DNA of 64,000 nucleotides from Chthoniobacterales bacterium (GTDB taxonomy: Bacteria; Verrucomicrobiota; Verrucomicrobiia; Chthoniobacterales; Chthoniobacteraceae). Shown here one piece after another: positions 1 to 64,000 of the stretch. Each line of letters begins with the position of its first letter. Positions within the stretch are counted from its first letter, which is position 1. The notes below the pieces were generated by a model, which saw nothing but the letters and a program-made list of their open reading frames with translations, ran no database searches and was not told the DNA's origin. The stretch is taken from positions 32,001-96,000 of the forward strand of contig JBBQZX010000012.1 of the NCBI GenBank assembly GCA_038207335.1. The letters are read 5' to 3'. The translations under genes were made by a program, and so were the position numbers.

Positions 1-1703
1 CCCGAGATCGTGAAGTAGTTGTTGTTCGTCGCGCCCGCGCCCGCGACGAGCGTGAATGTGAACACGTCATCGGGATTCCCATCCACCGCCTGCAGCCGCG
101 CTGCAAAGCTGCCGCCGACGTAAGTCGTGAACAGCGCCGCGCTGCTCAAGGTGAGGTCGGTCGGCGCGACCGGCGCGGGATTCACCGTGATTGAGACTGT
201 CGCGACGTTCGAGTCGGCGGTGCCGTCATTCGTTTTAAAAGTGAAGCTGTCGGCACCCGAATACCCCGCCGCCGGCGTAAACGTCCGACTCGTACCCGTG
301 CCGCTCAGCGCGCCATGCGCGGGCGGCGTCACGATCGTGTAGGTGAGTTGATTCAGCGGGGTATTCGGATCGTGCGCGATGAGCGTGAGCGCAGTCGCCG
401 TCTGATAGCCCGCTGTCACCGCGCTCTTCTCAGACACCGGCTGGCCCGGCACGACCACGATGGTCAAAGGTGTCGTCTGCGGCGTGCCGCCGTTCGTCGT
501 GGTGAGCGTGTAGGTCGTCGTCGTCTGCGGCGTCACGCTCACGTATCCGGCTGTGCCGGAGAGCGCGCCGATCCCTTGGTCGATCGAGCCCGTCGTGCCC
601 GCACCGCTCAGCAGATAGGACAGCCGCACCGTCGTCCCGCTGTAAATCGACACGCTCGGGAACGCCGTGAACGACGCCACGAGCGGCACCGTATCCGGCC
701 CATCTGCAATACTCGACGCGAGCCCCGAGTCCGTCATCGGTCCGTTCCAAAGCCGGAACTCGTTATAAGAGCCGTTCACGTTTGCGTCGCCGGTGAATTG
801 CGAACGCCCGAGCCAGTTGTTCACATCGACGATGGTCTGCAGCCGATACGACGTATTCAACTGCCCGACCAACTTGCCGTCTTTGTAGTAGCGGAGCTGC
901 GGCTGCCCGTTGTTTCCCGTCGCGTTGAAAGTCACGGCAAAGTGAAACTGCTGGCCGTAAACCGTCGAGTCGGTGAGATCCACATTCACCTCCGTCCCGC
1001 TGTGCTTGAATGCCAGCCGACGCTGCGCGGTGTTCGTCCCCGACTGCGCGCTCAGCGTGAGATACTCCAACCCAGCCGTATTATTCCCGCCGGGCCGGCC
1101 GGGGCCGATCAGTTCGCCTGCCGCGCCGCCGCTGCTCGTCTGATCGGACGAGCCGAAGTCGAAATACCGCGACCACGTCTGCGCGCCATCGAGCGTCATC
1201 CAACCCTCGATCGTCACCTCGTTGAGCGATGAAATGATTCCATTCGGCAGGTCGATGTAAGGCGCGCTGCCCGACGCCCCGCCCGGCAGCGACACCTGCG
1301 ACGCCGTCCGCGTGAACGTCGTCCCGCGCAATATCCCATTCCCGCTCGCCCCCGCCACGCTATCGAGCACCGTCGTTCCGCTCCCCTCATTGAAGCTCCA
1401 CCGATGCGTCAGCACAGGCGGCGCAAACTGCGTCGCGGTTGCCTGCGTCGTCGTGCCCGATGTCGAATCCGTGAGCGTGTAAGTCGTCGTCCCGCTGGGG
1501 ATCACCACCACGCTCCCCGTCGCGCCGCTCACAGCCCCAACACCGGGCGAAATCGCGATGCTATCCCCCGCCGACACGCTCCACGAGAGCGTCACCTCCT
1601 GCCCCGGTAGGAATGTCGTCGGATTCGCTGAGAACGAGATAATCCCCGCCGAGGCAGCCGCGGCGAAAAATACGGAGATCAGGCAGAGGAGGAACCGCAT
1701 CAT
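1..1703 (-). CDS. Secreted multidomain surface protein (signal peptide, LamG-like jellyroll, Ig/Big_9-like, cadherin-like); partial, runs off the left edge
   Basis: Not in the ORF track because there is no stop in the window. Manual translation from ATG 1703: MMRFLLCLISVFFAAAASAG (signal peptide), LTHRWSFNEGSGTTVLDS...PYIDLPNG...WSRYFDFG (LamG-like), LTYTIVTPPAHGALSG...YSGADSFTFKTND (Big_9-like), PTDLTLS...DGNPDDVFTFTLVAG (cadherin-like). Confidence 0.85.
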   Translation of the reverse strand, partial: MMRFLLCLISVFFAAAASAGIISFSANPTTFLPGQEVTLSWSVSAGDSIAISPGVGAVSGATGSVVVIPSGTTTYTLTDSTSGTTTQATATQFAPPVLTHRWSFNEGSGTTVLDSVAGASGNGILRGTTFTRTASQVSLPGGASGSAPYIDLPNGIISSLNEVTIEGWMTLDGAQTWSRYFDFGSSDQTSSGGAAGELIGPGRPGGNNTAGLEYLTLSAQSGTNTAQRRLAFKHSGTEVNVDLTDSTVYGQQFHFAVTFNATGNNGQPQLRYYKDGKLVGQLNTSYRLQTIVDVNNWLGRSQFTGDANVNGSYNEFRLWNGPMTDSGLASSIADGPDTVPLVASFTAFPSVSIYSGTTVRLSYLLSGAGTTGSIDQGIGALSGTAGYVSVTPQTTTTYTLTTTNGGTPQTTPLTIVVVPGQPVSEKSAVTAGYQTATALTLIAHDPNTPLNQLTYTIVTPPAHGALSGTGTSRTFTPAAGYSGADSFTFKTNDGTADSNVATVSITVNPAPVAPTDLTLSSAALFTTYVGGSFAARLQAVDGNPDDVFTFTLVAGAGATNNNYFTIS

Positions 1704-1848
1704 GGAATGTAATTCGATTCGCCCCTCATGCCATCGGCGATGAGCGTTTCCCCCGGACGCAGATGGGGGTGAAAACAGCTCCCGTTCGGACTGATAAACT
1801 TTGCCGACGCGGCGGAGTCGGCGTATCCCCGGAGGAGTTCAGCGCGGT

Positions 1849-4800
1849 TCAGGCCGAGCGGCGCCGGAAACGTCGCAAGCCCGCGAACGAGCCGAGACCG
1901 GTGAGCAGCATTGCGATCGAACCGGGCTCCGGGACGGCGGTGAGGGTCACGTCGTTGCCGGTGCCGCCGAGGTAGGAGATGACGAGTTCCTGTCCGCCAA
2001 CGAAGAAGTGTTTGCCCTCGGTGAGCTGCCCGGCTCCAGGCGTGAAGAAGTTCGCAGCGATCGCATTTCCACCCGTGTTGTCCACGACGAGCCAGCTTTG
2101 ATTGTAGGCGGGCGTGTAGCCTAGCGTGATGGCGAGGAACGTGTTGCTCGCGAGGCTCACATCCGGCGCGACGAGTTTGTCGAAAGTCGCGACTCCAGTG
2201 ATATCGAGCGCCAGCGTGGAATTCGTCGCGAAAGCGACCGGATTGTTGAACGTCAGCGTGCCAACGTTCGATCCTGGATTCACGGTGCCAGTGACGCTAA
2301 CTCCGCCATTCACGGTGCCGCTGCCTTTCAGCGTCTGCGCCGCGCCGACGGTGAAGCCACCTGCTCCGCTCACGTCGAAGATTGCACCGCCGCGGACGTC
2401 GATCGAGGTCGAGCCGCTGATACTGCCTGTCAGCGCCAGCGTCCCCGCTTCGATCACCGTCGGCCCTGCATACGTGTTCGTCGCCGAGAGCGTCAGCGTG
2501 CCAGCGCCTTGCTTCGTGAAGCCGCCGGTATTCGCGTTCGCTGCGAGCACCGCGCTGCCGACGCTGGCCGCCGTGGACGCGCCGCCGCCGACGAGCACGA
2601 CGCTCGGCGAGGTGTAGCCCGTGCCGGGGCTCGTGATCGTGATGCCGGTGAGCAGGCCCGTTGCTTCGTCAAAATTCGCGACGGCAGTCGCGCCAATGCC
2701 GGTCGGATCAGTGATATCCACGATCGGACGTCCGATGTATCCGGCGCCATTTCCGATGAGGGGAATCGACTGGACGCCGTTGCCTGTAGGGGCGACGAGC
2801 GCGTTGGTGGCATTGGTCACGTTGAAGCCGTTCGTGTCGATCGTCGCGCCGCCAGTGTGGACGAGGACGGCGTCGAGATTCGTATCGAGCAGGTTGCCGG
2901 CGGCTGCAGCAATGAGCTTCCCACCGTTGAGATTGACAACCGCAGCACCGAGCGCCTGCCCGGCGAAGATGTGCCCGAGCTGAACCTGCCCGCCATCATG
3001 CACGGTAAGGGAACTCTGATCACCTGCGAAGGCCGCGTTGATCAAGTTGAGATCGCTCAGCGGCCCGCCAGTGATGAGCCCGCCCGTCCCTACGTCGATG
3101 ACTGTGTTGTATCGGACAGTAGCGAGTTGATCCGCGTAGAAATGGCCCGGGATATTCGGAGTAGTCAGCGTGCCGCCTTGCACGAGGACCATGGCATTGG
3201 TGGCATTCACAGCATTCGTGCGATTTAGAGTCAACCACGCCGCCGCTGTCACCGAGCCAGAACGAACCTCGAACACCCCGCTGCCACCCCCTGCGCCGCC
3301 GACGCCAACCTCTTGATAAGTCGCCGGAACAGCAGTGTCGTGCAGGTAGAAACCGTAGGCATTCGTCGCATTGCCGAGCGCGAAGTGCGTCACGCTCGCG
3401 CCCGAACGGTCGATTAGCGTCCCGCGATTGTAGATCGCGCCAGAGCCGCCAGCGGCGTTGCCGACAAGGACTTGGTTCACGCTCGCGGTGGTGCCAGCGC
3501 CGATTTTCAACAAGCCGCGCCCACCGAAGCCAACTTCGATATTCCCACCGGAAAACAGCTGCGCGGAGCCTGAGAGAGTCGCCGTCGAGAAAGAGCCCGG
3601 ACTTTCAGCCAGCCGCACCCCGATGCTCGCATTTGCCGCGCCAGTGCCGCTGATGTTAATGATTGGGTTTGCATTGTATCCCGCAACGCCGTTGGCGAAC
3701 CCCGTGTAGAGATATTGTGAGTTCAGCGTGCCGCCGGTGATGTTCAGCGCCGAACTCAAGCCGGTCGTGCCGTTGCCGCGCCCGATGCTAAGGTAGGTGC
3801 CGACGTTGAGTGTCCCGCTTGCCAGTGTGAGGTTGACCTGGTTCGGCGTGTTGTCGCCGACCGCGAATTCGGAACCGCTGACCGCATACGTCGCGGCTGC
3901 ACCGCCATCGAGGGTCAAACTGCCCTCCTGCAAGACTGCCGTTATTCCCGTCGCGCCGCTGGCTGCCAACACGTTCGCTCCGGCGTTGCTGATCGTCAGG
4001 CTGCCGCCGCCGCGTTTCACCAGCGTGCCGCCGTTGTTGCTCACGAGTCCCGTGAAGTTCGCAGAAGTCCCCGTGGCGATATCGAACGCGAAGTTCCCGG
4101 TGCCATTCGCAGTACCGCTGTTGGTGCCGTCGCCGACGCTTCGGACCGTTCCGCCATTGATGTCCAGCGCGATCGGCTGCGCGAGCGTCACCGAGCCGCC
4201 GCCGCTGAGCCGAAGCACACCGCCATTTTTCTCGACGATCGAGGTGGCACCGTTCAGCGCCGCTGCCCCTGATACGTCGAGCGTGCCGGAGTTAATCGTG
4301 GCTGCGCCGCCCAGTGCGTTGCTCCCGGAGAGCAGCACCGTGCCCGCGCCGGTCAGAGTCACGCGTTGCCCGCCGCTGATATTCCCCAAGAGGGTCAGTG
4401 TGGTGCCCGCCGCAGCAGCCAGATTCGTGGGATTCACCAGTGCAATCGGCGCCGAGATGCTGTGGCTGCCGGTGACCGTGCTGATCGCAGCGGTCCCGAT
4501 TCCATTGTCCACGGTGATCGTGCCGCCAGTGCCCTGCGTCACATTGTAAGTGTTTGAGTTGTCGAAGATGATCGTCCCGACGGTCTTCGAACCATCGAGC
4601 GTGACCGTCGCGGGCGCATTCGGGGCATTCAGCACAGACCCGAAGGTGGCTGAAGCGCCAGCGGAGTTCGGTACGCCGCCCGTCCAGTTCACCGGACTGG
4701 TCCACGAACCGCTGCCGTCCGTCGCCCACGCAGTCACGACTGCGTCGCCGATGCTGAGCTCGATCCTCGAGGCACCGACGTTGTTGTTGATCCCGTAGAA

Positions 4801-7800
4801 TTTCCCCGGCTGGCTGTTCGCGACTGTGAATGCGCCGGTGAGGCTACCATTGAACGCGGTGTTGTAGGTAAACAGCGGATACGTCCCATTTTCGGCAAAA
4901 GGGGTCGTGCCGCCTGTCAGGTAGAGGTTCAGCGAAGCCGTACCGAGCGTCAGCCCGCTCGCGGCGGAAATCGCGATGATGTCATTAGCCAATCCGGCGC
5001 CACCGGCGTTGAACTCGAAATCCACGCCGCCAGTTGTGTTGAAAGTGAGCGCCGGCACCGTGAGGGTCCCTACTGCTTGGTAAGCCGGAGCGAGACGCCC
5101 GCCATTGATCACATACGGGGCGACGCGCGTCCCGCTCGCGGCGAGCACGCCCGCCGTCGCGATCGTGTTCCCAGTGTGAAGATTCGCACCGCTCAGGATC
5201 AGCGTGCCAAGTCCGATCTTGTTGAGATTCCCGTTCGTCGCAGCGGAGCCGCCCGTGAGGGTGAGCGCAGTGGCCGCCGTGCTCACGTCGAGCGTCGCGG
5301 TCTTTCCGGCGTTGATCGTAAAATTGCGATCGGTTGAGCCGGTCGCTCCGGTGTATTGCAGCGTGCCACCATCAAACACGAGATTCGCAGCCGCATTCGA
5401 CGAAGCGCCGAGCGGGCTGGCGACGCCGCCATTTCCAATGACAGCAACGCCGAGCGTGCCCGCGCTAATCGTTGTCGCGCCGAGGTAGCTATTCGCGCCG
5501 GAGAGCGTGAGCGTGCCAGCACCCGCCTTGGTCACGCCGCCCGTCGTCACATTCGCGCCGGTCGTCGCGGCACCCGTGGTCGCGGCGGTCGTCGGACCGC
5601 CACCCGCGAGCACGATCGCGGGCGCGCCCGTGTAGTTGATGCCCGGATTCGTAATCGTGAATCCGGTGAGCACGCCGTTCGTGATGATCGCGCGCGCAGT
5701 TGCTCCGGTGCCGCCGCCACCTGTGATGTTGACAATCGGCTCGCCGACGTAGCCCGCGCCACCCGTCGTGATCGGGATCGAAACGATCCCCGCTCCGCCA
5801 GGCGCGGCGAGATTCTGGGCGATCGTCGCGGCGAAAATACCAGAGTCGAGCGTGATACCCGCCGGCCCGACGACGGCATTGTCCAGACCCGTGATGAAGT
5901 TCACTTCATTCGCGACCGGCTTCACGGTGCCTCCGTTCAGATAAAGGAAGCTCGTCCCGCCGCCGTCGCCGATTCGCACCGCAGTGAGCGCACCACCGAT
6001 CACATTGAAAATACCCTGCGCTGTCCCAGCAGCGCTCAGCCGCAGTCCCGCGCCGTTCGTCGAGTTGGCATTGATCGTGCCGCCCGGCAGCAGATTCACC
6101 ACACCCTTACCCTGCTCACCCACCAGAAACGCAGTCGCCCCGCCACCGTTGTGAGTCAGCACACCGCCGCTGCTCACGTTCACCAAGCCATTGCTCGCCG
6201 CGCCATTTCGCGCCGGAGAAAGCCACCCGGTGAAAGTCGCAGTGCCGCCCGTTTGATTGAAAACGCCCGCGCCGGAAAATCCGATTTGGAAGTTGTTCGC
6301 AGGGCTCAGCATACCGGCGCTCAAATTGTAGATGCCATACGCTGTCGCATTAGAGCCGAACTGCCATTCTCCGCCGCCAGTGCCGTTCACTAAACCGTTC
6401 GTCTGATTGAACACACCGACCGCTCCGATTCCCTTGCCGTTGAAAAGCGTGCCGATCGTCAGCGTTCCCGTCGATTGCATGTTGACCGTCCCGCGCGCCG
6501 TTCCCACATCCCCGAGGTTGAAATCAACCGCTCCCGTATTCAGCGATCCGCCTCCGATCAAATTGAGCGTCCCGTTGTCCCCCGCGTTTACGCCGATGCT
6601 GTTGAAAACGCTGCCGGTATTGACACCCGAAAGCGTCACGCTCCCCTGATTGATTCGGAAACTTGCGATCGTATTCGTGGCGCTCAAAAGCAACGCACCT
6701 GTCCCCGTTTTCGTCAGCACTCCCGTCGTCCCGCCACCCGTCACAGCCCCACTGAGTTCCCCCTCGATCGCTGCCGCTCCATCCCGCACGTCGATCGTTC
6801 GCGCCACGTTCCCGAATGAAAGAGGCGTGCTGAAAATAACCTTGTTGGTCGCATTCGCGGATCCGAAGCCCAAGATCGTCGGGTTGAAACCGGCTGTGGT
6901 TCCCCACACGATTTGAGGAGCTCCTAGATTCACGGTGCGATCGGCACCCAGGGCTGCCAGATAATCCGTGCCCGCGCCAAAATTGATCAAGCTCGTTCCG
7001 GTAGCGACTGTGGTTCCCAATGTGCGGGTGAGGTTGCCGGAATTCAGTTCCAGAGTCGCAGTCAATGCACCGCCCGGCTCGAAGCGGAGGTAGGACGTAG
7101 GTGCCAGAGCGGTTGCGCTCGAAATCCGCAGCGTGCCCCCTTCACGGATCAGCGTGTCGCCAGTGTAAGTGTTCGTTCCCGAGAGATTCAACAGTCCGCC
7201 CGTCGCTTGGAAAAGCAGTGCCGTCGGTTTTCCCACGCCGCCATCGACGATGCTGCCCGCAAAGTCGCCCGCTTTCACCCGGATGCTCGTCGCCACGCCG
7301 CCGCCTGCACTCGATGCGCTCGTGATCGTACCGCTTCCAGTCAGATTGTTGATGAAGCGCAGGGTTGCCGGTGTTGTCGTCGAGGATTGATCGTAAGTGC
7401 CACTGACCACAACATCGTTCCCCGTCGTGGCAAACGTGTCTCCCGACGCGATCAACGTCGAACCGACTCCCACGTTGTAGGCACCCGTGAGCGTGTTCGT
7501 CGTGGAGGTCAGCGTCAGCGTTCCGCCGCCCGTGAGATTCAGCCCGACCGTCCCCGCCAGCGTCGATCCGATGCTCGCAGCGATGCCCGTGCCGAGGGTG
7601 AAAGTGTTTCCTGTCAGATTCAGCGTACCTCCGGTGAGCGAGTAGCCAGTCGTATTGAAAGTGAGGCCGTTCACTCCTGCGATGGAGCCGCTCACGCCGA
7701 CCGCACCCACCGCACCGCCAAAGGTCGCCGTATTGCCCGCCGCCCACGGCACATCCGATCCGCCAAAAAACCAATTGGCCGTGGCGTTATCATCGATCCA

Positions 7801-7971
7801 TGTCCCGGTGCCTCCTGCCCCGGCGGAGCCCCAGTTGTAAACGGCTGCCTGGGAAGAAGTGACTCCTGCGACGACTCCGATGGCGAGGAGCGTTGAGATC
7901 GAGCCCGCGAGCGCGCGTCGGCGAGCGGGAGTTGAGATGCTGCTGGTGAGGTTGGAACGGCGGATTTTCAT
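1849..7971 (-). CDS. PEP-CTERM surface protein with autotransporter-associated beta-strand repeats (~2040 aa)
   Basis: Signal-like N-terminus from MKIRRS (ATG 7971); repeated LTKxGxGTLxLSGxNTY units; C-terminal VPEPGSIAMLLTGLGSFAGLRRFRRR sorting signal; no beta-barrel. Confidence 0.92.
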   Translation of the reverse strand: MKIRRSNLTSSISTPARRRALAGSISTLLAIGVVAGVTSSQAAVYNWGSAGAGGTGTWIDDNATANWFFGGSDVPWAAGNTATFGGAVGAVGVSGSIAGVNGLTFNTTGYSLTGGTLNLTGNTFTLGTGIAASIGSTLAGTVGLNLTGGGTLTLTSTTNTLTGAYNVGVGSTLIASGDTFATTGNDVVVSGTYDQSSTTTPATLRFINNLTGSGTITSASSAGGGVATSIRVKAGDFAGSIVDGGVGKPTALLFQATGGLLNLSGTNTYTGDTLIREGGTLRISSATALAPTSYLRFEPGGALTATLELNSGNLTRTLGTTVATGTSLINFGAGTDYLAALGADRTVNLGAPQIVWGTTAGFNPTILGFGSANATNKVIFSTPLSFGNVARTIDVRDGAAAIEGELSGAVTGGGTTGVLTKTGTGALLLSATNTIASFRINQGSVTLSGVNTGSVFNSIGVNAGDNGTLNLIGGGSLNTGAVDFNLGDVGTARGTVNMQSTGTLTIGTLFNGKGIGAVGVFNQTNGLVNGTGGGEWQFGSNATAYGIYNLSAGMLSPANNFQIGFSGAGVFNQTGGTATFTGWLSPARNGAASNGLVNVSSGGVLTHNGGGATAFLVGEQGKGVVNLLPGGTINANSTNGAGLRLSAAGTAQGIFNVIGGALTAVRIGDGGGTSFLYLNGGTVKPVANEVNFITGLDNAVVGPAGITLDSGIFAATIAQNLAAPGGAGIVSIPITTGGAGYVGEPIVNITGGGGTGATARAIITNGVLTGFTITNPGINYTGAPAIVLAGGGPTTAATTGAATTGANVTTGGVTKAGAGTLTLSGANSYLGATTISAGTLGVAVIGNGGVASPLGASSNAAANLVFDGGTLQYTGATGSTDRNFTINAGKTATLDVSTAATALTLTGGSAATNGNLNKIGLGTLILSGANLHTGNTIATAGVLAASGTRVAPYVINGGRLAPAYQAVGTLTVPALTFNTTGGVDFEFNAGGAGLANDIIAISAASGLTLGTASLNLYLTGGTTPFAENGTYPLFTYNTAFNGSLTGAFTVANSQPGKFYGINNNVGASRIELSIGDAVVTAWATDGSGSWTSPVNWTGGVPNSAGASATFGSVLNAPNAPATVTLDGSKTVGTIIFDNSNTYNVTQGTGGTITVDNGIGTAAISTVTGSHSISAPIALVNPTNLAAAAGTTLTLLGNISGGQRVTLTGAGTVLLSGSNALGGAATINSGTLDVSGAAALNGATSIVEKNGGVLRLSGGGSVTLAQPIALDINGGTVRSVGDGTNSGTANGTGNFAFDIATGTSANFTGLVSNNGGTLVKRGGGSLTISNAGANVLAASGATGITAVLQEGSLTLDGGAAATYAVSGSEFAVGDNTPNQVNLTLASGTLNVGTYLSIGRGNGTTGLSSALNITGGTLNSQYLYTGFANGVAGYNANPIINISGTGAANASIGVRLAESPGSFSTATLSGSAQLFSGGNIEVGFGGRGLLKIGAGTTASVNQVLVGNAAGGSGAIYNRGTLIDRSGASVTHFALGNATNAYGFYLHDTAVPATYQEVGVGGAGGGSGVFEVRSGSVTAAAWLTLNRTNAVNATNAMVLVQGGTLTTPNIPGHFYADQLATVRYNTVIDVGTGGLITGGPLSDLNLINAAFAGDQSSLTVHDGGQVQLGHIFAGQALGAAVVNLNGGKLIAAAAGNLLDTNLDAVLVHTGGATIDTNGFNVTNATNALVAPTGNGVQSIPLIGNGAGYIGRPIVDITDPTGIGATAVANFDEATGLLTGITITSPGTGYTSPSVVLVGGGASTAASVGSAVLAANANTGGFTKQGAGTLTLSATNTYAGPTVIEAGTLALTGSISGSTSIDVRGGAIFDVSGAGGFTVGAAQTLKGSGTVNGGVSVTGTVNPGSNVGTLTFNNPVAFATNSTLALDITGVATFDKLVAPDVSLASNTFLAITLGYTPAYNQSWLVVDNTGGNAIAANFFTPGAGQLTEGKHFFVGGQELVISYLGGTGNDVTLTAVPEPGSIAMLLTGLGSFAGLRRFRRRSA

Positions 7972-8093
7972 GGACGGATAGGGGCTTGGCGTGTTGGGGG
8001 GCAGGGACAGAAAAGGGGGGAGCAACCGCGGCGACGACTGGTGGCGTGATTTCGGGCGGATGGGATAGTTACTTCACGAAAGCAATTCCGAAA

Positions 8094-8132
8094 ATGAGAC
8101 TTCACGCATTTGACATGAGGTTTTGCGCAAAA
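8094..8132 (-). promoter_or_regulatory. Candidate XylR/AraC-type operator: imperfect 15-bp direct repeat at 21-bp spacing, overlapping the palindrome TTTTGCGCAAAA
   Basis: On the + strand ATGAGACTTCACGCA (8094-8108) and ATGAGGTTTTGCGCA (8115-8129), 11/15 identical; perfect 12-bp palindrome 8121-8132; lies between the regulator stop and the PEP-CTERM start. Confidence 0.4.
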
Positions 8133-8134
8133 TG

Positions 8135-9337
8135 TCACTTTCGCGCCCCCTGATGCCGGAGCCGGTAACTGCTCGGCGGCTCGCCGTTTCGCTTGCGAAA
8201 AACCGTGCTGAGATACTCCACATGGCGGAACCCAGTTCGCTCGGCGATTTCCGCCAGCGTCATGCCGCTCTGGCGCAGCAGTTCCTTCACGCGATCGAGT
8301 TGCACGCGCATGATTTCGTCGTGCGGTGTGTGTTTCAGAAGCGCCTGAAATCGCGTCTCCAGCAGCCTGCGCGATAGCCCAGCCTCGCGCGCCACGTCGT
8401 TTACATCGATGCCCCGGCACGCCTCGCGCCGAATGAAATTCAACGCCTGCGCCACCTGCCGGTCCGCGACCGCCAACACATCAGTGCTCTGCCGAGTGGC
8501 CACGCCCGTCGGCGGGAGGAGAAACATGCGCGGTTCCACATGCTCGCCGGCCATCATCCGATCAAGCAACAGCGCGGCCTGTCGCCCCGCCCCACGCGCA
8601 TCCGGGACGATGCTGGAAAGCGGGGGCGGCGACAATTCGCAGAGCACCGCGTCGTTATCCACGCCCAGCACTGCGACCTCTTCCGGAACTGCGATCCCCT
8701 TTCTCCGGCACGCATCGAGCACCTGCCGCCCGCGCGCATCGTAGCACGCAAAGACTGCGAGCGGCTTCGGGAGCCCCGCCAGCCAGCCCGCCATCGCCGC
8801 CACGTCCGCATCGCCTACCGCTTCTCCCGCGTCAAAAACATGGCACGAGTGACCGTTTTGCTCGACGCATTTCGCGAAATGCTCGCCACGCAGAGTCGAC
8901 CAGTGAAAACGCGCATCACCGCAAAACGCGAAATTCTGGAACCCACGCTCCGAGAAATGCTCGAACGCCACGCGGGCAAACTCCGCATCGTCAGTCTCCA
9001 CGCACGGCATCCCTTCCAATAAAACCGCCGCGCTCACATTCACCAGCGGAAGCCGCGTCGCCGCCACAGCCCTCGTGATCGCTGCATTTTCCCCCCGCAC
9101 GATGATCCCGTCCCCGTCCCAGGATTGAAGCCACGCCGGGGGCACCGCGCCGCGTCCGCTCTCCGCGAGATGGATGCTCCACGGGCCGTTCCCTCGCAGA
9201 TAATCCTGCACACCTTCGAGCAGCCCACGTGCGTACGCGTTCGAGGTCTCGATGAGCAGCGCCACCTTCGGAATTGCAGACGCCGAGCGCGTCGCCCGCA
9301 GGAGGCGTGCCTTTGGCTTGCGAGAGGTGGGCTTCAT
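8135..9337 (-). CDS. XylR-family transcriptional regulator (LacI-type sugar-binding domain plus AraC HTH)
   Basis: KVALLIETSNAYARGLLEG N-terminus, VPEEVAVLGVDND...PPLSSI, C-terminal GLSRRLLETRF...LAEIAERTGF...YLSTVFRK AraC double HTH; start placed at MKPTSRK (9337). Confidence 0.9.
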   Translation of the reverse strand: MKPTSRKPKARLLRATRSASAIPKVALLIETSNAYARGLLEGVQDYLRGNGPWSIHLAESGRGAVPPAWLQSWDGDGIIVRGENAAITRAVAATRLPLVNVSAAVLLEGMPCVETDDAEFARVAFEHFSERGFQNFAFCGDARFHWSTLRGEHFAKCVEQNGHSCHVFDAGEAVGDADVAAMAGWLAGLPKPLAVFACYDARGRQVLDACRRKGIAVPEEVAVLGVDNDAVLCELSPPPLSSIVPDARGAGRQAALLLDRMMAGEHVEPRMFLLPPTGVATRQSTDVLAVADRQVAQALNFIRREACRGIDVNDVAREAGLSRRLLETRFQALLKHTPHDEIMRVQLDRVKELLRQSGMTLAEIAERTGFRHVEYLSTVFRKRNGEPPSSYRLRHQGARK

Positions 9338-9507
9338 GGGGGAAACCGAGAGCGTGTCAGGATATGTCTGTGGGAGGAACAACACCTAACCGTAACGAGC
9401 CCGAAACAATCCCGTCCATGAGGTTGCCGGTCAGATTTTGGAGAAATCCGGTCGCGCAATTTTCTACAAGAGCGAAGAGGCTGCGAACCCCGCTCCCATC
9501 CCAACGC

Positions 9508-10776
9508 CTATTTCTTTCCCGCTTTCCGATATGCGCCCATCTCCGGCGCGTCGGGATTCACCTCGGGACCGAAGTATCGGAGCACGACCAGCGGCTCGGT
9601 CGTGCTGGAATTTTCGAAAGTCACCCCGGCTTTGGCTCCAGTCTCCGTGCAGAAGAACTCATCCTCCGTCAACTCAGTGAAGCGGATGAGCTTTGGGCTA
9701 TTGAGCGGCTGGTTGTTGATTTTCCCAATGCCTTGAACGCAGATAAGTCCATAGGCGCCGTTGTCCTTGATCGTCGCCTTTGCGCCCGGATCGACCGTGA
9801 GTTCCTTGGCCGTGAAAAGCTGCTCCCCATCGACCTTGCCATACACGATCCAGCGATCCACGTATCCTTCGCTGCTGGTATCCGCCACCGCGATCGGCTC
9901 GAGGTAGTGATTCTCCTTGAAGTGCGGATCCACATTCTTCTCCCAGTCGAGTTGCTCCACGATGAAGTCCAAGTCCTTGTGCTTGTTCTTCGGCATGTCC
10001 TTCACCAACAAAGCCCAAGGCACTTCGCGACCTTCTACGAGCGACTGATACATTCCAAAGACATCGCTCCCCCACTGCGGCTCATAGGTGCAGAGCGAGC
10101 CCGGCGCGTGCAGGATGCACGGGTCGATGAGCCAGCCGGTGCCTGCCTTCAGACGGTAGGCCTTGGATAAGTCGAGGATGCCGTTGTCACCTTTGTTCCA
10201 GTTCTCCAGACACTTGCGGACTTGCGCCTTCGTTGTGCCCGGCTCGAAGCCCATGAAGGTATATGGAAAATTGTTTCCGACATTGTTGTGCTGCGGAGGA
10301 AAGTAGTAGCTCTCCGGCTTCCCTTCCTGCCCCACCAGCTTCGCCTGCTTCGCCGACTGGTGCATGTGGTGCGGGATCGGCCCCATGTTATCGAAGAATT
10401 TCGAATACACCGGCCACTTGGAATACTTTTTCCATATCTTGCTTCCAATGAGTGTCGCCCCGCACTCCGCCACGGCTTGTTGCAAAGTGAACCTCTGCTT
10501 GCCAGCGACCACATAGCTCAGACCTTCATCCGGAGTGCGATTGTCATTGGCCGCGGGAGTCGTGCTGGCAAACCACCGCTCGTCGATGCCCCCGCGGTTC
10601 AACCCGTAAGCGTAAAGGTCATCCGGATGGAGTTTCAGCCGCTTGCCGGGCTGAAGAAAGCTGCGCGGCACCCAGCACGGCGCGAGTCTCAACAGACCGC
10701 CGGTGCGAGAAAGCTCGCCCTCCACGGTTTTCTGGACGTTCTTCTTGAGGACTTTAAGGGAGGTGACGGTGTTCAT
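9508..10776 (-). CDS. Conserved cupin protein, mannose-6-phosphate isomerase class I-like
   Basis: PIPHHMHQ...KPESYYF...ILHAPG...YEPQWGSD resembles the type I PMI metal motifs (xQxHP, KxExWY, HA, ExQQxSD); substrate not established. Confidence 0.6.
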   Translation of the reverse strand: MNTVTSLKVLKKNVQKTVEGELSRTGGLLRLAPCWVPRSFLQPGKRLKLHPDDLYAYGLNRGGIDERWFASTTPAANDNRTPDEGLSYVVAGKQRFTLQQAVAECGATLIGSKIWKKYSKWPVYSKFFDNMGPIPHHMHQSAKQAKLVGQEGKPESYYFPPQHNNVGNNFPYTFMGFEPGTTKAQVRKCLENWNKGDNGILDLSKAYRLKAGTGWLIDPCILHAPGSLCTYEPQWGSDVFGMYQSLVEGREVPWALLVKDMPKNKHKDLDFIVEQLDWEKNVDPHFKENHYLEPIAVADTSSEGYVDRWIVYGKVDGEQLFTAKELTVDPGAKATIKDNGAYGLICVQGIGKINNQPLNSPKLIRFTELTEDEFFCTETGAKAGVTFENSSTTEPLVVLRYFGPEVNPDAPEMGAYRKAGKK

Positions 10777-10914
10777 GCGTATGGGTTGGGGAAAAGCGGG
10801 CGGTCTTTATTCCAGCGCGACGCGAGCGGGTCAAGGGCGAGACCTCGGCTTCGTGTGAAATTTCAAGCCCCGCACTACGAGCGCTGGCTGGCCCGTCTTC
10901 CCGGAACGAGTTTT

Positions 10915-12981
10915 CTACCGCCGCGCAGGCGCATTTGCGGCACGGCGTTTGGCTCGATCCCAGTAAATCGACTGGTCGTCTTTCTCCGGCAAATCTCCAC
11001 CGTGCCATTCCTTCAACAAACCGAGATTGTAATACAGCCGGGTGAGCGCGTCGGCGCGCGACTCGCCGCGGAGTGTTTGCTGCCAGAGATGCGCGCGCTT
11101 TTCCTCACTGACGTGCTTGAGAGTTCCCAATCCCAGAAAGCTGAAAACGCTCCGGCTTCCGTCGAAACGATCCAGCGGCGCTTCCACACACCGCAAGTCT
11201 TCACCATACTTCGCCGCAGTCGCCGTGCGGTAGCTGATATCCAGCGCGCGATTTGCCTTCAACGTTCCCGCGCCGAGGTAAAAGTCCGCACGATCCCCCT
11301 TCCCGCGCTCGGCGGAGCATAGTAGCGCGTAATAGACGGCCTCGGCTTTTTTCCACGAATGCCAGTCGCCTGCACGCTCGATTTCGGCGCGATTTTTCTG
11401 AAGCCACAACGCCGCTGCCGCTGCGACCTGCGGAGTCGCGGCAGAGGTCCCACTGCCGTCGAGATCGAGCGCATCGGCACGTTCTTTTCCGCCTTCCTTG
11501 CGGATCGCGAGCCACGGGATATTGGGCGAGTAAGCCGCAATTGGCTGGGCATGCAATTCGCCCTGCTCTTTCACCTGCTCAGGATCGACTTTTCGCATGG
11601 GCCGATAAAGCACCGCGCTGGTGCCGTCCGCGCCGTAGCTGCCGCGCGCGGCCCATTGCAGCAGCGTCCAGGGGCGGAGCACGAGCCGCCAATAATCGTT
11701 TTTCCCGTAGCTGCCACCGCGGGATGTGACTCCCGTGACGCCGACCACCCGCCCGAATGCCGCGGGATACACAGGGCTCGCTGGCAGGATGATCCCCGCG
11801 GGCCGAAAGGGATTTCCGACCATGGAAAAGAAGTCGCTCTCCGCCGCGAACATCGCCGTGCCGCGTTCGTAGGCGGCATTCACCGCATCCGCCCAAGCCT
11901 GCGTCGGCGCGCCTCCGTGGCTCATCGAGATCACGTCGCAATGCTGCTCACGGCTCGCGTAGTCGATGGCGTAGGCGAGTTCCGCGGTATTCAGCGAGAC
12001 GACCCACGGCGCGACCCGCACGGGGACGATCTCGGCGTGCGGTGCGCCCCCGAGGTATCCCGTGTAGCCCGCGACGCCAGGCTGCGGCGGCAGCGTCACG
12101 CGGCGCCCCGCGAGAATGCCGATCGTCCCGAGTCCGTGCGACGCGCGCGCCGCGCCGATGCCGGGCGCATCCGGCGGGCGAAGTCTTTCGGCGCTCATCG
12201 AGCCGGGATTCTCCTCCTCGCGAGTCACGCTCATTTCATACTCGAGGCGCCCGACCGCGTTGGAAAGAGCACCGCGTTTCTTGAGACTCTCAGAACTTTC
12301 CTTCACGAGATTCTCCGGCAGGCCAGCATGGCGCGCATCGTAGCCATTGTCGAGATGCCCGATCCGAATCGCCATGCCGGGAGCAGGGCGGCCGACTCGC
12401 TCACGTGCGCTGGCAAGCTGTGAATAACGATCGCGCAAATACCAGACCGGATCGATCGCCGGGCGACCCGGCGGATCGAACTTCAAGCCGGCTTCGGCAT
12501 CTGAAACCCGGACGATCGGCCAAGCGCTGGAGGGCTTCTTTTTGTAAACGAGCGGCGTCGCGCTATCGCGCAGCATCAGACCGGCTTTGTCCGGCAGCAT
12601 TTCCGCACCCTGCTTCGACGCGAAGCGCGCGAAGGTGCGGTTGGGCTCGAGCAGGATCGGGTAAAAGCCGAGCACCTGTTTCGTCGCGTCCGCGATCTCC
12701 GGCGCGCGAGCGAACAACTGCATCCAGTAAGGGTTCATGAATCCAGTGCGTAACGGCCTCTGGTTGTTCCAAGCCACATACCACTGGCTCCGATCCGCGG
12801 CGGGCGCTGCGAGGACATGGCGAAAATGCCAGCCATCGGCGCTCGCCTTGGTGTCATGAATCTCCGGATCAGGGACTTTCACCAAAACCGTCGATGTGAC
12901 ACGCAAGCTCTCGGTGACACTGCAACCGGAGACGCAAGCCGCGATGGCACCCCACGCGCACCGGACGACGAACGACTTCAT
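10915..12981 (-). CDS. S8 (subtilase) serine peptidase, predicted lipoprotein
   Basis: Lipobox-like IAACVSG-C; catalytic D (GHLDNG), H (SHGLGTIG) and S (GSGTSAATPQVA); ATGA overlap with the upstream gene at 12978-12981. Confidence 0.88.
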   Translation of the reverse strand: MKSFVVRCAWGAIAACVSGCSVTESLRVTSTVLVKVPDPEIHDTKASADGWHFRHVLAAPAADRSQWYVAWNNQRPLRTGFMNPYWMQLFARAPEIADATKQVLGFYPILLEPNRTFARFASKQGAEMLPDKAGLMLRDSATPLVYKKKPSSAWPIVRVSDAEAGLKFDPPGRPAIDPVWYLRDRYSQLASARERVGRPAPGMAIRIGHLDNGYDARHAGLPENLVKESSESLKKRGALSNAVGRLEYEMSVTREEENPGSMSAERLRPPDAPGIGAARASHGLGTIGILAGRRVTLPPQPGVAGYTGYLGGAPHAEIVPVRVAPWVVSLNTAELAYAIDYASREQHCDVISMSHGGAPTQAWADAVNAAYERGTAMFAAESDFFSMVGNPFRPAGIILPASPVYPAAFGRVVGVTGVTSRGGSYGKNDYWRLVLRPWTLLQWAARGSYGADGTSAVLYRPMRKVDPEQVKEQGELHAQPIAAYSPNIPWLAIRKEGGKERADALDLDGSGTSAATPQVAAAAALWLQKNRAEIERAGDWHSWKKAEAVYYALLCSAERGKGDRADFYLGAGTLKANRALDISYRTATAAKYGEDLRCVEAPLDRFDGSRSVFSFLGLGTLKHVSEEKRAHLWQQTLRGESRADALTRLYYNLGLLKEWHGGDLPEKDDQSIYWDRAKRRAANAPARR

Positions 12982-15779
12982 CGCCGGCGCAAATCCGCGC
13001 GTTTGATCGTGTTTGGATCGTTACGATCTATGCGCCAGACGGGGTGGTGAAAGTGGATCACGAAGTCGCCATTGTAAGACGCCGCGGCATCGTCGAACAC
13101 GATCTGCCCGATCTTCGTCCACTCCAGTCCTGTTAGGAATTCGACCCCGAGTTTCCACTTCTTCCCCGAGTCTGAAACCGAGATGTCAAAGACGAGCTTG
13201 CGCTTCGGCTTTGGGTCGGCGCGGTCGTAGATGATCCCCATGATTTCATCACGGAAATCCTGATCGTCTCCACCGAGCTTTGGTGTGTCGGCGGATACCG
13301 TGAGCTTCATGAAACGCGGGCAGGAAGTCGGCGTCTCCTTCGGCTTTCCAAGCTCCGCGATCTCATAGAGCTGCCGCTCGGTGTTCTTGGTGTCCGCGAG
13401 CAGCAGAGTAAGTCCATTGATGAGCAGAAAGACGACATCCTTGCCCCGATTCCACGGCGAGACTGGCGGCGAATTCGTGATGATTGCCTCGCGAATGCTG
13501 TTCGTAAAACTGGCTCCCAAATCCTCCTGTGTAAAGAAGTGCGCCGGACCCTCCAGTGGCACCTCCGAGCCAGAACCTTTAGGGTAGATTTTCCCGACGA
13601 GCGCAAGTGAGCGGTAGTTCCCGCCCCAAGGCTTCGAGCCACCAGTCGAGTAGCGCGCGAGGATGCGTCCTTCCGACCCTGGCGCGAAGAATCCGGTGTA
13701 ACGCGTGTTCTCAGGCGCTCCGGCGATTTTCCAAGTGCCGCTCAGGCAGATGCCCATCGGATGCAGCAGTCGTCGAAAGCCCTTGTTGTCGACGCCCCAG
13801 CGTAGGTCGGCATGCGAGCGCACAGTGCGCTTGGCCGCCTGCCGGAAGATGCGCATCCCAAGCGGGAAAATCCCACGCAACAGGCTGCTGACTGTCTGAG
13901 TATAAACCGGCAACGTCCGCCGATCCGGTCCGCCCCACGCGTTGCCATAGTAAGGAGTCTCAAAGACCGCGCGCTTCACCTCGTCGTAACAGTGAGTCGC
14001 GGTCGGAAGATCGCTTTCGCTCACGTCTTGGTTTCCCGGCGGGAACGGCTCCGGATCGCGCTTGCAATATCCGAACCGACGCCCGAGCGCGAAGATCCAT
14101 GCAATGCCGAATACCGCAATCACACCTACCCCGAGGATCAAGCGAGTGAGCTTATGGAAAGGCTGCGACACCGCCTTCAAATCCGCGGTCGGTAGATTCG
14201 GCGCGATGACGGCGTGGAGCAGGCAAATCGTTATGATGGCAACGATTCCGACAAAGACGCGTGTGAGATTCGAGCTCACCGTCAGTAGCAGTAGTATCGT
14301 GAACATCAGAACTCCCGCGACGAGCAGAAGCCAAAGGGTCTTCCAAGTCGCAGGCTTAAAGTTTGCGAAAGCAATCGCGGCAGGATCGCCTACCAACGGC
14401 ACCGGGTAACCTCCCATCGTGGCGCCGCGTTGCGCACTTGCTTCGATCTCTTCTTTCGTCCAAGGCGGCGCAAGATACGGAAAGCTATTCTGAAACTCCT
14501 TGTCGTTCGTCGTCGCCCGCGGGAACTGCTTCGACTCGGCATAGGATAGCTCCAGCAGCAGCGTCTCTCCAGCATCCGCAAGCGTCTTGGAAACGTCATC
14601 TTCCAACCAGCGCCCATTTGGAAAGCGCGCTGGCTTCGTCAGGTCATAGACCATCACATCCGGCGCGGAGTCGTAGTGCCGGTGCGCCTCGAGCGGGGCG
14701 AGCATCGTAGCCAGCACATCTTCCATGACGGTCGGTTTGTCATGGACTTGCGTGATTACCTTCACATGATCCGCCGGGTGCTTGGTATTGAGATAGCCAA
14801 AACGCGGAAGCTGCGTGCGCAGCGAACGCCCGACATGATCGATCTGCACGCCTTTCGCATCGTGCGTCGTCGCCCACAAAAAGATCGGGCCATGCCGCGC
14901 AGGATCACGAAGCGCGGCGAGCGGGATACTGGTGACGATGCCGACGACATTCCGGCGAAAGAACCGCGGGAAGATGAAAGGATCGTCGAACACGCCGGTC
15001 TGCACATTGATGACACCGCGCTGAAAGGCATTGCCGGAAATACGCACCTTTCCATCCACCAGCTTCTCCTTGGCGACGACGTTCACCTTTCCCGGAATCC
15101 CATCGAATCGCGTGCCCGTGATTTGTGGCTGCGAGGCATCGCCATCCTTCACCAGACCGAGTTCGAACTCCATCTGGGCATCATCCGCGATCGCATCTGG
15201 AGGCGCGATGATCCCGCCATAAAGCGCCTGCATCGAGCGATCCCCCTCGTGCTGCGAAATCAGCGTCCCGCGGCTTGCGAGCGCATCTTTCCATTTGGTT
15301 TCGGCACGGTCTTCGCCCGCTTTGTCCGCCGCCCTTTTAGCCGCGTCCAAGGCTGCCGCGGTCTTCTCGACTTCCTTGTTCAGCGTACCGAGAGTCGCGA
15401 CGTAGTCCCTCCCCTCGCGAGTCAGCGCCTCGTCGAAAAAGCGCACCGGCGGTTGCAAGTCGAGGTGCACACGAAACTTGAACCCTTTCAAATCCAACCG
15501 TGAGACTTGTGTTGGCTGCAAAGCCCGCTGCACGCAGAGACTGATGATGAGCTGATCGCCAGTCGCCGACGGATCGCCTTCGGTCACCAATTTGCCCGCC
15601 TTGTCCACGATGAAAGCGTGCAAGTCCGTGATGTTTGCCGCCGGCGAAGCTTGCACCTGAAAAGGATTCAAGCTCATCGGGTCCGCGTGATCGGAAGCCC
15701 GCGCAGAAGGCAGCAACAGGCAAAAAAGAAGCGCAGCAGCAAACCAACAGGCGCGGGAGGCAACGTGCATGTTTTTCAT
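12978..15779 (-). CDS. DUF4331-like N-terminal domain, about 3 TM helices and a C-terminal catalase-like domain (fusion protein)
   Basis: Signal peptide then SDHADP...NITDLHAF, GVFDDPFIF, QIDHVGR, PDVMVYD...FPNGRWLEDDV, FPYLAPP (DUF4331-type motifs); three hydrophobic stretches; RRLLHPMGICLSG...TGFF...ARYS...RSLALVGK (catalase-like fold motifs). Confidence 0.72.
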   Translation of the reverse strand: MKNMHVASRACWFAAALLFCLLLPSARASDHADPMSLNPFQVQASPAANITDLHAFIVDKAGKLVTEGDPSATGDQLIISLCVQRALQPTQVSRLDLKGFKFRVHLDLQPPVRFFDEALTREGRDYVATLGTLNKEVEKTAAALDAAKRAADKAGEDRAETKWKDALASRGTLISQHEGDRSMQALYGGIIAPPDAIADDAQMEFELGLVKDGDASQPQITGTRFDGIPGKVNVVAKEKLVDGKVRISGNAFQRGVINVQTGVFDDPFIFPRFFRRNVVGIVTSIPLAALRDPARHGPIFLWATTHDAKGVQIDHVGRSLRTQLPRFGYLNTKHPADHVKVITQVHDKPTVMEDVLATMLAPLEAHRHYDSAPDVMVYDLTKPARFPNGRWLEDDVSKTLADAGETLLLELSYAESKQFPRATTNDKEFQNSFPYLAPPWTKEEIEASAQRGATMGGYPVPLVGDPAAIAFANFKPATWKTLWLLLVAGVLMFTILLLLTVSSNLTRVFVGIVAIITICLLHAVIAPNLPTADLKAVSQPFHKLTRLILGVGVIAVFGIAWIFALGRRFGYCKRDPEPFPPGNQDVSESDLPTATHCYDEVKRAVFETPYYGNAWGGPDRRTLPVYTQTVSSLLRGIFPLGMRIFRQAAKRTVRSHADLRWGVDNKGFRRLLHPMGICLSGTWKIAGAPENTRYTGFFAPGSEGRILARYSTGGSKPWGGNYRSLALVGKIYPKGSGSEVPLEGPAHFFTQEDLGASFTNSIREAIITNSPPVSPWNRGKDVVFLLINGLTLLLADTKNTERQLYEIAELGKPKETPTSCPRFMKLTVSADTPKLGGDDQDFRDEIMGIIYDRADPKPKRKLVFDISVSDSGKKWKLGVEFLTGLEWTKIGQIVFDDAAASYNGDFVIHFHHPVWRIDRNDPNTIKRADLRRR

Positions 15780-15809
15780 AAGATGAGTGGTGGTTGAAAG
15801 AGCCAAGAC

Positions 15810-18800
15810 CTAGCGCAAGACCTTCGCCGCGGTTTGCTGCCCGAGCGCGCGGTAGCTCTCCCACTGGATGTCGTCGAAGAATTGATCGAACGTTGGTGTT
15901 TGGGGGAATTTCGGGTTGACCTTTCCGTAGTTGAGAAGGTCCTGGGTCAAACCGTCATTGAGGCCGGGCTTGAAGAGAAGAATCCACGAGACATCCGGGC
16001 TTCCGGCATAAGTCACGCGCGCCAGTGCCGCATGATGCCCGCCTTCGCGCTTGATGTCGTTCAACGTCCCGAGTTGGTCGGGATCCATCCAATCTTGAAT
16101 CCATTGGTCGAGACCGTCGCAATGCTCACCGAGGCTACTCACTATCTGCGCCCACCGATTCATGCACCGTTGGCCTGTCGGCAATGCTTGCTGGGCCGCT
16201 AGCTGCACAGGGTTCAGCGCAGCGTTCGCTTTGTCCCGAATTCCCTTTATATCCAACCATACGATCTCCGCGCGGAAATCTTCGCGCACTTGCTGAGTCA
16301 GCAGCGAGACGTCGTTCCACTGATACTCCACATCTTCACCCGCCTCGCTCACGATCATGAAGCGTACGCGTCGCCGGATCAGCTCGTAGAGCGCCGTGAC
16401 CTCGAAGTGCCCGCCATCGCTTAGGTACCAGAACCAACGCGACGGCCCGTAGAAGCGAGCGCGCCATTCGTCCAGCAACATGCTTTGCGCGCGGAAAACC
16501 GTCACCGGCAGGCGCTTGAGCCTGCGCCACGCCGACTCCGGATACTGACCGGGCCGCTCTTCCTTCCGAATCCCCGAGTCCCACCAATAGCCGAGCCGCA
16601 CATTTGCCAGTCCCATGAAAAGCGACAGTGAGAGCTTTGTGCCGCGCCCGATGCCGGTGGAAAATGCCGCGCCTGAAATCCCGATCCACTGGCCGAGAGT
16701 CAGGCTCTCGACCTCGGCGCTCCCGCTCTCTTTCGACTTCAGGACATGGAAGGCATTCGGATCGCTCGACACGTCCAGCGCATCGAGCGCCGTCAGCGCG
16801 GGCGCTGCTTCCTGCACCCGACGCCTCCCAAAGCTCGGCAGGAGCGGCTTGGAGTCATCCCCATCAACGCCCGCGAGCCAGCGGCGGAGCTTTTGCCAAT
16901 ACGGAAGCGAATCCGGCCGCGACCACCGCGCAAAGTAACGCCGGCCCACGCTGACTCCGTGCGGAGTGATGCACATCGGCAGGCCTTTGCGCTCGCGGAT
17001 GTCGCGCGCCGAGGCCGCATCGACGGTCTCGTTGATGGTGACATTCACGAGATGCAGCGGGCCGCCCTGCTGCTCGGGATGATACTTGTGCCACGGGATG
17101 TCGTCGTTCGGATGGGCGACGCCGACGTCGTGGCCTTCGCTGCTCGAGGAGGCATAGACACGCTCTTCGTTCGATGCGCCTTGGAACGTGCGAGTGAGCC
17201 GCGAGGCGTAGGTCGCCTGCAGCGAGGAGAGATTGAGAAAGTCGAACGCGCGCCCGATCGCGAGCGAGAATAATCCAGTCACGCTGAGGACGAAGACAGC
17301 CCAGCAGGTGCCCGCGAAAGTGAAGACCAGCTTATGCGCGTGGACATCGACGACGAAGATCAGGAACACCGCGAGCGGAATCCCAATCGCCGTGGCGAGG
17401 CCCTGCAACGAGAACTCCTTCTTGCCGCCCGGCGAGAGTGCCTGCTTCGCGTTCATTGCGATTTTTTGTAAAAACGGCATGAGCGGCGCGACCGCAGCTG
17501 CCGCGATCGACAGGCCGCGGACGAGCCCGTGCGTCGCGAAAAGGAGCGCGAAGGTATCGAGCACGACCCACGCGACGAGCGCGGCAAAAATGAGCAGCAC
17601 TTCGCCGAGCGAGCGCAGGACGCGATTCGCCACAATGCCGCCGACCTTTCGCCGCTCGGCTTCGGAATCCGCGCCTTCCGTCGCACCCCAGCGCGCGACT
17701 TCCTGCCACACCCACGCAAGGATGAGCGCCACGGCTGCAACCGCCGCGACGAGCGCACCGTGCGGAATGCCGAGCCCGATCAGCGCGCCCGTGAGCGCCA
17801 CCAGCCACGCGAGCAGCGAGAAGAACGGATAGGGCCGATACGAGCCGATCCGCGGCGCGAGCCAGTAGCTCAGCGTTGCCGGCAGCACAGCCACGCCGAG
17901 CGCCAGCACCGGCAGCCACCACCACGGCGAGAGCGTGATATTCCACACGACCGGGGCCCCCAACTGCGCCCGCAAAAGCGCGTGCAACTGGAACGCGCCC
18001 CAGCGATCCAGCAATCCCCCGCCCCCCGACGGCAGCCACGCGAGCAGGCCGAAGAGCGTGAAAAGCAGCGCGCCGGCGACGAGATAGACGGCGACGAGAT
18101 TGCGCCACAACACGGCGAGGTTCAGGTGCAGGTCGGTCGTGCCGGTCGCGAAAATGTAGTTCGCCTGAGACCGCAGCCACTCTATCGGGGCGGACCATGT
18201 GTCCTTCAAAGTCTCCTGCACGCGCTCGCACGGATCCTTCGCGAGCTTCGTGGACTCGCGCGTGAAAAGCCGCCCGAGAAAACTGCCAGCAAAGCCGCCG
18301 CCGGAGACGGTCGAAAGGATGTCCACCTCACGGATTCGGTTGCGCGCGGCAAGCGCCTGAATCACGCCCAGCGCGAAAGTCGAACTGCGAATACCGCCCC
18401 CCGAAAGCGCCAACCCAACTGTCCGCGCGGGGAGCTTTCGCTCGTCGCGCTCCTCGCCCGCGGGATCGCTAGGTCTCGCGGCTTTCTCGCGCCGGGCGCG
18501 GATCGCCGCCGCTTCGTCCTCCTCGAAACGAGCGGGATACACCGCCGTCAGCGAGTCCTCGATCAGCGTGTCCGCCGCTTTTTCGCTCACCATGTAGATC
18601 GGCGCCACGATGAAGTAGCCCGGGATTTTCGGAAACACAGACGCATCTACGATGCGCAGGCCGTTCACGCCATGGACTCGAAACCGGCTGTCCAGCACCG
18701 CACCGCGATCCTTGAGGTCATCCGTATTTGCCTTCCACGCGTCCGACCCGATCGGGCAGGTGCAAGAGCAATGATGCCCCCACGCCTGCGTCTTGATCCA

Positions 18801-21062
18801 CTCCTCCATCTCCGCCGTCCTATCCTCATACTTGTCGCCCGGCTGAATCTCCCGGACAAATTGCTTCGCGTTCCGCCCATTCACATTCCGCATGAACGCC
18901 ACAGCATCCACCAGCGCCGCGAGGTCGCGCTTGCTGCTCACCAGCTTTTCCTCATTCTCCGCCCACTCCGCCTCGACTGCCTTTCGTTCCGCCTTCAGCG
19001 ACTCCGGCAGAGCCTTTCCAGCCCGAGCCAGCGCCTCACAATCCGCGATCACGCTCGTCCTCCGCGCTCCGATAAGCGGACGAGCCGCCTCTGCCTTTTC
19101 ATTGAAGGCATCGAAGCAAATCTCCGGCATGTCGAAAGGACTCGCTGTCCGCAACCGCACACTCCCGTCGTGATTGCTCGTGTAGGCCTTTAAGATGACC
19201 CAGCTCCACAGCCGGTGCTTGTCCTCCGTCGCGCCGATCTTGTCTTTAAAAAGCTCGCGCGACCAATTCCAATAATAGCCGCGAAAAGCTGCGGGCGCTC
19301 CAAAGGTGAACAAGTCCGGCTCCACCTCATTGGCCTCCGCCGCCTGCTTCGAGCGGCGGATCACCGCCAGCGTTCCGCCATTCGTCGCGTAGAGTCCCGT
19401 CTTCGACTTCTCCCACTCACTGCGCGCTCGGTCGTCCGGATCTCCGGGCTCGAAAGAGACGCTGTTCAGAGTCTCGAAATCCTTGTCCAACTCGCTGACC
19501 ACCGTGACTTCATATCGGTCCTGCAAGTTGCGCCCGACGCCCGGCAGATTGATGCGCAGAGGCTTCTCATCCCGATAGATCACACTGCCATTCCGATCGC
19601 GCAGCGCGCATAGCTCTCCCTTCTCGGTGATAGCCCGCTCGGCTTTCGAAAGTCCCTTGAGAAAAGTGGCATCCTTCGATGCGGCGAGAGCTACCTGCTC
19701 CAAATGACCTCTCTCACTCGCCTCCGCCTGCACCTCACCGATGCCGGAAAGCATGAGTAGCTGCGGCGTATTGAATGCGCCTCCGCAAAGGATGATCTCC
19801 CCGGCGTCTTTCTTCGCAAAGTAAGAGAACCGCTCCCCCCGCGCGCCTTGCTGCACCGGGCTCGCTTCGTATAAGTGCTCACCCCGCGCAAACTCCACGC
19901 CGATCGCTCTCGGCACACCGCTCTCTTTGTCTATCTCAAATAGAACCCGGGTGACATGCACGCCGGTCTCGATCACGAGTCGGTCCGGGTATTTAAATTT
20001 TGTGTTGAGCAGGAACTCGCGCACGCCGAACCGGCGACCGTTCCCCGGCTCTCCTACATCCGTGGCTTCGGTCCCGCCCTCGATGCTGAGCGGGATTAAA
20101 AAAACACCTTCTGGCTTCGCTCGGCGCGTGTTGATGTCATTGAAGTCGATCGCCTGCACGACACGCGACCTCACGATCTGCTGCTTCAGAAACGTGACAA
20201 GTGCGTTATTGCCATGCAGTACGCCCAGCGCGGCGCGTATGATAGCATTGATGAACGGGCGGTCGTTCTTCGCGATCGTCGAGACGAGGAAAGGGTCGAT
20301 CAGATTGGTCGGCACCCATCCCTTGAAGCCATGCCCGCCATCATCCAGCACCGCACGCGGATCCAACAACAACACCACCCAGCGGTAGATTTTGTAAAAG
20401 ATTCCGAGCAGGTTCCGAAAAAAACGGTCGTAGGCCGAGAGATACTGATTTCGCTCCATCTTCGCGAAGTATCCGCGCATGGCACCCGCCCGCCACGAGG
20501 CATCGCCGGTCAGATTTGCGATGTAGTTCCAATCGTTGTCATTCGGGCAGATAGTAATCATCGCATGATGCGCCGTGCATCCGCCGATTCCAGCGGCGCG
20601 CGGGTAGAAAATACCTTGCTTCCTCCCCTCCAAAGGTGCGTCGAGAAACTTCGGCTTCAGCGGCTTCCCAGTATTCGGATCGATGCTCTTGTTATACTTA
20701 TCGTCCTTCTCCTGCGTCGCGTCATCCGCGTGATGCCTCACCGAAAACATCCAGCTAAACTCCTCATCCTCCGACGCCGCCGCATAGTATCCTGGAACCT
20801 TCGTCACCTCACCGACCCCAGCATCAGGGTAAGCTTTCGACTTCTTCTGGACCGGATCCGCTCCGGCTTCGAGCACCAGTACCCGCTTGCCAGCCTCCGC
20901 GAGCCGCGCCGCCAGAGGCCCACCGCCCGCGCCGGAGCCCACGATGATATAATCGAACTTCGAGTTCTCAGGACTCTTCGCGCCTTCAAGAAGATCGGCG
21001 CTTGGATCGTTCGTAGGTGCAACTCCGCTAGCGGGAGTATCGGTGATAATCGGCGGTTCCAT
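15810..21062 (-). CDS. GMC oxidoreductase fused to a membrane patatin/cPLA2-like phospholipase (1750 aa)
   Basis: FDYIIVGSGAGG...VLVLEAG (FAD binding), CGGAFNTPQLLMLSGIG, LPGVGRNLQD, WGHHCSCTCPIG, GLRIVDASVFP; then GLALSGGGIRS, LSTVSGGG, a multi-TM bundle, AISGAA-like GISGAAFS and YLSDGGHFE; a single uninterrupted ORF. Confidence 0.88.
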   Translation of the reverse strand: MEPPIITDTPASGVAPTNDPSADLLEGAKSPENSKFDYIIVGSGAGGGPLAARLAEAGKRVLVLEAGADPVQKKSKAYPDAGVGEVTKVPGYYAAASEDEEFSWMFSVRHHADDATQEKDDKYNKSIDPNTGKPLKPKFLDAPLEGRKQGIFYPRAAGIGGCTAHHAMITICPNDNDWNYIANLTGDASWRAGAMRGYFAKMERNQYLSAYDRFFRNLLGIFYKIYRWVVLLLDPRAVLDDGGHGFKGWVPTNLIDPFLVSTIAKNDRPFINAIIRAALGVLHGNNALVTFLKQQIVRSRVVQAIDFNDINTRRAKPEGVFLIPLSIEGGTEATDVGEPGNGRRFGVREFLLNTKFKYPDRLVIETGVHVTRVLFEIDKESGVPRAIGVEFARGEHLYEASPVQQGARGERFSYFAKKDAGEIILCGGAFNTPQLLMLSGIGEVQAEASERGHLEQVALAASKDATFLKGLSKAERAITEKGELCALRDRNGSVIYRDEKPLRINLPGVGRNLQDRYEVTVVSELDKDFETLNSVSFEPGDPDDRARSEWEKSKTGLYATNGGTLAVIRRSKQAAEANEVEPDLFTFGAPAAFRGYYWNWSRELFKDKIGATEDKHRLWSWVILKAYTSNHDGSVRLRTASPFDMPEICFDAFNEKAEAARPLIGARRTSVIADCEALARAGKALPESLKAERKAVEAEWAENEEKLVSSKRDLAALVDAVAFMRNVNGRNAKQFVREIQPGDKYEDRTAEMEEWIKTQAWGHHCSCTCPIGSDAWKANTDDLKDRGAVLDSRFRVHGVNGLRIVDASVFPKIPGYFIVAPIYMVSEKAADTLIEDSLTAVYPARFEEDEAAAIRARREKAARPSDPAGEERDERKLPARTVGLALSGGGIRSSTFALGVIQALAARNRIREVDILSTVSGGGFAGSFLGRLFTRESTKLAKDPCERVQETLKDTWSAPIEWLRSQANYIFATGTTDLHLNLAVLWRNLVAVYLVAGALLFTLFGLLAWLPSGGGGLLDRWGAFQLHALLRAQLGAPVVWNITLSPWWWLPVLALGVAVLPATLSYWLAPRIGSYRPYPFFSLLAWLVALTGALIGLGIPHGALVAAVAAVALILAWVWQEVARWGATEGADSEAERRKVGGIVANRVLRSLGEVLLIFAALVAWVVLDTFALLFATHGLVRGLSIAAAAVAPLMPFLQKIAMNAKQALSPGGKKEFSLQGLATAIGIPLAVFLIFVVDVHAHKLVFTFAGTCWAVFVLSVTGLFSLAIGRAFDFLNLSSLQATYASRLTRTFQGASNEERVYASSSSEGHDVGVAHPNDDIPWHKYHPEQQGGPLHLVNVTINETVDAASARDIRERKGLPMCITPHGVSVGRRYFARWSRPDSLPYWQKLRRWLAGVDGDDSKPLLPSFGRRRVQEAAPALTALDALDVSSDPNAFHVLKSKESGSAEVESLTLGQWIGISGAAFSTGIGRGTKLSLSLFMGLANVRLGYWWDSGIRKEERPGQYPESAWRRLKRLPVTVFRAQSMLLDEWRARFYGPSRWFWYLSDGGHFEVTALYELIRRRVRFMIVSEAGEDVEYQWNDVSLLTQQVREDFRAEIVWLDIKGIRDKANAALNPVQLAAQQALPTGQRCMNRWAQIVSSLGEHCDGLDQWIQDWMDPDQLGTLNDIKREGGHHAALARVTYAGSPDVSWILLFKPGLNDGLTQDLLNYGKVNPKFPQTPTFDQFFDDIQWESYRALGQQTAAKVLR

Positions 21063-21065
21063 GGC

Positions 21066-24000
21066 TTAGAGGGTCTTCAGAAATACGATCAGGTTCTCCT
21101 TCTCCTCATCTGTCAGCGACTCGCCAAACCAATGCCCGCGATCGAGCACGAAGTCCGGACACTTGCTCGCCGCCATCAACGCCGGACCCGCCTTTTTCGC
21201 AAACACCTCATAAGCCTGCTCGCCGGAGAGATGCTCCTTGTTGATCTTTAAAATGGCGCGAGTAAGGCCCACGAGCGCAGGTGCGACCTTGCCGATCTTC
21301 TTGAGGTCGGGATCGAGGTTCATCAAAAGATTCACCGGCGTGCCGCGCGGGATGGGCCCGAGGTCGATGCCTTTGTAGTCGGCGTTCAACCAAGAGTTTG
21401 GCAGCACCGCCAGGACGGGGTTCACCTGCTTTAGGTGACCGGTGAGAAACTTGTTCACGAGGATGCCCGCGAAGAGTGTCACAAGCGTCGCGGTCACGAA
21501 AACCGCACGTGTAATAAAACGCCATTGTCCGCGCGCGAGCAGCAGGAGAATTCCCGCCAGCGCAACGATCGCAACATACAGCCAGAGCCAGCCACCTTTC
21601 TCGGCGATGACTCCGATCGCCGCCACTCCCACCGCGACCAACAGTAGCAAGATACCCGCGTGTCGCGTGTGGCCTTTCCAGATGAGGAGCGCGAATAGCA
21701 AAGTCAAGACCACCCACGACCAGAAACTCAGAATCGTGAATAGGATTGCGCCAAAGGTCTTGCCTACAAAGCCGACGAGCAGCCCTTGAATGATCGGCTG
21801 AATGAAGCCCGGCTGGAATCGGATGCGAGAATCGACCGGTAGGCGGTAGATGTAGCCGGGATCGTTGGCAGCGGCTTCGCTCCCTTCCGAGCGAATATCT
21901 CCGGGGTGCAGGTAAGTCTTGCCTTCGCGCGTGAAATTCGTCCGCTCCTTGTTCCAGAGCAGCTTGCGAATTGCGTCGTCAAACGCTTCGAGCCGCCCTT
22001 TCACGCTGGGATCTTGGTTGTAGATTCCGAGCGCGTTGTTGTGAAAAAATGGCGCAGTGGCCCAGATGCTTATCAGCGTCGCCGGCCGGAAGTAACCCGG
22101 GCCGCCTATCTTGCGGCCATCGTTGTATTGGTCATTCGTTCCATACGGATCGAACTTCACCGCCGAAGCCTCGACTTTGTAAGGATTGAAGTAACGAATG
22201 TCTCCGACCGACTTCAGCGTTTTGAAGGTCTCCGACGAGTAGTTGTCCCACACATTTCCCCGCATCGCATTCGTCGCCATCGCGCGCCCGGAGTAAGTGC
22301 CGGTGAGAGTGATCGGGATGCGCAGTTCGTTGGAAAGGAAGTTGTCTTTGAGGAATTCGTCCTCCTTTCCTGCCTCCGGCGCTGCGCCAGCGACCACGGC
22401 GATCTTGTCGCGGAAATCTTTCATCGCTGGGCTTGCCCTGAACTCGTCCCAGTGCGTGTATTCCATCGGAAGCGTGTAGATGGGCGGCTTCCCCTCGCCC
22501 GGCTTTGGCGCTTTATCCCAACTAGTGGAGATCGCGCGCTCGAACTGGAGGTCGAAACCTTTCGGCAGCTTGCTCGAATGACAAATGGCGCAGTTATCCA
22601 GGAACACCTTTCGGCCTGTGACAAGCTTGGATCGCGTTTGCTCGTCTTCGATCCACTTCTTGCCGGGAAGTTCGCGAGCGACCTTTCCGCTGGCGTCTAG
22701 GGCTGCCCTCCCATCCGCCGCGCGCACGACTTCCCGCGCATCCTTTAGCTTCATCCCCGACGTGCTTTTTGCCACGATGCCTTTGTAGCCAATGTCGAAG
22801 AACTTCGCCATGTAGGGAACGCGGTAGTTCACGTTCACGTTCCAATAAACCGAGTTCGCGCGTCCGACCTCGATACTGAACGGACGCTGCGGCGTGTAGC
22901 CGAGCACCAGATTTCCAGTCGTGAGCCAATACTCGGGAAAGACGCCGACGTTGTGAGGTACGCGCTCCAACGCGCCCAAGATGCCGATGCTATCTTCGCC
23001 GGGCCCCAACACCATCGGGAAATGCCGCTGCTTGACGGGACCATCCGGGTTGCTGCTCGTCTCGGGGTTCTCGATACTCGGCAGCATCAGGTTCTCGCGG
23101 CTTTGGAGTTCCGATGGCTTTTCGAGCGCGCGCGCAAGACGCGATGGCACGTCGAAGATGGGATTGATGACGTTGGTGTTGTTGATGTGGTCGGTGCTGA
23201 CCAGCGACGTGTCGATCGAGCCGGGTGCCTGGCTTTTCAAAAAATGGTAAAGGAAGTCTGGCTTCATCCGCAGGTTGGCATTGGCCGCCTGCGGGTCCCA
23301 GTATTGCGCGCCGATGATGGAGGAAAGGTTCTCCCACTCTGGTTCCGCGTTATCCACCGGCGGATTCAGCGGATGCTGAGCGACGTGGCAGAAGCCGCAC
23401 GACATCGTCACCCGGAATGGCCGGACTAGCTTCGGGTCGGCGTTAATATTCGTGTCGGTATAATACCGTCCATTGGTGCTTTCGACTTGCTTCTTCCAGT
23501 AGGCGCGCGCCTCCGCGGCGTTTGCTGTCTTGGCGAAAAAATCGGGGTTTAGCATGAGGCGCAACCCGAAGATGCCGCTCGGATAGCCATAGATTGAGGT
23601 ATCCAATCCATCCTGCGGCAGCTTGCTGCGCACGATTTCGGGGATGTAGTCCTTGAAGCTGTCGTCGCGCCTCTGCTGGTTGTCCCAGTCGGCCAGCGTC
23701 ATCCATGGCTCGAAGAGTTGTGTGGGATGGCCGGGAGGGGCCTTCGGCTGATAGACTGGCTTTTCCATCGCCCTGCCTTGCGCGTCGTAGCGTTCAGGCT
23801 CGGGTTCATCGTAGCCGGAACCTTCGTAGGGTAAGATGATCGGTTCGCCGTTGTCATCGCGCGGCGGCGGGGGACGGAGCATCCCGTTCCTCCAGTCGCC
23901 GCCTTTCGGTTGGTCTAGGTAAAGACCGAGGATCGTCTTGGCGGAAGATGTAAAGCCGGGCTGGTTAATCAAACCAGCGCTCTTGAAGCGGTTCGCGCGC

Positions 24001-24518
24001 TGGCGCGAATCCATGAGGATGAGGTAGTCGGTCAGGCCATAGCCATTCTGCTGGAGCCAGTTCCAAAAGGTTTCGTTGCCTCCGCCCCACAGCAGCCAGG
24101 TATTGCGCCCGCGGATTGCATCGCGCTCGCTGTCGCTCAGACCGCTGACTTTTCCTTTCGAGCTTCCATCCTCATCGAAGTCCAGCGGGCCGAATTTTCC
24201 GTCCTTTCCCACCACCCAGTCCATCTTCCAAAACAAGTCGCGCGGCTCCGCAGGAAAGCACTCGGCGGTACGCGGGGTAACTGGCGTTCCGTTGATAGTC
24301 TTCCCACCCATCGCCTCGTCGAGGACTTCGCCGGGGATGGTTCCTTTCGGGTGGTAAGATGGGCGTTCTTGCTTGCTGGCGCTCTCCGCTTGCGCCTTTG
24401 GGTAGGCTGGCGGCGGATCGTAAGTAACGGGTGCGTCATCGCCGAGACTCGTGGAAGCCAGCGCGAGCAGGGCGAGCGCGACGAAGGATTGATTTTGAAG
24501 AAGACTGCGAGTGTTCAT
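21066..24518 (-). CDS. Exported, membrane-anchored di-heme cytochrome c (RoxA/CCP-MauG-like superfamily)
   Basis: Signal peptide from MNTRS (ATG 24518); CGFCH (23385-23399) and CAICH (22578-22592); PATLISIWATAPFFHNN motif; C-terminal GHWFGESLTDEEKENLIVFLKTL; about 4 TM helices inserted near the C-terminus. Confidence 0.8.
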   Translation of the reverse strand: MNTRSLLQNQSFVALALLALASTSLGDDAPVTYDPPPAYPKAQAESASKQERPSYHPKGTIPGEVLDEAMGGKTINGTPVTPRTAECFPAEPRDLFWKMDWVVGKDGKFGPLDFDEDGSSKGKVSGLSDSERDAIRGRNTWLLWGGGNETFWNWLQQNGYGLTDYLILMDSRQRANRFKSAGLINQPGFTSSAKTILGLYLDQPKGGDWRNGMLRPPPPRDDNGEPIILPYEGSGYDEPEPERYDAQGRAMEKPVYQPKAPPGHPTQLFEPWMTLADWDNQQRRDDSFKDYIPEIVRSKLPQDGLDTSIYGYPSGIFGLRLMLNPDFFAKTANAAEARAYWKKQVESTNGRYYTDTNINADPKLVRPFRVTMSCGFCHVAQHPLNPPVDNAEPEWENLSSIIGAQYWDPQAANANLRMKPDFLYHFLKSQAPGSIDTSLVSTDHINNTNVINPIFDVPSRLARALEKPSELQSRENLMLPSIENPETSSNPDGPVKQRHFPMVLGPGEDSIGILGALERVPHNVGVFPEYWLTTGNLVLGYTPQRPFSIEVGRANSVYWNVNVNYRVPYMAKFFDIGYKGIVAKSTSGMKLKDAREVVRAADGRAALDASGKVARELPGKKWIEDEQTRSKLVTGRKVFLDNCAICHSSKLPKGFDLQFERAISTSWDKAPKPGEGKPPIYTLPMEYTHWDEFRASPAMKDFRDKIAVVAGAAPEAGKEDEFLKDNFLSNELRIPITLTGTYSGRAMATNAMRGNVWDNYSSETFKTLKSVGDIRYFNPYKVEASAVKFDPYGTNDQYNDGRKIGGPGYFRPATLISIWATAPFFHNNALGIYNQDPSVKGRLEAFDDAIRKLLWNKERTNFTREGKTYLHPGDIRSEGSEAAANDPGYIYRLPVDSRIRFQPGFIQPIIQGLLVGFVGKTFGAILFTILSFWSWVVLTLLFALLIWKGHTRHAGILLLLVAVGVAAIGVIAEKGGWLWLYVAIVALAGILLLLARGQWRFITRAVFVTATLVTLFAGILVNKFLTGHLKQVNPVLAVLPNSWLNADYKGIDLGPIPRGTPVNLLMNLDPDLKKIGKVAPALVGLTRAILKINKEHLSGEQAYEVFAKKAGPALMAASKCPDFVLDRGHWFGESLTDEEKENLIVFLKTL

Positions 24519-24722
24519 TGTATTGGATGGGTCGGGATGAGTCGCAAGGACACGTCCGCGTGCCTGTGGATGCGCCGGTTGGAAAGTCATGGGCGGGACG
24601 TTCCGTCGCTGCAGATGTGCCTCTGCGGAGTTTCCTTGAAGACCCTTAACAAGAGAACCTCGCGCTCCATCCACTGCGCCAGCAGTTGCAGCCGTTTTCA
24701 CACACGCTGGGTTAGGGAGCTG

Positions 24723-24739
24723 GTTGACGGGTTGTCAAC
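24723..24739. promoter_or_regulatory. Palindrome GTTGAC-N5-GTCAAC containing a minus-strand TTGACA hexamer, upstream of the four-gene operon
   Basis: GTTGACGGGTTGTCAAC; TTGACA on the minus strand at 24733-24738; no convincing -10 box. Confidence 0.3.
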
Positions 24740-24923
24740 AAGAAAGTTTAGAACGTGCGGCGGCTCTATGTGAACCAGCGGTCAGCACGTGATTGCAGAC
24801 GACGCGTCGCGCGCGCTGCGTGTGGGCTTGGGGTATTTTCAGGCGAGCCCCACATCAACAAGCGCGTGCCCAGCGGATCACCGGCCACGGCACGCAGGTC
24901 GCGTGCTCCACCCAAACCCACCC

Positions 24924-25229
24924 CTAAAACGCATTCACGCTCAACGTGAAATGCAGCCCGTAGTCTTGGAGATTTTCTCCGTCGCTCACCACGTCACGAC
25001 GGTTTAGCGCATAACCCAGTAGATCTGCGCGCTCACGTATTTCGACGGCGTGAAGATCACGCCGATCCCGATGCTCGTCAGCGTTTCCGACCGATCGTCG
25101 ATCTGATTCCGCGGCGGCTTTTTGCCGATGAACTCCACGCGATCCCACCCGACGCCAACATCGAAAAACGGCGCGAGCGTCACGATCGGCGTCTTCTCTT
25201 TTCCCCGCCACACCGGCACCCGCAGCTCC
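24924..25229 (-). pseudogene. 3-prime remnant of a second ShlB/FhaC (TpsB) gene
   Basis: Translates ELRVPVWRGKEKTPIVTLAPFFDVGVGWDRVEFIGKKPP...YW/GYALN...QDYGLHFTLSVNAF*, closely paralogous to the last ~100 aa of 31913-33871; 5-prime part missing; -1 frameshift (CCC 25015-25017 vs CCCC 32004-32007). Confidence 0.85.
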
Positions 25230-25461
25230 GAGTCTCAGCAAGAAATGACGACGCGCCCGAAAGGGCGCGCTCGCTAACCGTCTGAAATGACTCAAATAAA
25301 AGCAGAAGATGACAACGCGAGGGATGCTTCCTCGTGGAAATCCAGTGGTGGGACGGTTCTTCGCACTCTCTCCCGGCGTCGTCTTTTTCCTTTGGTCGCT
25401 GGCCGCCGGCATCTTCCTCTTCACTTGTGCCGAGTGATTGCAGTGGTATCTCTCCCCCTCC

Positions 25462-28400
25462 ATGCATCCTCCGGTCGAACTCCCGCGCATTTTTTGCCGC
25501 TTCGGCATATTGCTGCCGATTCTCGCGGGAAGCATCGCAGCGCCCGTTCTCGGGGGCGTCACGCCAGACGGACGACTCGGCACGAGCGTCACGCAAAACG
25601 GCTTCGATTTCACGATCACCGCTGGCTCGCAGCACGGCGGAAACCTTTTCCACAGCTTCGATCGCTTCGACTTGAGCGCGGGAGAAAGCGCTACGTTTCA
25701 GGGCCTTTCAAGCGTGCAGAACATCCTCGCGCGCGTCACGGGCGGCAGCGCTTCGAGCATCGACGGCACGCTGCGCAGCGCCATCCCCGGCGCAAACCTC
25801 TACTTCATCAATTCCGCCGGCGTCATGTTCGGCCCGAACGCGCACCTCGACATCACGGGCTCCTTCACCGTCACCACCGCCGATTATGTAAAACTCGCCG
25901 ACGCCGCGCGCTTCGACGCACGACCCGGCACCAACGACCTCACGCTGACGAGCGCGCCGGTGAGCGCATTCGGATTCGTGAATCCGACGCCCGCCGCAAT
26001 CACCTTCACGGACACGCAAACGCTGCTCCCCGACGGTCAGAGTTTTTCCGCCATCGGCGGCGATCTCCTGCTCGATGGCGCAACAATCCGGGGCGCGGGT
26101 TCACGCGTGAATCTCGTGAGTGTCAGGAGCGCTGGCTTGGTCGTTCTCGCTCCTGCGAACCCGCTCAGCAGCGTGGACGTATCGACGTTCGGACAGATGG
26201 GAGAAGCTCGCCTCACCCGCTATGCGACGATCGATACCAGCGGCTCGGTGGGAGGAAAAGTGGTCATCCGCGGCGGCAAGCTCGTCCTCGACACGGGACG
26301 GATTCGCTCCGGCACTTCAAGCTCCAGCACGGGAGGAGCCATCGACATTCTTGCGAAAGAAAGCGTGCTCGTGACGGATTCGGCGCGGGCACCAGATGCC
26401 TCGTATTTTACCAGCGAAATCAGCACGTATTCGGACGGCACGGGCGCGGCGGGAGCGCTCGACGTGGAGGCACCGCTGATCACCATCTCGCGCGGAGGAA
26501 ACCTCAACAGCATCGCCCATGAAAGCGCGACGGCGACCGGCCGAGGCGGCGACATCGGGCTGCGGGCGCTAAAGCTCGAAATTTTGGACAACTTCAGCAT
26601 CGTCGGTGTGAATACGAGCGGGCCCGGAACCAGCGGCAACATTCGGGTAGACGCGAACGAGGTCTTGTTCCGAGGCAGCATCGTCAATGGCTACACCGGC
26701 CTTACCTCTTCTAGCACCATGCAGGGCTCTGGCGGCGGCAATGGCGGTCACATCAGCTTGTTTGCCACCGGCACGATCGCGGTGATCGAGGGTGCCCAGA
26801 TCGACTCCAGGACTTCCGGCTCCGGAGCTGGCGGCGCGATCTTTTTGCAGGCACCGCGGCTCGCGGTGGTTGACGGTTCATTTATCTCGGTCTCGACCGT
26901 TGGCACGGAGAACTCCCTGCCACTGCAAAACGCGGGAGCAAGCGGCAACATCACTCTCGACGTGAGCAGAAGCATCGAAATCGCCGGCGGCTCCGCGATC
27001 ATCTCCAGCACTCAAAATTCCGGGACCGGCGGAAACATCCTCGTGCTTGGAAACAGTGAGCTGAGCATCCACGCGCCGCAGCTCAACCAGTTCAGCGGCA
27101 TCTTCGCCAACTCGGTTCCCGGGCCGACGGGCTTCGATTCCGACACCATTTACGGGCGCGGCGGTTCGATCGAAATCCACGCGAGCAAGCTGCATCTGGA
27201 GGGTGCGACGAACATCTCTGTGTCCACGTTCACCACCGGCCACGGCGGTGATTTGCGCATCGACGCCGGCACCATTTTCGTCTCGGGAAAAGGAATACCC
27301 GCCGGCGATTTCGACACGGACTTCGCGCTCGGCATCGTCGCCGAGACCGAGGATTACGAGGGAGCGGCCGGCATGATCGTGGTGAATGCGAATGAAATCA
27401 CGGTCCGCGATGGCGGCGTCATTTCCTCGAGCACCAACGGCGACGGCAACGCGGGAGCGCTGAAGATTCGCGCCGGTTCACTTTTATTGGATGGATCGGG
27501 CAGCGACCGTTTTACCGGCATCTTCGCGGCGAGCGTCGGCGGGGAAGATGCGGGCCGCGGCGGTTGCATCACCGTCAATGCCGGCGATCTGCGCATTTTC
27601 AATGGCGCGGGCATCGCCAGTTCCACCGTCGGCGGCGGCGACGCTGGCGATGTTTTCATCACCGCCGACAATGCGGTAATCAGCCACGCCAGGCAGAGCC
27701 AACTCCTCGATTCGACGGGCACCCCGATCCTTTTCGCCGGCATCGCCGCAAACGTCGTAGGCGCGGAAACGATCGGGCGCGGAGGGAATATCGAAGCGCA
27801 TTTTGGCAGCCTCGAAATCTCCGACGGCGCCACGATCACCGCCAGTACTGCAGGGCGTGGCCGCGGCGGGTCGGTCCTCGTGGACGCGCCGCTTCTCCGC
27901 TTGAGCAGCGGGGCGTCCATCGAATCGAGCACGACCTCGAGCGGGAACGGCGGCATGGTAAAAGTGAGTGCCGGAACGGTTTTGATCGACGGAGGCCGCA
28001 TCACCGCGACGACGACGGCTCGAGGAGCTGCGGGCGCCGTCGAGGTCGTTGCGGATTCCGTGACCGTACGCGGCCCGACTTCGCTGATTTCTTCAGAGAG
28101 CCGCGGGACGAAAAATGGCGGGGCGGCAGGGGAGATTCATTTGGAAATCAGCGGAGCGCTGCGGCTGGAAGATGGGGCGCGGGTGAGTTCGACGACCTTC
28201 GGCTCGGGCGCGGGCGGGCGGGTGCGGATCAGCGCCGGAAGTGCGGATTTTACGGGTGGAAACTCGGGGGCCTTCACGGGCATCAGCGCGGAGACGTTGG
28301 CGGCGCGCGGAGGCGGCGCGGGAGGCGACATCGGCCTGCAAATTGGCGGCTTGCTGCATCTCGGAAAACTCGGGCAGATCAGCGCGGACACCTTTGGCGA

Positions 28401-29337
28401 TGCGGGCGGCGGCGGGATCGGGATCACGGCGGGGAGTGTGAAGATCGAGAGCGCGCCACGGCAGATCGCAGGCATTTTCGCCGAGGCTGGTCAGGGTGCG
28501 ACCGGGCACGGCGGGAACCTCTCCGTCTTCACGAACGACCTGACGATCGACGGCAGCGACGCGCTCATTTCCGCGACCTCGAAAGGCCGGGGTCGCAGCG
28601 GAAATGTCCGCATCGAGGCGGGCGATGTCCGGCTCTTCGACCACGCCCGGATCGCGAGCGGAAACCTCAGCGTGGGCGACGCAGGGAGCGTGACGGTGAG
28701 CGCGCGGAAATTGATCAGCCTACAGAATCATTCACTTGTCACGACCTCTGCAACGGTCGGCGATGCTGGCCTCATTTCGCTCGCCTCGGGCGACCGCATC
28801 GAGCTCCGCGAAAGCACGGTCTCGGCGTCCGCGGGTAGCAACGGCGGGAGCATTCGCCTCTCGAGCCCGAACCTCGTCGACCTCCGCGACAGCGAAATCT
28901 CCGCCACCGCAGGTGCCGTCGTGCGCACGCATCCGGGCGGCCTCGCCGGAGTTGCAGGCACAGGCGGAAACATCGAAATCGATCCCACATTCATCATCCT
29001 CGATCACTCCACGATCAGCGCGAACGCTGCCGCCGGACAGGGCGGAAATATCAGCCTCGTCTCCGATTTCTTATTTCAATCGGAAAGCTCGATCACCGCC
29101 ACCGGCACCACCGCCGGAACCGTGAGTATCGCCGCGCCGGAACTCGACCTGACCAATGGACTCAATGTGTTGACCGGCTCGCTGCTCGATGCGTCCGCGC
29201 AATTACGAGATCAATGCGCACGACGCCTCGGGATGGATTTCAGCAGCCTCCTGGTGCTCGGTCGCGGCGGAGTCTCCGCGAGCCCGAGCGAATCCCAGGT
29301 GGACATCTCGACGCGCAAAAAAGTGCGACGACGTTGA
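25462..29337 (+). CDS. Filamentous hemagglutinin family TpsA exoprotein (copy 1)
   Basis: Signal peptide, TPS domain (GGNLFHSFDRF, NILARVTGG, ANLYFINSAGVMFG), many G(N/D)(A/G)GxIxIxA beta-helix repeats, C-terminal QLRDQCARRLG.DFSSLLVLGRGG. Confidence 0.9.
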   Translation: MHPPVELPRIFCRFGILLPILAGSIAAPVLGGVTPDGRLGTSVTQNGFDFTITAGSQHGGNLFHSFDRFDLSAGESATFQGLSSVQNILARVTGGSASSIDGTLRSAIPGANLYFINSAGVMFGPNAHLDITGSFTVTTADYVKLADAARFDARPGTNDLTLTSAPVSAFGFVNPTPAAITFTDTQTLLPDGQSFSAIGGDLLLDGATIRGAGSRVNLVSVRSAGLVVLAPANPLSSVDVSTFGQMGEARLTRYATIDTSGSVGGKVVIRGGKLVLDTGRIRSGTSSSSTGGAIDILAKESVLVTDSARAPDASYFTSEISTYSDGTGAAGALDVEAPLITISRGGNLNSIAHESATATGRGGDIGLRALKLEILDNFSIVGVNTSGPGTSGNIRVDANEVLFRGSIVNGYTGLTSSSTMQGSGGGNGGHISLFATGTIAVIEGAQIDSRTSGSGAGGAIFLQAPRLAVVDGSFISVSTVGTENSLPLQNAGASGNITLDVSRSIEIAGGSAIISSTQNSGTGGNILVLGNSELSIHAPQLNQFSGIFANSVPGPTGFDSDTIYGRGGSIEIHASKLHLEGATNISVSTFTTGHGGDLRIDAGTIFVSGKGIPAGDFDTDFALGIVAETEDYEGAAGMIVVNANEITVRDGGVISSSTNGDGNAGALKIRAGSLLLDGSGSDRFTGIFAASVGGEDAGRGGCITVNAGDLRIFNGAGIASSTVGGGDAGDVFITADNAVISHARQSQLLDSTGTPILFAGIAANVVGAETIGRGGNIEAHFGSLEISDGATITASTAGRGRGGSVLVDAPLLRLSSGASIESSTTSSGNGGMVKVSAGTVLIDGGRITATTTARGAAGAVEVVADSVTVRGPTSLISSESRGTKNGGAAGEIHLEISGALRLEDGARVSSTTFGSGAGGRVRISAGSADFTGGNSGAFTGISAETLAARGGGAGGDIGLQIGGLLHLGKLGQISADTFGDAGGGGIGITAGSVKIESAPRQIAGIFAEAGQGATGHGGNLSVFTNDLTIDGSDALISATSKGRGRSGNVRIEAGDVRLFDHARIASGNLSVGDAGSVTVSARKLISLQNHSLVTTSATVGDAGLISLASGDRIELRESTVSASAGSNGGSIRLSSPNLVDLRDSEISATAGAVVRTHPGGLAGVAGTGGNIEIDPTFIILDHSTISANAAAGQGGNISLVSDFLFQSESSITATGTTAGTVSIAAPELDLTNGLNVLTGSLLDASAQLRDQCARRLGMDFSSLLVLGRGGVSASPSESQVDISTRKKVRRR

Positions 29338-29382
29338 TCGTCCTCAGGGCGCGTCCTGCACGGTTAATGAAAGGAATCCTGC

Positions 29383-29402
29383 CGCGCTCGGTCTTGAGCG
29401 CG
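29383..29402. terminator. Possible hairpin between the convergent tpsA1 and CHAT genes
   Basis: CGCGCTC-GGTCTT-GAGCGCG 7-bp stem; no U tract. Confidence 0.2.
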
Positions 29403-29406
29403 CGAC

Positions 29407-31821
29407 TCACAGCCAGTTGCCGATGATGAGGTAGGGAGCCCAGAGGCACGGGTGACTGAATCGTTCGTCACCGAGGAGGTTCACCTGCGCTTTTTGGAGT
29501 GCCTGTGCTTTGGAGAGCTGCGGCTGGTCCCGCAGCGTGGTGTAGAATTCGGTGACGAGGTTGGTGGAGGCTTGGTCGCTAACGTTCCAGAGCGTTGCGA
29601 ACGCCGCGCGCGCACCGGCTTTTACGGCGATCCCGGCTAGTCCCAGCGCGGCGCGATCGGAGCGGTCGTCGCCCGCCGCGGTCTGGCACGCACTGAGCGT
29701 GAGGAGTTCGACGGGATGATCGCGGAGCTGGCTTGGGCGGATGAGTTTTTCGAGTGCGTCGAGCGTGAAGTGGTCGTCGTAGGTGAGGACGAAGGTCTTG
29801 TTCACGTCGCCGCTGAACTCGCCGTGCGAGGCGATGTGGACGATCGAGTAGGAATGCTCGTCGAATTCCTTCGTCACATTGTCGGCGAGGAAAGCGCGGT
29901 TCATCATCGGCTTGGCTCGATAAAGTTCGCCCACCTGTTTTAGCTCGGAATCGACGAACGGCAGCGCCGGATAGCCTTGTACCGAGTCGGAAAGCCCGCT
30001 GGCCATGAGGGTGAGGTTCTCGCGGGCGATGGGGCGTGGCTCCATGAGCGTGAGGCCGGGCGTCACGGCTACGGCATATTTTTCGACGAGGAACTTCTGA
30101 CGATCGTGGAGTGCGGCCATCGGGATCGTCCGCAGCGCGCCGTCGGGTATGAAGACGAGCGTGTCGATTTTATGCTCCGCGAGCAGCGGGTCGAGCGGAC
30201 GGATGAGCCAGTCGTAGAGCTGCCACGCCCCGACGAGATATTCGTTGGTGGTTCGTTTTTCGAGTTGCTGACGGAACGTGCGCACCGTCTCGGTGAGTCG
30301 CTCAGCACCGACGGCGAGCTTCACGCGGTGCAGTCCGTCCGAGAGGCTCAGGATCGTCTCGGTGCGGTCGTGGAGCGGGATGAAGTAGATCACCGCCGTC
30401 GTGCGCGTGGCTGCCGCGAGCCTGGATCCTGCACCGTGTGGGTCGGCACCGGGCTTGGGTTGCAGGACGTCCTCGACCGACTCGCGCTTTTTCTTCAGCA
30501 GGCTCACACAGTCGTCCTGAAAGTAGTCTTCGAGTTCAACAGACTTCAGTTGCTCGCAGACATCGCGGGCTTGCATGAGGCACGCGGCGAGTTGTTTTTC
30601 GTCGCGGATGCCGTCGGCGAGCTGGAGCAAAAGATCCGCGAGGTCGAAATACACGCCACCCACTGCCTCGCGAAATGACGAGTGGGCGTTCACATTTCCC
30701 AACCGCGCGGAAAGGTCCGTGCGGATTTTTGCCAGCAAAACTGTCGCGCGCTTGCAGGCGTCGATCGCGTCGTCGCGCCGGCCTTGGGCTCGGAGGATGC
30801 GACCGCTCTGCCACTCCCATTGGTAGAGGATGTCCGGTGCTTGGATTTTCTGCGCGAGAAAAGTCGCGCGGCTCGTGAGCCGCAACGCGTCGTCCGATCT
30901 TTTTTCCTGCTCATAAAGATGGCCGCTGTAGCCCAGCGCATACGACAGGGCGCCGTCATCGCCGATCTCCTCCGCGGTTGCAGCGGCCGCGTGGTAAGCG
31001 TTCAGCGCGGCGGCGCGACGTTTTCTTTCGTGAGCGGGAGCGCGGTCGAAAATCTCCTCCCACGTCTTCCCGACGCGCAGAAACGTGAACGCTTTTTTAT
31101 GCGAGTCGGGGAGTGCTGACGCAGCCTTGATCGCCGCGTCGTTGAACTTTGAAGCGTGCTCGAAATCGCCGCTGGCCACGGCGGACTGCGCGAGGTTCGC
31201 GAGTGCTTTCGCTTGCAGCTCTTTTTCACCCGCGGCGTCCGCAAACGCGATCGCCTCGTGGTAGCTCGCGAGCGCGTCGGGAAATTTCTCCTGCGCGGCA
31301 AGCAGGTTGCCGAGGTTATTGAGCACGGAGGCAAGGAGCGCGGGTGCTTTCTCTTCACGCGCCAAAGCGAGTGCTTCGCGGAGCCATTGCTCAGCGGCTT
31401 CACCACTTCGCGAAAAGATGCTGATCGCACCGAGATTCGACAGCGAAGTCGCGAGGCGCTCGCGATCGTGCGCGTCTCGCGCGAGCTGGATCGCCTCTTG
31501 AAATGCATCGACCGCGAGGCGCTGCTGCCCGAGTGCGTGATAGCACCCGCCGAGGTAGCCGAGCGTGTCGATGAGATCAGCGGTCCGATTGCTGCGACGA
31601 TAGAACTCCGCCGCGTGCCTCCACTGATCGACCGCGGCCTCGAAAGAACCATTCTCGAACAGCCGAGCCCCCTCTTGCGTGGCCGTGTCTGCCCGCCTCT
31701 CGTCGGCTTCGTTTGCGAATGACACCGATGCCAGCGCTACGAGGATGAGCAAGCTACGGAGGCTACCCATGACCCGTAAAAACACGGGGTTTCGTGGCTG
31801 GACACTCACCGAGTTCATCAT
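29407..31821 (-). CDS. TPR + CHAT domain (caspase-like) protease, probably exported
   Basis: Hydrophobic leader LRSLLILVALASVSFA, TPR-like repeats, CHAT motifs LVFIPDGALRTIPMAAL, VHIASHGEF (His), LTLSACQTA (Cys), ATLWNVSD, HPCLWAPYLIIGNW; exact start uncertain (31863/31821/31770). Confidence 0.9.
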   Translation of the reverse strand: MMNSVSVQPRNPVFLRVMGSLRSLLILVALASVSFANEADERRADTATQEGARLFENGSFEAAVDQWRHAAEFYRRSNRTADLIDTLGYLGGCYHALGQQRLAVDAFQEAIQLARDAHDRERLATSLSNLGAISIFSRSGEAAEQWLREALALAREEKAPALLASVLNNLGNLLAAQEKFPDALASYHEAIAFADAAGEKELQAKALANLAQSAVASGDFEHASKFNDAAIKAASALPDSHKKAFTFLRVGKTWEEIFDRAPAHERKRRAAALNAYHAAAATAEEIGDDGALSYALGYSGHLYEQEKRSDDALRLTSRATFLAQKIQAPDILYQWEWQSGRILRAQGRRDDAIDACKRATVLLAKIRTDLSARLGNVNAHSSFREAVGGVYFDLADLLLQLADGIRDEKQLAACLMQARDVCEQLKSVELEDYFQDDCVSLLKKKRESVEDVLQPKPGADPHGAGSRLAAATRTTAVIYFIPLHDRTETILSLSDGLHRVKLAVGAERLTETVRTFRQQLEKRTTNEYLVGAWQLYDWLIRPLDPLLAEHKIDTLVFIPDGALRTIPMAALHDRQKFLVEKYAVAVTPGLTLMEPRPIARENLTLMASGLSDSVQGYPALPFVDSELKQVGELYRAKPMMNRAFLADNVTKEFDEHSYSIVHIASHGEFSGDVNKTFVLTYDDHFTLDALEKLIRPSQLRDHPVELLTLSACQTAAGDDRSDRAALGLAGIAVKAGARAAFATLWNVSDQASTNLVTEFYTTLRDQPQLSKAQALQKAQVNLLGDERFSHPCLWAPYLIIGNWL

Positions 31822-31912
31822 GGGTTTTGTGTTCTCCAGAGTCGTGCGAGTTGCGATCGGCATCGGGAAGAGCGGAGCCACGGAGGCAGATCGAAAGGAA
31901 CAGCAGGGCACC

Positions 31913-33871
31913 TCAGAATGCCGCGATGCTGAGCGTGAAGTGCAGGCCGTAGTCCTGGATGTTTTTGCCGTCGCTAAAGGTGTTTTTGTGGTTGAACGCG
32001 TAGCCCCAATAGACTTGCGCGGTCACGTACTTCGATGGCGTGAAAAGTACGCCGATGCCGAGGCTTGTCAGCGTTTCCGTCCGGTCGTCGATCTGGTTTT
32101 TCGGCGGCTTTTTCCCGATAAATTCCACGCGATCCCACCCGATCCCGAAGTCGAAAAACGGGGCAAGCGTGAGGATGGGATTCTTCTCCTTTCCTCTCCA
32201 GACGGGCACTCGCAGCTCGGCAGACGCGAAGACGCCGTTGTCGCGGAGCAGCAGATTTTCCCGATAGCCACGAACGCTTTGCGCACCGCCGAGGCTGTAT
32301 TGTTCGAGCGAAAGCAGCGGGTCGTTTGAGAACTGCGCGTTGAGCCGCAGCACCGCGAGGTTGTCCGTGTCGAAGAGCCGCCGAACATATTGCCCCTGCC
32401 CCAGCCACGAGACGAATTGCCCATCCGGCAGCCGCCGCCGCGCGCCCGCCCCCGTCCCGCCCGACGCCCCGCCGACATTGCGCGTCGCGTCGAACTCATT
32501 GATCCCCACATTGAATGTCGAGCGCAGCGCAAGCACATGTTTTTGGCTGCGATTCACCACCTCCAGCGCGAACCGCAGCACCGACACGCGCGTCTCTCCA
32601 TCGAACGCACCCGCAGACAACGTGAACGGCTGCCCGAGCAAAAACGACCGACTCTCGCGCCGGTCGAAAGTCAGCGACGTCGAGACCTCCGTATTCACGC
32701 TTTCCCACCACGGCTGTCGCAGTGTCGCGCCCACTTGCTTCGTTTTGCTCGTGATATTCAACGCCGAAAACTGCTCCTCCACAATCGACGAATCGAACCG
32801 GCTCCCATGCACCTCTAGCGTCGTGTGCCACGGCGAAATCGGAAAACGATACGACCCCTCGATATTTTCCAAGTCGCTGAACTCCCACCGATCCGGCGTC
32901 TCCGAGACCGCGTGCACCGGGCTCCAGCGGAAGAAAATCGGATCGCTGTGCCCCGTGAGATTCAAGTCGGCGAGCGACACATCCACGATCTCCGAGCCCA
33001 CGCTCGGCGGGCGGCGATTACTCACCTCCACACCGAACCGAAACGGCTGAATTTCCTTCACCTCGGCCTTCAAGATCGATTCCCCAAGCTTCCCGCCCGG
33101 CATCAGCTCCGCATTGATCTGCGCGATCCCCGGGTCCTGCCGCAGCAATTGCAGCCGCTCCTTGAGCTGGTTGAAATTCAGCGGCTTCCCCGCCGCGCGA
33201 CGCAGCTCGTGCCGCAGCCACCACGGTCGGAACCACCAGGAGCCGCCCAGCTCGATCTTCGTCAGCCGCCCCTCGATCACATCCATCTCGATCGCCCCAC
33301 CATTCAAATCCTGATCCGGCAACACTGCGCCCGACGTGATGTAGCCCGCATCCACATACTTCGCCGTCACCGCCAACCGTGCTTCCTCCAGCTCCTCGCT
33401 CGTCACCTCGCGTTTCGAAAATGGCGCCACCACCTTTTGCAATGCGCTGTTGGAAAAGACGCGGTTTCCATTGAAAACGAACCTCTCCACCCGGATTCGC
33501 AGCGCCGAGGCCAGCCGGCGTTCATCCGCCCAGCCTGGCGCGAGCGGCGGAAGCACGGGCTCGATCGCGGCGGGCTCGAGATGCAGCCGCACCGGCGCGG
33601 CGATCTCCCCCGCCCCATCGGCCGCAGTCGGACGCGGCGTCAGCTCGATCTCCTCCGGCATGAGCGGCGGCGGCTCCACGCCCGCCGGCTCAGGATTCGC
33701 GGGCAGCGGCTCCACGGCCGGCAGTGGCTCCTTGTTCGGCGTCTGCTGTGCACTCGCAACGGAAAGCAGCACGCCAAAATGCGCGATCACCAGCAGCCGC
33801 AGTCGTCTCCAGAGGGGTGGAAAAATCACGCGTGCGAGTGTGCGAATCCGTGCTTCTACGGCGAGCGTCAA
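31913..33871 (-). CDS. ShlB/FhaC/HecB family two-partner secretion transporter (TpsB)
   Basis: POTRA motifs (FNGNRVFS, YVDAGYITSGAVLPDQ, VIEGRL), VRGYREN barrel motif, C-terminal Phe; start overlaps the tpsA2 stop. Confidence 0.92.
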   Translation of the reverse strand: MTLAVEARIRTLARVIFPPLWRRLRLLVIAHFGVLLSVASAQQTPNKEPLPAVEPLPANPEPAGVEPPPLMPEEIELTPRPTAADGAGEIAAPVRLHLEPAAIEPVLPPLAPGWADERRLASALRIRVERFVFNGNRVFSNSALQKVVAPFSKREVTSEELEEARLAVTAKYVDAGYITSGAVLPDQDLNGGAIEMDVIEGRLTKIELGGSWWFRPWWLRHELRRAAGKPLNFNQLKERLQLLRQDPGIAQINAELMPGGKLGESILKAEVKEIQPFRFGVEVSNRRPPSVGSEIVDVSLADLNLTGHSDPIFFRWSPVHAVSETPDRWEFSDLENIEGSYRFPISPWHTTLEVHGSRFDSSIVEEQFSALNITSKTKQVGATLRQPWWESVNTEVSTSLTFDRRESRSFLLGQPFTLSAGAFDGETRVSVLRFALEVVNRSQKHVLALRSTFNVGINEFDATRNVGGASGGTGAGARRRLPDGQFVSWLGQGQYVRRLFDTDNLAVLRLNAQFSNDPLLSLEQYSLGGAQSVRGYRENLLLRDNGVFASAELRVPVWRGKEKNPILTLAPFFDFGIGWDRVEFIGKKPPKNQIDDRTETLTSLGIGVLFTPSKYVTAQVYWGYAFNHKNTFSDGKNIQDYGLHFTLSIAAF

Positions 33872-36800
33872 TGCGTCGGAAGCCTCACTTTTTCACGCCG
33901 CCGCGTCGCCGACCGAATCGCCGGCGCCTCATCCGGCCCGATCTCCGCGCCGCCGCGCCCGAGCACAAGTATCGAACTGAAATCCAGCCCGAGCCGCGCT
34001 GCACACTGATCGCGGAGCTGCACCGAGGCGTCGATCAAAGAGACAGGTAAACTGGCAAGCCCATTGGCCAGATCGAGTTCCGGTGCGACCACTTCGACCG
34101 TCCCGGCAGTGAGCCCCGTCGCGGAAATGCTGCTCTCCGACGTGAAGAAGTTGTCCGCTTCGAGACGAATGTTTCCCCCGCGCCCGACCGCCGCATTCGC
34201 GCTGATCGTCGCGTGGTCGAGGATGAGAAACTCGGGGTCGATCGTGATGTTCCCCCCGGCGCCCCCGCCCGCCTCCGCCAAGCGGACGCTGCCTGCGGTC
34301 GCGGCCACGGTGCTGTGATCGATGGAGATGAAATCAGGCGCCGTGAGCGTGATATTCCCCCCGCTCATCGCCGCGGACGCAGCGATCGTCGAGCCACCCA
34401 CGATTTCGATTCGATGATGCGCGTTGACTTCGATCGCGCCTGCATTTGAGCGGTCTGAAGAAACCGTAACGAGTGCGCCATCGAATAAGTTCACCCGCTC
34501 GACCTCCAGCCGGATCGAACCGGCCGATCCGAGATCGAATGCGGATGCAGCGATCCGTGAACCTCGGCCACTGAGTTCGAGAATCCCGGCGTAGACGTCA
34601 ATCGTGCCTCCGCTACCGGTGTCACTGTGGCTATTGGCAAAAATTCCACCTTGATTCGAGACATCAGCAGCTGTGATGCGAAGTTTCGCGCTTTCAATCG
34701 CAATGTCGCCACCTGTACCATCGCCGAACGTCGTCGCGGAAATTGCGCTGCCGTCAGTGATGAGCAGCTCTTTGGCACGAACCCGGATACTGCCACCCTC
34801 ACCGATCCCGCCCTCCGAGACGCGAGCGGCAATTCCATTGAAGTGCAAGCGACCGCCTTGCGCGAGCGAGACACTACCCGCATCTATAGAAATGTTCCCT
34901 CCGTCGCCGAGACCCGCAGTGTTGGCCGAGATTTCGCTTCCTCCGAGAATGTTGATGCGACCGCTCTCAATGAGGATGTTCCCCCCGTTTCCAACGGCTC
35001 CAGTTCTTACGCCTGCCGAAATCGTATTCAAATAGCGGCCCTTGCGATCGAGCGTTATGAGACTCGCAGCAATTTTCACGTCACCCCCGTTTCCACGCCC
35101 CAGCGTTTCCGTGGAAATCTGCGAGCCACCGACTATCGAAATGTCGTGGGCGGTGATCGAAATCTTGCCGCCATGTCCCGAGCCGTCCGGATTTACTCGC
35201 GCAAAAATGCCATTTGGAAAATTCAAATTTCGCCCATCAAGCGAGAGATCATCGACGGCCACAGCAATACTCCCTCCATCGCCTCTGCCGGACGTCGTCG
35301 CGGAAATGACGCTCCCGCCGCCGATAATCAGGTCACCTCCCCGAATTGAAATGCTGCCGCCCCGACCGCTCCCTCCAAGGCGCGCGAGGATTCCGCTATC
35401 GTGAGTGGAAAAATGATTGTCCAACAGGATTTGATCGGCCTCCAAATGGATGTCGCCGCCGATTCCATGCCCAAAAACCGAGGCGGAAACTACCGCCGAA
35501 CCGAAAAGTTGGAATTTCCCGGCCGTGACATCGATGACGCCGCCATTCCCCACAGCGCCAACATTTACATCGCTAAAAATGCCGGTGTCATAGTCGTAAC
35601 CTTGTCCGTCGATTGAAAACTTTCCGGCGGAGATCGAGATATTCCCGCTGTTGCCTTTCCCGAATGTCTCGGCGGAAATCTGACCCGCAGGCCCAATCGT
35701 GATCTCGTCCGCTTCGACGTGGACGTTGCCACTGCCGCCGATTCCGCTTTCTCCGACGTCGGCAAAGATCCCGCTGACTCCCAGACCTTCGAGCGCGTCG
35801 ATGTGAAGCTTACTCGCCTTCACATGAATTTCGCCCCCATCACCGCGACCGAATGTTTCGGCCGAGATCACCCCGCCGCCTGTTATGCTCATATCACGAC
35901 TTGCAACGAAAATTTTCCCTCCGTTCCCGATGGCTCCATCTTCGACCGTGCTTTGAATACCGGTGGTATTCACCCCGCCCACCCCATCGATGCGGATGAC
36001 GCCGGAATGAACACGGATGTCCCCACCGCTGCCTTGCCCCGAAGTTTGAGCGGAGATCACGCTGTCGCCCAAAAGTCTGAGTTCGTCACTGACCACAGTC
36101 ACATTCCCGCTGTTGCCTTTCCCGGTGTCCTGGACATCGGAAAAGATGCCGCTCGAGGAAGCGCTTCCGTCGAATTGCTCCACCCTGATTGACTTCGCGT
36201 GCACAGAAACGTCGCCACCGGTGCCGATCCCAAAGAGTGACGCCGAGATATCGGCTGACTTGATTTGGAGCCGGGCTACAGTCACGGCGATATTGCCACC
36301 CCTCCCAATCCCCGTTTCGCGGACATTCGCGGAAATTCCCGTCGCGTTTCTTGTCCCCGAGCCATCAATGGAGAATTCAAGCGCGTCAACCCGCAGACTC
36401 CCGCCATTACCCTGTCCGCGAGTGTCGGCGGATATTCGTCCGCCAGGACCGATCAATAGTTGGTCGGCATGAATCCCAATTTTCCCGCCATTTCCCTTGG
36501 CGGTCGACTGGACGGTGGCGAAAATACCAGTCGGATCATCGTTGCCCATTCCATCGATTTGCAAGGTTCCGGCACCGATGTGGACTGCGCCGCCACCGCC
36601 GACACCCTGTGTGTTCGATGCGATCTGGCCTCCTGAAAAAATCGATAACCTGTTGACCTCAATCGCGACGTCGCCGCCATGACCGATCCCTGTCTTACCT
36701 ACGCCCGCGAAAACGCCGGTGCCAGTCGTATCGCCAAGCCCATCGATGAGCAGCATTTCGGAAACAAGCCGGATGCCTCCCCCATTGCCGCTTCCAAAAA

Positions 36801-38241
36801 TATTAGATGAAATTTGCGAGCCGCTTAGGACAGAAAGCGAATCGGATCCAATATTGATGTTCCCCCCATGGCCTGTCGCCCCGTTCAAGACGTTTGAGAG
36901 GATCGCACCGCCAGCCGCAAGCGTCAGATTCGAGCTCTGAATGCGAATGTCTCCTCCATTTCCGACCGCCCCAGCAAGCACGCTCGCGTAAATCCCCGTG
37001 TCTTCACTGGACCTCCCGTCGATTGAAATATTCGTCGCAGATATTTCAACGCGACCGCCGTCCCCGTGCCCAAACGTGCTGGCGGAAATCGAACCTCGCG
37101 TCGTGATCGTTAGGTCCTCGGCACGAACATTCACATTTCCTCCGTTGCCCGTGCCGGTTTCGGCGACTAGCGCGCCGATGCCGTTGTAGGATTCCGACCC
37201 TGGGAAAAGAACCACGCCTTCGCCGTCGATCGAGATCGACGGGGCATCCACCGACACATTTCCGCCGTTCCCCGCACCCAGTGCGTTGGCCCGAATCTGC
37301 CCATCGTGAATCGTGACCGACTGAGCGAGACGTGCGTCGACGTCTCCGCCCTTCACCGAGCCAGTGTTTTTGCTCTGGATCGTCGAGCCGCCCTCGAGCT
37401 GCAAGCTGCCTCCGCGCAGCACGATGCGACCGCCACCCGCACCATCGATATTGCCTGAGGAACCGCTTTTCATTGTCACGGTGCCAATCGCGGGCAGCGC
37501 CACGGCGGAGGCGCGCGCGATGGCGTCCGCCGAACTCGGCACAACTCCCGGCCCGGCCATGCTCACGATCGCGAGTGATCCCGAGGACGCCGAGACAGTC
37601 GTGCCATCCAGGCTCACATCGCCTGCCGCGATCGTAAAATCGCGGCCGGGGAGCGTCGCGAGTCGCGAGCCGTTGAACGTAACCGCCGCAGGGCGGGCGG
37701 ACGTGAAGCCGAAGGCGTTGACGGGCGCGGCGGTGAGCATCAGGTCGTTTGCGCCGGGCCGGGCGTCGAAATGCGCGCCGTCGGCGAGCACGAGATGATC
37801 GGCGGTCGTGACTGCGAAACTGCCGCTGATGTCGAGGCTCGCATTTGTGCCGAACATGACGCCCGCCGAGTTGATCAGGAAGAGATTCGCGCCGCTCATC
37901 TCCGAGCGCAGTGTGCCGTCGATCGAGGAGGGGGTGCCGCCCGTAACGCGCGCTAAGATGTTTGCCACACCCGGCGCACCGGAGCCGATGGGCGCTCGAA
38001 AATTGGCGATTTCGCCTGCGTTGAGATCGAGTCGGCTGAAGCTGTGAAAAAGATTTCCGCCGACTTGTTTTCCGGCTTCCGCCGGGATGAGAAAATTCGG
38101 GCCCGAGAGCGCATCGGAGCGTCCAAGACTGCCGTCGAATTTCACGTCGCCACCCAACCCAGAGCGTTCGGCCAGAAGGATGCAAATCGCCAAGGAACCA
38201 GCGAAACACAGCCGAGCCAGTCTCGGGGGAGGATTATTCAC
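33868..38241 (-). CDS. Filamentous hemagglutinin family TpsA exoprotein (copy 2)
   Basis: Probable GTG start at 38241 before a hydrophobic leader; TPS domain GGNLFHSF...ANLFLINSAGVMFG; regular GNGGxIxI repeats; C-terminal QLRDQCAARLGLDFSSILVLGRGG. The ORF-track start (38670) overlaps the VOC gene and is too long. Confidence 0.88.
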   Translation of the reverse strand: MNNPPPRLARLCFAGSLAICILLAERSGLGGDVKFDGSLGRSDALSGPNFLIPAEAGKQVGGNLFHSFSRLDLNAGEIANFRAPIGSGAPGVANILARVTGGTPSSIDGTLRSEMSGANLFLINSAGVMFGTNASLDISGSFAVTTADHLVLADGAHFDARPGANDLMLTAAPVNAFGFTSARPAAVTFNGSRLATLPGRDFTIAAGDVSLDGTTVSASSGSLAIVSMAGPGVVPSSADAIARASAVALPAIGTVTMKSGSSGNIDGAGGGRIVLRGGSLQLEGGSTIQSKNTGSVKGGDVDARLAQSVTIHDGQIRANALGAGNGGNVSVDAPSISIDGEGVVLFPGSESYNGIGALVAETGTGNGGNVNVRAEDLTITTRGSISASTFGHGDGGRVEISATNISIDGRSSEDTGIYASVLAGAVGNGGDIRIQSSNLTLAAGGAILSNVLNGATGHGGNINIGSDSLSVLSGSQISSNIFGSGNGGGIRLVSEMLLIDGLGDTTGTGVFAGVGKTGIGHGGDVAIEVNRLSIFSGGQIASNTQGVGGGGAVHIGAGTLQIDGMGNDDPTGIFATVQSTAKGNGGKIGIHADQLLIGPGGRISADTRGQGNGGSLRVDALEFSIDGSGTRNATGISANVRETGIGRGGNIAVTVARLQIKSADISASLFGIGTGGDVSVHAKSIRVEQFDGSASSSGIFSDVQDTGKGNSGNVTVVSDELRLLGDSVISAQTSGQGSGGDIRVHSGVIRIDGVGGVNTTGIQSTVEDGAIGNGGKIFVASRDMSITGGGVISAETFGRGDGGEIHVKASKLHIDALEGLGVSGIFADVGESGIGGSGNVHVEADEITIGPAGQISAETFGKGNSGNISISAGKFSIDGQGYDYDTGIFSDVNVGAVGNGGVIDVTAGKFQLFGSAVVSASVFGHGIGGDIHLEADQILLDNHFSTHDSGILARLGGSGRGGSISIRGGDLIIGGGSVISATTSGRGDGGSIAVAVDDLSLDGRNLNFPNGIFARVNPDGSGHGGKISITAHDISIVGGSQISTETLGRGNGGDVKIAASLITLDRKGRYLNTISAGVRTGAVGNGGNILIESGRINILGGSEISANTAGLGDGGNISIDAGSVSLAQGGRLHFNGIAARVSEGGIGEGGSIRVRAKELLITDGSAISATTFGDGTGGDIAIESAKLRITAADVSNQGGIFANSHSDTGSGGTIDVYAGILELSGRGSRIAASAFDLGSAGSIRLEVERVNLFDGALVTVSSDRSNAGAIEVNAHHRIEIVGGSTIAASAAMSGGNITLTAPDFISIDHSTVAATAGSVRLAEAGGGAGGNITIDPEFLILDHATISANAAVGRGGNIRLEADNFFTSESSISATGLTAGTVEVVAPELDLANGLASLPVSLIDASVQLRDQCAARLGLDFSSILVLGRGGAEIGPDEAPAIRSATRRREKVRLPTH

Positions 38242-38319
38242 GTTGCGGCCTGTAAAGGCGAATCGAGTGAAACACAAGCGCGGGCTTGGAAGGCGCGCGC
38301 GAGCCCTTACGCTCACCGC

Positions 38320-38691
38320 ATGAATCCCCGTTTTCTCGGCCTTTACACCGCCATTTATCACGTCGCCGATCTCGCGCGGGCGAAGGCCTGGCATTCGCGG
38401 ATGCTGGGCTTGGCGCCGTATTTCGATGAGCCGTTTTACGTCGGCTTCAATGTCGGCGGACACGAGCTGGGGCTGCTGCCGGCAGGCGATGCGAAGAACC
38501 CAGGCGTGGTCGCGTATTGGGGCGTAAAGGACATCCGTGCGACGCTCGATGCTTTGCTTGCGGAGGGCGCAACCGCGCACGAGGGCGTGCAGGACGTGGG
38601 CGAAGGGATCAAGGTCGCCACCGTGCTCGACAGCGAGGAGAATGTGTTCGGCCTCATCGAGAATCCCCACTTTCCCGCGAAGCCCGAATGA
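38320..38691 (+). CDS. VOC family (glyoxalase/bleomycin resistance) protein
   Basis: TAIYHVADLARAKAW...FDEPFYVGFNVGGHELGL...YWGV.DI...DVGEGIKVATVLDSEENVFGLIENP. Confidence 0.88.
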   Translation: MNPRFLGLYTAIYHVADLARAKAWHSRMLGLAPYFDEPFYVGFNVGGHELGLLPAGDAKNPGVVAYWGVKDIRATLDALLAEGATAHEGVQDVGEGIKVATVLDSEENVFGLIENPHFPAKPE

Positions 38692-39323
38692 CCGAAGAAT
38701 CGCTCCAGCACTTGAGCAAACGGTGCAAGGTGATGCGCCGCCTGATCCGCGTGCACGGGCCCTGCACGCTCGTGCCGGAAGGCGCGCGGTCGCCGTTCGA
38801 GTCGCTCGTGCGGGCGGTCGCGCATCAGCAGCTCCACGCCGCGGCCGCTGAGAGCATCCTGCGCCGGTTTATCATGCTGTTCCCGACGGTGCGACGTTTT
38901 CCCACCGCCGCGCAGCTCGCGGAGGTGTCCGATGAAGCTCTGCGCGGTTGCGGATTTTCCGGCGCGAAGACCGCGTCCCTCCGGGACATCGCCGCGAAGA
39001 CCCTCCTCGGCGTCGTGCCGACCTCCCGCGCGATCGGAAAGCTGAGCGACGACGAGATCGTCGAGTGCCTCACGGAAGTACGCGGGGTAGGCCGATGGAC
39101 GGTCGAGATGATGCTGATTTTCAAACTCGGACGGCCCGATGTTTTCCCCGCCGACGACTTCGGCGTGCGCAACGGCTACCGCATTACGTTCGGACTGGAG
39201 GAGATGCCGCGCGTGAAGGAGCTGCTCGCCGCGAGCGAAGTGTGGCGGCCTTTTCGCACGACAGCGGCGTGGTATCTGTGGCGCGCGGCGGATGCGGCGC
39301 GCCCGAAGAAGCCGACGAAATGA
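38688..39323 (+). CDS. alkA: DNA-3-methyladenine glycosylase II (AlkA family, HhH-GPD)
   Basis: PFESLVRAVAHQQL, LTEVRGVGRWTVEMMLIF..GRPDVFPADDFGVR, WRPFRTTAAWYLWR; ATGA overlap with the VOC gene. Confidence 0.88.
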   Translation: MTEESLQHLSKRCKVMRRLIRVHGPCTLVPEGARSPFESLVRAVAHQQLHAAAAESILRRFIMLFPTVRRFPTAAQLAEVSDEALRGCGFSGAKTASLRDIAAKTLLGVVPTSRAIGKLSDDEIVECLTEVRGVGRWTVEMMLIFKLGRPDVFPADDFGVRNGYRITFGLEEMPRVKELLAASEVWRPFRTTAAWYLWRAADAARPKKPTK

Positions 39324-40612
39324 ACACGATGACCGACGCAGAACGACTGGCGGCGATCCGCGCGGCGATGCCGGCGTCGGGTCTTTTCGCGGAAAAGGAA
39401 TGGCTCGTCGCAACGGAGCCGTTTGCCATCGACGCGCGGATGCGAGACTCGCTGGAAAAGCTCGGCTTCCGGCTCACGCTTTTTGCGCGCGCATGCAACG
39501 AACTCTACCACCGCAGCGTCGCGGGCAAGCAGCCGGCGTGGGTCGCGGAATATCTCGACCGCGGGAAGCCTCCGGAGCTGGTGGAATTCGCGCGGCGCAA
39601 GGAGGCGCGCAACGATCTACCAGCGGTGATCCGCCCGGATTTAGTGCTGACGGAGGAGGGCTTCACGATCGCGGAAGTGGACAGCGTTCCCGGCGGCATC
39701 GGCCTCACCGGCTGGCTCGGGGAGACCTACGCCGCGCTCGGCTTCGACGTGCTCGGCGGGGCGACGGGGATGCGCGACGGCTTTGCCACCATCGCTCCCG
39801 GAGCCGACATCCTAGTCTCCGAAGAGTCCGCCACCTACCGCCCCGAGATGGAGTGGCTGGCGGGCGCGGATCGCGTGCATCCCGCCGAGAGCTACGCGCT
39901 TCCGGTCGGCGCGGAGCCGCGCACGATCTACCGGTTCTTCGAGCTTTTCGACCTTCCCAATCTGCCCTCCGCGCCCGCACTGCTGCGAGCCTCGGAGGCT
40001 GGCGCGGTGAAGATCACGCCGCCGGTAAAGCCGTATCTCGAGGAGAAGCTGTGGTTCGCGCTTTTCTGGATGCGCCCGCTGCGGGAATTCTGGCGCCGGG
40101 AACTCGGCGAGCGCCACTTTCTCGAGCTGCAAAAGCAAATCCCCGTGACTTGGATCCTCGATCCCGAGCCCATCCCCCACCACGCCGTCATCCCCGGCCT
40201 TGAGATCAACGACTGGCGCGAACTCGCCCATTTCAGCCAGAAAGACCGCGACTTGATCTTGAAAATTAGCGGCTTCTCCGAGCTCGGATGGGGCAGCCGC
40301 AGCGTCGTGCTCGGCTCCGACGTATCGCAAGCCGACTGGCAGGCCACCGTCGAAAACGCTCTCAACGCCTTCTCGCACCACCCGCACATCCTCCAGCGGT
40401 TCCACAAAGGCCGGCTCGTCGAGCAGCGCTACTTCGACCGCGACACCGGTGCCGTGGCCACCATGCGCGGCCGCGTGCGCCTCTGCCCCTACTACTTCGT
40501 CATCGATGGTAAAGCCGTGCTGCGCGGTGCTCTCGCGACCGTCTGCCCCGCAGACAAAAAGCTCCTCCACGGCATGTCCGACGCCATCCTCGCCCCGGCC
40601 CGGGGAAGCTAA
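39320..40612 (+). CDS. Uncharacterised ATP-grasp-like protein (glutathionylspermidine synthase / circularly permuted ATP-grasp-like)
   Basis: IRPDLVL...IAEVDSVPGGIG, LILKISGFSELGWGSRSVVLG and HILQRF resemble GSP-synthase-type ATP-grasp motifs; ATGA overlap with alkA. Confidence 0.55.
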   Translation: MNTMTDAERLAAIRAAMPASGLFAEKEWLVATEPFAIDARMRDSLEKLGFRLTLFARACNELYHRSVAGKQPAWVAEYLDRGKPPELVEFARRKEARNDLPAVIRPDLVLTEEGFTIAEVDSVPGGIGLTGWLGETYAALGFDVLGGATGMRDGFATIAPGADILVSEESATYRPEMEWLAGADRVHPAESYALPVGAEPRTIYRFFELFDLPNLPSAPALLRASEAGAVKITPPVKPYLEEKLWFALFWMRPLREFWRRELGERHFLELQKQIPVTWILDPEPIPHHAVIPGLEINDWRELAHFSQKDRDLILKISGFSELGWGSRSVVLGSDVSQADWQATVENALNAFSHHPHILQRFHKGRLVEQRYFDRDTGAVATMRGRVRLCPYYFVIDGKAVLRGALATVCPADKKLLHGMSDAILAPARGS

Positions 40613-40689
40613 TCGGCGCGCCACCGGCGAAGACAGCGTGAACGACGGCGAACGACTGCCACTCCAGCCCCCTCGCGGCCCTGCATGAC

Positions 40690-40896
40690 AATCGACGGGC
40701 TCAAATTCTTCCGCGACCTCGACAAGAAAGAAGTCCGTGAAATCGTCGTCAGCGTCAAACGCGGCGGGCTCAAAGCCGACGACGTGCGCGCCTTTAACCC
40801 CGTCCGCGAGCGCGAGAAGGCGGAAATCGGCCTCTTCAATCTCGCTGGGAAAAGCCCACCCCCGGCATGGAGCGCGACGCCGCCGCCGCGGGCTTT
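40690..40896 (+). pseudogene. Decayed fragment of a restriction-endonuclease (Mrr-like) domain of the type fused to DNA methylases
   Basis: IDGLKFFRDLDKKEVREIVVSVKRGGLKADDVRAF..VREREKAEIGLF; removing two single-base insertions continues it as ISLEKPTPGMERDAAAAGF. No methylase part is present. Confidence 0.6.
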
Positions 40897-41091
40897 TCCG
40901 TCGGCGGCGTGACGGGCACCTTCGCTGGCCTGAATGAAAGCGCATCGCTAACGATCGGCTCGAAGAATTTTTACATCAGCTACGCAGCCAATGGCGGGCA
41001 GGATGTCATACTAACCGCCGTGCCGGAGGCGGGCGTCGCGCTTTCGATGGTGGGCGGTCTCAGCTTGCTACTCGGCCTGTCCCGCCGACGG
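40897..41091 (+). pseudogene. Orphan C-terminal fragment of a PEP-CTERM protein
   Basis: GTFAGLNESASLTIGSKNFYISYAANGGQDVILTAVPEAGVALSMVGGLSLLLGLSRRR, similar to the tail of 1849-7971; no signal peptide or passenger domain, and no stop right after the basic tail. Confidence 0.75.
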
Positions 41092-41443
41092 CACACCCAG
41101 CGCTGCGTGACGCGCCCACCGTGTCGGGAGCCGTCGCGGCGGAGAGTTTACCTCTGCCATCGAGACCGCCCCGGCGTCGGCGATGCGTGACGGTGCCGCT
41201 ATCTTAAATCCAGACCGTGCCCTCGTCCGCGGCGATCATGCGATATTCAAAGAAAAAAGGGACGAGTAGCCAGATTAGGCCCGGAAGCACGCGCACGAAG
41301 TCGCTCACGGGCCGCAGCGCTTCGCGCCGCAAATCTTCGCTAGCCATCTCCCGCAACGAACTCTCCTCCGCAGCGCTGCGATCTGATGCCGATATTCCTC
41401 CTCCCAATGTGAAAGCCCCTCGGCCTCAAAAACCCGCACATTT

Positions 41444-41790
41444 CTACGTCTCTACTGCGTCAGCTGATTTTTCCAGCTTCTCGCGGCAGGGGCGGTACCA
41501 CCAGTCGAGCCGCTCGCCGTCGCGGACGCCCGCAGGGCCGCGGAGCACAAGGCGCGAGCATTTTCGCGATCCTCCAGAAAGAGTAGGCGCGGAGATTTCG
41601 CTCCAATATGAACACGGGCTGGCGCAGGAAGACGAAGCGCCCGTGCCACCGGACGGCGCGGATGAAGACAAGGTCCTCCGCGGCAAAGGTCGCGTCATTT
41701 AAAGCGCCCACCGTCTCGAACGCCGCGCGCGTGCAGAACAGGAAGCAGCAGCCGGTGTAGCCGCTTACGCGCACTACCCCTTCGCTCACG
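41444..41790 (-). pseudogene. Frameshifted C-terminal fragment of a family 2 glycosyltransferase
   Basis: GCCFLFCTRAAFETVGALNDATFAAEDLVFIRAVRWHGRFVFLRQPV in one frame continues as LVLRGPAGVRDGERLDWWY in another; the N-terminal domain is absent. Confidence 0.6.
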
Positions 41791-42070
41791 GGAACCGCCG
41801 GTAGGTGCTCTAGGCATCGCTGTGACATGCCCGCTCGGCTGCCACATATCACTTTAGGAACGGGCCCTTGGGCAACGGGTGCGAAGAGCGGCGATTCCGC
41901 CCCCTTCTCGATGCCTCGGGTAGCCGGCACCAAGCGAAGAGTTCAGCTATCCTGCTCGTGCAACAAGGCACACCTTTGCGCGCGTCTCGTCACGTTGGCC
42001 GTTGTGCCCGGGACGGTGTATCAACACCAGACTCACGCTCGAATCCACGGCCAATGTTCGCCTTAGCGAA

Positions 42071-44989
42071 CTAGTTTACGTAGGCAGCTTCGTTTGAAAG
42101 TAGAAGCGCGTGAGCCATGGTCTCCCAAGGCGTTAACGGTCTCCGTTCGATGAAGTCACCCTGATTTCGAATTGCGCTACGACCGTCGTTGTTCGCCATT
42201 CCGGCCCGTTTAGCCCGCTCAGCAACCTTCTTGGAAGCCTTTTCCACCATCTCTTTGGCAGACGCAAGAACCTGAGGCTGATCTTTCACTTCGGTGCCGA
42301 CAAACTGCAAGGCAAGATCAATCTCACTTGGCGAAGGCGAGCGCTGAAAGAGGATCCGATAGATATTGAAAACGCGGTTTAGATTGTCCCGCGAATTCTG
42401 GACCTCCGGTCGAGCCAGAACACTGCGAGCAACATCGATAGCCAGCGGGCTATTCATCAGGAAGAGCGCCTGTTGCGGAACGATGGTCGTTGCTCGCTTC
42501 GAGTTGGGTGCCTCTGGATTACTGAAATCGAAATGGGCCATCAACTCCGGCAGGTTTCCACGGTCGATGTAACCATAGACGGTGCGGCGATTGCTGTAGG
42601 GCTCGTCGGTAATGTTCACCGGTTGACCGCCTACTTCGGAATCAAGTTTGCCACTGAATACCAAAAGCGAGTCTCGCATTGCCTCGAAATCGAGACGCCG
42701 CACGTTTGCACGCCAGAGAAGGCGGTTGTCCGGATCGAGTTGCTCGTAGGCTTTGATAGTGTGACTGCTGTTTTGATAGACTTTCGACAACATGATGAGC
42801 TTGTGCAGCTTCTTCAGCGACCAACCTTGATCCATCAGGTAGCTGCTCAAGTAGTCGATCAGTTCCGGATGGGAGGGAGCTTCCGACATTGTGCCCAAGT
42901 CATCCGGGGTGCGCACGAAGCCCTCGCCGAAGTGGTGCAACCACACACGATTGACAATCACACGCGCGGTGAGCGGGTTCGATTTGCTGGCGATGGCTTG
43001 AGCTAGTTCCAACCGTCCGCTGCCAATCTTGAACGGTTTCGGATTTCCACCCGAAAGTACCTCCAAAAAGCGGCGAGGCACGATGTCTCCACGAACGCCT
43101 GCCTGGCCACGGATAAAGACAGCAGTATCGGTCGGGGTGCGGACATCGTTGACGACCATCGCTCGCGCATCGGAGCCACCGTTCGTCAATTTCAGTTCGT
43201 TCATCTGAGCGAAAACCCATCCGCTTCCGTTGCGGGGGCCCTGCGGCCAACCGTCGATCTCTCGGCGCAAGTTGTCGGTCGAGAGATAGTTGGCTGGGGA
43301 GATATGGAGCGGCACGCTCGCCAAGGCGTTGATGCCTGGCTCGACGCCCGTCAACGTGTCGTTCATTCCCTTCACTGCGCTATTAAGCTTCACGAAACCG
43401 TGGGCCTTTGAATCTACGGACATGAAGATGCGCTCGTAGGCGTCTGCCAAGCCGTCGAAACTGGACGGCTTCCCACCTGTTAGGCCAGCGGCAACGATCG
43501 CATTGAGTTTCTTATTGGCCGGCGTAACGACCTGATCCCACTTGCCATCTTGAAAAGCATGAATCGGCGCAAAGAGTTCGTCGTTGCGACCGATTGCACC
43601 ACCGATCGCCTGAGTGATATCGCGATCCAGCTTCTCTTCCGTCTGGACCTTCGTTGCTTCGAGTTGCTCGGCCTCGGTGGCTCCACGCCGGGTCAAATAC
43701 CACGCACGTAGGTAAGCCGACGCCTTCTGGCGGAATTCGGCATTCTTTTCATCAACGACCCGATAATAGATGTCACGATTCGTATCCTCAAGTTTCGCCA
43801 TCTTCGTCTGGAATTCGATGGCAACATCGGATTTGGCATACGAGATGACCGGCTTCTCTTTAGGTTCTTCGATGCTGTTGAAGATTCCGTGCAAAGCGTA
43901 GTAGTCCTTCGTGGGAATGGGGTCGAATTTGTGATCGTGGCATCGCGCGCAGGCCACGGTCATCCCAAGGAAACCCTTCGAGACGGTGTCAATTCGGTCG
44001 TTGATGACATCGTTCGTGTTGCCTGTTCGGTCACCGACCGTAATGAAACCCAATGCCGCGAGGTCACGAGGGTCTTTGAGGTCGGGCAGTTTATCTGCCG
44101 CGAGTTGCTCCATCACAAACCGGTCGTAAGGCTTGTCCTCATTAAAGCTGCGAATGACGTAATCCCTGTAGGTCCACGCGTACGGGAATCGGTAATCTCC
44201 TGCCATGTTGTTGGCGCGATCGCCGCTCGTGTCCGCATAACGTGCGGAGTCAAGCCAGAAGCGGCCCCAACGCTCACCGTAGTGTGGAGATGCGAGAAGG
44301 CGGTCCACGACTTTAGCGAAAGCACCCGGAGACTGATCCAAAAGGAATGCTTCGATTTCCTTGGGCGTCGGAGGAAGGCCGATAAGGTCATAGGTCGCGC
44401 GCCGGAGGAGCGTCTCCTTGTCAGCGGGAGGAGAGGGCACCATTCCTTGTGCCTCGATTTTCTGAAGGATGAATGCATCCACCGGGGTAGCGCACCATGC
44501 GCGATTTTTCACGGCTGGAATCGCCGGTTTTTTGACAGGCTGATAGGCCCAATGCGCACGAGCCTCTGCACTCAAACCGGTGAGTTTTTTGTGTGCCTTT
44601 CCTACGCGGGGGTCGGGAGCACCCATTTTCACCCACGCGACCAAATCGGCGATTTGTTCGTCGGGCAGCTTTTTGCCGTCCTTTTTCGGCGGCATCTGGA
44701 GATCTTTGTCGGTGTATTGAATCGCCGTGATCAAGAGGCTCTTCGATGGATCACCAGGCGTCACCGCAGGACCACCTTCGCCGCCTTTTTGCGTCGCCTC
44801 CCGAGAATCGAGCGTCAGTCCTCCTTTACTCTTTCCGGCTTCCACGCTGTGACATTTGTAGCAACTCTCGGTGAGAATTGGCCGGATCTTTTTCTCGAAG
44901 AAGTCGAGTTGTTCCGCCGTTGGGTCCTCCGCATGGAGAAGAGGAGCTGCCAGTGTCAACCCCGTGAGTAAAGGGAGGAATTTACGCAT
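42071..44989 (-). CDS. Planctomycete cytochrome c (PSCyt1) / DUF1549 / DUF1553 protein
   Basis: FFEKKIRPIL..SCYKCH, HWAYQP, LLRRATYDLIGLPPT, YGERWGRFWLDSARYAD, CARCHDHKFDPI, NPLTARVIVNRVWLHHFG, PQQALFLMNS. Confidence 0.92.
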   Translation of the reverse strand: MRKFLPLLTGLTLAAPLLHAEDPTAEQLDFFEKKIRPILTESCYKCHSVEAGKSKGGLTLDSREATQKGGEGGPAVTPGDPSKSLLITAIQYTDKDLQMPPKKDGKKLPDEQIADLVAWVKMGAPDPRVGKAHKKLTGLSAEARAHWAYQPVKKPAIPAVKNRAWCATPVDAFILQKIEAQGMVPSPPADKETLLRRATYDLIGLPPTPKEIEAFLLDQSPGAFAKVVDRLLASPHYGERWGRFWLDSARYADTSGDRANNMAGDYRFPYAWTYRDYVIRSFNEDKPYDRFVMEQLAADKLPDLKDPRDLAALGFITVGDRTGNTNDVINDRIDTVSKGFLGMTVACARCHDHKFDPIPTKDYYALHGIFNSIEEPKEKPVISYAKSDVAIEFQTKMAKLEDTNRDIYYRVVDEKNAEFRQKASAYLRAWYLTRRGATEAEQLEATKVQTEEKLDRDITQAIGGAIGRNDELFAPIHAFQDGKWDQVVTPANKKLNAIVAAGLTGGKPSSFDGLADAYERIFMSVDSKAHGFVKLNSAVKGMNDTLTGVEPGINALASVPLHISPANYLSTDNLRREIDGWPQGPRNGSGWVFAQMNELKLTNGGSDARAMVVNDVRTPTDTAVFIRGQAGVRGDIVPRRFLEVLSGGNPKPFKIGSGRLELAQAIASKSNPLTARVIVNRVWLHHFGEGFVRTPDDLGTMSEAPSHPELIDYLSSYLMDQGWSLKKLHKLIMLSKVYQNSSHTIKAYEQLDPDNRLLWRANVRRLDFEAMRDSLLVFSGKLDSEVGGQPVNITDEPYSNRRTVYGYIDRGNLPELMAHFDFSNPEAPNSKRATTIVPQQALFLMNSPLAIDVARSVLARPEVQNSRDNLNRVFNIYRILFQRSPSPSEIDLALQFVGTEVKDQPQVLASAKEMVEKASKKVAERAKRAGMANNDGRSAIRNQGDFIERRPLTPWETMAHALLLSNEAAYVN

Positions 44990-45038
44990 AATTTTATGAG
45001 ATAAAGATTCGAGTGAGCGGTGGTGGTGTCAACGACAA

Positions 45039-45067
45039 CGACCAACGACGGAAATCGCCGTTGGTCG
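45039..45067 (-). other. Intergenic stem-loop between the DUF1501 and DUF1549/1553 genes
   Basis: CGACCAACG (45039-45047) pairs with CGTTGGTCG (45059-45067); the stem extends with a G-U pair on the minus-strand transcript. Confidence 0.35.
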
Positions 45068-45091
45068 CTGCCACGTTGAGCGGAAACGGAA

Positions 45092-46531
45092 CTAGGCGAT
45101 GATATCTTTAACGACGCTTCCGAAGTTGTCGGTGAAGCGGAAGTCGCGACCGTTGTAGCGGTAGGTGAGCTTCTCGTGATCGAAGCCGAGCAGGGCGAGG
45201 ACGGTGGCGTGGAGATCGTGGATGTGAACTTTGTTCTCTGCGGCGCGCGCGCCGAACTCGTCGGTCGAGCCATAAGTCGTGCCGCCTTTGACGCCGCCGC
45301 CTGCCATCCATGCGACCATTGCGCGCCCGTTGTGATCGCGACCAGCGGTCGCGTTGCCATTACGGTCGCGAGTGACGGTCCGGCCGAATTCGCCACCCCA
45401 GATGATCAGGGTGCTGTCGAGCATCCCGCGCTGCTTGAGGTCCTTGATGAGCGCCGCGGCAGGGGTGTCAATTTCACCCGCACGACCACGAAGGGCGACT
45501 TCGAGGTTCGCGTGGTGATCCCATCCACCTGCATCCACTTGCACGAAGCGCACGCCACGCTCGACGAGGCGGCGGGCTACGAGCAATTTCGCGCCAGTCT
45601 GGCTCTTGCCGTAGAGATCGCGGATTTCCTGCGGCTCCTTAGAGATGTCGAACGCATCGGTGGCCTCGGTCTGCATCTTGAAAGCCATTTCGAAGGACTC
45701 AATTCGAGCTTCGAGCTGTGCGTCTTTTTGGAGCGCCGCTGCGTGCTGCTGGTTAAGCTTGCGGACGTAGTCGAGTTCGCGCCGCTGACGATCCATCGGA
45801 GTGAACTGGTTGCGGATGTTCATGATTACGTCGTCCAAATCCATGTTGGTCGAGTAGTTCACGTTACATCCTTGATACATGCCAGGCAGAAAGGAGGACT
45901 GACGCCAATCCGGCGCGCCACCCATCGTGATGAAGCCGGGCATGTTCTGATTTTCGGTACCCAAGCCGTAAACGACCCACGAACCCATCGACGGCTTGGG
46001 AAGCTGGAGCGAACCCGTGTTCATGAAGCGCTGTGCAACCTCGTGCGCCGGGATGTCTGTCCAGAGCGATCGAATGACCGCCATTTCGTCGATGTGCTCG
46101 CCGAGCTTCGGGAAAACTTCACTCACCTCGACGCCCGACTTACCGGACGGCGTGAACTTGAACGGCGAACCAAAGGCGAGGCCATCATGGCCGGGAATGG
46201 ACTTGTCGTTGTATTTCACCAGCTCGGGCTTCGGATCCCACGTATCAACCTGCGAGGGGCCACCAGATGCGAAAATGTGAATGACCGCCTTCGCCTTGAC
46301 TTTGAAATGAGGCTGCTTCGGAGCGAGCGGGTTCGCGGCGGACGCAGCTGCGCTCGGCGCGGCTTTCGCATCATACGGATTGATCCCAAAGAGCGAGGCG
46401 AGACTCAGCGCGCCGAAGCCCATGCCGCTGCGCACCAAAAATTCGCGCCTCGTGTGGATGATGTCTTTGATCGTCGCAGAATGCTCGCGACGGAACTTTT
46501 CGGTGGTGATGTGCGATTGCTCAGGGGTCAT
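45092..46531 (-). CDS. DUF1501 domain protein (Tat-exported, sulfatase-like fold)
   Basis: TRREFL twin-arginine leader, GGPSQVDTWDPKP, ARRLVERGVRFVQV..GGWDHH, WGGEFGR, GRDHN, DLHATVLALLG. Confidence 0.92.
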   Translation of the reverse strand: MTPEQSHITTEKFRREHSATIKDIIHTRREFLVRSGMGFGALSLASLFGINPYDAKAAPSAAASAANPLAPKQPHFKVKAKAVIHIFASGGPSQVDTWDPKPELVKYNDKSIPGHDGLAFGSPFKFTPSGKSGVEVSEVFPKLGEHIDEMAVIRSLWTDIPAHEVAQRFMNTGSLQLPKPSMGSWVVYGLGTENQNMPGFITMGGAPDWRQSSFLPGMYQGCNVNYSTNMDLDDVIMNIRNQFTPMDRQRRELDYVRKLNQQHAAALQKDAQLEARIESFEMAFKMQTEATDAFDISKEPQEIRDLYGKSQTGAKLLVARRLVERGVRFVQVDAGGWDHHANLEVALRGRAGEIDTPAAALIKDLKQRGMLDSTLIIWGGEFGRTVTRDRNGNATAGRDHNGRAMVAWMAGGGVKGGTTYGSTDEFGARAAENKVHIHDLHATVLALLGFDHEKLTYRYNGRDFRFTDNFGSVVKDIIA

Positions 46532-46624
46532 ATAGATGTGTTGTTGGCGGGTCGGTTTACTAGCGGATGCAGGATGGTCGGTTTTCTTAGAAAAAATTCG
46601 CGGATCTGCGATGCAACCCATGAA

Positions 46625-47158
46625 TTAAGGCTGGTCACGTTCCGATGTCGAATGGGAATTTTGTGTTTTGGCAGAATTTTCTGAGTTCGTTTCAGGCGCT
46701 TTTTCAGCACGAAGCGAGCCCAAAACGAACAAACCTGCGGCCGTGCAGATACACGCATCTGCGACGTTGAAAGCGGGAAATGGGTTCGCCCCTGGGATGT
46801 GCAAATCGAAGAGTAGTAGATCAACGACATGCCCGTGCGCGATGCGATCGGTGACATTTCCCAGGATACCTGCGACGAGCAACCCGACGCCGCAACGGCT
46901 CAGCGTGTCGGGGAAGGCACAGCGGAAAAATGCAACCGCGAGCCCGATCAGCGCCGCGATCGAGAGGAAGACAAAAGGCAGGTTGTTGTCTTTCAGGAGC
47001 CCCCAAGCCATGCCGGTGTTATCCCAATAGCACAGGGAGAAAAAATTCTCGATCACCGGCACTGTCTCATGCCGAAAGACGATGTGATGGATCGCCCACC
47101 ATTTCGTTGCCTGATCGAGCGCGAATAGCGGGAGCGCTAGGGAAAGGAGCAGCTTCAT
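46625..47158 (-). CDS. lspA: Lipoprotein signal peptidase II
   Basis: LDQATK, NTGMAWG, GNVTDRI..GHVVDLL, PAFNVADAC; directly downstream of ileS. Confidence 0.93.
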   Translation of the reverse strand: MKLLLSLALPLFALDQATKWWAIHHIVFRHETVPVIENFFSLCYWDNTGMAWGLLKDNNLPFVFLSIAALIGLAVAFFRCAFPDTLSRCGVGLLVAGILGNVTDRIAHGHVVDLLLFDLHIPGANPFPAFNVADACICTAAGLFVLGSLRAEKAPETNSENSAKTQNSHSTSERDQP

Positions 47159-47176
47159 CGGAATCGAGGGGCGCGC

Positions 47177-49975
47177 TCAGCCGACCACCGCAGCGCACCT
47201 GTCGCACAGTTCTGGATGCGCGGGGTGCGCGCCGACGCTCAGGCGATGCCGCCAGCAGCGGGCGCATTTCTTTGTTGTCACGCGCGTGATCGCGGCTTTC
47301 GTCTCCGTCCCCGGCGCGATGTGCAGCTCGCTCAAGATGAAAAATTCCTCCAACTCCGCGAGGTGGGGCTCCAGCGCCCGGGCGCGCTCGGCGTCGGCGA
47401 TTTCCAAAGTGATCGCGCCCTCCAGCGCGTTGCCGATCAGCTTGTCCTTGCGCCCCTGCTCGACCGCTTGGCCGATCACGCCGCGCAGTTGCAGCAACTC
47501 GGCGATGCGCGTTTCGAGTGCTTCGGCGCGCCATGCCGGATCGGCTTCGGGGAAAGTCGCGAGATGCACGGAACCCGCGCGCCCGGAGAATTCCCATGCC
47601 TCGTCCGCCGTGAAAACAAGCACCGGCGCGAGCAAGCGTGCGAGCGCGTCGAATGCCTGCGCCATCACCCACTGCGTCGCGCGGCGGCGCGGCGAATCGA
47701 CCGCGTCGCAATACATCCGATCCTTCGTGATATCAACGTAGAGCGCGCTCAGATCGACTGCGCAGAAGTTGTTCAGCGTCTGGAAAACTTTCCGAAATTC
47801 ATACGCCGCATACGCCTCGCGGCACGTCGCGATCACCTCCTGCAACCGCGACATAATCCACAGATCCACGGTCGTCAGGTCGCCCTTCGCCATCGGCGCG
47901 CTAGTGTCCGCTCCGCTGAAATTTGCGAGCAGGATGCGTAGGATATTTCGGAACTGCCGATACGCGTCAGTGAGCAGCGCAAACGACTCCTCGGAGAACG
48001 GAACCTCATTCGTGAACTCCACGCTCGACGCCCACAGACGCACGATGTCCCCCCCATATTTCCCGACAAAATGTTCGGCATTCATCGGCTTCGCGTAAGT
48101 CCCTTGCTCCGACTTCGAGACCTTTTTCCGCGTGTCCTTGTCCACCACAAAGCCGTGCGTGATGACCGACTTGTATGGTGCTGCGTCGTTCATCGCGATC
48201 GAGGTCATCAGCGAAGATTGGAACCAACCGCGATGCTGGTCGGTCGCTTCGAGGTAAAGATCGGCGGGCCATTTCAGCTCGGCATTTTTCCGAAGGACGG
48301 CCTCGTGCGAGATGCCGGAATCGAGCCAGACATCGAGCGTGTCATTGCGCCGCGTCGTGCCCGCCGGAAGTCCCACCGCCTCCGCCCACCACGCGTCGTC
48401 GCGCTCGAACCACACATTCGTCCCATCGCGTTCCGTGATGTCCGCGACTTTCCGCGCGAGCGCCGCATCGAGGATCGGCGCCCCTTTTTCATCGTAGAAA
48501 ACGGGGAGCGGCACGCCCCACGAGCGCTGCCGTGAAATGCACCAGTCCGGTCGCGATTCGACCGTGCCGTAGATGCGGTTGCGACCCCAGTGCGGAATCC
48601 ACTCGACGCCGTCAATCGCTGCCAGCGCCTTGCTTCGCAGCGCATCGACGCGGATAAAAAACTGTTCGACCGCGCGAAAAACCACCGGCGTTTTGGAGCG
48701 CCAGCAGTGTGGATACGAGTGCTTGTAAATCTGCTCCCCGAGCAGCGCGCCGCGCTCGCGGAGATGTTCGATGACCTCTTTATTAGCATCGAAAACGTAT
48801 TTGCCCGCCCACACAGGCACGCCGACTTCCTCGGTGAAATGCCCACGCTCATCGACCGGCGAGAGGATCGGCAAGCCGTTCTGCACTCCCGCGAGATAGT
48901 CGTCCGAGCCGTGTCCCGGCGCGATGTGCACCTGCCCCGTGCCCGTCTCCATCGTCACGAATTCCGCCGTGATGATCTTCGCCTTTCGCTCGAGAAAAGG
49001 ATGCTGCGCCTCACTGCCAGCGAGTTCGCTGCCGGTCATGCCCGCGAGCAGCCAATCGCCCGCTTCCTGCGTCTTTTCGGCTTCGCCTGAAAATGGCACT
49101 TCCTCGAATCCGGCAGCCTCGACGAATGCCGGCACCAATGCCTCCGCGATGACGAACATTTCCGGAGCCGATTCCTCCGCGAGGGCCGCCAGCAAAGGAT
49201 TCCCGGCCTTTTTTCGGAACGCGCGGACGACGTATCGCTGCCGAGGATGCACCGCGATTGCGACATTCGCGGGCAGCGTCCACGGCGTCGTCGTCCAGAT
49301 CACCATGCTCGCTTTTCCAGCGAGCGGGCCGCTCACGATTGGGAACTTCACGAAGATCGCCGGATCTTCGCGATCCGCATATTCCACCTCCGCCTCCGCG
49401 AGCGCCGTCTGTGCGCCCGTGCTCCAGTACACTGGTTTCTTCGACTGATAGACGAGCCCCTTTTCCACGAATGTCGCGAACGCCCGGATGACCTCCGCCT
49501 CATACCCCGGCGCGAGCGTCAGGTAGGGGTTTTCCCAATCGCCGAAGACGCCGAGTCGCTTGAATTGGCCGCGCTGGATGTCGATGAATTTACGTGCGTA
49601 TTCCTCGCTGCGCCGCCGCACTTCAGCCGGCGCGAGGCCGCGCGATTCCTTCACGACTTTGAACTCGATCGGCAGCCCGTGGCAGTCCCAACCCGGCACG
49701 AATGGCGCGCGAAATCCCGCCATCGTTTTCGACTTCACGACGAGGTCTTTGAGAATCTTGTTGAGCGCCGTGCCCATGTGGACATCGCCGTTTGCGAAAG
49801 GTGGCCCATCATGCACGACAAAGGTTTCCGCGCCCGCGCGGGCGTCTTGGATTTTCCGGTAAAGCCCCTCCTTTTCCCACCGCTCCAGCCGCTGTGGCTC
49901 GCGCTGCACGAGGTCTGCCTTCATCGGAAAATCCGTCTTCGGCAGCAGGAGTGTGTCTTTGTAATTCTGGCTCAT
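47177..49975 (-). CDS. ileS: Isoleucine--tRNA ligase (type 1)
   Basis: HDGPPFANGDVHMGT, GWDCHGLPIE, WTTTPWTLP, GTGQVHIAPGHG, DWCISRQRSWG, DQHRGWF, KVSKS, C-terminal CARC/CDRC zinc site; ileS-lspA synteny. Confidence 0.97.
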   Translation of the reverse strand: MSQNYKDTLLLPKTDFPMKADLVQREPQRLERWEKEGLYRKIQDARAGAETFVVHDGPPFANGDVHMGTALNKILKDLVVKSKTMAGFRAPFVPGWDCHGLPIEFKVVKESRGLAPAEVRRRSEEYARKFIDIQRGQFKRLGVFGDWENPYLTLAPGYEAEVIRAFATFVEKGLVYQSKKPVYWSTGAQTALAEAEVEYADREDPAIFVKFPIVSGPLAGKASMVIWTTTPWTLPANVAIAVHPRQRYVVRAFRKKAGNPLLAALAEESAPEMFVIAEALVPAFVEAAGFEEVPFSGEAEKTQEAGDWLLAGMTGSELAGSEAQHPFLERKAKIITAEFVTMETGTGQVHIAPGHGSDDYLAGVQNGLPILSPVDERGHFTEEVGVPVWAGKYVFDANKEVIEHLRERGALLGEQIYKHSYPHCWRSKTPVVFRAVEQFFIRVDALRSKALAAIDGVEWIPHWGRNRIYGTVESRPDWCISRQRSWGVPLPVFYDEKGAPILDAALARKVADITERDGTNVWFERDDAWWAEAVGLPAGTTRRNDTLDVWLDSGISHEAVLRKNAELKWPADLYLEATDQHRGWFQSSLMTSIAMNDAAPYKSVITHGFVVDKDTRKKVSKSEQGTYAKPMNAEHFVGKYGGDIVRLWASSVEFTNEVPFSEESFALLTDAYRQFRNILRILLANFSGADTSAPMAKGDLTTVDLWIMSRLQEVIATCREAYAAYEFRKVFQTLNNFCAVDLSALYVDITKDRMYCDAVDSPRRRATQWVMAQAFDALARLLAPVLVFTADEAWEFSGRAGSVHLATFPEADPAWRAEALETRIAELLQLRGVIGQAVEQGRKDKLIGNALEGAITLEIADAERARALEPHLAELEEFFILSELHIAPGTETKAAITRVTTKKCARCWRHRLSVGAHPAHPELCDRCAAVVG

Positions 49976-49993
49976 CGGGCGAAAAGGGCGGCG

Positions 49994-50021
49994 AGAGTAG
50001 CACGCGAATTCCGCGGGTCAA
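49994..50021 (-). promoter_or_regulatory. Sigma70-type promoter for ileS
   Basis: Minus strand TTGACC-16 nt-TACTCT with an extended -10 TG, 18 nt upstream of the ATG. Confidence 0.5.
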
Positions 50022-50200
50022 CCGAACCGCGATGCGACGCTGCGGAGCGGTGGAAAAACGGCTCTCATTTTCGAGTCGATGACGTCGTCCCGATCAAGTG
50101 GAACGCGGTTTCCGGGAAGTAGCACGCAGAAGATTTCCGGCTTGAAATATTTCGCGGTCGTAATACCCATTCACGTCGAAATTCGGGCTCGTTGTTTCAA

Positions 50201-53200
50201 ATGAAAATTCTCCCCCTCCTCCTCGCGGCTCTACTGCCACTGTCCACCTTTTCCGCGACGACGGATTCGTCCGATCCCGAGATAATGCAGGTTTCCGGAA
50301 AGCTCGTGACCGTTCGCGTTCCGAAGAAATTCGACCGAGTGACTCTGCAAATGCGCGTGTCACCGCCGAAGGGCCACGCCGCGACCGCCCCGGCTGCGCA
50401 GCCCGTGTGGAAGACGGTGTCGATTAAATTCATGGCGGGGAAGGCGCGGGACGTGGGCTTCAAGCTGCCGCAGCTAGTAGGTCGGCGGAATCTGCGGGTG
50501 ATCGGCGAGCAAGCGGATGCGCTGTCGGGGGACTTGCTCACGGGCTTCACGCAATACGGGGCCGATCCGGTGGCGACTGCGGCGAATGGGATTGGCGTCG
50601 AGGGAGGAAACGGCTCGGCGCTCACCAACGTTTCAGGCTCGAAGGTGTTGAATTTTTCCACCGACTCCACCTCCGGAGCGGCCGCCTCCACGCGCGACGT
50701 GGTGGAGAGCGACATCTGGAAGCTGCAGGGCGACCGCCTCTGGTTTTTCAATGAGCGGCGCGGTTTGCAGGTTTTCGACGTGTCGCAGCCGGACGATCCC
50801 GCACTCCTCGGCACGCTGCGGATGCCCGCCGTCGGCGACGACATGTATGTCCTCGATGCCGACCACGCGGCGCTGCTGAAGCGCTCAAATACGTGGTTCC
50901 CGATCCTTTACCTCGATGGGGTCAACCCGGTCGGCACCTTCACGCTGGCCGCGGATGCGAGCCTTGTGAAAAGCGCTGCAATCACGCTGAGCCCGCAGCA
51001 GAAGGCCGCGCAGCCGAGCGAAGTCGTCCTCACCGAACTCCGCGAAGGCCACCCCGAAATCCTGGCACGCGTGCCCTTCACCGGCACGCTCCGCGAGAGC
51101 CGCATGGTCGGCAAAGTCCTCTACGTGGCCAGCGACGTTTATACGAATTGGACGGACACCGTGCCCGCGCAGTGGGGGCTGCAATTGACGTCCTTTGATC
51201 TGAGCGACCCCGCGCATCCCGTGCAGCGCGCGACGCTGAATCTCGGCGGCTGGGCCAATGCAGTTTACGCTACAGACCGTTACTTTTTCGCTGCAAAATG
51301 GAGCGGAAACACGGGCAGCAGTGTGGATATCATCGATATCTCCGACGCGTCCGGCGCGATGACGCAGGCCGCGCAGGTGCAGGTGGAAGGAAACGTCGCG
51401 GATAAATTCAAGCTCCACATCGACGGGAACGTGCTGACCGTGGTGTCGGAAAAGTGGGTGTCCGCGACTGCCAATAATTCCGGGCAGACCACGACAGTCA
51501 CGAAGGTGAACACCTTTTCCCTCGCCGAGGTTGCGAAACCCGCCGCGCTCGGCCATCTCGAACTCGCCCGCGGTGAGACGCTCTACGCCACGCGCTTCGA
51601 CGGCTCGCGGCTGTATGTCGTGACGGCGACACGCGTGGCGAACCCGGTAGACCCACTCTGGATCGTCGATCTCTCCACGCCCGCAAATCCGAGGGTGCTC
51701 GGCGAGCTGGAAATCCCCGGCTTCTCCACCTACGTGGCCCCGCTCGGCGACCGCCTCGTCTCGATCGGTCTCGTGAACTGGCAGCCGGCCATCTCGCTCT
51801 TCGACGTATCGAATCCCGCCAAGCCTGCGCTGCTGACGCGCCTCTCGCTCGCGGCCGTGAACGGCTGGAGCTACACGGAGGCGACTTGGAGTGAAAAGGC
51901 GTTCAACGTTCTTCCCGAAGACAATCTGATTTTGCTCCCGCTGTCCGGGTACGACGAGACGAGCGGGGAGTCCAACGGAGTTCAAATCATCGATCTCTTC
52001 AGCGACAAACTCGTGAAGCGCGGCCTGATCCCCACCAGCCTCGCGCCGCGCCGCGCCACGCTGCACCGCGACCGCATCCTCTCGCTGTCGGCCACGCACC
52101 TCGTCTCGGTTGATGCGCGTGATCGCGACAAGCCGGTGGTGAAGGCGGATTTGGAAATCGCGTGGACGGTCGATCGGGTGTTTGCGGTCGGCGACTACCT
52201 AGTGGAAATCGGACGCGACGGCTGGAACGCGAACGACCCGACGACTTTCAACGTCGCACTGGCAGCCAACCCGGATGCGAGCCTCGGTGCCGTGTCGCTG
52301 ACGGGCGGATACGTCGTCGGCACCGCGCTCCGCGAGGGAGTGCTGCATGTCCTCCAATATCGCGGCTCGTGGGAAGCCGGCACCGGCAAAGCCTCCGCGA
52401 CCCTCTCGACCATCGACGTATCGCGCCTCCCGGCGATCGTGATTTTGGGCGAAAAGAGCGTCCCGCTGCCAGACGATAGCTGGGACTGGAGCAACGAAGC
52501 CAAGGCGCTCTGGCCGCTGCCCACGACGCTCGTGTGGGGCCAGCAGCTCTACAGCGGCTCTTGGTGGAGAGCGCTGAGCGTGGCGACGAACGCGGCGAAT
52601 CAGCAGGCGCAATGGTTCAGCTCCACGACCGAGCGGCTCGTGGCATTCGACGTGACGCGGCCCGAGACGCCGCAGTTTGTCTCTACACAGGAAGTCGGCG
52701 CAAAGCGGGCGTGGGAGGTTTCGGAGCCCTTCGCCACCGAGGGGCTCATTTACATCAGCCACAAAGAGCTCGGCCGCGACCTGCTGCCGGACTCCTCGTG
52801 GCCCAACGCCGCACACGTCACCGCGCCAGTCGCAAACGATGCGCTGCGCAACCGGCACTTCCTGCAACTCCTCGAATACGGCGGCAGTAACGCGCAGCCC
52901 GTCATCCGCCCCGCGCAGACAAACATCCCGGGACGCCTCGTCGGCCTCGCGCAATCCGGCAAGCTGCTCCTGACACGCGGCCAAGGCTACGACCTCGGGA
53001 CTTTCGCCCCGCAGCCCTCCTCCACCGTCCTGCACACCAGCGCCTTCGACGGCACCGACGCTCACCTGCTCGACATCCTGCCGCTCCCCGCCGCCGCCAG
53101 CCCCTTCACCCTCGCCGGCCACACGCTCTTCGTGCTGAAAGCAGAGCCCGCTCAGATTTGGAAACCCGGTCCGATCTCGATCGACGACCCGGCCGTCGAT

Positions 53201-53608
53201 GCCCTGCCGCTCCGTTCCACCAGTGCCATTGCGAGCACGTCCGTTTTGATCAGCCGCATCGCACCCGGTTGGTGGTGGGGCAGCTACGCGATCAATCCAA
53301 ACCTCAGCGAACTCCGCACCTACTCGATCACCCCCGAGGGAAAATTTGCGCCACTCGGCACACTCGCCCTGAAACACGAAACCTCGGTCCACCTCTTCGG
53401 CGACCTCCTCGCCGCCCAAGACGACTTGCGCAGCGTACGCCTCATCGACGTCTCACAACTCGACGCCCCCGCCGACCTCGGCGCACATCAATTCGACGGC
53501 TGGGTCTGGCCCAATCTCGAGGCCGCCGACGGCTCCCTCACCCGAGGCCTCTCAGTCCCGCTCGGCCAATACGGCATCGAAACAATCGCCCTCCCGCTCG
53601 TCCAGTAG
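50201..53608 (+). CDS. Secreted beta-propeller domain protein (Beta_propel-like)
   Basis: Signal peptide MKILPLLLAALLPLSTFS; VVESDIWK, GETLYATRFDG.RLYVVT, VDPLWIVDLS.P..P.VLGELEIPGFSTY motifs. Confidence 0.8.
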   Translation: MKILPLLLAALLPLSTFSATTDSSDPEIMQVSGKLVTVRVPKKFDRVTLQMRVSPPKGHAATAPAAQPVWKTVSIKFMAGKARDVGFKLPQLVGRRNLRVIGEQADALSGDLLTGFTQYGADPVATAANGIGVEGGNGSALTNVSGSKVLNFSTDSTSGAAASTRDVVESDIWKLQGDRLWFFNERRGLQVFDVSQPDDPALLGTLRMPAVGDDMYVLDADHAALLKRSNTWFPILYLDGVNPVGTFTLAADASLVKSAAITLSPQQKAAQPSEVVLTELREGHPEILARVPFTGTLRESRMVGKVLYVASDVYTNWTDTVPAQWGLQLTSFDLSDPAHPVQRATLNLGGWANAVYATDRYFFAAKWSGNTGSSVDIIDISDASGAMTQAAQVQVEGNVADKFKLHIDGNVLTVVSEKWVSATANNSGQTTTVTKVNTFSLAEVAKPAALGHLELARGETLYATRFDGSRLYVVTATRVANPVDPLWIVDLSTPANPRVLGELEIPGFSTYVAPLGDRLVSIGLVNWQPAISLFDVSNPAKPALLTRLSLAAVNGWSYTEATWSEKAFNVLPEDNLILLPLSGYDETSGESNGVQIIDLFSDKLVKRGLIPTSLAPRRATLHRDRILSLSATHLVSVDARDRDKPVVKADLEIAWTVDRVFAVGDYLVEIGRDGWNANDPTTFNVALAANPDASLGAVSLTGGYVVGTALREGVLHVLQYRGSWEAGTGKASATLSTIDVSRLPAIVILGEKSVPLPDDSWDWSNEAKALWPLPTTLVWGQQLYSGSWWRALSVATNAANQQAQWFSSTTERLVAFDVTRPETPQFVSTQEVGAKRAWEVSEPFATEGLIYISHKELGRDLLPDSSWPNAAHVTAPVANDALRNRHFLQLLEYGGSNAQPVIRPAQTNIPGRLVGLAQSGKLLLTRGQGYDLGTFAPQPSSTVLHTSAFDGTDAHLLDILPLPAAASPFTLAGHTLFVLKAEPAQIWKPGPISIDDPAVDALPLRSTSAIASTSVLISRIAPGWWWGSYAINPNLSELRTYSITPEGKFAPLGTLALKHETSVHLFGDLLAAQDDLRSVRLIDVSQLDAPADLGAHQFDGWVWPNLEAADGSLTRGLSVPLGQYGIETIALPLVQ

Positions 53609-53695
53609 TCGGCTTCGTCATCTCGCGCCGCACCTCCGGTCGCGATCCATGATCGCACCTAAGGCTACCGCTATCCTCGCCGCGTTTCCCCGCCT

Positions 53696-54103
53696 CTACC
53701 CCTTCGCGATCTTCTTCGACCGCCGGAACGCCTCCATCGACTTCTTCGAGTTCCCACCCTTCTCGTATAAAATCGCGAGATTCTGCCACGCATCCGTGAA
53801 GCTCGGGTCGAGCTTCACCGCCTCCTCGAACGCCGTGATCGCCTCCGGGTCTTTCCCAGCCTTCATGCAGAACTGCCCGCGCGTGTAGGCATCCGCCACC
53901 TTTTCCACCGTGTCGTCCTCCGGAAGCGCAGGCTCTACGCCGCGCGTCTTTGCCACCTCGCTCGGAGGCGGCGTCGGCAATCGGATGACTTCAGCTTTTT
54001 TCGCCAAAGCCAGCTCCACCGAAGTGCCGGGCGGCGTATGGACACAGCTGCAGAGCGCGAGCCCGGCGGCGACGATGAAGATGCGGAAAAGCAAAGAAGG
54101 CAT
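53696..54103 (-). CDS. TPR-repeat lipoprotein
   Basis: Lipobox LALCS-C; AYTRGQ...EAITAFEEAVKLDPSFTDAWQNLAILYEK TPR pair. Confidence 0.8.
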   Translation of the reverse strand: MPSLLFRIFIVAAGLALCSCVHTPPGTSVELALAKKAEVIRLPTPPPSEVAKTRGVEPALPEDDTVEKVADAYTRGQFCMKAGKDPEAITAFEEAVKLDPSFTDAWQNLAILYEKGGNSKKSMEAFRRSKKIAKG

Positions 54104-54206
54104 GCGGAAAAGTTTCTCATCATGCAATAGCACGCCGCCTGCCGTCGCGAAAGTTTCTTGCGCTCCACTCGACAGATTCCGTCCTCACCGCTCTATTTCC
54201 GCCCTC

Positions 54207-54434
54207 ATGCGCGGACGCAACGTCACGAAACCCTTTACCATCGCCGGCTTCATCCTCGGCGAGATCTACATGCTCTACGTCGTGCTCGCGCCCTACCAGA
54301 GCGGCGCGCCGGTCCCCCTCGTTGGTAAAATCTACCGCGTCCTCGGCGCATCGTTTTTCTTCGGCCCCTTCGGTGCCGCCATCGGTCTCGGCATCGGCCT
54401 CCTCGTCGGTGCGCTCCTCCGCCGCCGGGAGTAG
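54207..54434 (+). CDS. Small two-TM membrane protein
   Basis: 75-aa ORF with two hydrophobic segments and a basic tail, filling the gap between neighbouring genes. Confidence 0.6.
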   Translation: MRGRNVTKPFTIAGFILGEIYMLYVVLAPYQSGAPVPLVGKIYRVLGASFFFGPFGAAIGLGIGLLVGALLRRRE

Positions 54435-54448
54435 GCAGCAGCGAATCC

Positions 54449-56626
54449 TCACGTCACCGCATCCGGCGCAAGGCCGAGTTGCGCCTTCATTCGCGCGATC
54501 TCCGATCGCATCTGCTCGCGCTTGGTTTGCATGGTGTTGACGTGCTGCTTCGTCCGCTCCAGCCCTGCGCGCGTCGCATCCAGCTCCGCTTTAAGCGACA
54601 CCACCTCCCCCTCCGCTGCGCGCAACCGTTCCGCCGATTTCTCCGCTGCATCCTGCACCATCGATGCGCTCTCAGACACGGACGAGTTTCTAACGCGCAA
54701 ATCTTTGAGCTGCTGCGCCGTCGCCGCCGCGGACGCTGTCAGACGTGCCGTTTCCGCCAGCGCGCGGTCGCGCTCCGCCACCTGCTCGGTCCGCTTTTGC
54801 TCCGAGTCCGCCGCTGCCTTTTCCGCCGCCTCGAGTTGCAGCCGCAACGTGTGCTCCGTTGTCTTTTGCCGCTCCGCCTCGGCCATCAGCTCTCGAATAC
54901 GCACCTCACCCCCGCCAGTCTTCGACACCGTCTCGTCCCGCTCAACTCGCATCATCTCGTAATTTTTCCGCGACGCCTCCGCCTGCGCGCGCGTCTCGTC
55001 GAGAGCGCTCTGCAACTCCGCCGCGCGCTCATTCGCCGCAGCCGCCTCGCCCCACAGCTTCGCCGCATCCGCGCGCGCATCCTCCTCCTTCGCGGCCAAC
55101 TTCCCCTCCAACTCCTCCCGCAGCGCCTTCGCTGAGGCCGCCTCCACCGTCATCGCATCCAGCTCCGCGCGCAGCGCCTTCAGCTCCGACTCCCCCTTTG
55201 CCACTTGATCCCCGAGCGATTTCGCCTCCTCGAACGCCCCCGCCAGCAGCGCCGCCTCCTGCTCGCGCGTTCCGCTCGCCTCCGCCGACGCCAGGCGCAC
55301 ACGGTCGAGTTCCACCTTGACCGCCGCCACCTCTCTCGCCGCCTTTTCCAGCTCCGCCTCCCGCTCGCCGATCTGCCTCCGCACCGTGTCCCGCTCGCCG
55401 CGCATCACCGCGAGATTTGCTTTCGTGTCGATCATCTGTGCGCGCAAATTTTTCATCTCCACCTCCAGCGTCGCGAGGGCTTTGCCCGCCGCAGGGTCAT
55501 CCACGCGCCGCTGCAATTCCACGCGCTCGCGCTCCGACTTCGCAAAGCTCCCCGCCACCTCCACCAGCTTTTTGTTCGCCGCCTCGAGCGAATCTTTTGC
55601 CGAGGAAAGTTGATCGCCCAGTGCCTTCATTTCCGTCTCCGCGAGCTCGCGCCCCGCCTTCACCGCAGACGCATCCTCTCCGAGTTTCACAACTTGCACC
55701 TTCAGCTCATCACGCTCCTTTTCCGCCGACGTCTGCGCCGCTTTCGCCTTGCTCAACTCCACCGCTGCAGCCCCCTCGCTCGCCTTCACCGCAGCCGCAT
55801 CCTCGCCGAGTTTCGCTACATGCACCTTCAACTCATCGCGCTCTTTTTCCGCCGCCGTCTGCGCTGCTTTCGCCTTGCTCACTTCCCCCGCTGCAGCCCC
55901 CTCGCTCGCCTTCACCGCAACCGCGTCCTCTCCGAGTTTCGCCACTTGCGCCTTCAGCTCATCGCGCTCCTTTTCCGCAGCCGCGTGCTCCGCTTTCGCC
56001 TTGCTCAATTCCCCCGCAACCGTGCCGCTCGCCTTCACTTCGCTGTCCCATTTCGCTGCCGCGGCAGCCGCCAATTCCAGCTCCCCGCGCGTCTTCGCGA
56101 GCTGCGTGCGCGCCTCCTCCAAATCTTTTCGCAGAGCCGCTTCGGCGCTGCTCGCAGTCTCGAGCGACGCTACATTTTTTCCCAAAATCTCACGCTCCGA
56201 ACTCACTCGCGCCAGCTCCGCACGCAAGCTTTCCATCGCGCTTCGCGCCTCGCTCAGTGCTGCCGCATCGGCATCTGCTTTCGCCGATTTTTCCTGCAGC
56301 GAGTCGCGCTCCCTTTCAGCCGCGTCGGACGAATTCTTGAGCGCGCCTGACTCCTCCGCAATCCGCTTCGCATCAGCCTTCAGCGCCGCCGACTCGGCCA
56401 GCACGACTGCCAGCTCCTTCTCCTTTTCCTCGATCTCCGCGCGCGCCGCTGCCAGCGCGGCATCCGCTTTTTTCGTGCTCTTCAGGACGTTCACCGGTGC
56501 GGTGTCATTCGGCGGAATCACGAGCGCACTCGCGCACGTCGGGCAGTCGATTTGCATGCCAGCGGCGGCTTCATCGACGCCGATTTTCGTCTGGCACTCG
56601 GGGCAGTAGAACTTGATGTCGGGCAT
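54449..56626 (-). CDS. N-terminal zinc-ribbon plus long coiled-coil protein (~725 aa)
   Basis: MPDIKFYCPEC...IDCPTC (CxxC x2), then ~650 aa of A/E/K-rich heptads; the ORF-track start (57409) is an antisense extension over the HAD gene. Confidence 0.8.
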   Translation of the reverse strand: MPDIKFYCPECQTKIGVDEAAAGMQIDCPTCASALVIPPNDTAPVNVLKSTKKADAALAAARAEIEEKEKELAVVLAESAALKADAKRIAEESGALKNSSDAAERERDSLQEKSAKADADAAALSEARSAMESLRAELARVSSEREILGKNVASLETASSAEAALRKDLEEARTQLAKTRGELELAAAAAAKWDSEVKASGTVAGELSKAKAEHAAAEKERDELKAQVAKLGEDAVAVKASEGAAAGEVSKAKAAQTAAEKERDELKVHVAKLGEDAAAVKASEGAAAVELSKAKAAQTSAEKERDELKVQVVKLGEDASAVKAGRELAETEMKALGDQLSSAKDSLEAANKKLVEVAGSFAKSERERVELQRRVDDPAAGKALATLEVEMKNLRAQMIDTKANLAVMRGERDTVRRQIGEREAELEKAAREVAAVKVELDRVRLASAEASGTREQEAALLAGAFEEAKSLGDQVAKGESELKALRAELDAMTVEAASAKALREELEGKLAAKEEDARADAAKLWGEAAAANERAAELQSALDETRAQAEASRKNYEMMRVERDETVSKTGGGEVRIRELMAEAERQKTTEHTLRLQLEAAEKAAADSEQKRTEQVAERDRALAETARLTASAAATAQQLKDLRVRNSSVSESASMVQDAAEKSAERLRAAEGEVVSLKAELDATRAGLERTKQHVNTMQTKREQMRSEIARMKAQLGLAPDAVT
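55665..56038 (-). repeat. Three intragenic tandem repeats of 126/126/123 bp (42/42/41 aa)
   Basis: The anchor GCCTTCAC recurs at 55656, 55782, 55908 and 56031; peptide unit VKASEGAAAGEVSKAKAAQTAAEKERDELKVHVAKLGEDAAA. Confidence 0.9.
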
Positions 56627-56755
56627 GTGCGGGAGAGGCGCCCGCGACTGCGGACACGCCCCGCCAATTACCACCGCAGCCCCGCGAGCGAAAGGACGAT
56701 TTCCAACGCGCGCTTCCGCTTGCGCCACACCGCTTTCCCGGGCGACGCTGCGCGC

Positions 56756-57403
56756 GTGTCCGCGCAAAATCCCACTCCACTCGTCCTCCCTCCCGGCCCG
56801 TTCGACGCCTACATTTTCGACTGCGACGGCACCCTCGCCGACACCATGCCAACCCACTACAAAGCGTGGCAGATCGCCCTCGGCCCTCATGCCGACAGCT
56901 TTCCCGAGGCCATGTTTTACGAACTCGGCGGCGTCCCCACCTCCCGCGTCGTCGAGATCCTCAACGAGCGTCACGGCTTCGGCATGCCCGTCGGAGACAC
57001 CGTCGATCGCAAGGAAGCGCTCTTCCTCGAAATGAGCGCGGAGGTCGCTGCCATCGAACCCGTAGTCGCTCTCGCGAAAAGTTTTGCCGGCGAGAAGCCG
57101 CTTGCCGTCGCCTCGGGCGGACACCGACGCATCGTGATGAAAACCCTGCGCGCGCTCGGCATCACCGACCTCTTCGACACGGTCGTCGCCTCCGAGGACT
57201 ACGCGCGCGGAAAGCCCTTCCCGGATCCCTTTCTCGAGGCCGCGCGGCGCCTTGGCGTCGCGCCGGAAAAGTGCCTCGTCTTCGAGGACACTTCCACTGG
57301 CACCGCAGCCGCCGACGCTGCCGGAATGCAGTGGGTGCTCGTGCCGCCACCACCGCGCTCGTCCTCGATCTCGCCGCAGAAAATCGACCACAGGGACGAG
57401 TAG
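56756..57403 (+). CDS. HAD family phosphatase (beta-PGM/YqaB-like)
   Basis: YIFDCDGTLADTM, AVASGG, GKPFPDPFL, CLVFEDT; GTG start approximate. Confidence 0.88.
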   Translation: MSAQNPTPLVLPPGPFDAYIFDCDGTLADTMPTHYKAWQIALGPHADSFPEAMFYELGGVPTSRVVEILNERHGFGMPVGDTVDRKEALFLEMSAEVAAIEPVVALAKSFAGEKPLAVASGGHRRIVMKTLRALGITDLFDTVVASEDYARGKPFPDPFLEAARRLGVAPEKCLVFEDTSTGTAAADAAGMQWVLVPPPPRSSSISPQKIDHRDE

Positions 57404-57427
57404 GAGCACGACGACGATCCGCAGGAC

Positions 57428-59611
57428 ATGCCCGCCGCCGACCTATACGCGACGCTGAAGAAAACCTTCGGCTACGACACCTTCCGCCCGTTACAGGAGG
57501 AGATCATCCGCGACTCCCTTGCGGGCCGCGACGTGTTCGCACTGCTGCCGACCGGCGGGGGCAAATCGCTCTGCTTCCAGCTCCCAGCCTTGATCCGCGA
57601 CGGATTGACCGTCGTCGTCTCGCCGCTCATCGCGCTGATGAAAGACCAAGTCGATGCCATGCAGGCCAGCGGAGTCGCGGCCACTTTTCTCAATTCCACC
57701 CTCGGCGCCGACGAGTCGCGCAAGCGCCTCCGCGGCCTCTTCGCCGGCGAGTACCGCCTCCTCTACGCCGCGCCCGAGCGCCTCATGCTCGACGGCACAC
57801 TCGACATGCTGCGGCAGTGGAATGTCGCGCAATTTGCCATCGACGAGGCGCACTGCATCAGCGAGTGGGGCCACGATTTCCGTCCCGAGTACCGGCAGCT
57901 CGCAAAGCTCCGCGGCGAGTTCCCGGGCGTGCCAGTCATGGCCCTCACCGCCACCGCCACGGAGCGCGTGCGCGCCGACATCGTGCGCCATTTGCACCTC
58001 GATTCCGCGCACCTCTACGTCGCGAGTTTCAACCGCCCAAACCTCACTTACCGCGTCCTTCCAAAGTCCAAACCGTACGACCAGACGCTCGCATTCGTGC
58101 GCCAGCGGCGGCACGAATGCGGCATCGTTTATTGCGCCAGTCGCAAGGCCGCGGAGACCGTCGCGCAGCGGCTGAATGCCGATGGAATCAAGGCCGGTCC
58201 GTATCATGCCGGGCTCGACGACAAGACCCGCGCGCGCAATCAGGAGCTCTTTCTGCGCGACGAAATCCACGTCATCTGCGCGACCATCGCCTTCGGAATG
58301 GGCATCAACAAACCCAACGTTCGCTTCGTCATCCACTACGACCTGCCGAAGAACGTCGAGGGCTACTACCAGGAAACCGGACGTGCCGGTCGCGACGGAT
58401 TGCCGAGCGAATGCCTCCTCCTTTTCAGCTCCGGCGACGTCGTGAAGCAGACCGCGTGGATCGATGAAAAGCCCGACCTTGAGGAGCAGCGAAAAGCCCG
58501 CGAGCAGCTCCAGCAAATGGTCCACTACGCCGAGTGCGCCGCCTGCCGCCGCGCGGAACTCCTCGACTACTTCGGCGAAAAGTGGCCCGCGCAAAACTGC
58601 GCCGGATGCGACAACTGCCTCGAGCCGCGCGAGACATTCGACGGCACTCTCGCCGCGCAAAAATTCCTCTCATGCGTCTATCGACTGCGGCAGGCGTCGC
58701 GTTTCGGCGTCGGTTTGAATCACATCGTCGAAGTCCTCACCGGCGGCGCTTCGGAGAAAGTGATCAAGTGGGGGCACGACAAAATCTCGACCTACGGCAT
58801 CGGCAAAGAGCACTCGCGCAGCGACTGGCAGGCGATCGGCCGCGAGATCATCCGCCTCGGATATTGCAGCCAGAGCACGGAGAAATTCAGCACACTCGAG
58901 CTCACGCAGGACGGGCTCGACGCGCTGCGTTCGCGGAAAAACATCACGCTCACGCGCCCCATGCCCGTGCCCGACCGCACGCGCGAGCGCGGCTCGCGCG
59001 CCGGAGCGATCTCGTGCGACGAGGCGCTTTTCGAGAAACTCCGCACACTGCGCAAACAATTCGCCGACGAGCGCGACGTGCCAGCCTACATCGTCTTTTC
59101 CGATGTCACGCTGCGGCTCATGGCGCGCGATTACCCGGCGACCGACTCCGCATTTTCAAAGATCACCGGCATCGGCGAGCGCAAGCGCGCGGAGTTCGGC
59201 GAAGCTTTCCTCGCGGTCATTCGCGAGCATTTGGAAAATCATCCGCGCGCGGTATTCGCGACGGAACTCGAGACCTTTCACGGCCCGCCGCCGAAGAAAG
59301 TCGCCGCGCAGAACTCGCGCGAAAGCTGGCGGCTGTTCGCGGCCGGAAGTTCCTTTGCCGAAGTCGCGCGCGCCCGAGGTCTCACTGAAAGCACCATTGT
59401 GAAACACATCGCCGACGCCGTCGAAGCCGGCGAGTCGTTCGACCTCGGTACGATGTTCACGCTCGACGAGCAGGCGACGCTCTCCGCCGCCTTCGTGCAG
59501 CTCGGCGACTCCGCGCTCGGCCCGATCAAAGACGCCCTCGGCGACCGCTTCGACTACAACCGCCTGCACCTCTTCCGCGCCGCCCTGCGCGCGATGAAGC
59601 AAGCGCGCTAG
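57428..59611 (+). CDS. recQ: ATP-dependent DNA helicase RecQ
   Basis: PTGGGKSLCFQ, DEAHCISEWGHDFRPEY, ATIAFGMGI, YYQETGRAGRDG, Zn/RQC cysteines, HRDC (VPAYIVFSD), C-terminal HTH. Confidence 0.97.
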   Translation: MPAADLYATLKKTFGYDTFRPLQEEIIRDSLAGRDVFALLPTGGGKSLCFQLPALIRDGLTVVVSPLIALMKDQVDAMQASGVAATFLNSTLGADESRKRLRGLFAGEYRLLYAAPERLMLDGTLDMLRQWNVAQFAIDEAHCISEWGHDFRPEYRQLAKLRGEFPGVPVMALTATATERVRADIVRHLHLDSAHLYVASFNRPNLTYRVLPKSKPYDQTLAFVRQRRHECGIVYCASRKAAETVAQRLNADGIKAGPYHAGLDDKTRARNQELFLRDEIHVICATIAFGMGINKPNVRFVIHYDLPKNVEGYYQETGRAGRDGLPSECLLLFSSGDVVKQTAWIDEKPDLEEQRKAREQLQQMVHYAECAACRRAELLDYFGEKWPAQNCAGCDNCLEPRETFDGTLAAQKFLSCVYRLRQASRFGVGLNHIVEVLTGGASEKVIKWGHDKISTYGIGKEHSRSDWQAIGREIIRLGYCSQSTEKFSTLELTQDGLDALRSRKNITLTRPMPVPDRTRERGSRAGAISCDEALFEKLRTLRKQFADERDVPAYIVFSDVTLRLMARDYPATDSAFSKITGIGERKRAEFGEAFLAVIREHLENHPRAVFATELETFHGPPPKKVAAQNSRESWRLFAAGSSFAEVARARGLTESTIVKHIADAVEAGESFDLGTMFTLDEQATLSAAFVQLGDSALGPIKDALGDRFDYNRLHLFRAALRAMKQAR

Positions 59612-59627
59612 CGCGGGGCGGGCGCGC

Positions 59628-62471
59628 TCAGCCTTTGCGGCGGCGGGTGCGCTGCATCCCGACGAGCATTCCAAAGCCGCCGAGCAGGAGGGCTACGGAG
59701 CCGGGCTCGGGGACGACTTGGAACTGGAGCGCGCCGCCGCTCAGGGCGAAGGTGCCGGTGTAGCCGCCGGTGAGCCCGATATAGCTGAAATCGCCCACGG
59801 AGAAGCCCGTGGAGGAGCCGAAGGTGGCGAGCGTGTAGGTCGTGGGGGACGCGGCGGTGCCGATGCCGCTGTTTTGGAAATCGAACACGAATGTCGAGCC
59901 GGTGCCTTTTCCAAAGACGCCGCTGCCGAGGGAGATCAAGTCGGAGGTGCTGCCGACGTTGCTCAGCTCGAATTTCATCTGGGCAAAGGCGCCGGCGGTC
60001 TCGCCGTTCCACGTCAGGTTGCCGTTGGCCGTGCTGAGGGTGCCGATGCTCGCGCCCGGTGCGATCGCGCCGTCTGCATTCAGCATGATCGAGCCGACGG
60101 TGCCGTCGCCGCCGAGGGTGCCACCCGCATTCACCACCGCCGTGCTGCCGACTGCCGAGCCGCTGACGAGCAGCGTGCCGCCGTTCACGGTGGTGGGGCC
60201 GTTGTAAGTGTTGATGCCGGAGACGGTCAGGGCTCCGATGCCGGACTTCGTGAGGCCGCCGTCGATGGCCGCGTCGCCGAGGGTCGAGTGCGTCAGGGTT
60301 TGAGCGATCGTGAAATCGAAGCCGTTGCTGTCGAATTTCGCGCCCCCGTCGCGGACGTTGCTCGCGATGGTGCCCGCGATGGCCGCGCCGGTGCCGGTCG
60401 CTTGGAAGGTGCCGCCGTTGTAATTGATGACCGCCGTCGTGACTGCGCCGACGCCCTTGGTGATCGAGCGGTTGGTGGAAAGGGTGCCGCCGTCGAGATT
60501 GATCGTGCCGGTTCCCACTGTGGCGTCCGATGAGCCGAGGATGAACGCTCCGGTGGTCACTCCCGTGCTGAACAAGCCCGTGTTCGAGACCGTGAGAGTG
60601 CCGGTGCCGGCCGTGTGCGCTCCATCGTAGCTGTCGCCGACGCGGACAGGGGTATTCGCGCCCACTAGGAACGAGCCTCCGGTGATGTTCAGCAATCCCG
60701 TCGCGGCACCGCTGCTGATGAACAAGCCCACGGTGGCGTTCGAGTTAAACGTGCCAGCGGTCAGGGTCAGCGTGCTGTTGATGTTGTCGCCGATGCCGGT
60801 GTAGCCGCCTGTGTTCGTCACGTTTCCCGAGACGTTCACGTTGCCGCCGTTGAGATTGAACTTGCTGTTGGTGTTCACAGTCCCGGAGATGTCCGTATTT
60901 CCGCCGGAGGCCACAAATTGCGCGACCGTGGTGGTGCCACTCAGCGAGAGGGTGTTGGCTCCGCTTTTCACCACGCCGATGGTCGTGCCCGCGCTGGTGG
61001 CGGCACCGAGGTCCGCGGTCTGCGCGTAATCGCCGTTGGTGGTATCGATGAGGACGAACGAGCCGTTGGCAAAGGTCGCGTTGGAAAGCAGCGTCGCGAA
61101 ATCCGCGGTGCTGATGCCCGCGCCGCCGACGCGCCCGCCGAGCGTCGCGTTGATGGAGACGCTGTAGCGGCCGGCAGTAGCGAAGCCTGGGAGGGAGCCG
61201 GTATCATTTGCACTCAAGGTTCCGAGTTGCACGGCGACATTGCCGGTGAAGGTGTTGGCACCGCTGAGTGTGAGAATCCCATTGCCCCGCTTGATGAGGC
61301 CACCATCGGTCGCGGCGACTCCGCCGTGGGCGAAGTTCACGGGCATCGCCACGTTGAAGTTGTTCGTGTCGATAATCGCCCCGCCTTCCTTCACGTTCGC
61401 CGTGATCGTGTTCAGGATCGTGAGCGCGCTTCCGTTCGCCTTCAGCGTGCCGCCGTTAAAATTGAAAATGCTCGCCTTCGTGCCCGTGCCGACGATGCCC
61501 GTGCCAGGGGCGATCACGCTATTCGTGGCGAGCGTGCCACCGTCCAGATTGATCGTGCCCGAGCCGTTGTTGACATTGCCGACGCGAATGTTGCCCGTCG
61601 CGACGCCCGTGGTGAACAGTCCGGCGTCGGAGATCGTGAGCACGCCGGTGCCGTTGAAGAGGTTATTATATCCCGTGCCGATGTGGACCGTGCTGGTTGT
61701 CGTGAGCGTGCCGCCGGAGACATTCACGATCCCGGTGGACGAATTGGAGTTCGCATTGGTCGCGAGGAAGAAGGTCTGGTTCGTGGTGAATGTGCCCGCA
61801 GTGACATTGAGGGTGGCATTTGACCCGTCGCCCACCCCTGTGTAGCCGCCAGCCGTGATGTTCACCGTGCCGCTGGAGTTAAAGGAGACGCCGTTGGTGA
61901 GCGAAAACTTCCCGGGCGAAAAAGCAGTGCCGGTGTAGTTCAGTGTCCCGGACGACATGGTGAGCGCGCCAGCACCGCCGGTGATTCCCGTGCCGATGTT
62001 TAGGATATTCCCGGCACCGATGTTCCAGGTCTGGGTCGCGCTGACGTTGATCGCCGAATTGATCGTCGTGGTGCCGCCGACAAGCGACGACGTATTGATG
62101 CCGCTCCCGGCGATCGTGAGCGTATTCCCGGAGGCGAGGGTGTACCCGCTCGTGGAAAAAATGAGCCCCTGCGCGGTGATCCCGGCGGTCGGCGTCACTG
62201 TGCCCGCCGTGCCGGAAAAGGTGGCGGTGTTCGTGTTGAGGTTCGGCCAGACTGAATCGATTCCGCTACCGGCGAGCTCCCAGAAGCTCGAGGTCGTATT
62301 CCAATTGCCCGTCCCGCCCGAACCAGGGTCTGCCGCGATGGCGCTGGGATCCCAGAAATAATTCGCGGCCTTCGCCGCAGGCGCGGTGAGCAGGAGGGCG
62401 GGGCAAATCACAACGGCCAGTGCGGCGCTGCGACGGAAGAAGGTGGCGGAAGAATTCGGGCGTGCTTTCAT
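59628..62471 (-). CDS. PEP-CTERM protein with autotransporter-associated beta-strand repeats (~947 aa)
   Basis: Signal peptide ending AAKA-A, DGGLIKRGNGILTLSGANTF and DGGLTKSGIGALTVSGINTY repeats, VPEPGSVALLLGGFGMLVGMQRTRRRKG. Confidence 0.92.
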   Translation of the reverse strand: MKARPNSSATFFRRSAALAVVICPALLLTAPAAKAANYFWDPSAIAADPGSGGTGNWNTTSSFWELAGSGIDSVWPNLNTNTATFSGTAGTVTPTAGITAQGLIFSTSGYTLASGNTLTIAGSGINTSSLVGGTTTINSAINVSATQTWNIGAGNILNIGTGITGGAGALTMSSGTLNYTGTAFSPGKFSLTNGVSFNSSGTVNITAGGYTGVGDGSNATLNVTAGTFTTNQTFFLATNANSNSSTGIVNVSGGTLTTTSTVHIGTGYNNLFNGTGVLTISDAGLFTTGVATGNIRVGNVNNGSGTINLDGGTLATNSVIAPGTGIVGTGTKASIFNFNGGTLKANGSALTILNTITANVKEGGAIIDTNNFNVAMPVNFAHGGVAATDGGLIKRGNGILTLSGANTFTGNVAVQLGTLSANDTGSLPGFATAGRYSVSINATLGGRVGGAGISTADFATLLSNATFANGSFVLIDTTNGDYAQTADLGAATSAGTTIGVVKSGANTLSLSGTTTVAQFVASGGNTDISGTVNTNSKFNLNGGNVNVSGNVTNTGGYTGIGDNINSTLTLTAGTFNSNATVGLFISSGAATGLLNITGGSFLVGANTPVRVGDSYDGAHTAGTGTLTVSNTGLFSTGVTTGAFILGSSDATVGTGTINLDGGTLSTNRSITKGVGAVTTAVINYNGGTFQATGTGAAIAGTIASNVRDGGAKFDSNGFDFTIAQTLTHSTLGDAAIDGGLTKSGIGALTVSGINTYNGPTTVNGGTLLVSGSAVGSTAVVNAGGTLGGDGTVGSIMLNADGAIAPGASIGTLSTANGNLTWNGETAGAFAQMKFELSNVGSTSDLISLGSGVFGKGTGSTFVFDFQNSGIGTAASPTTYTLATFGSSTGFSVGDFSYIGLTGGYTGTFALSGGALQFQVVPEPGSVALLLGGFGMLVGMQRTRRRKG

Positions 62472-62672
62472 GAGTGGATTTCGATGGGAACCTACCCTGT
62501 TCGGGTACTCTGCGGGCCCTGTCCAGTGATTAACTTTATCAAAACAGCAATGAAGCAGACGCGTGCTCTTTTTCGCGTTTGCCACACTACGCCCTGTCCC
62601 TCTTCTTCCCCGAACTGCCTACTCCATTGGACACCTCCTCGCCGCACCGCGGGCGAGTGAGAGTAGGCGCGC

Positions 62673-64000
62673 TCAGCTTTGCCGGCGGCGGAAGCGCTGC
62701 ATGCCGAGGAGGAGTCCGAGGCCGCTGAGGAGCGTGGCGATGCTGCCGGGCTCGGGGACGGCGAGGAGGACTTGCGTGTTCACCGGGTCGATCACGATGG
62801 AGGCGAAGGGATGCGCGGTGAGGAAGGCGCTGTCGAGCGCGTAGCCGTTGTCCGTGAAGGTGCCGGAGTAGTCGAAGAGGACGTACTTCACGTTGTTTCC
62901 CAGCAAGCCGCCGAGTTCCGAGATGAAGATCGTGCCGCCGAGCGTGAGGCTGCCGTTGACGAGGACGAGGTCGTTGATGCCCGCGCCCGCGACGGTGTTG
63001 CCCATCGTGAGCTCGAAGCGGCTCGCGCTCGCAGTGTTGAGGCTCAGGTCGCCGGTGGTCAGCGTGCCAGGGCTGTTGCCGGGCGAGAGCGTGGTATTCG
63101 CGCCGAGGGAAACCGCCCCGGCAATCGTGCCGCTCCCGCCGAGCGTGCCGGCGGTGACATTCACCGAGCCCGCGACGGAGCCATTCAGCGCGAGCGTGCC
63201 CGCGCCGGATTTGGTGAGCGTGACGCTCCCGCTGATCGCGCCGGCGACGGCGAGATCGTTCGCTGCTGCTGCGCTGTCTTCGACGTTGAACGTGCGATCG
63301 ACAGCACCGAGATCAATGGCTCCGAGCGTCGCGCCGATTCCACCGCCCGCGGCTTCGTAGTGGATGCCGCCAGCGTTCGCGGTGGCGTTGGTGAGACTGA
63401 GCGTGGCGGCGAGTGAGGTATCCCGGAGGATGAGCGCGTCGGTGAAGGAGTTGAAGGTGATGCCGTTCGTGACTCCGCGTCCGTCGAGGGTGATCGAGGC
63501 GGCGTTCGTGAGCGTGCCTTGCCGGAAATTGAGCTGCGAGAGCGTCGCACTGCCGGGCGTGGTGTCCCCTGCGGCGGTATTTTGCAGGCTGAGTGCGGCG
63601 GTCGGGCCGTTCACGTTAACGATCGCTTGGCTGTGGAGGTCGTCGGTTTTCGTGATGTTCCCGCCGACGACGAAGCTGCCGCCGGTCAGATTGATCGTGC
63701 CGGTCGTCGCGCCGACGGTGCCGATGAATGTGGCCAGATTCACGTCGCCGTTCGCGACGAAGCTGCCGCCCCCCATATTGATCGTGCCCGCGCCGATGGT
63801 GGCGGTGCCGGGTCCGCTGGCGGTGTCGATGGAGCCGACGGTGACGGTGTTGACGGAGATGGCATTCGCGGCGCTGCTCCCGAGTGTAAGCGTGCCGGTG
63901 TCCGCGCCGGCGGCTCCGGCGAGCTGTTTCACGCCAATCGTGAGTGTGTCGAGGCTCGCGGTGAGCGTGCCGCCGCTGGCGTCGAACACGCCGATCGCAT
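62673..64000 (-). CDS. PEP-CTERM beta-strand-repeat protein; partial, 5-prime end beyond the window
   Basis: Frame open to the right edge; LTKSGAGTLAL, LSPGNSPGTL, VPEPGSIATLLSGLGLLLGMQRFRRR. Confidence 0.9.
   Translation of the reverse strand, partial: AIGVFDASGGTLTASLDTLTIGVKQLAGAAGADTGTLTLGSSAANAISVNTVTVGSIDTASGPGTATIGAGTINMGGGSFVANGDVNLATFIGTVGATTGTINLTGGSFVVGGNITKTDDLHSQAIVNVNGPTAALSLQNTAAGDTTPGSATLSQLNFRQGTLTNAASITLDGRGVTNGITFNSFTDALILRDTSLAATLSLTNATANAGGIHYEAAGGGIGATLGAIDLGAVDRTFNVEDSAAAANDLAVAGAISGSVTLTKSGAGTLALNGSVAGSVNVTAGTLGGSGTIAGAVSLGANTTLSPGNSPGTLTTGDLSLNTASASRFELTMGNTVAGAGINDLVLVNGSLTLGGTIFISELGGLLGNNVKYVLFDYSGTFTDNGYALDSAFLTAHPFASIVIDPVNTQVLLAVPEPGSIATLLSGLGLLLGMQRFRRRQS

Follow-up and report, generated by a model that had tools for sequence, protein, structure and literature searches.

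The window analysed here, a stretch of 64,000 nucleotides from a Chthoniobacterales genome (contig JBBQZX010000012.1), holds four tightly packed ORFs (g1 to g4), all on the minus strand, whose features are collected in Table 1. g1 and g2 are spaced by 3 bp, g2 and g3 by 3 bp or about 30 bp - which of the two is set by the start chosen for g3 - and g3 overlaps g4 by 4 bp. These coordinates confirm the four co-directional genes that a preliminary description of this DNA had listed, and every domain call made there was reproduced, the catalase-like domain as a fold match only.

Table 1. Genes, domains and motifs of the g1-g4 locus (positions in the window).
Feature	Position	Strand	Basis
g1, exported di-haem cytochrome c with four-helix membrane insertion	21066..24518	-	ORF, 1150 aa
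First haem c motif CGFCH, g1 residues 374-378	23385..23399	-	regex
Second haem c motif CAICH, g1 residues 643-647	22578..22592	-	regex
Four inserted hydrophobic helices, g1 residues 921-1024	21447..21758	-	hydropathy
g2, GMC flavoprotein::patatin/cPLA2-like lipase fusion	15810..21062	-	ORF, 1750 aa, without signal peptide
GMC oxidoreductase domain, g2 residues 30-860 (approximately)	18483..20975	-	GMC_oxred_N + GMC_oxred_C
Patatin/cPLA2-like lipase, g2 residues 878-1750, catalytic motifs widely separated	15813..18431	-	Patatin match + motifs
About eight hydrophobic helices, g2 residues 982-1273	17244..18119	-	hydropathy scan
g3, signal peptide + DUF4331 + three membrane helices + catalase-fold domain	12978..15806	-	ORF
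DUF4331 domain, g3 residues 38-480, predicted periplasmic	14367..15695	-	PF14224; mature end Ser-Asp-His
Three hydrophobic helices, g3 residues 486-576	14079..14351	-	hydropathy scan
Catalase-fold domain, g3 residues 587-942 (356 residues)	12981..14048	-	structure model
g4, S8 subtilase with lipoprotein-type N-terminus	10915..12981	-	ORF, 688 aa

The start of g1 was placed at the ATG preceding its signal peptide, within an open frame that runs to 24701. Both CXXCH motifs (residues 374 and 643) are strictly kept, with C374, C377, H378 and C643, C646, H647 invariant among the 55 sequences of alignment A3. The helices, which the structure model (pLDDT 83.4, pTM 0.86) puts at 903-1025, are an insertion, after which the di-haem fold resumes with its conserved C-terminal part: alignments with di-haem enzymes in VIA reach residue 1150, homologues of roughly 850 aa do without the helices (A3 consensus) and those bearing them form one group in the tree. 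Homologues are numerous (1303 among 7999 scored candidates). By sequence, g1 matches RoxA-like_Cyt-c (PF21419) weakly at 18.6 bits, scores 28.1 bits against NF040606 peroxidases (cut-off 150) and has no NCBIfam match to RoxA or RoxB; with just 14.6 bits against RoxC (cut-off 900), the RoxA type it had been assigned cannot be upheld. Long alignments of the g1 model were found VIA-wide only to hydrazine synthase gamma, MauG, YhjA, BccP, RoxA and MbnH-like chains (Z 6.5-8.0), and so g1 is a remote member of the broader di-haem peroxidase/MauG/RoxA fold group. Like g1, RoxA, RoxB and RoxC (4b2n; NF050033, NF050034, NF051462) are large di-haem enzymes whose peroxidase/MauG fold is extended by long insertions, and of the structural alignments to the g1 model the one with RoxA is the longest (397 residues, Z 6.7); g1, however, stays far under the cut-offs of these families and is membrane-inserted here. 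RoxA cleaves polyisoprene as a soluble, secreted enzyme, and we know of no rubber degraders among the carriers of g1.

In g2, the flavoprotein domain is called by GMC_oxred_N (41.8 bits) and GMC_oxred_C (76.6 bits), both over the Pfam cut-offs, and its family keeps the motifs GSGAGGG and GHH; among solved structures, its closest sequence relatives are fatty acid photodecarboxylases (E about 3e-23). The Patatin match of the lipase part (26.1 bits) lies slightly below its cut-off of 27.7, and the catalytic motifs are conserved in the family: GGG[IV]RS in 13/14 sequences and Ser-Gly-Gly as well as the Asp of SD[GA]GH in all 14. Cytosolic phospholipase A2 and patatin-like lipases share with g2 the GGGxR oxyanion motif, the Ser nucleophile and the DGG aspartate, yet in g2 the catalytic domain is fused to a GMC enzyme and broken by the helix bundle, which sits between the GGGIR and Ser motifs on one side and the DGG Asp motif on the other. 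The GMC::patatin fusion is conserved in 13 homologues (alignment A5) and split into two ORFs in genome G006 and on a Rhizobium johnstonii plasmid.

For g3, which measures 942 aa from a TTG or 933 aa from the ATG at 15779, the latter is the likely start; the public gene call (899 aa) is probably too short, since its start falls after the invariant SDHADP (S38-P43, identical in 7/7 sequences). DUF4331 was called at 24.8 bits (PF14224, cut-off 27; precomputed on the window's own protein) and reaches 37 bits in a homologue, L080. X-D-H-x-D-P follows the signal peptide in 20/24 DUF4331 N-termini examined, and the X-Asp-His mature end is predicted to be a copper/nickel-type tip. As the helices after DUF4331 are odd in number, the C-terminal domain would be cytoplasmic. 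This domain belongs to a large, unnamed family of proteins of about 356 aa (2933 homologues among 5343 candidates), in which no Pfam domain was found among the 120 matches listed and in which His96 is kept in 119/121 and Tyr325 in 114/121 sequences. Its model (pLDDT 72.9, pTM 0.80) has the catalase-related protein 3e4y as top Foldseek match (E 9e-6), and all 50 VIA matches listed are catalases or catalase-related proteins (Z 10-11 across 180-200 residues). With a Pfam Catalase match in 0/28 family members and none to PDB sequences in a profile search, haem binding and its ligands are to be regarded as putative. Among the 120 longer catalase-fold proteins listed, the precomputed partner domains include DUF4331 (31), PF10604/SRPBCC, a lipid-binding-type domain (4), GMC_N plus GMC_C (1) and Patatin (1).

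Taken together, the predicted topology would place the g1 haems and the DUF4331 domain in the periplasm and the GMC domain, both lipase halves and the catalase-fold domain in the cytoplasm, so the proteins of the cluster seem to face both sides of the membrane, a point absent from the preliminary description.

To what extent is this arrangement shared? We collected 79 g1 loci from at least 8 phyla (Verrucomicrobiota, Myxococcota, Pseudomonadota, Acidobacteriota, Nitrospirota, Methylomirabilota/Rokubacteria, Eremiobacterota, Bdellovibrionota). A GMC gene is present in 69/79; in the 70 loci with enough DNA to judge its position, it lies directly 3' of g1 (start within 600 bp downstream, same strand) in 52, occupies another place in the locus in 11 and went undetected in 7. 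Hence, the conserved core is g1 plus a GMC enzyme, which the earlier description had not recognised. Around it, lipase-type genes from four unrelated families (patatin, Tle1-like, DUF900, ABHD18) are nearby in 39/79 loci, catalase-fold or DyP-like haem protein genes in 23/79 and DUF4331 in 17/79. A second family of catalase-related proteins is encoded near the core and has a sequence-profile match to coral allene oxide synthase (1u5u, E 4.6e-6), and in some loci smaller cytochromes of the di-haem peroxidase family (NF040606, 204-207 bits) adjoin the core in pairs. The g1-g2-g3 order is kept in 5/5 relatives that hold g3. On Mesorhizobium onobrychidis pOM4, g1, a GMC::patatin fusion, HupE/UreJ, DUF4198, DUF4331 and a catalase-fold gene are neighbours, which brings all five domain types of g1-g3 together in adjacent, partly unfused form, and a row on Rhizobium johnstonii pRlX4 comprises an NADH:flavin oxidoreductase, di-haem peroxidase-family cytochromes, g1, GMC and patatin.

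Thus g1-g3 represent one instance of an envelope gene set that is widespread and uncharacterised, and not a chance assembly. Co-occurrence of the domains in other genomes, fused or split, on which the preliminary description had staked its proposal, was found across phyla; the membrane tethering and fusion architecture it proposed are borne out, and our data support g1-g2-g3 as a real, membrane-tethered unit made of fusion proteins. Its statement that no characterised system has such a composition agrees with our literature searches, which turned up no published description of the gene set.

A GMC gene next to a cytochrome c gene is a known pairing, and its very tight adjacency here might suggest a respiratory-type dehydrogenase, in which the GMC enzyme oxidises a soluble substrate and passes electrons to the di-haem cytochrome, comparable to three-subunit FAD-dependent sugar dehydrogenases. 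The GMC oxidoreductase complex of Collimonas, for one, is described as having its GMC gene adjoining a c-type cytochrome gene (PMC12542777). To our minds, this is an improbable account of g1-g3. By eye, 23/25 stand-alone GMC partners start, with no signal peptide, a few residues ahead of the FAD motif and only 2/25 carry a twin-arginine-like leader, while the GMC domain of g2 is leaderless and fused to a membrane lipase; nor do the small neighbouring proteins examined contain a Tat motif, so that no Tat-signal small subunit was found. Moreover, g1 is a large (850-1200 aa), enzyme-like di-haem protein rather than a small electron carrier, no invariant His that could hold haem b was seen in its membrane helices, and flavin and haems would sit across the membrane from each other.

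DUF4331 brings a separate, probably metal-binding module (HupE/UreJ, TPR, DUF4198) that had gone unnoticed before: HupE/UreJ-2 is found near the core in 10/79 and TPR in 4/79 loci, and such genes, DUF4198 included, accompany the g1-g3-type cluster in other genomes. One may therefore envisage a metal-linked envelope system in which g1 acts in a MauG- or MbnH-like manner on a protein partner (e.g. DUF4331), or takes part in copper/nickel handling with HupE/UreJ, TPR and DUF4198, leaving flavoenzyme and lipase secondary. In line with this, the fold matches of g1 include MauG (3l4m, Z 7.6) and a MauG-like copper-homeostasis protein (6e1c, Z 6.5), DUF4331 and HupE occur with the core at the frequencies given above and, with DUF4198, on pOM4, the X-Asp-His ends recur, and HupE/UreJ-2 permeases with metal-catching domains have been described (PMC12537917). 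In these anglerase-HupE/UreJ-2 proteins, however, metal is bound via His1, whereas the DUF4331 His is the third mature residue; in g3, DUF4331 is linked across the membrane to a predicted cytoplasmic catalase-fold domain, the window contains no permease, and that paper makes no mention of DUF4331. The strongest partner of g1 is GMC rather than DUF4331, lipases are commoner neighbours than metal genes, and the catalase-fold domain of the DUF4331 fusions is also fused to GMC, patatin and SRPBCC. A system devoted to metals hence strikes us as quite unlikely.

Instead, we tentatively favour, albeit with somewhat less than even confidence, that the g1-g3 set frees acyl chains from membrane lipids for fatty-acid hydroperoxide (oxylipin-type) chemistry at both faces of the inner membrane. 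The lipase would cleave an unsaturated or already oxidised acyl chain off a phospholipid; g1 may oxygenate or peroxidise it, as PA2077 and PA2078 do with oleate; the catalase-fold domain could convert the hydroperoxide in the manner of catalase-related allene oxide synthases, lyases or peroxidases; the GMC enzyme might oxidise the hydroxyl or aldehyde group formed; and the DUF4331 tip (Ser-Asp-His once the signal is cleaved) would bind copper or nickel. The operon-like packing, the synteny of g1-g2-g3, the conserved catalytic motifs, the recurring g1-GMC pair, the changing lipase and haem peroxidase-type neighbours and the varied fusions of the catalase-fold domain support this. The accessory genes of other lineages likewise encode lipases and haem peroxidase-type proteins, which fits lipid oxidation.

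Precedent comes from the oleate-diol synthase of Pseudomonas aeruginosa, whose PA2077 (10S-dioxygenase) and PA2078 (7,10-diol synthase), of the 'FadCcp' subfamily, are described as oxygenating oleate and turning long-chain fatty acids into oxylipins (PMC4496055). Like g1, they are di-haem proteins with two CXXCH motifs and are related to RoxA and to bacterial cytochrome c peroxidases. Set beside them by description, g1 is about twice as long, falls well short of NF040606, carries four membrane helices in this clade and is partnered with GMC, for which the abstract on the diol synthase operon has no mention. A second parallel is offered by catalase-related haem proteins (Mycobacterium avium 33-kDa protein 3e4w/3e4y; coral allene oxide synthase 1u5u, 3dy5), whose fold the modelled g3 C-terminal domain shares (VIA Z about 10 to 3e4y, 1u5u and 3dy5) and which are similarly small (about 350 aa), albeit without a detectable sequence relation by Pfam Catalase or PDB profile. 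As in coral AOS-lipoxygenase, the domain is fused to a presumed pathway partner, yet this is a periplasmic DUF4331 across three membrane helices and not a lipoxygenase.

Several points argue against oxylipin-type chemistry. All the enzyme families are broad, function cannot be read from a common fold, g1 is distant from both RoxA and the NF040606 peroxidases, and its fold scores are middling. With the proposed steps on opposite sides of the membrane, intermediates would need to cross it. A lipase or haem accessory or DUF4331 occurs in 39 of the 49 loci that have long flanks and is lacking in the other 10, and of 33 catalase-fold loci of at least 8 kb most lack the core (GMC in 12, g1 in 11). 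DUF4331, HupE and DUF4198 suggest metals, not lipids, and many carriers of the gene set are, to our knowledge, not known to make polyunsaturated lipids.

The same enzymes may serve repair rather than synthesis, i.e. remove and detoxify peroxidised membrane lipids, a scenario we hold to be possible, if rather unlikely. Here, the lipase would excise oxidised chains, the catalase-fold protein (in other loci a DyP-like one) and the periplasmic di-haem peroxidase would reduce hydroperoxides, and the GMC enzyme would oxidise the hydroxy products. Consistent with this, every haem family recurring near the core has a peroxide-handling fold (di-haem peroxidase, catalase-related, DyP), enzymes at both membrane faces, as the topology predicts, would suit damage control, and patatin-type iPLA2-beta clears peroxidised phospholipids in animals. 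The NADH:flavin oxidoreductase in the Rhizobium johnstonii cluster is of the old-yellow-enzyme type, a family that reduces reactive enals. However, no oxidative-stress regulator was seen adjoining the cluster in the window, the di-haem peroxidase would depend on an electron donor and no gene for one is conserved in the neighbourhood, and the patchy spread of the cluster (9/41 related genomes) is more in keeping with an accessory trait than with basic upkeep of the membrane.

That the four genes are unrelated neighbours without shared function seems very improbable indeed: for g1-g3 it is contradicted by the synteny counts, with order kept across phyla, fused and split forms and the tight spacing, and only g4, which is not conserved alongside g1-g3, could speak for it. 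g4 (Peptidase_S8, 61.7 bits; a lipobox-like VSGC read by eye) was absent from all 40 relatives, being confined to G000, the genome of the window, among the 41; no S8 protease lies near g1 in the 79 loci or in the 5 relatives holding the cluster, and the closest metagenomic relative has an amidohydrolase in its place. Thus, while the real conserved unit of the preliminary interpretation stands, its S8 protease as a conserved maturation factor falls, as did the RoxA type of g1: g4 is a local addition outside the conserved system, although probably co-expressed with it in this genome. Elsewhere, a g4-like S8 gene follows a catalase-fold gene in 2/80 other loci (L099 and L097).

The four minus-strand genes of the cluster, coding for a di-haem cytochrome c (g1), a fusion of a GMC oxidoreductase with a patatin-like part (g2), a fusion of DUF4331 via membrane helices to a catalase-fold domain (g3) and an S8 subtilase (g4), are long ORFs whose gaps and overlap agree with those of the preliminary description (see table). 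Spacing as tight as this is typical of operons; in a simple scan, promoter and terminator counts were not above those of shuffled sequences. What is new in the window is g3, a fusion across the membrane.

Features of the window and of compared loci (L numbers) with their positions
Feature	Position	Strand	Remarks
g1	21066-24518	minus	1150 aa; signal-peptide-like N-terminus
g2	15810-21062	minus	1750 aa; start 3 bp past g1 stop
g3	12978-15806	minus	TTG start 3 bp past g2; ATG at 15779, ~30 bp past g2
g4	10915-12981	minus	688 aa; 4-bp overlap with g3
ORF downstream of g4	9508-10776	minus	422 aa; 138 bp downstream of g4, adjoins XylR-type regulator
XylR/AraC-type regulator	8135-9385		adjoins PATR-repeat protein
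Autotransporter-associated PATR-repeat protein	1849-8025	minus	2058 aa; PEP-CTERM end
Two-partner-secretion neighbourhood	25438-29337 and 29407-38670		
Large TPS-domain exoprotein		plus	1299 aa
Large TPS-domain exoprotein		minus	1600 aa
TPR-CHAT protein	29407-31911		
ShlB/FhaC-type transporter	31913-33871		
PSCyt1/PSCyt2/PSD1 protein and DUF1501 protein (pair)	42071-46621	minus	972 aa and 509 aa
Second g1 paralogue in the window's genome (L171, G000:C25)	9608-12400	minus	930 aa
Second g1 paralogue in L089 and the c2-like gene behind it	14866-17695		785 aa and 147 aa
GMC partner in L039	14730-16715		twin-arginine-like leader
GMC partner in L056	7462-9531		twin-arginine-like leader

Among relatives the gene set is patchy, with g3 present in six of 41 related genomes, the window's own included, and g1 in nine. 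All five relatives with g3 have g1 and g2 next to it in the window's order (contigs G005:C39, G008:C10, G013:C94 and G006:C39, and two contigs of G021). In G006:C39, though, GMC and patatin are encoded by two ORFs (648 and 946 aa), with the catalase-fold gene ~139 kb off; G013 has adjoining but unfused ORFs for DUF4331 and the catalase-fold domain. Homologues of g1 number 1303 among 7999 scored candidates. When 79 g1 loci, drawn from the best 80 of 150 confirmed matches with one genome per species, were searched by tblastn with the parts of the window's proteins, g1 was found in 79, GMC in 69, the patatin part in 24, DUF4331 in 12, the g3 C-terminal domain in six and the S8 protease in none, counts that miss distant relatives and are limited by contig ends. 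GMC starts within 600 bp past g1 and on the same strand in 52 of the 70 loci that extend at least 1.5 kb after g1; for the other 18 it lies elsewhere in the locus (11) or was not found (seven). From the tblastn and adjacency counts we therefore take g1 plus GMC to be the conserved core.

A metagenome scan with the single g3 protein brought up no relative, and one with an alignment of its catalase-fold family (A1) yielded 80 best loci. The 33 of these that span at least 8 kb include GMC in 12, g1 in 11, the patatin part in 11, DUF4331 in five and HupE in five, and the neighbours of the catalase-fold gene in the other loci are varied. Both locus sets (79 and 80) are best-scoring rather than random samples, and the relatives in them are not independent of each other. 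The closest relative, L089 (75% identity), keeps the order g1-g2-g3 of the window, and there the gene overlapping the g3 stop encodes a 620-aa Amidohydro_2 protein, not an S8 protease; L092 and L093 have a HupE-like gene next after the catalase-fold gene. The earlier expectation that the domains, fused or split, should co-occur in other genomes is thus borne out by the g1-GMC core together with the counts for its accessory partners.

As for g4, its Peptidase_S8 score (61.7 bits, cut-off 21.8) and the motifs HLDNG, SHGLGT and GTSAATP, which together with a lipobox-like VSGC were read by eye from the translation, identify it as an S8 lipoprotein. It occurs in none of the five relatives that hold g1-g2-g3 and in none of the 40 relatives altogether, and on these counts, combined with its absence from the 79 g1 loci, we reject the proposal that g4 is a dedicated maturation factor. 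A looser, sporadic link of an S8 protease to the catalase-fold gene is kept: a g4-like protease stands behind that gene in L099 (1199 aa, 35% identity over 403 residues) and in L097, there at the end of the contig, which makes two of the 80 loci. None of the anti-phage models of PADLOC 2.0 matches g1, g2 or g3, and for g4 there is one weak hit, to a subtilase (E 0.0058). Neither Pfam nor PADLOC has a match for the ORF downstream of g4, and none of the compared loci contains a counterpart; we therefore exclude this ORF from the cluster.

The cytochrome g1 carries two haem c motifs (CGFCH at 374, CAICH at 643), both invariant in an alignment of 55 sequences (A3), and four hydrophobic helices near its C-terminus, topology being read here and throughout from hydropathy alone. 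Family scores are all far under their cut-offs: RoxA-like_Cyt-c reaches 18.6 bits, and 28.1 bits against a curated cut-off of 150 place g1 outside the di-haem cytochrome c peroxidase subfamily NF040606. In NCBIfam, where the equivalog cut-offs are 900-1000 bits, RoxC scores 14.6 bits and RoxA and RoxB give no match, which does not bear out the RoxA-type identity ascribed to g1 before. Nor did phmmer of g1 against the PDB return a match, and a profile of the 55 sequences found generic CXXCH cytochromes and nothing else among PDB sequences. A model predicted from the same 55 sequences (pLDDT 83.4, pTM 0.86) gave just membrane-helix look-alikes (E 0.4 or worse) when compared as a whole with the PDB by Foldseek. 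In the VIA-wide comparison, alignments of 240-397 residues were to di-haem enzymes only, the remaining rows being membrane helices alone: hydrazine synthase gamma (5c2v_C, Z 8.0), MauG (3l4m_A, Z 7.6), YhjA (9qdt_A, Z 7.5), BccP (3o5c_A, Z 6.9), RoxA (4b2n_B, Z 6.7, the longest alignment with 397 residues) and a MauG-like copper-homeostasis protein (6e1c_B, Z 6.5). These similarities, middling in Z, suggest that g1 belongs to the di-haem cytochrome c peroxidase/MauG/RoxA fold group. As the VIA alignments reach residue 1150, the conserved C-terminal 100 residues would be part of the haem fold, and the four helices may represent an insertion with both ends in the periplasm. Within that C-terminal stretch, the invariant His1129 is a candidate for the second axial ligand of haem 2, a part played in RoxA by His641. 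By the consensus of the 55 sequences, g1 homologues of ~850 aa lack this insertion, and in a FastTree phylogeny of 66 g1-type sequences a branch of local support 100 sets the 13 insertion-bearing rows, the window's among them, apart from the rest; these 13 come from Verrucomicrobiota, Myxococcota and Pseudomonadota.

Second g1 paralogues were also seen. The one in the window's own genome (L171) has no GMC, lipase or DUF4331 gene detected within 20 kb, and an M4 thermolysin-type metallopeptidase follows ~80 bp downstream, so that a protease again stands behind a g1-type gene. In L089 the paralogue lies a few kb downstream of the g1-g2-g3 set and is followed by a 147-aa gene resembling c2, an unnamed small protein near the core in other loci.

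Membership of g2 in the GMC family is clear from Pfam (GMC_oxred_N 41.8 bits, cut-off 23; GMC_oxred_C 76.6 bits, cut-off 24.6), and the FAD-binding motif GSGAGGG and the GHH motif with the active-site His are kept in 13 of the 14 aligned fused homologues, the exception being a garbled, probably frameshifted ORF. Its Patatin match stays at 26.1 bits under the gathering score of 27.7, with just the first 47 profile positions aligned; an unfused homologue in L076 scores 34.8 bits. At the sequence level the C-terminal part has the Gly-rich oxyanion motif and the Ser-Asp dyad: GGG[IV]RS is found in 13/14 fused homologues, S-G-G in 14/14 and the Asp of SD[GA]GH in 14/14 (one reads DAG instead of DGG). 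The protein is without a signal peptide, and about eight hydrophobic helices separate GGGIR (residue 888) from DGG (1549-1551). Among proteins of solved structure, those closest in sequence to the GMC part are fatty acid photodecarboxylases (E ~3e-23, 85 bits), with alcohol oxidase (8e-18) and choline dehydrogenase ranking behind them, a likeness we regard as a lead, not as a functional assignment.

The C-terminal domain of g3 (356 residues) belongs to a family with 2933 matches among 5343 candidates, mostly stand-alone proteins of ~356 aa. None of the 120 family matches listed has a Pfam domain, Pfam Catalase (PF00199) is found in 0/28 members of the A1 alignment at E up to 10, and neither the family profile nor phmmer of g3 has a match among PDB sequences. 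It is by fold, not by sequence, that the catalase-like domain announced for g3 holds up. Of the 44 Foldseek matches at E ≤0.001 to the predicted model (pLDDT 72.9, pTM 0.80), those listed are all catalases or catalase-related, the best being a 33-kDa catalase-related protein from Mycobacterium avium (3e4y, E 9e-6); VIA gives Z 9.9-11.1 over 172-205 residues, with catalases or catalase-related proteins in 50 of the 50 matches listed, including allene oxide synthase (1u5u, 3dy5) and chanoclavine synthase, and the ESM Atlas assigns the domain to a Catalase cluster at 0.91. The model thus points to a catalase core fold. Within the family, His96 in FRRLLHPxG is kept in 119/121 sequences, Tyr325 in SYNGD in 114/121 (His takes its place in four), His332 in 121/121 and His335 in 120/121. 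We take the His96 and Tyr325 motifs to resemble the distal-His and proximal-Tyr motifs of catalases, an equivalence resting on motif likeness and alignment ranges, and infer from it that the domain may ligate haem.

Fusions of this domain were surveyed in 133 matches within proteins of 518-1649 aa, 120 of them listed and counted by eye. Among these 120, 31 carry a precomputed DUF4331 (most of them 860-990 aa), one has GMC_N plus GMC_C (994 aa), one Patatin (649 aa) and four PF10604, i.e. Polyketide_cyc2/SRPBCC (P0353, P0354, P0355, P0357; 529-532 aa). Since SRPBCC-type domains bind hydrophobic ligands, the last of these fusions may give a clue to what the catalase-fold family binds.

In our own scan the DUF4331 half of g3 scores 24.8 bits with PF14224 (gathering score 27); the domain is precomputed for the window's own g3 protein and for 30 other fused homologues among the matches listed, and a homologue in L080 reaches 37 bits. 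Predicted signal-peptide cleavage between SARA and SDHADP would leave His as residue 3 of the mature protein, the amino-terminal arrangement that binds copper or nickel. SDHADP is invariant in seven of seven g3 homologue sequences and, judged by eye, 20 of 24 DUF4331-type N-termini have X-D-H-x-D-P behind the signal peptide, 14 reading SDHADP after Ala or Gly and six ADHNDP, the remaining four being one C-domain-only protein and three over-extended ORF starts. The public gene call for g3 (P0241, 899 aa) begins past both the signal peptide and the invariant SDHADP, and the deposited protein therefore probably lacks its true N-terminus. The three hydrophobic helices between DUF4331 and the C-terminal domain would place DUF4331 in the periplasm and the catalase-fold domain in the cytoplasm. 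HupE/UreJ-2 permeases bearing metal-catching N-terminal domains have been described, in a paper that does not mention DUF4331 (PMC12537917).

On the rhizobial plasmid pOM4 (Mesorhizobium onobrychidis), there are a g1 'hypothetical protein' (1032 aa) and a 'GMC oxidoreductase' fusion (1562 aa), and the other strand carries HupE/UreJ, DUF4198 and a 429-aa hypothetical that is DUF4331. Next in line is a 357-aa hypothetical that is the catalase-fold domain (43.5% identical). The row on pRlX4 of Rhizobium johnstonii comprises an NADH:flavin oxidoreductase, di-haem peroxidase-family cytochromes, g1 (929 aa), GMC (597 aa) and a patatin-like phospholipase (966 aa). Relatives of g1 occur in 21 plasmid records, all rhizobial. 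As a fusion, g3 connects the DUF4331 set with the catalase-fold family and, by way of that family, with the lipid-enzyme core.

Accessory genes of the 79 g1 loci were defined by clustering the locus ORFs and scanning representatives, gene calls being longest-ORF calls in which antisense ORFs sometimes displaced real genes. Lipase-type genes of four families lie near the core in 39/79 loci together: patatin (fused or separate), Tle1-like DUF2235 (six loci), DUF900 (five) and ABHD18 (three). Haem peroxidase-type proteins are found in 23/79 together, namely the g3 C-terminal domain (six), a DyP-like protein (15; 29.2 bits with Dyp_perox_C and E 7e-24 with TIGR01413, the latter short of its cut-off) and a second family of ~400 aa (13), whose profile matches coral allene oxide synthase (1u5u, E 4.6e-6) and the catalase-related 3e4w (E 0.021). 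We treat the latter and the A1 family as two separate catalase-type families, as hhalign found no relation between them (probability 0.3). Smaller, often paired di-haem cytochromes within NF040606 (204-207 bits) occur in seven loci, DUF4331 in 17, accompanied by HupE/UreJ-2 (10) and TPR proteins (four), and the unnamed neighbours c2 (~150 aa) and c5 (~433 aa) in 19 and 15. Where flanks of no less than 6 kb upstream and 8 kb downstream are available (49 loci), GMC is present in 46, a lipase in 29, a haem accessory in 17 and DUF4331 in 13; one or more accessories occur in 39 of these loci and none in 10.

Beside the core, c2, c5, the DyP-like protein (~500 aa) and the allene oxide synthase-like catalase-related protein (~400 aa) form a four-gene module in L030, L035, L038, L041, L044, L049, L052, L054, L055, L065, L066, L069 and L084. 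In L069 and L085 the latter two proteins are apparently fused.

Catalase-related proteins convert fatty-acid hydroperoxides. We favour a pathway of the oxylipin type acting on lipids because four unrelated lipase families, and likewise two unrelated catalase-type families plus DyP-like proteins, have been recruited to the same core, because the catalase-fold domain is fused to GMC, patatin and SRPBCC domains, and also because of precedents for oleate oxygenation in Pseudomonas aeruginosa and for catalase-related hydroperoxide conversion. The reports on P. aeruginosa describe di-haem peroxidase relatives that oxygenate oleate, the FadCcp proteins PA2077 and PA2078 (PMC4496055; see also PMC5155153, PMC6377657). 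The purpose may be the synthesis of a signal or product, a tentative assignment to which we give somewhat less than even chances; that the gene set instead serves to repair peroxidised lipids strikes us as rather unlikely.

Alternatively, one may think of a three-subunit FAD dehydrogenase-cytochrome c complex, in which GMC would feed electrons to the cytochrome. No gene for a Tat-signal small subunit for flavoprotein export is present within the window, however, and the small conserved neighbour c2 is without a twin-arginine motif. Moreover, 23 of 25 stand-alone GMC partners lack a leader (by eye), which argues against a simple flavoprotein-to-cytochrome electron chain and speaks for a membrane-soluble substrate that is processed step by step from both membrane faces. 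The other two (L039, L056), atypically positioned relative to g1, have twin-arginine-like leaders, so lineages may differ as to the membrane face at which the flavoenzyme works.

The lipid pathway could also be joined to the metal features of g3. Two widespread sets, the di-haem/GMC/lipase genes and a DUF4331 'metal-tip' set, would then be welded together; g3, by means of its three helices, would couple a copper- or nickel-binding domain in the periplasm to a catalase-fold haem enzyme in the cytoplasm, and the assembly would amount to a new kind of metal-dependent machine that spans the membrane and produces or controls lipid peroxides. To our minds this scenario is improbable; if true, the machine would be a bacterial counterpart to the eukaryotic lipase/peroxidase control of lipid peroxidation.

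No published description of the gene set and no match on 'DUF4331' were found in the literature searched, subscription journals being outside its coverage. To our knowledge, very few bacterial systems have revealed anything of oxylipin and lipid-peroxide biology, the P. aeruginosa diol synthase being the main example. Carriers of the gene set are found among soil and water bacteria from at least eight phyla, with methanotrophs, nitrifiers, Pseudomonas and Sorangium as well as rhizobial plasmids represented. Its culturable carriers open it to direct testing, candidates being Mesorhizobium onobrychidis OM4, Rhizobium johnstonii or R. leguminosarum with their plasmids, Labrys miyagiensis NBRC 101365, Paraburkholderia sp. 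GAS41 and Crenobacter oryzisoli. The gene set holds five families of unassigned role, i.e. the large di-haem cytochrome, the membrane-split lipase fusion, the catalase-fold family (at least 2933 proteins), DUF4331, and c2 plus c5. Once found, the core's function would give an annotation to thousands of 'hypothetical' genes, and it would provide a physiological substrate for bacterial DyP and catalase-related proteins and a role for DUF4331.

Elsewhere in the window, a two-partner-secretion neighbourhood combines two large TPS-domain exoproteins with a ShlB/FhaC-type transporter and a TPR-CHAT protein, and a PATR-repeat protein adjoins a XylR/AraC-type regulator (see table). The pair of a PSCyt1/PSCyt2/PSD1 protein with a DUF1501 protein is common in Planctomycetes and Verrucomicrobia.
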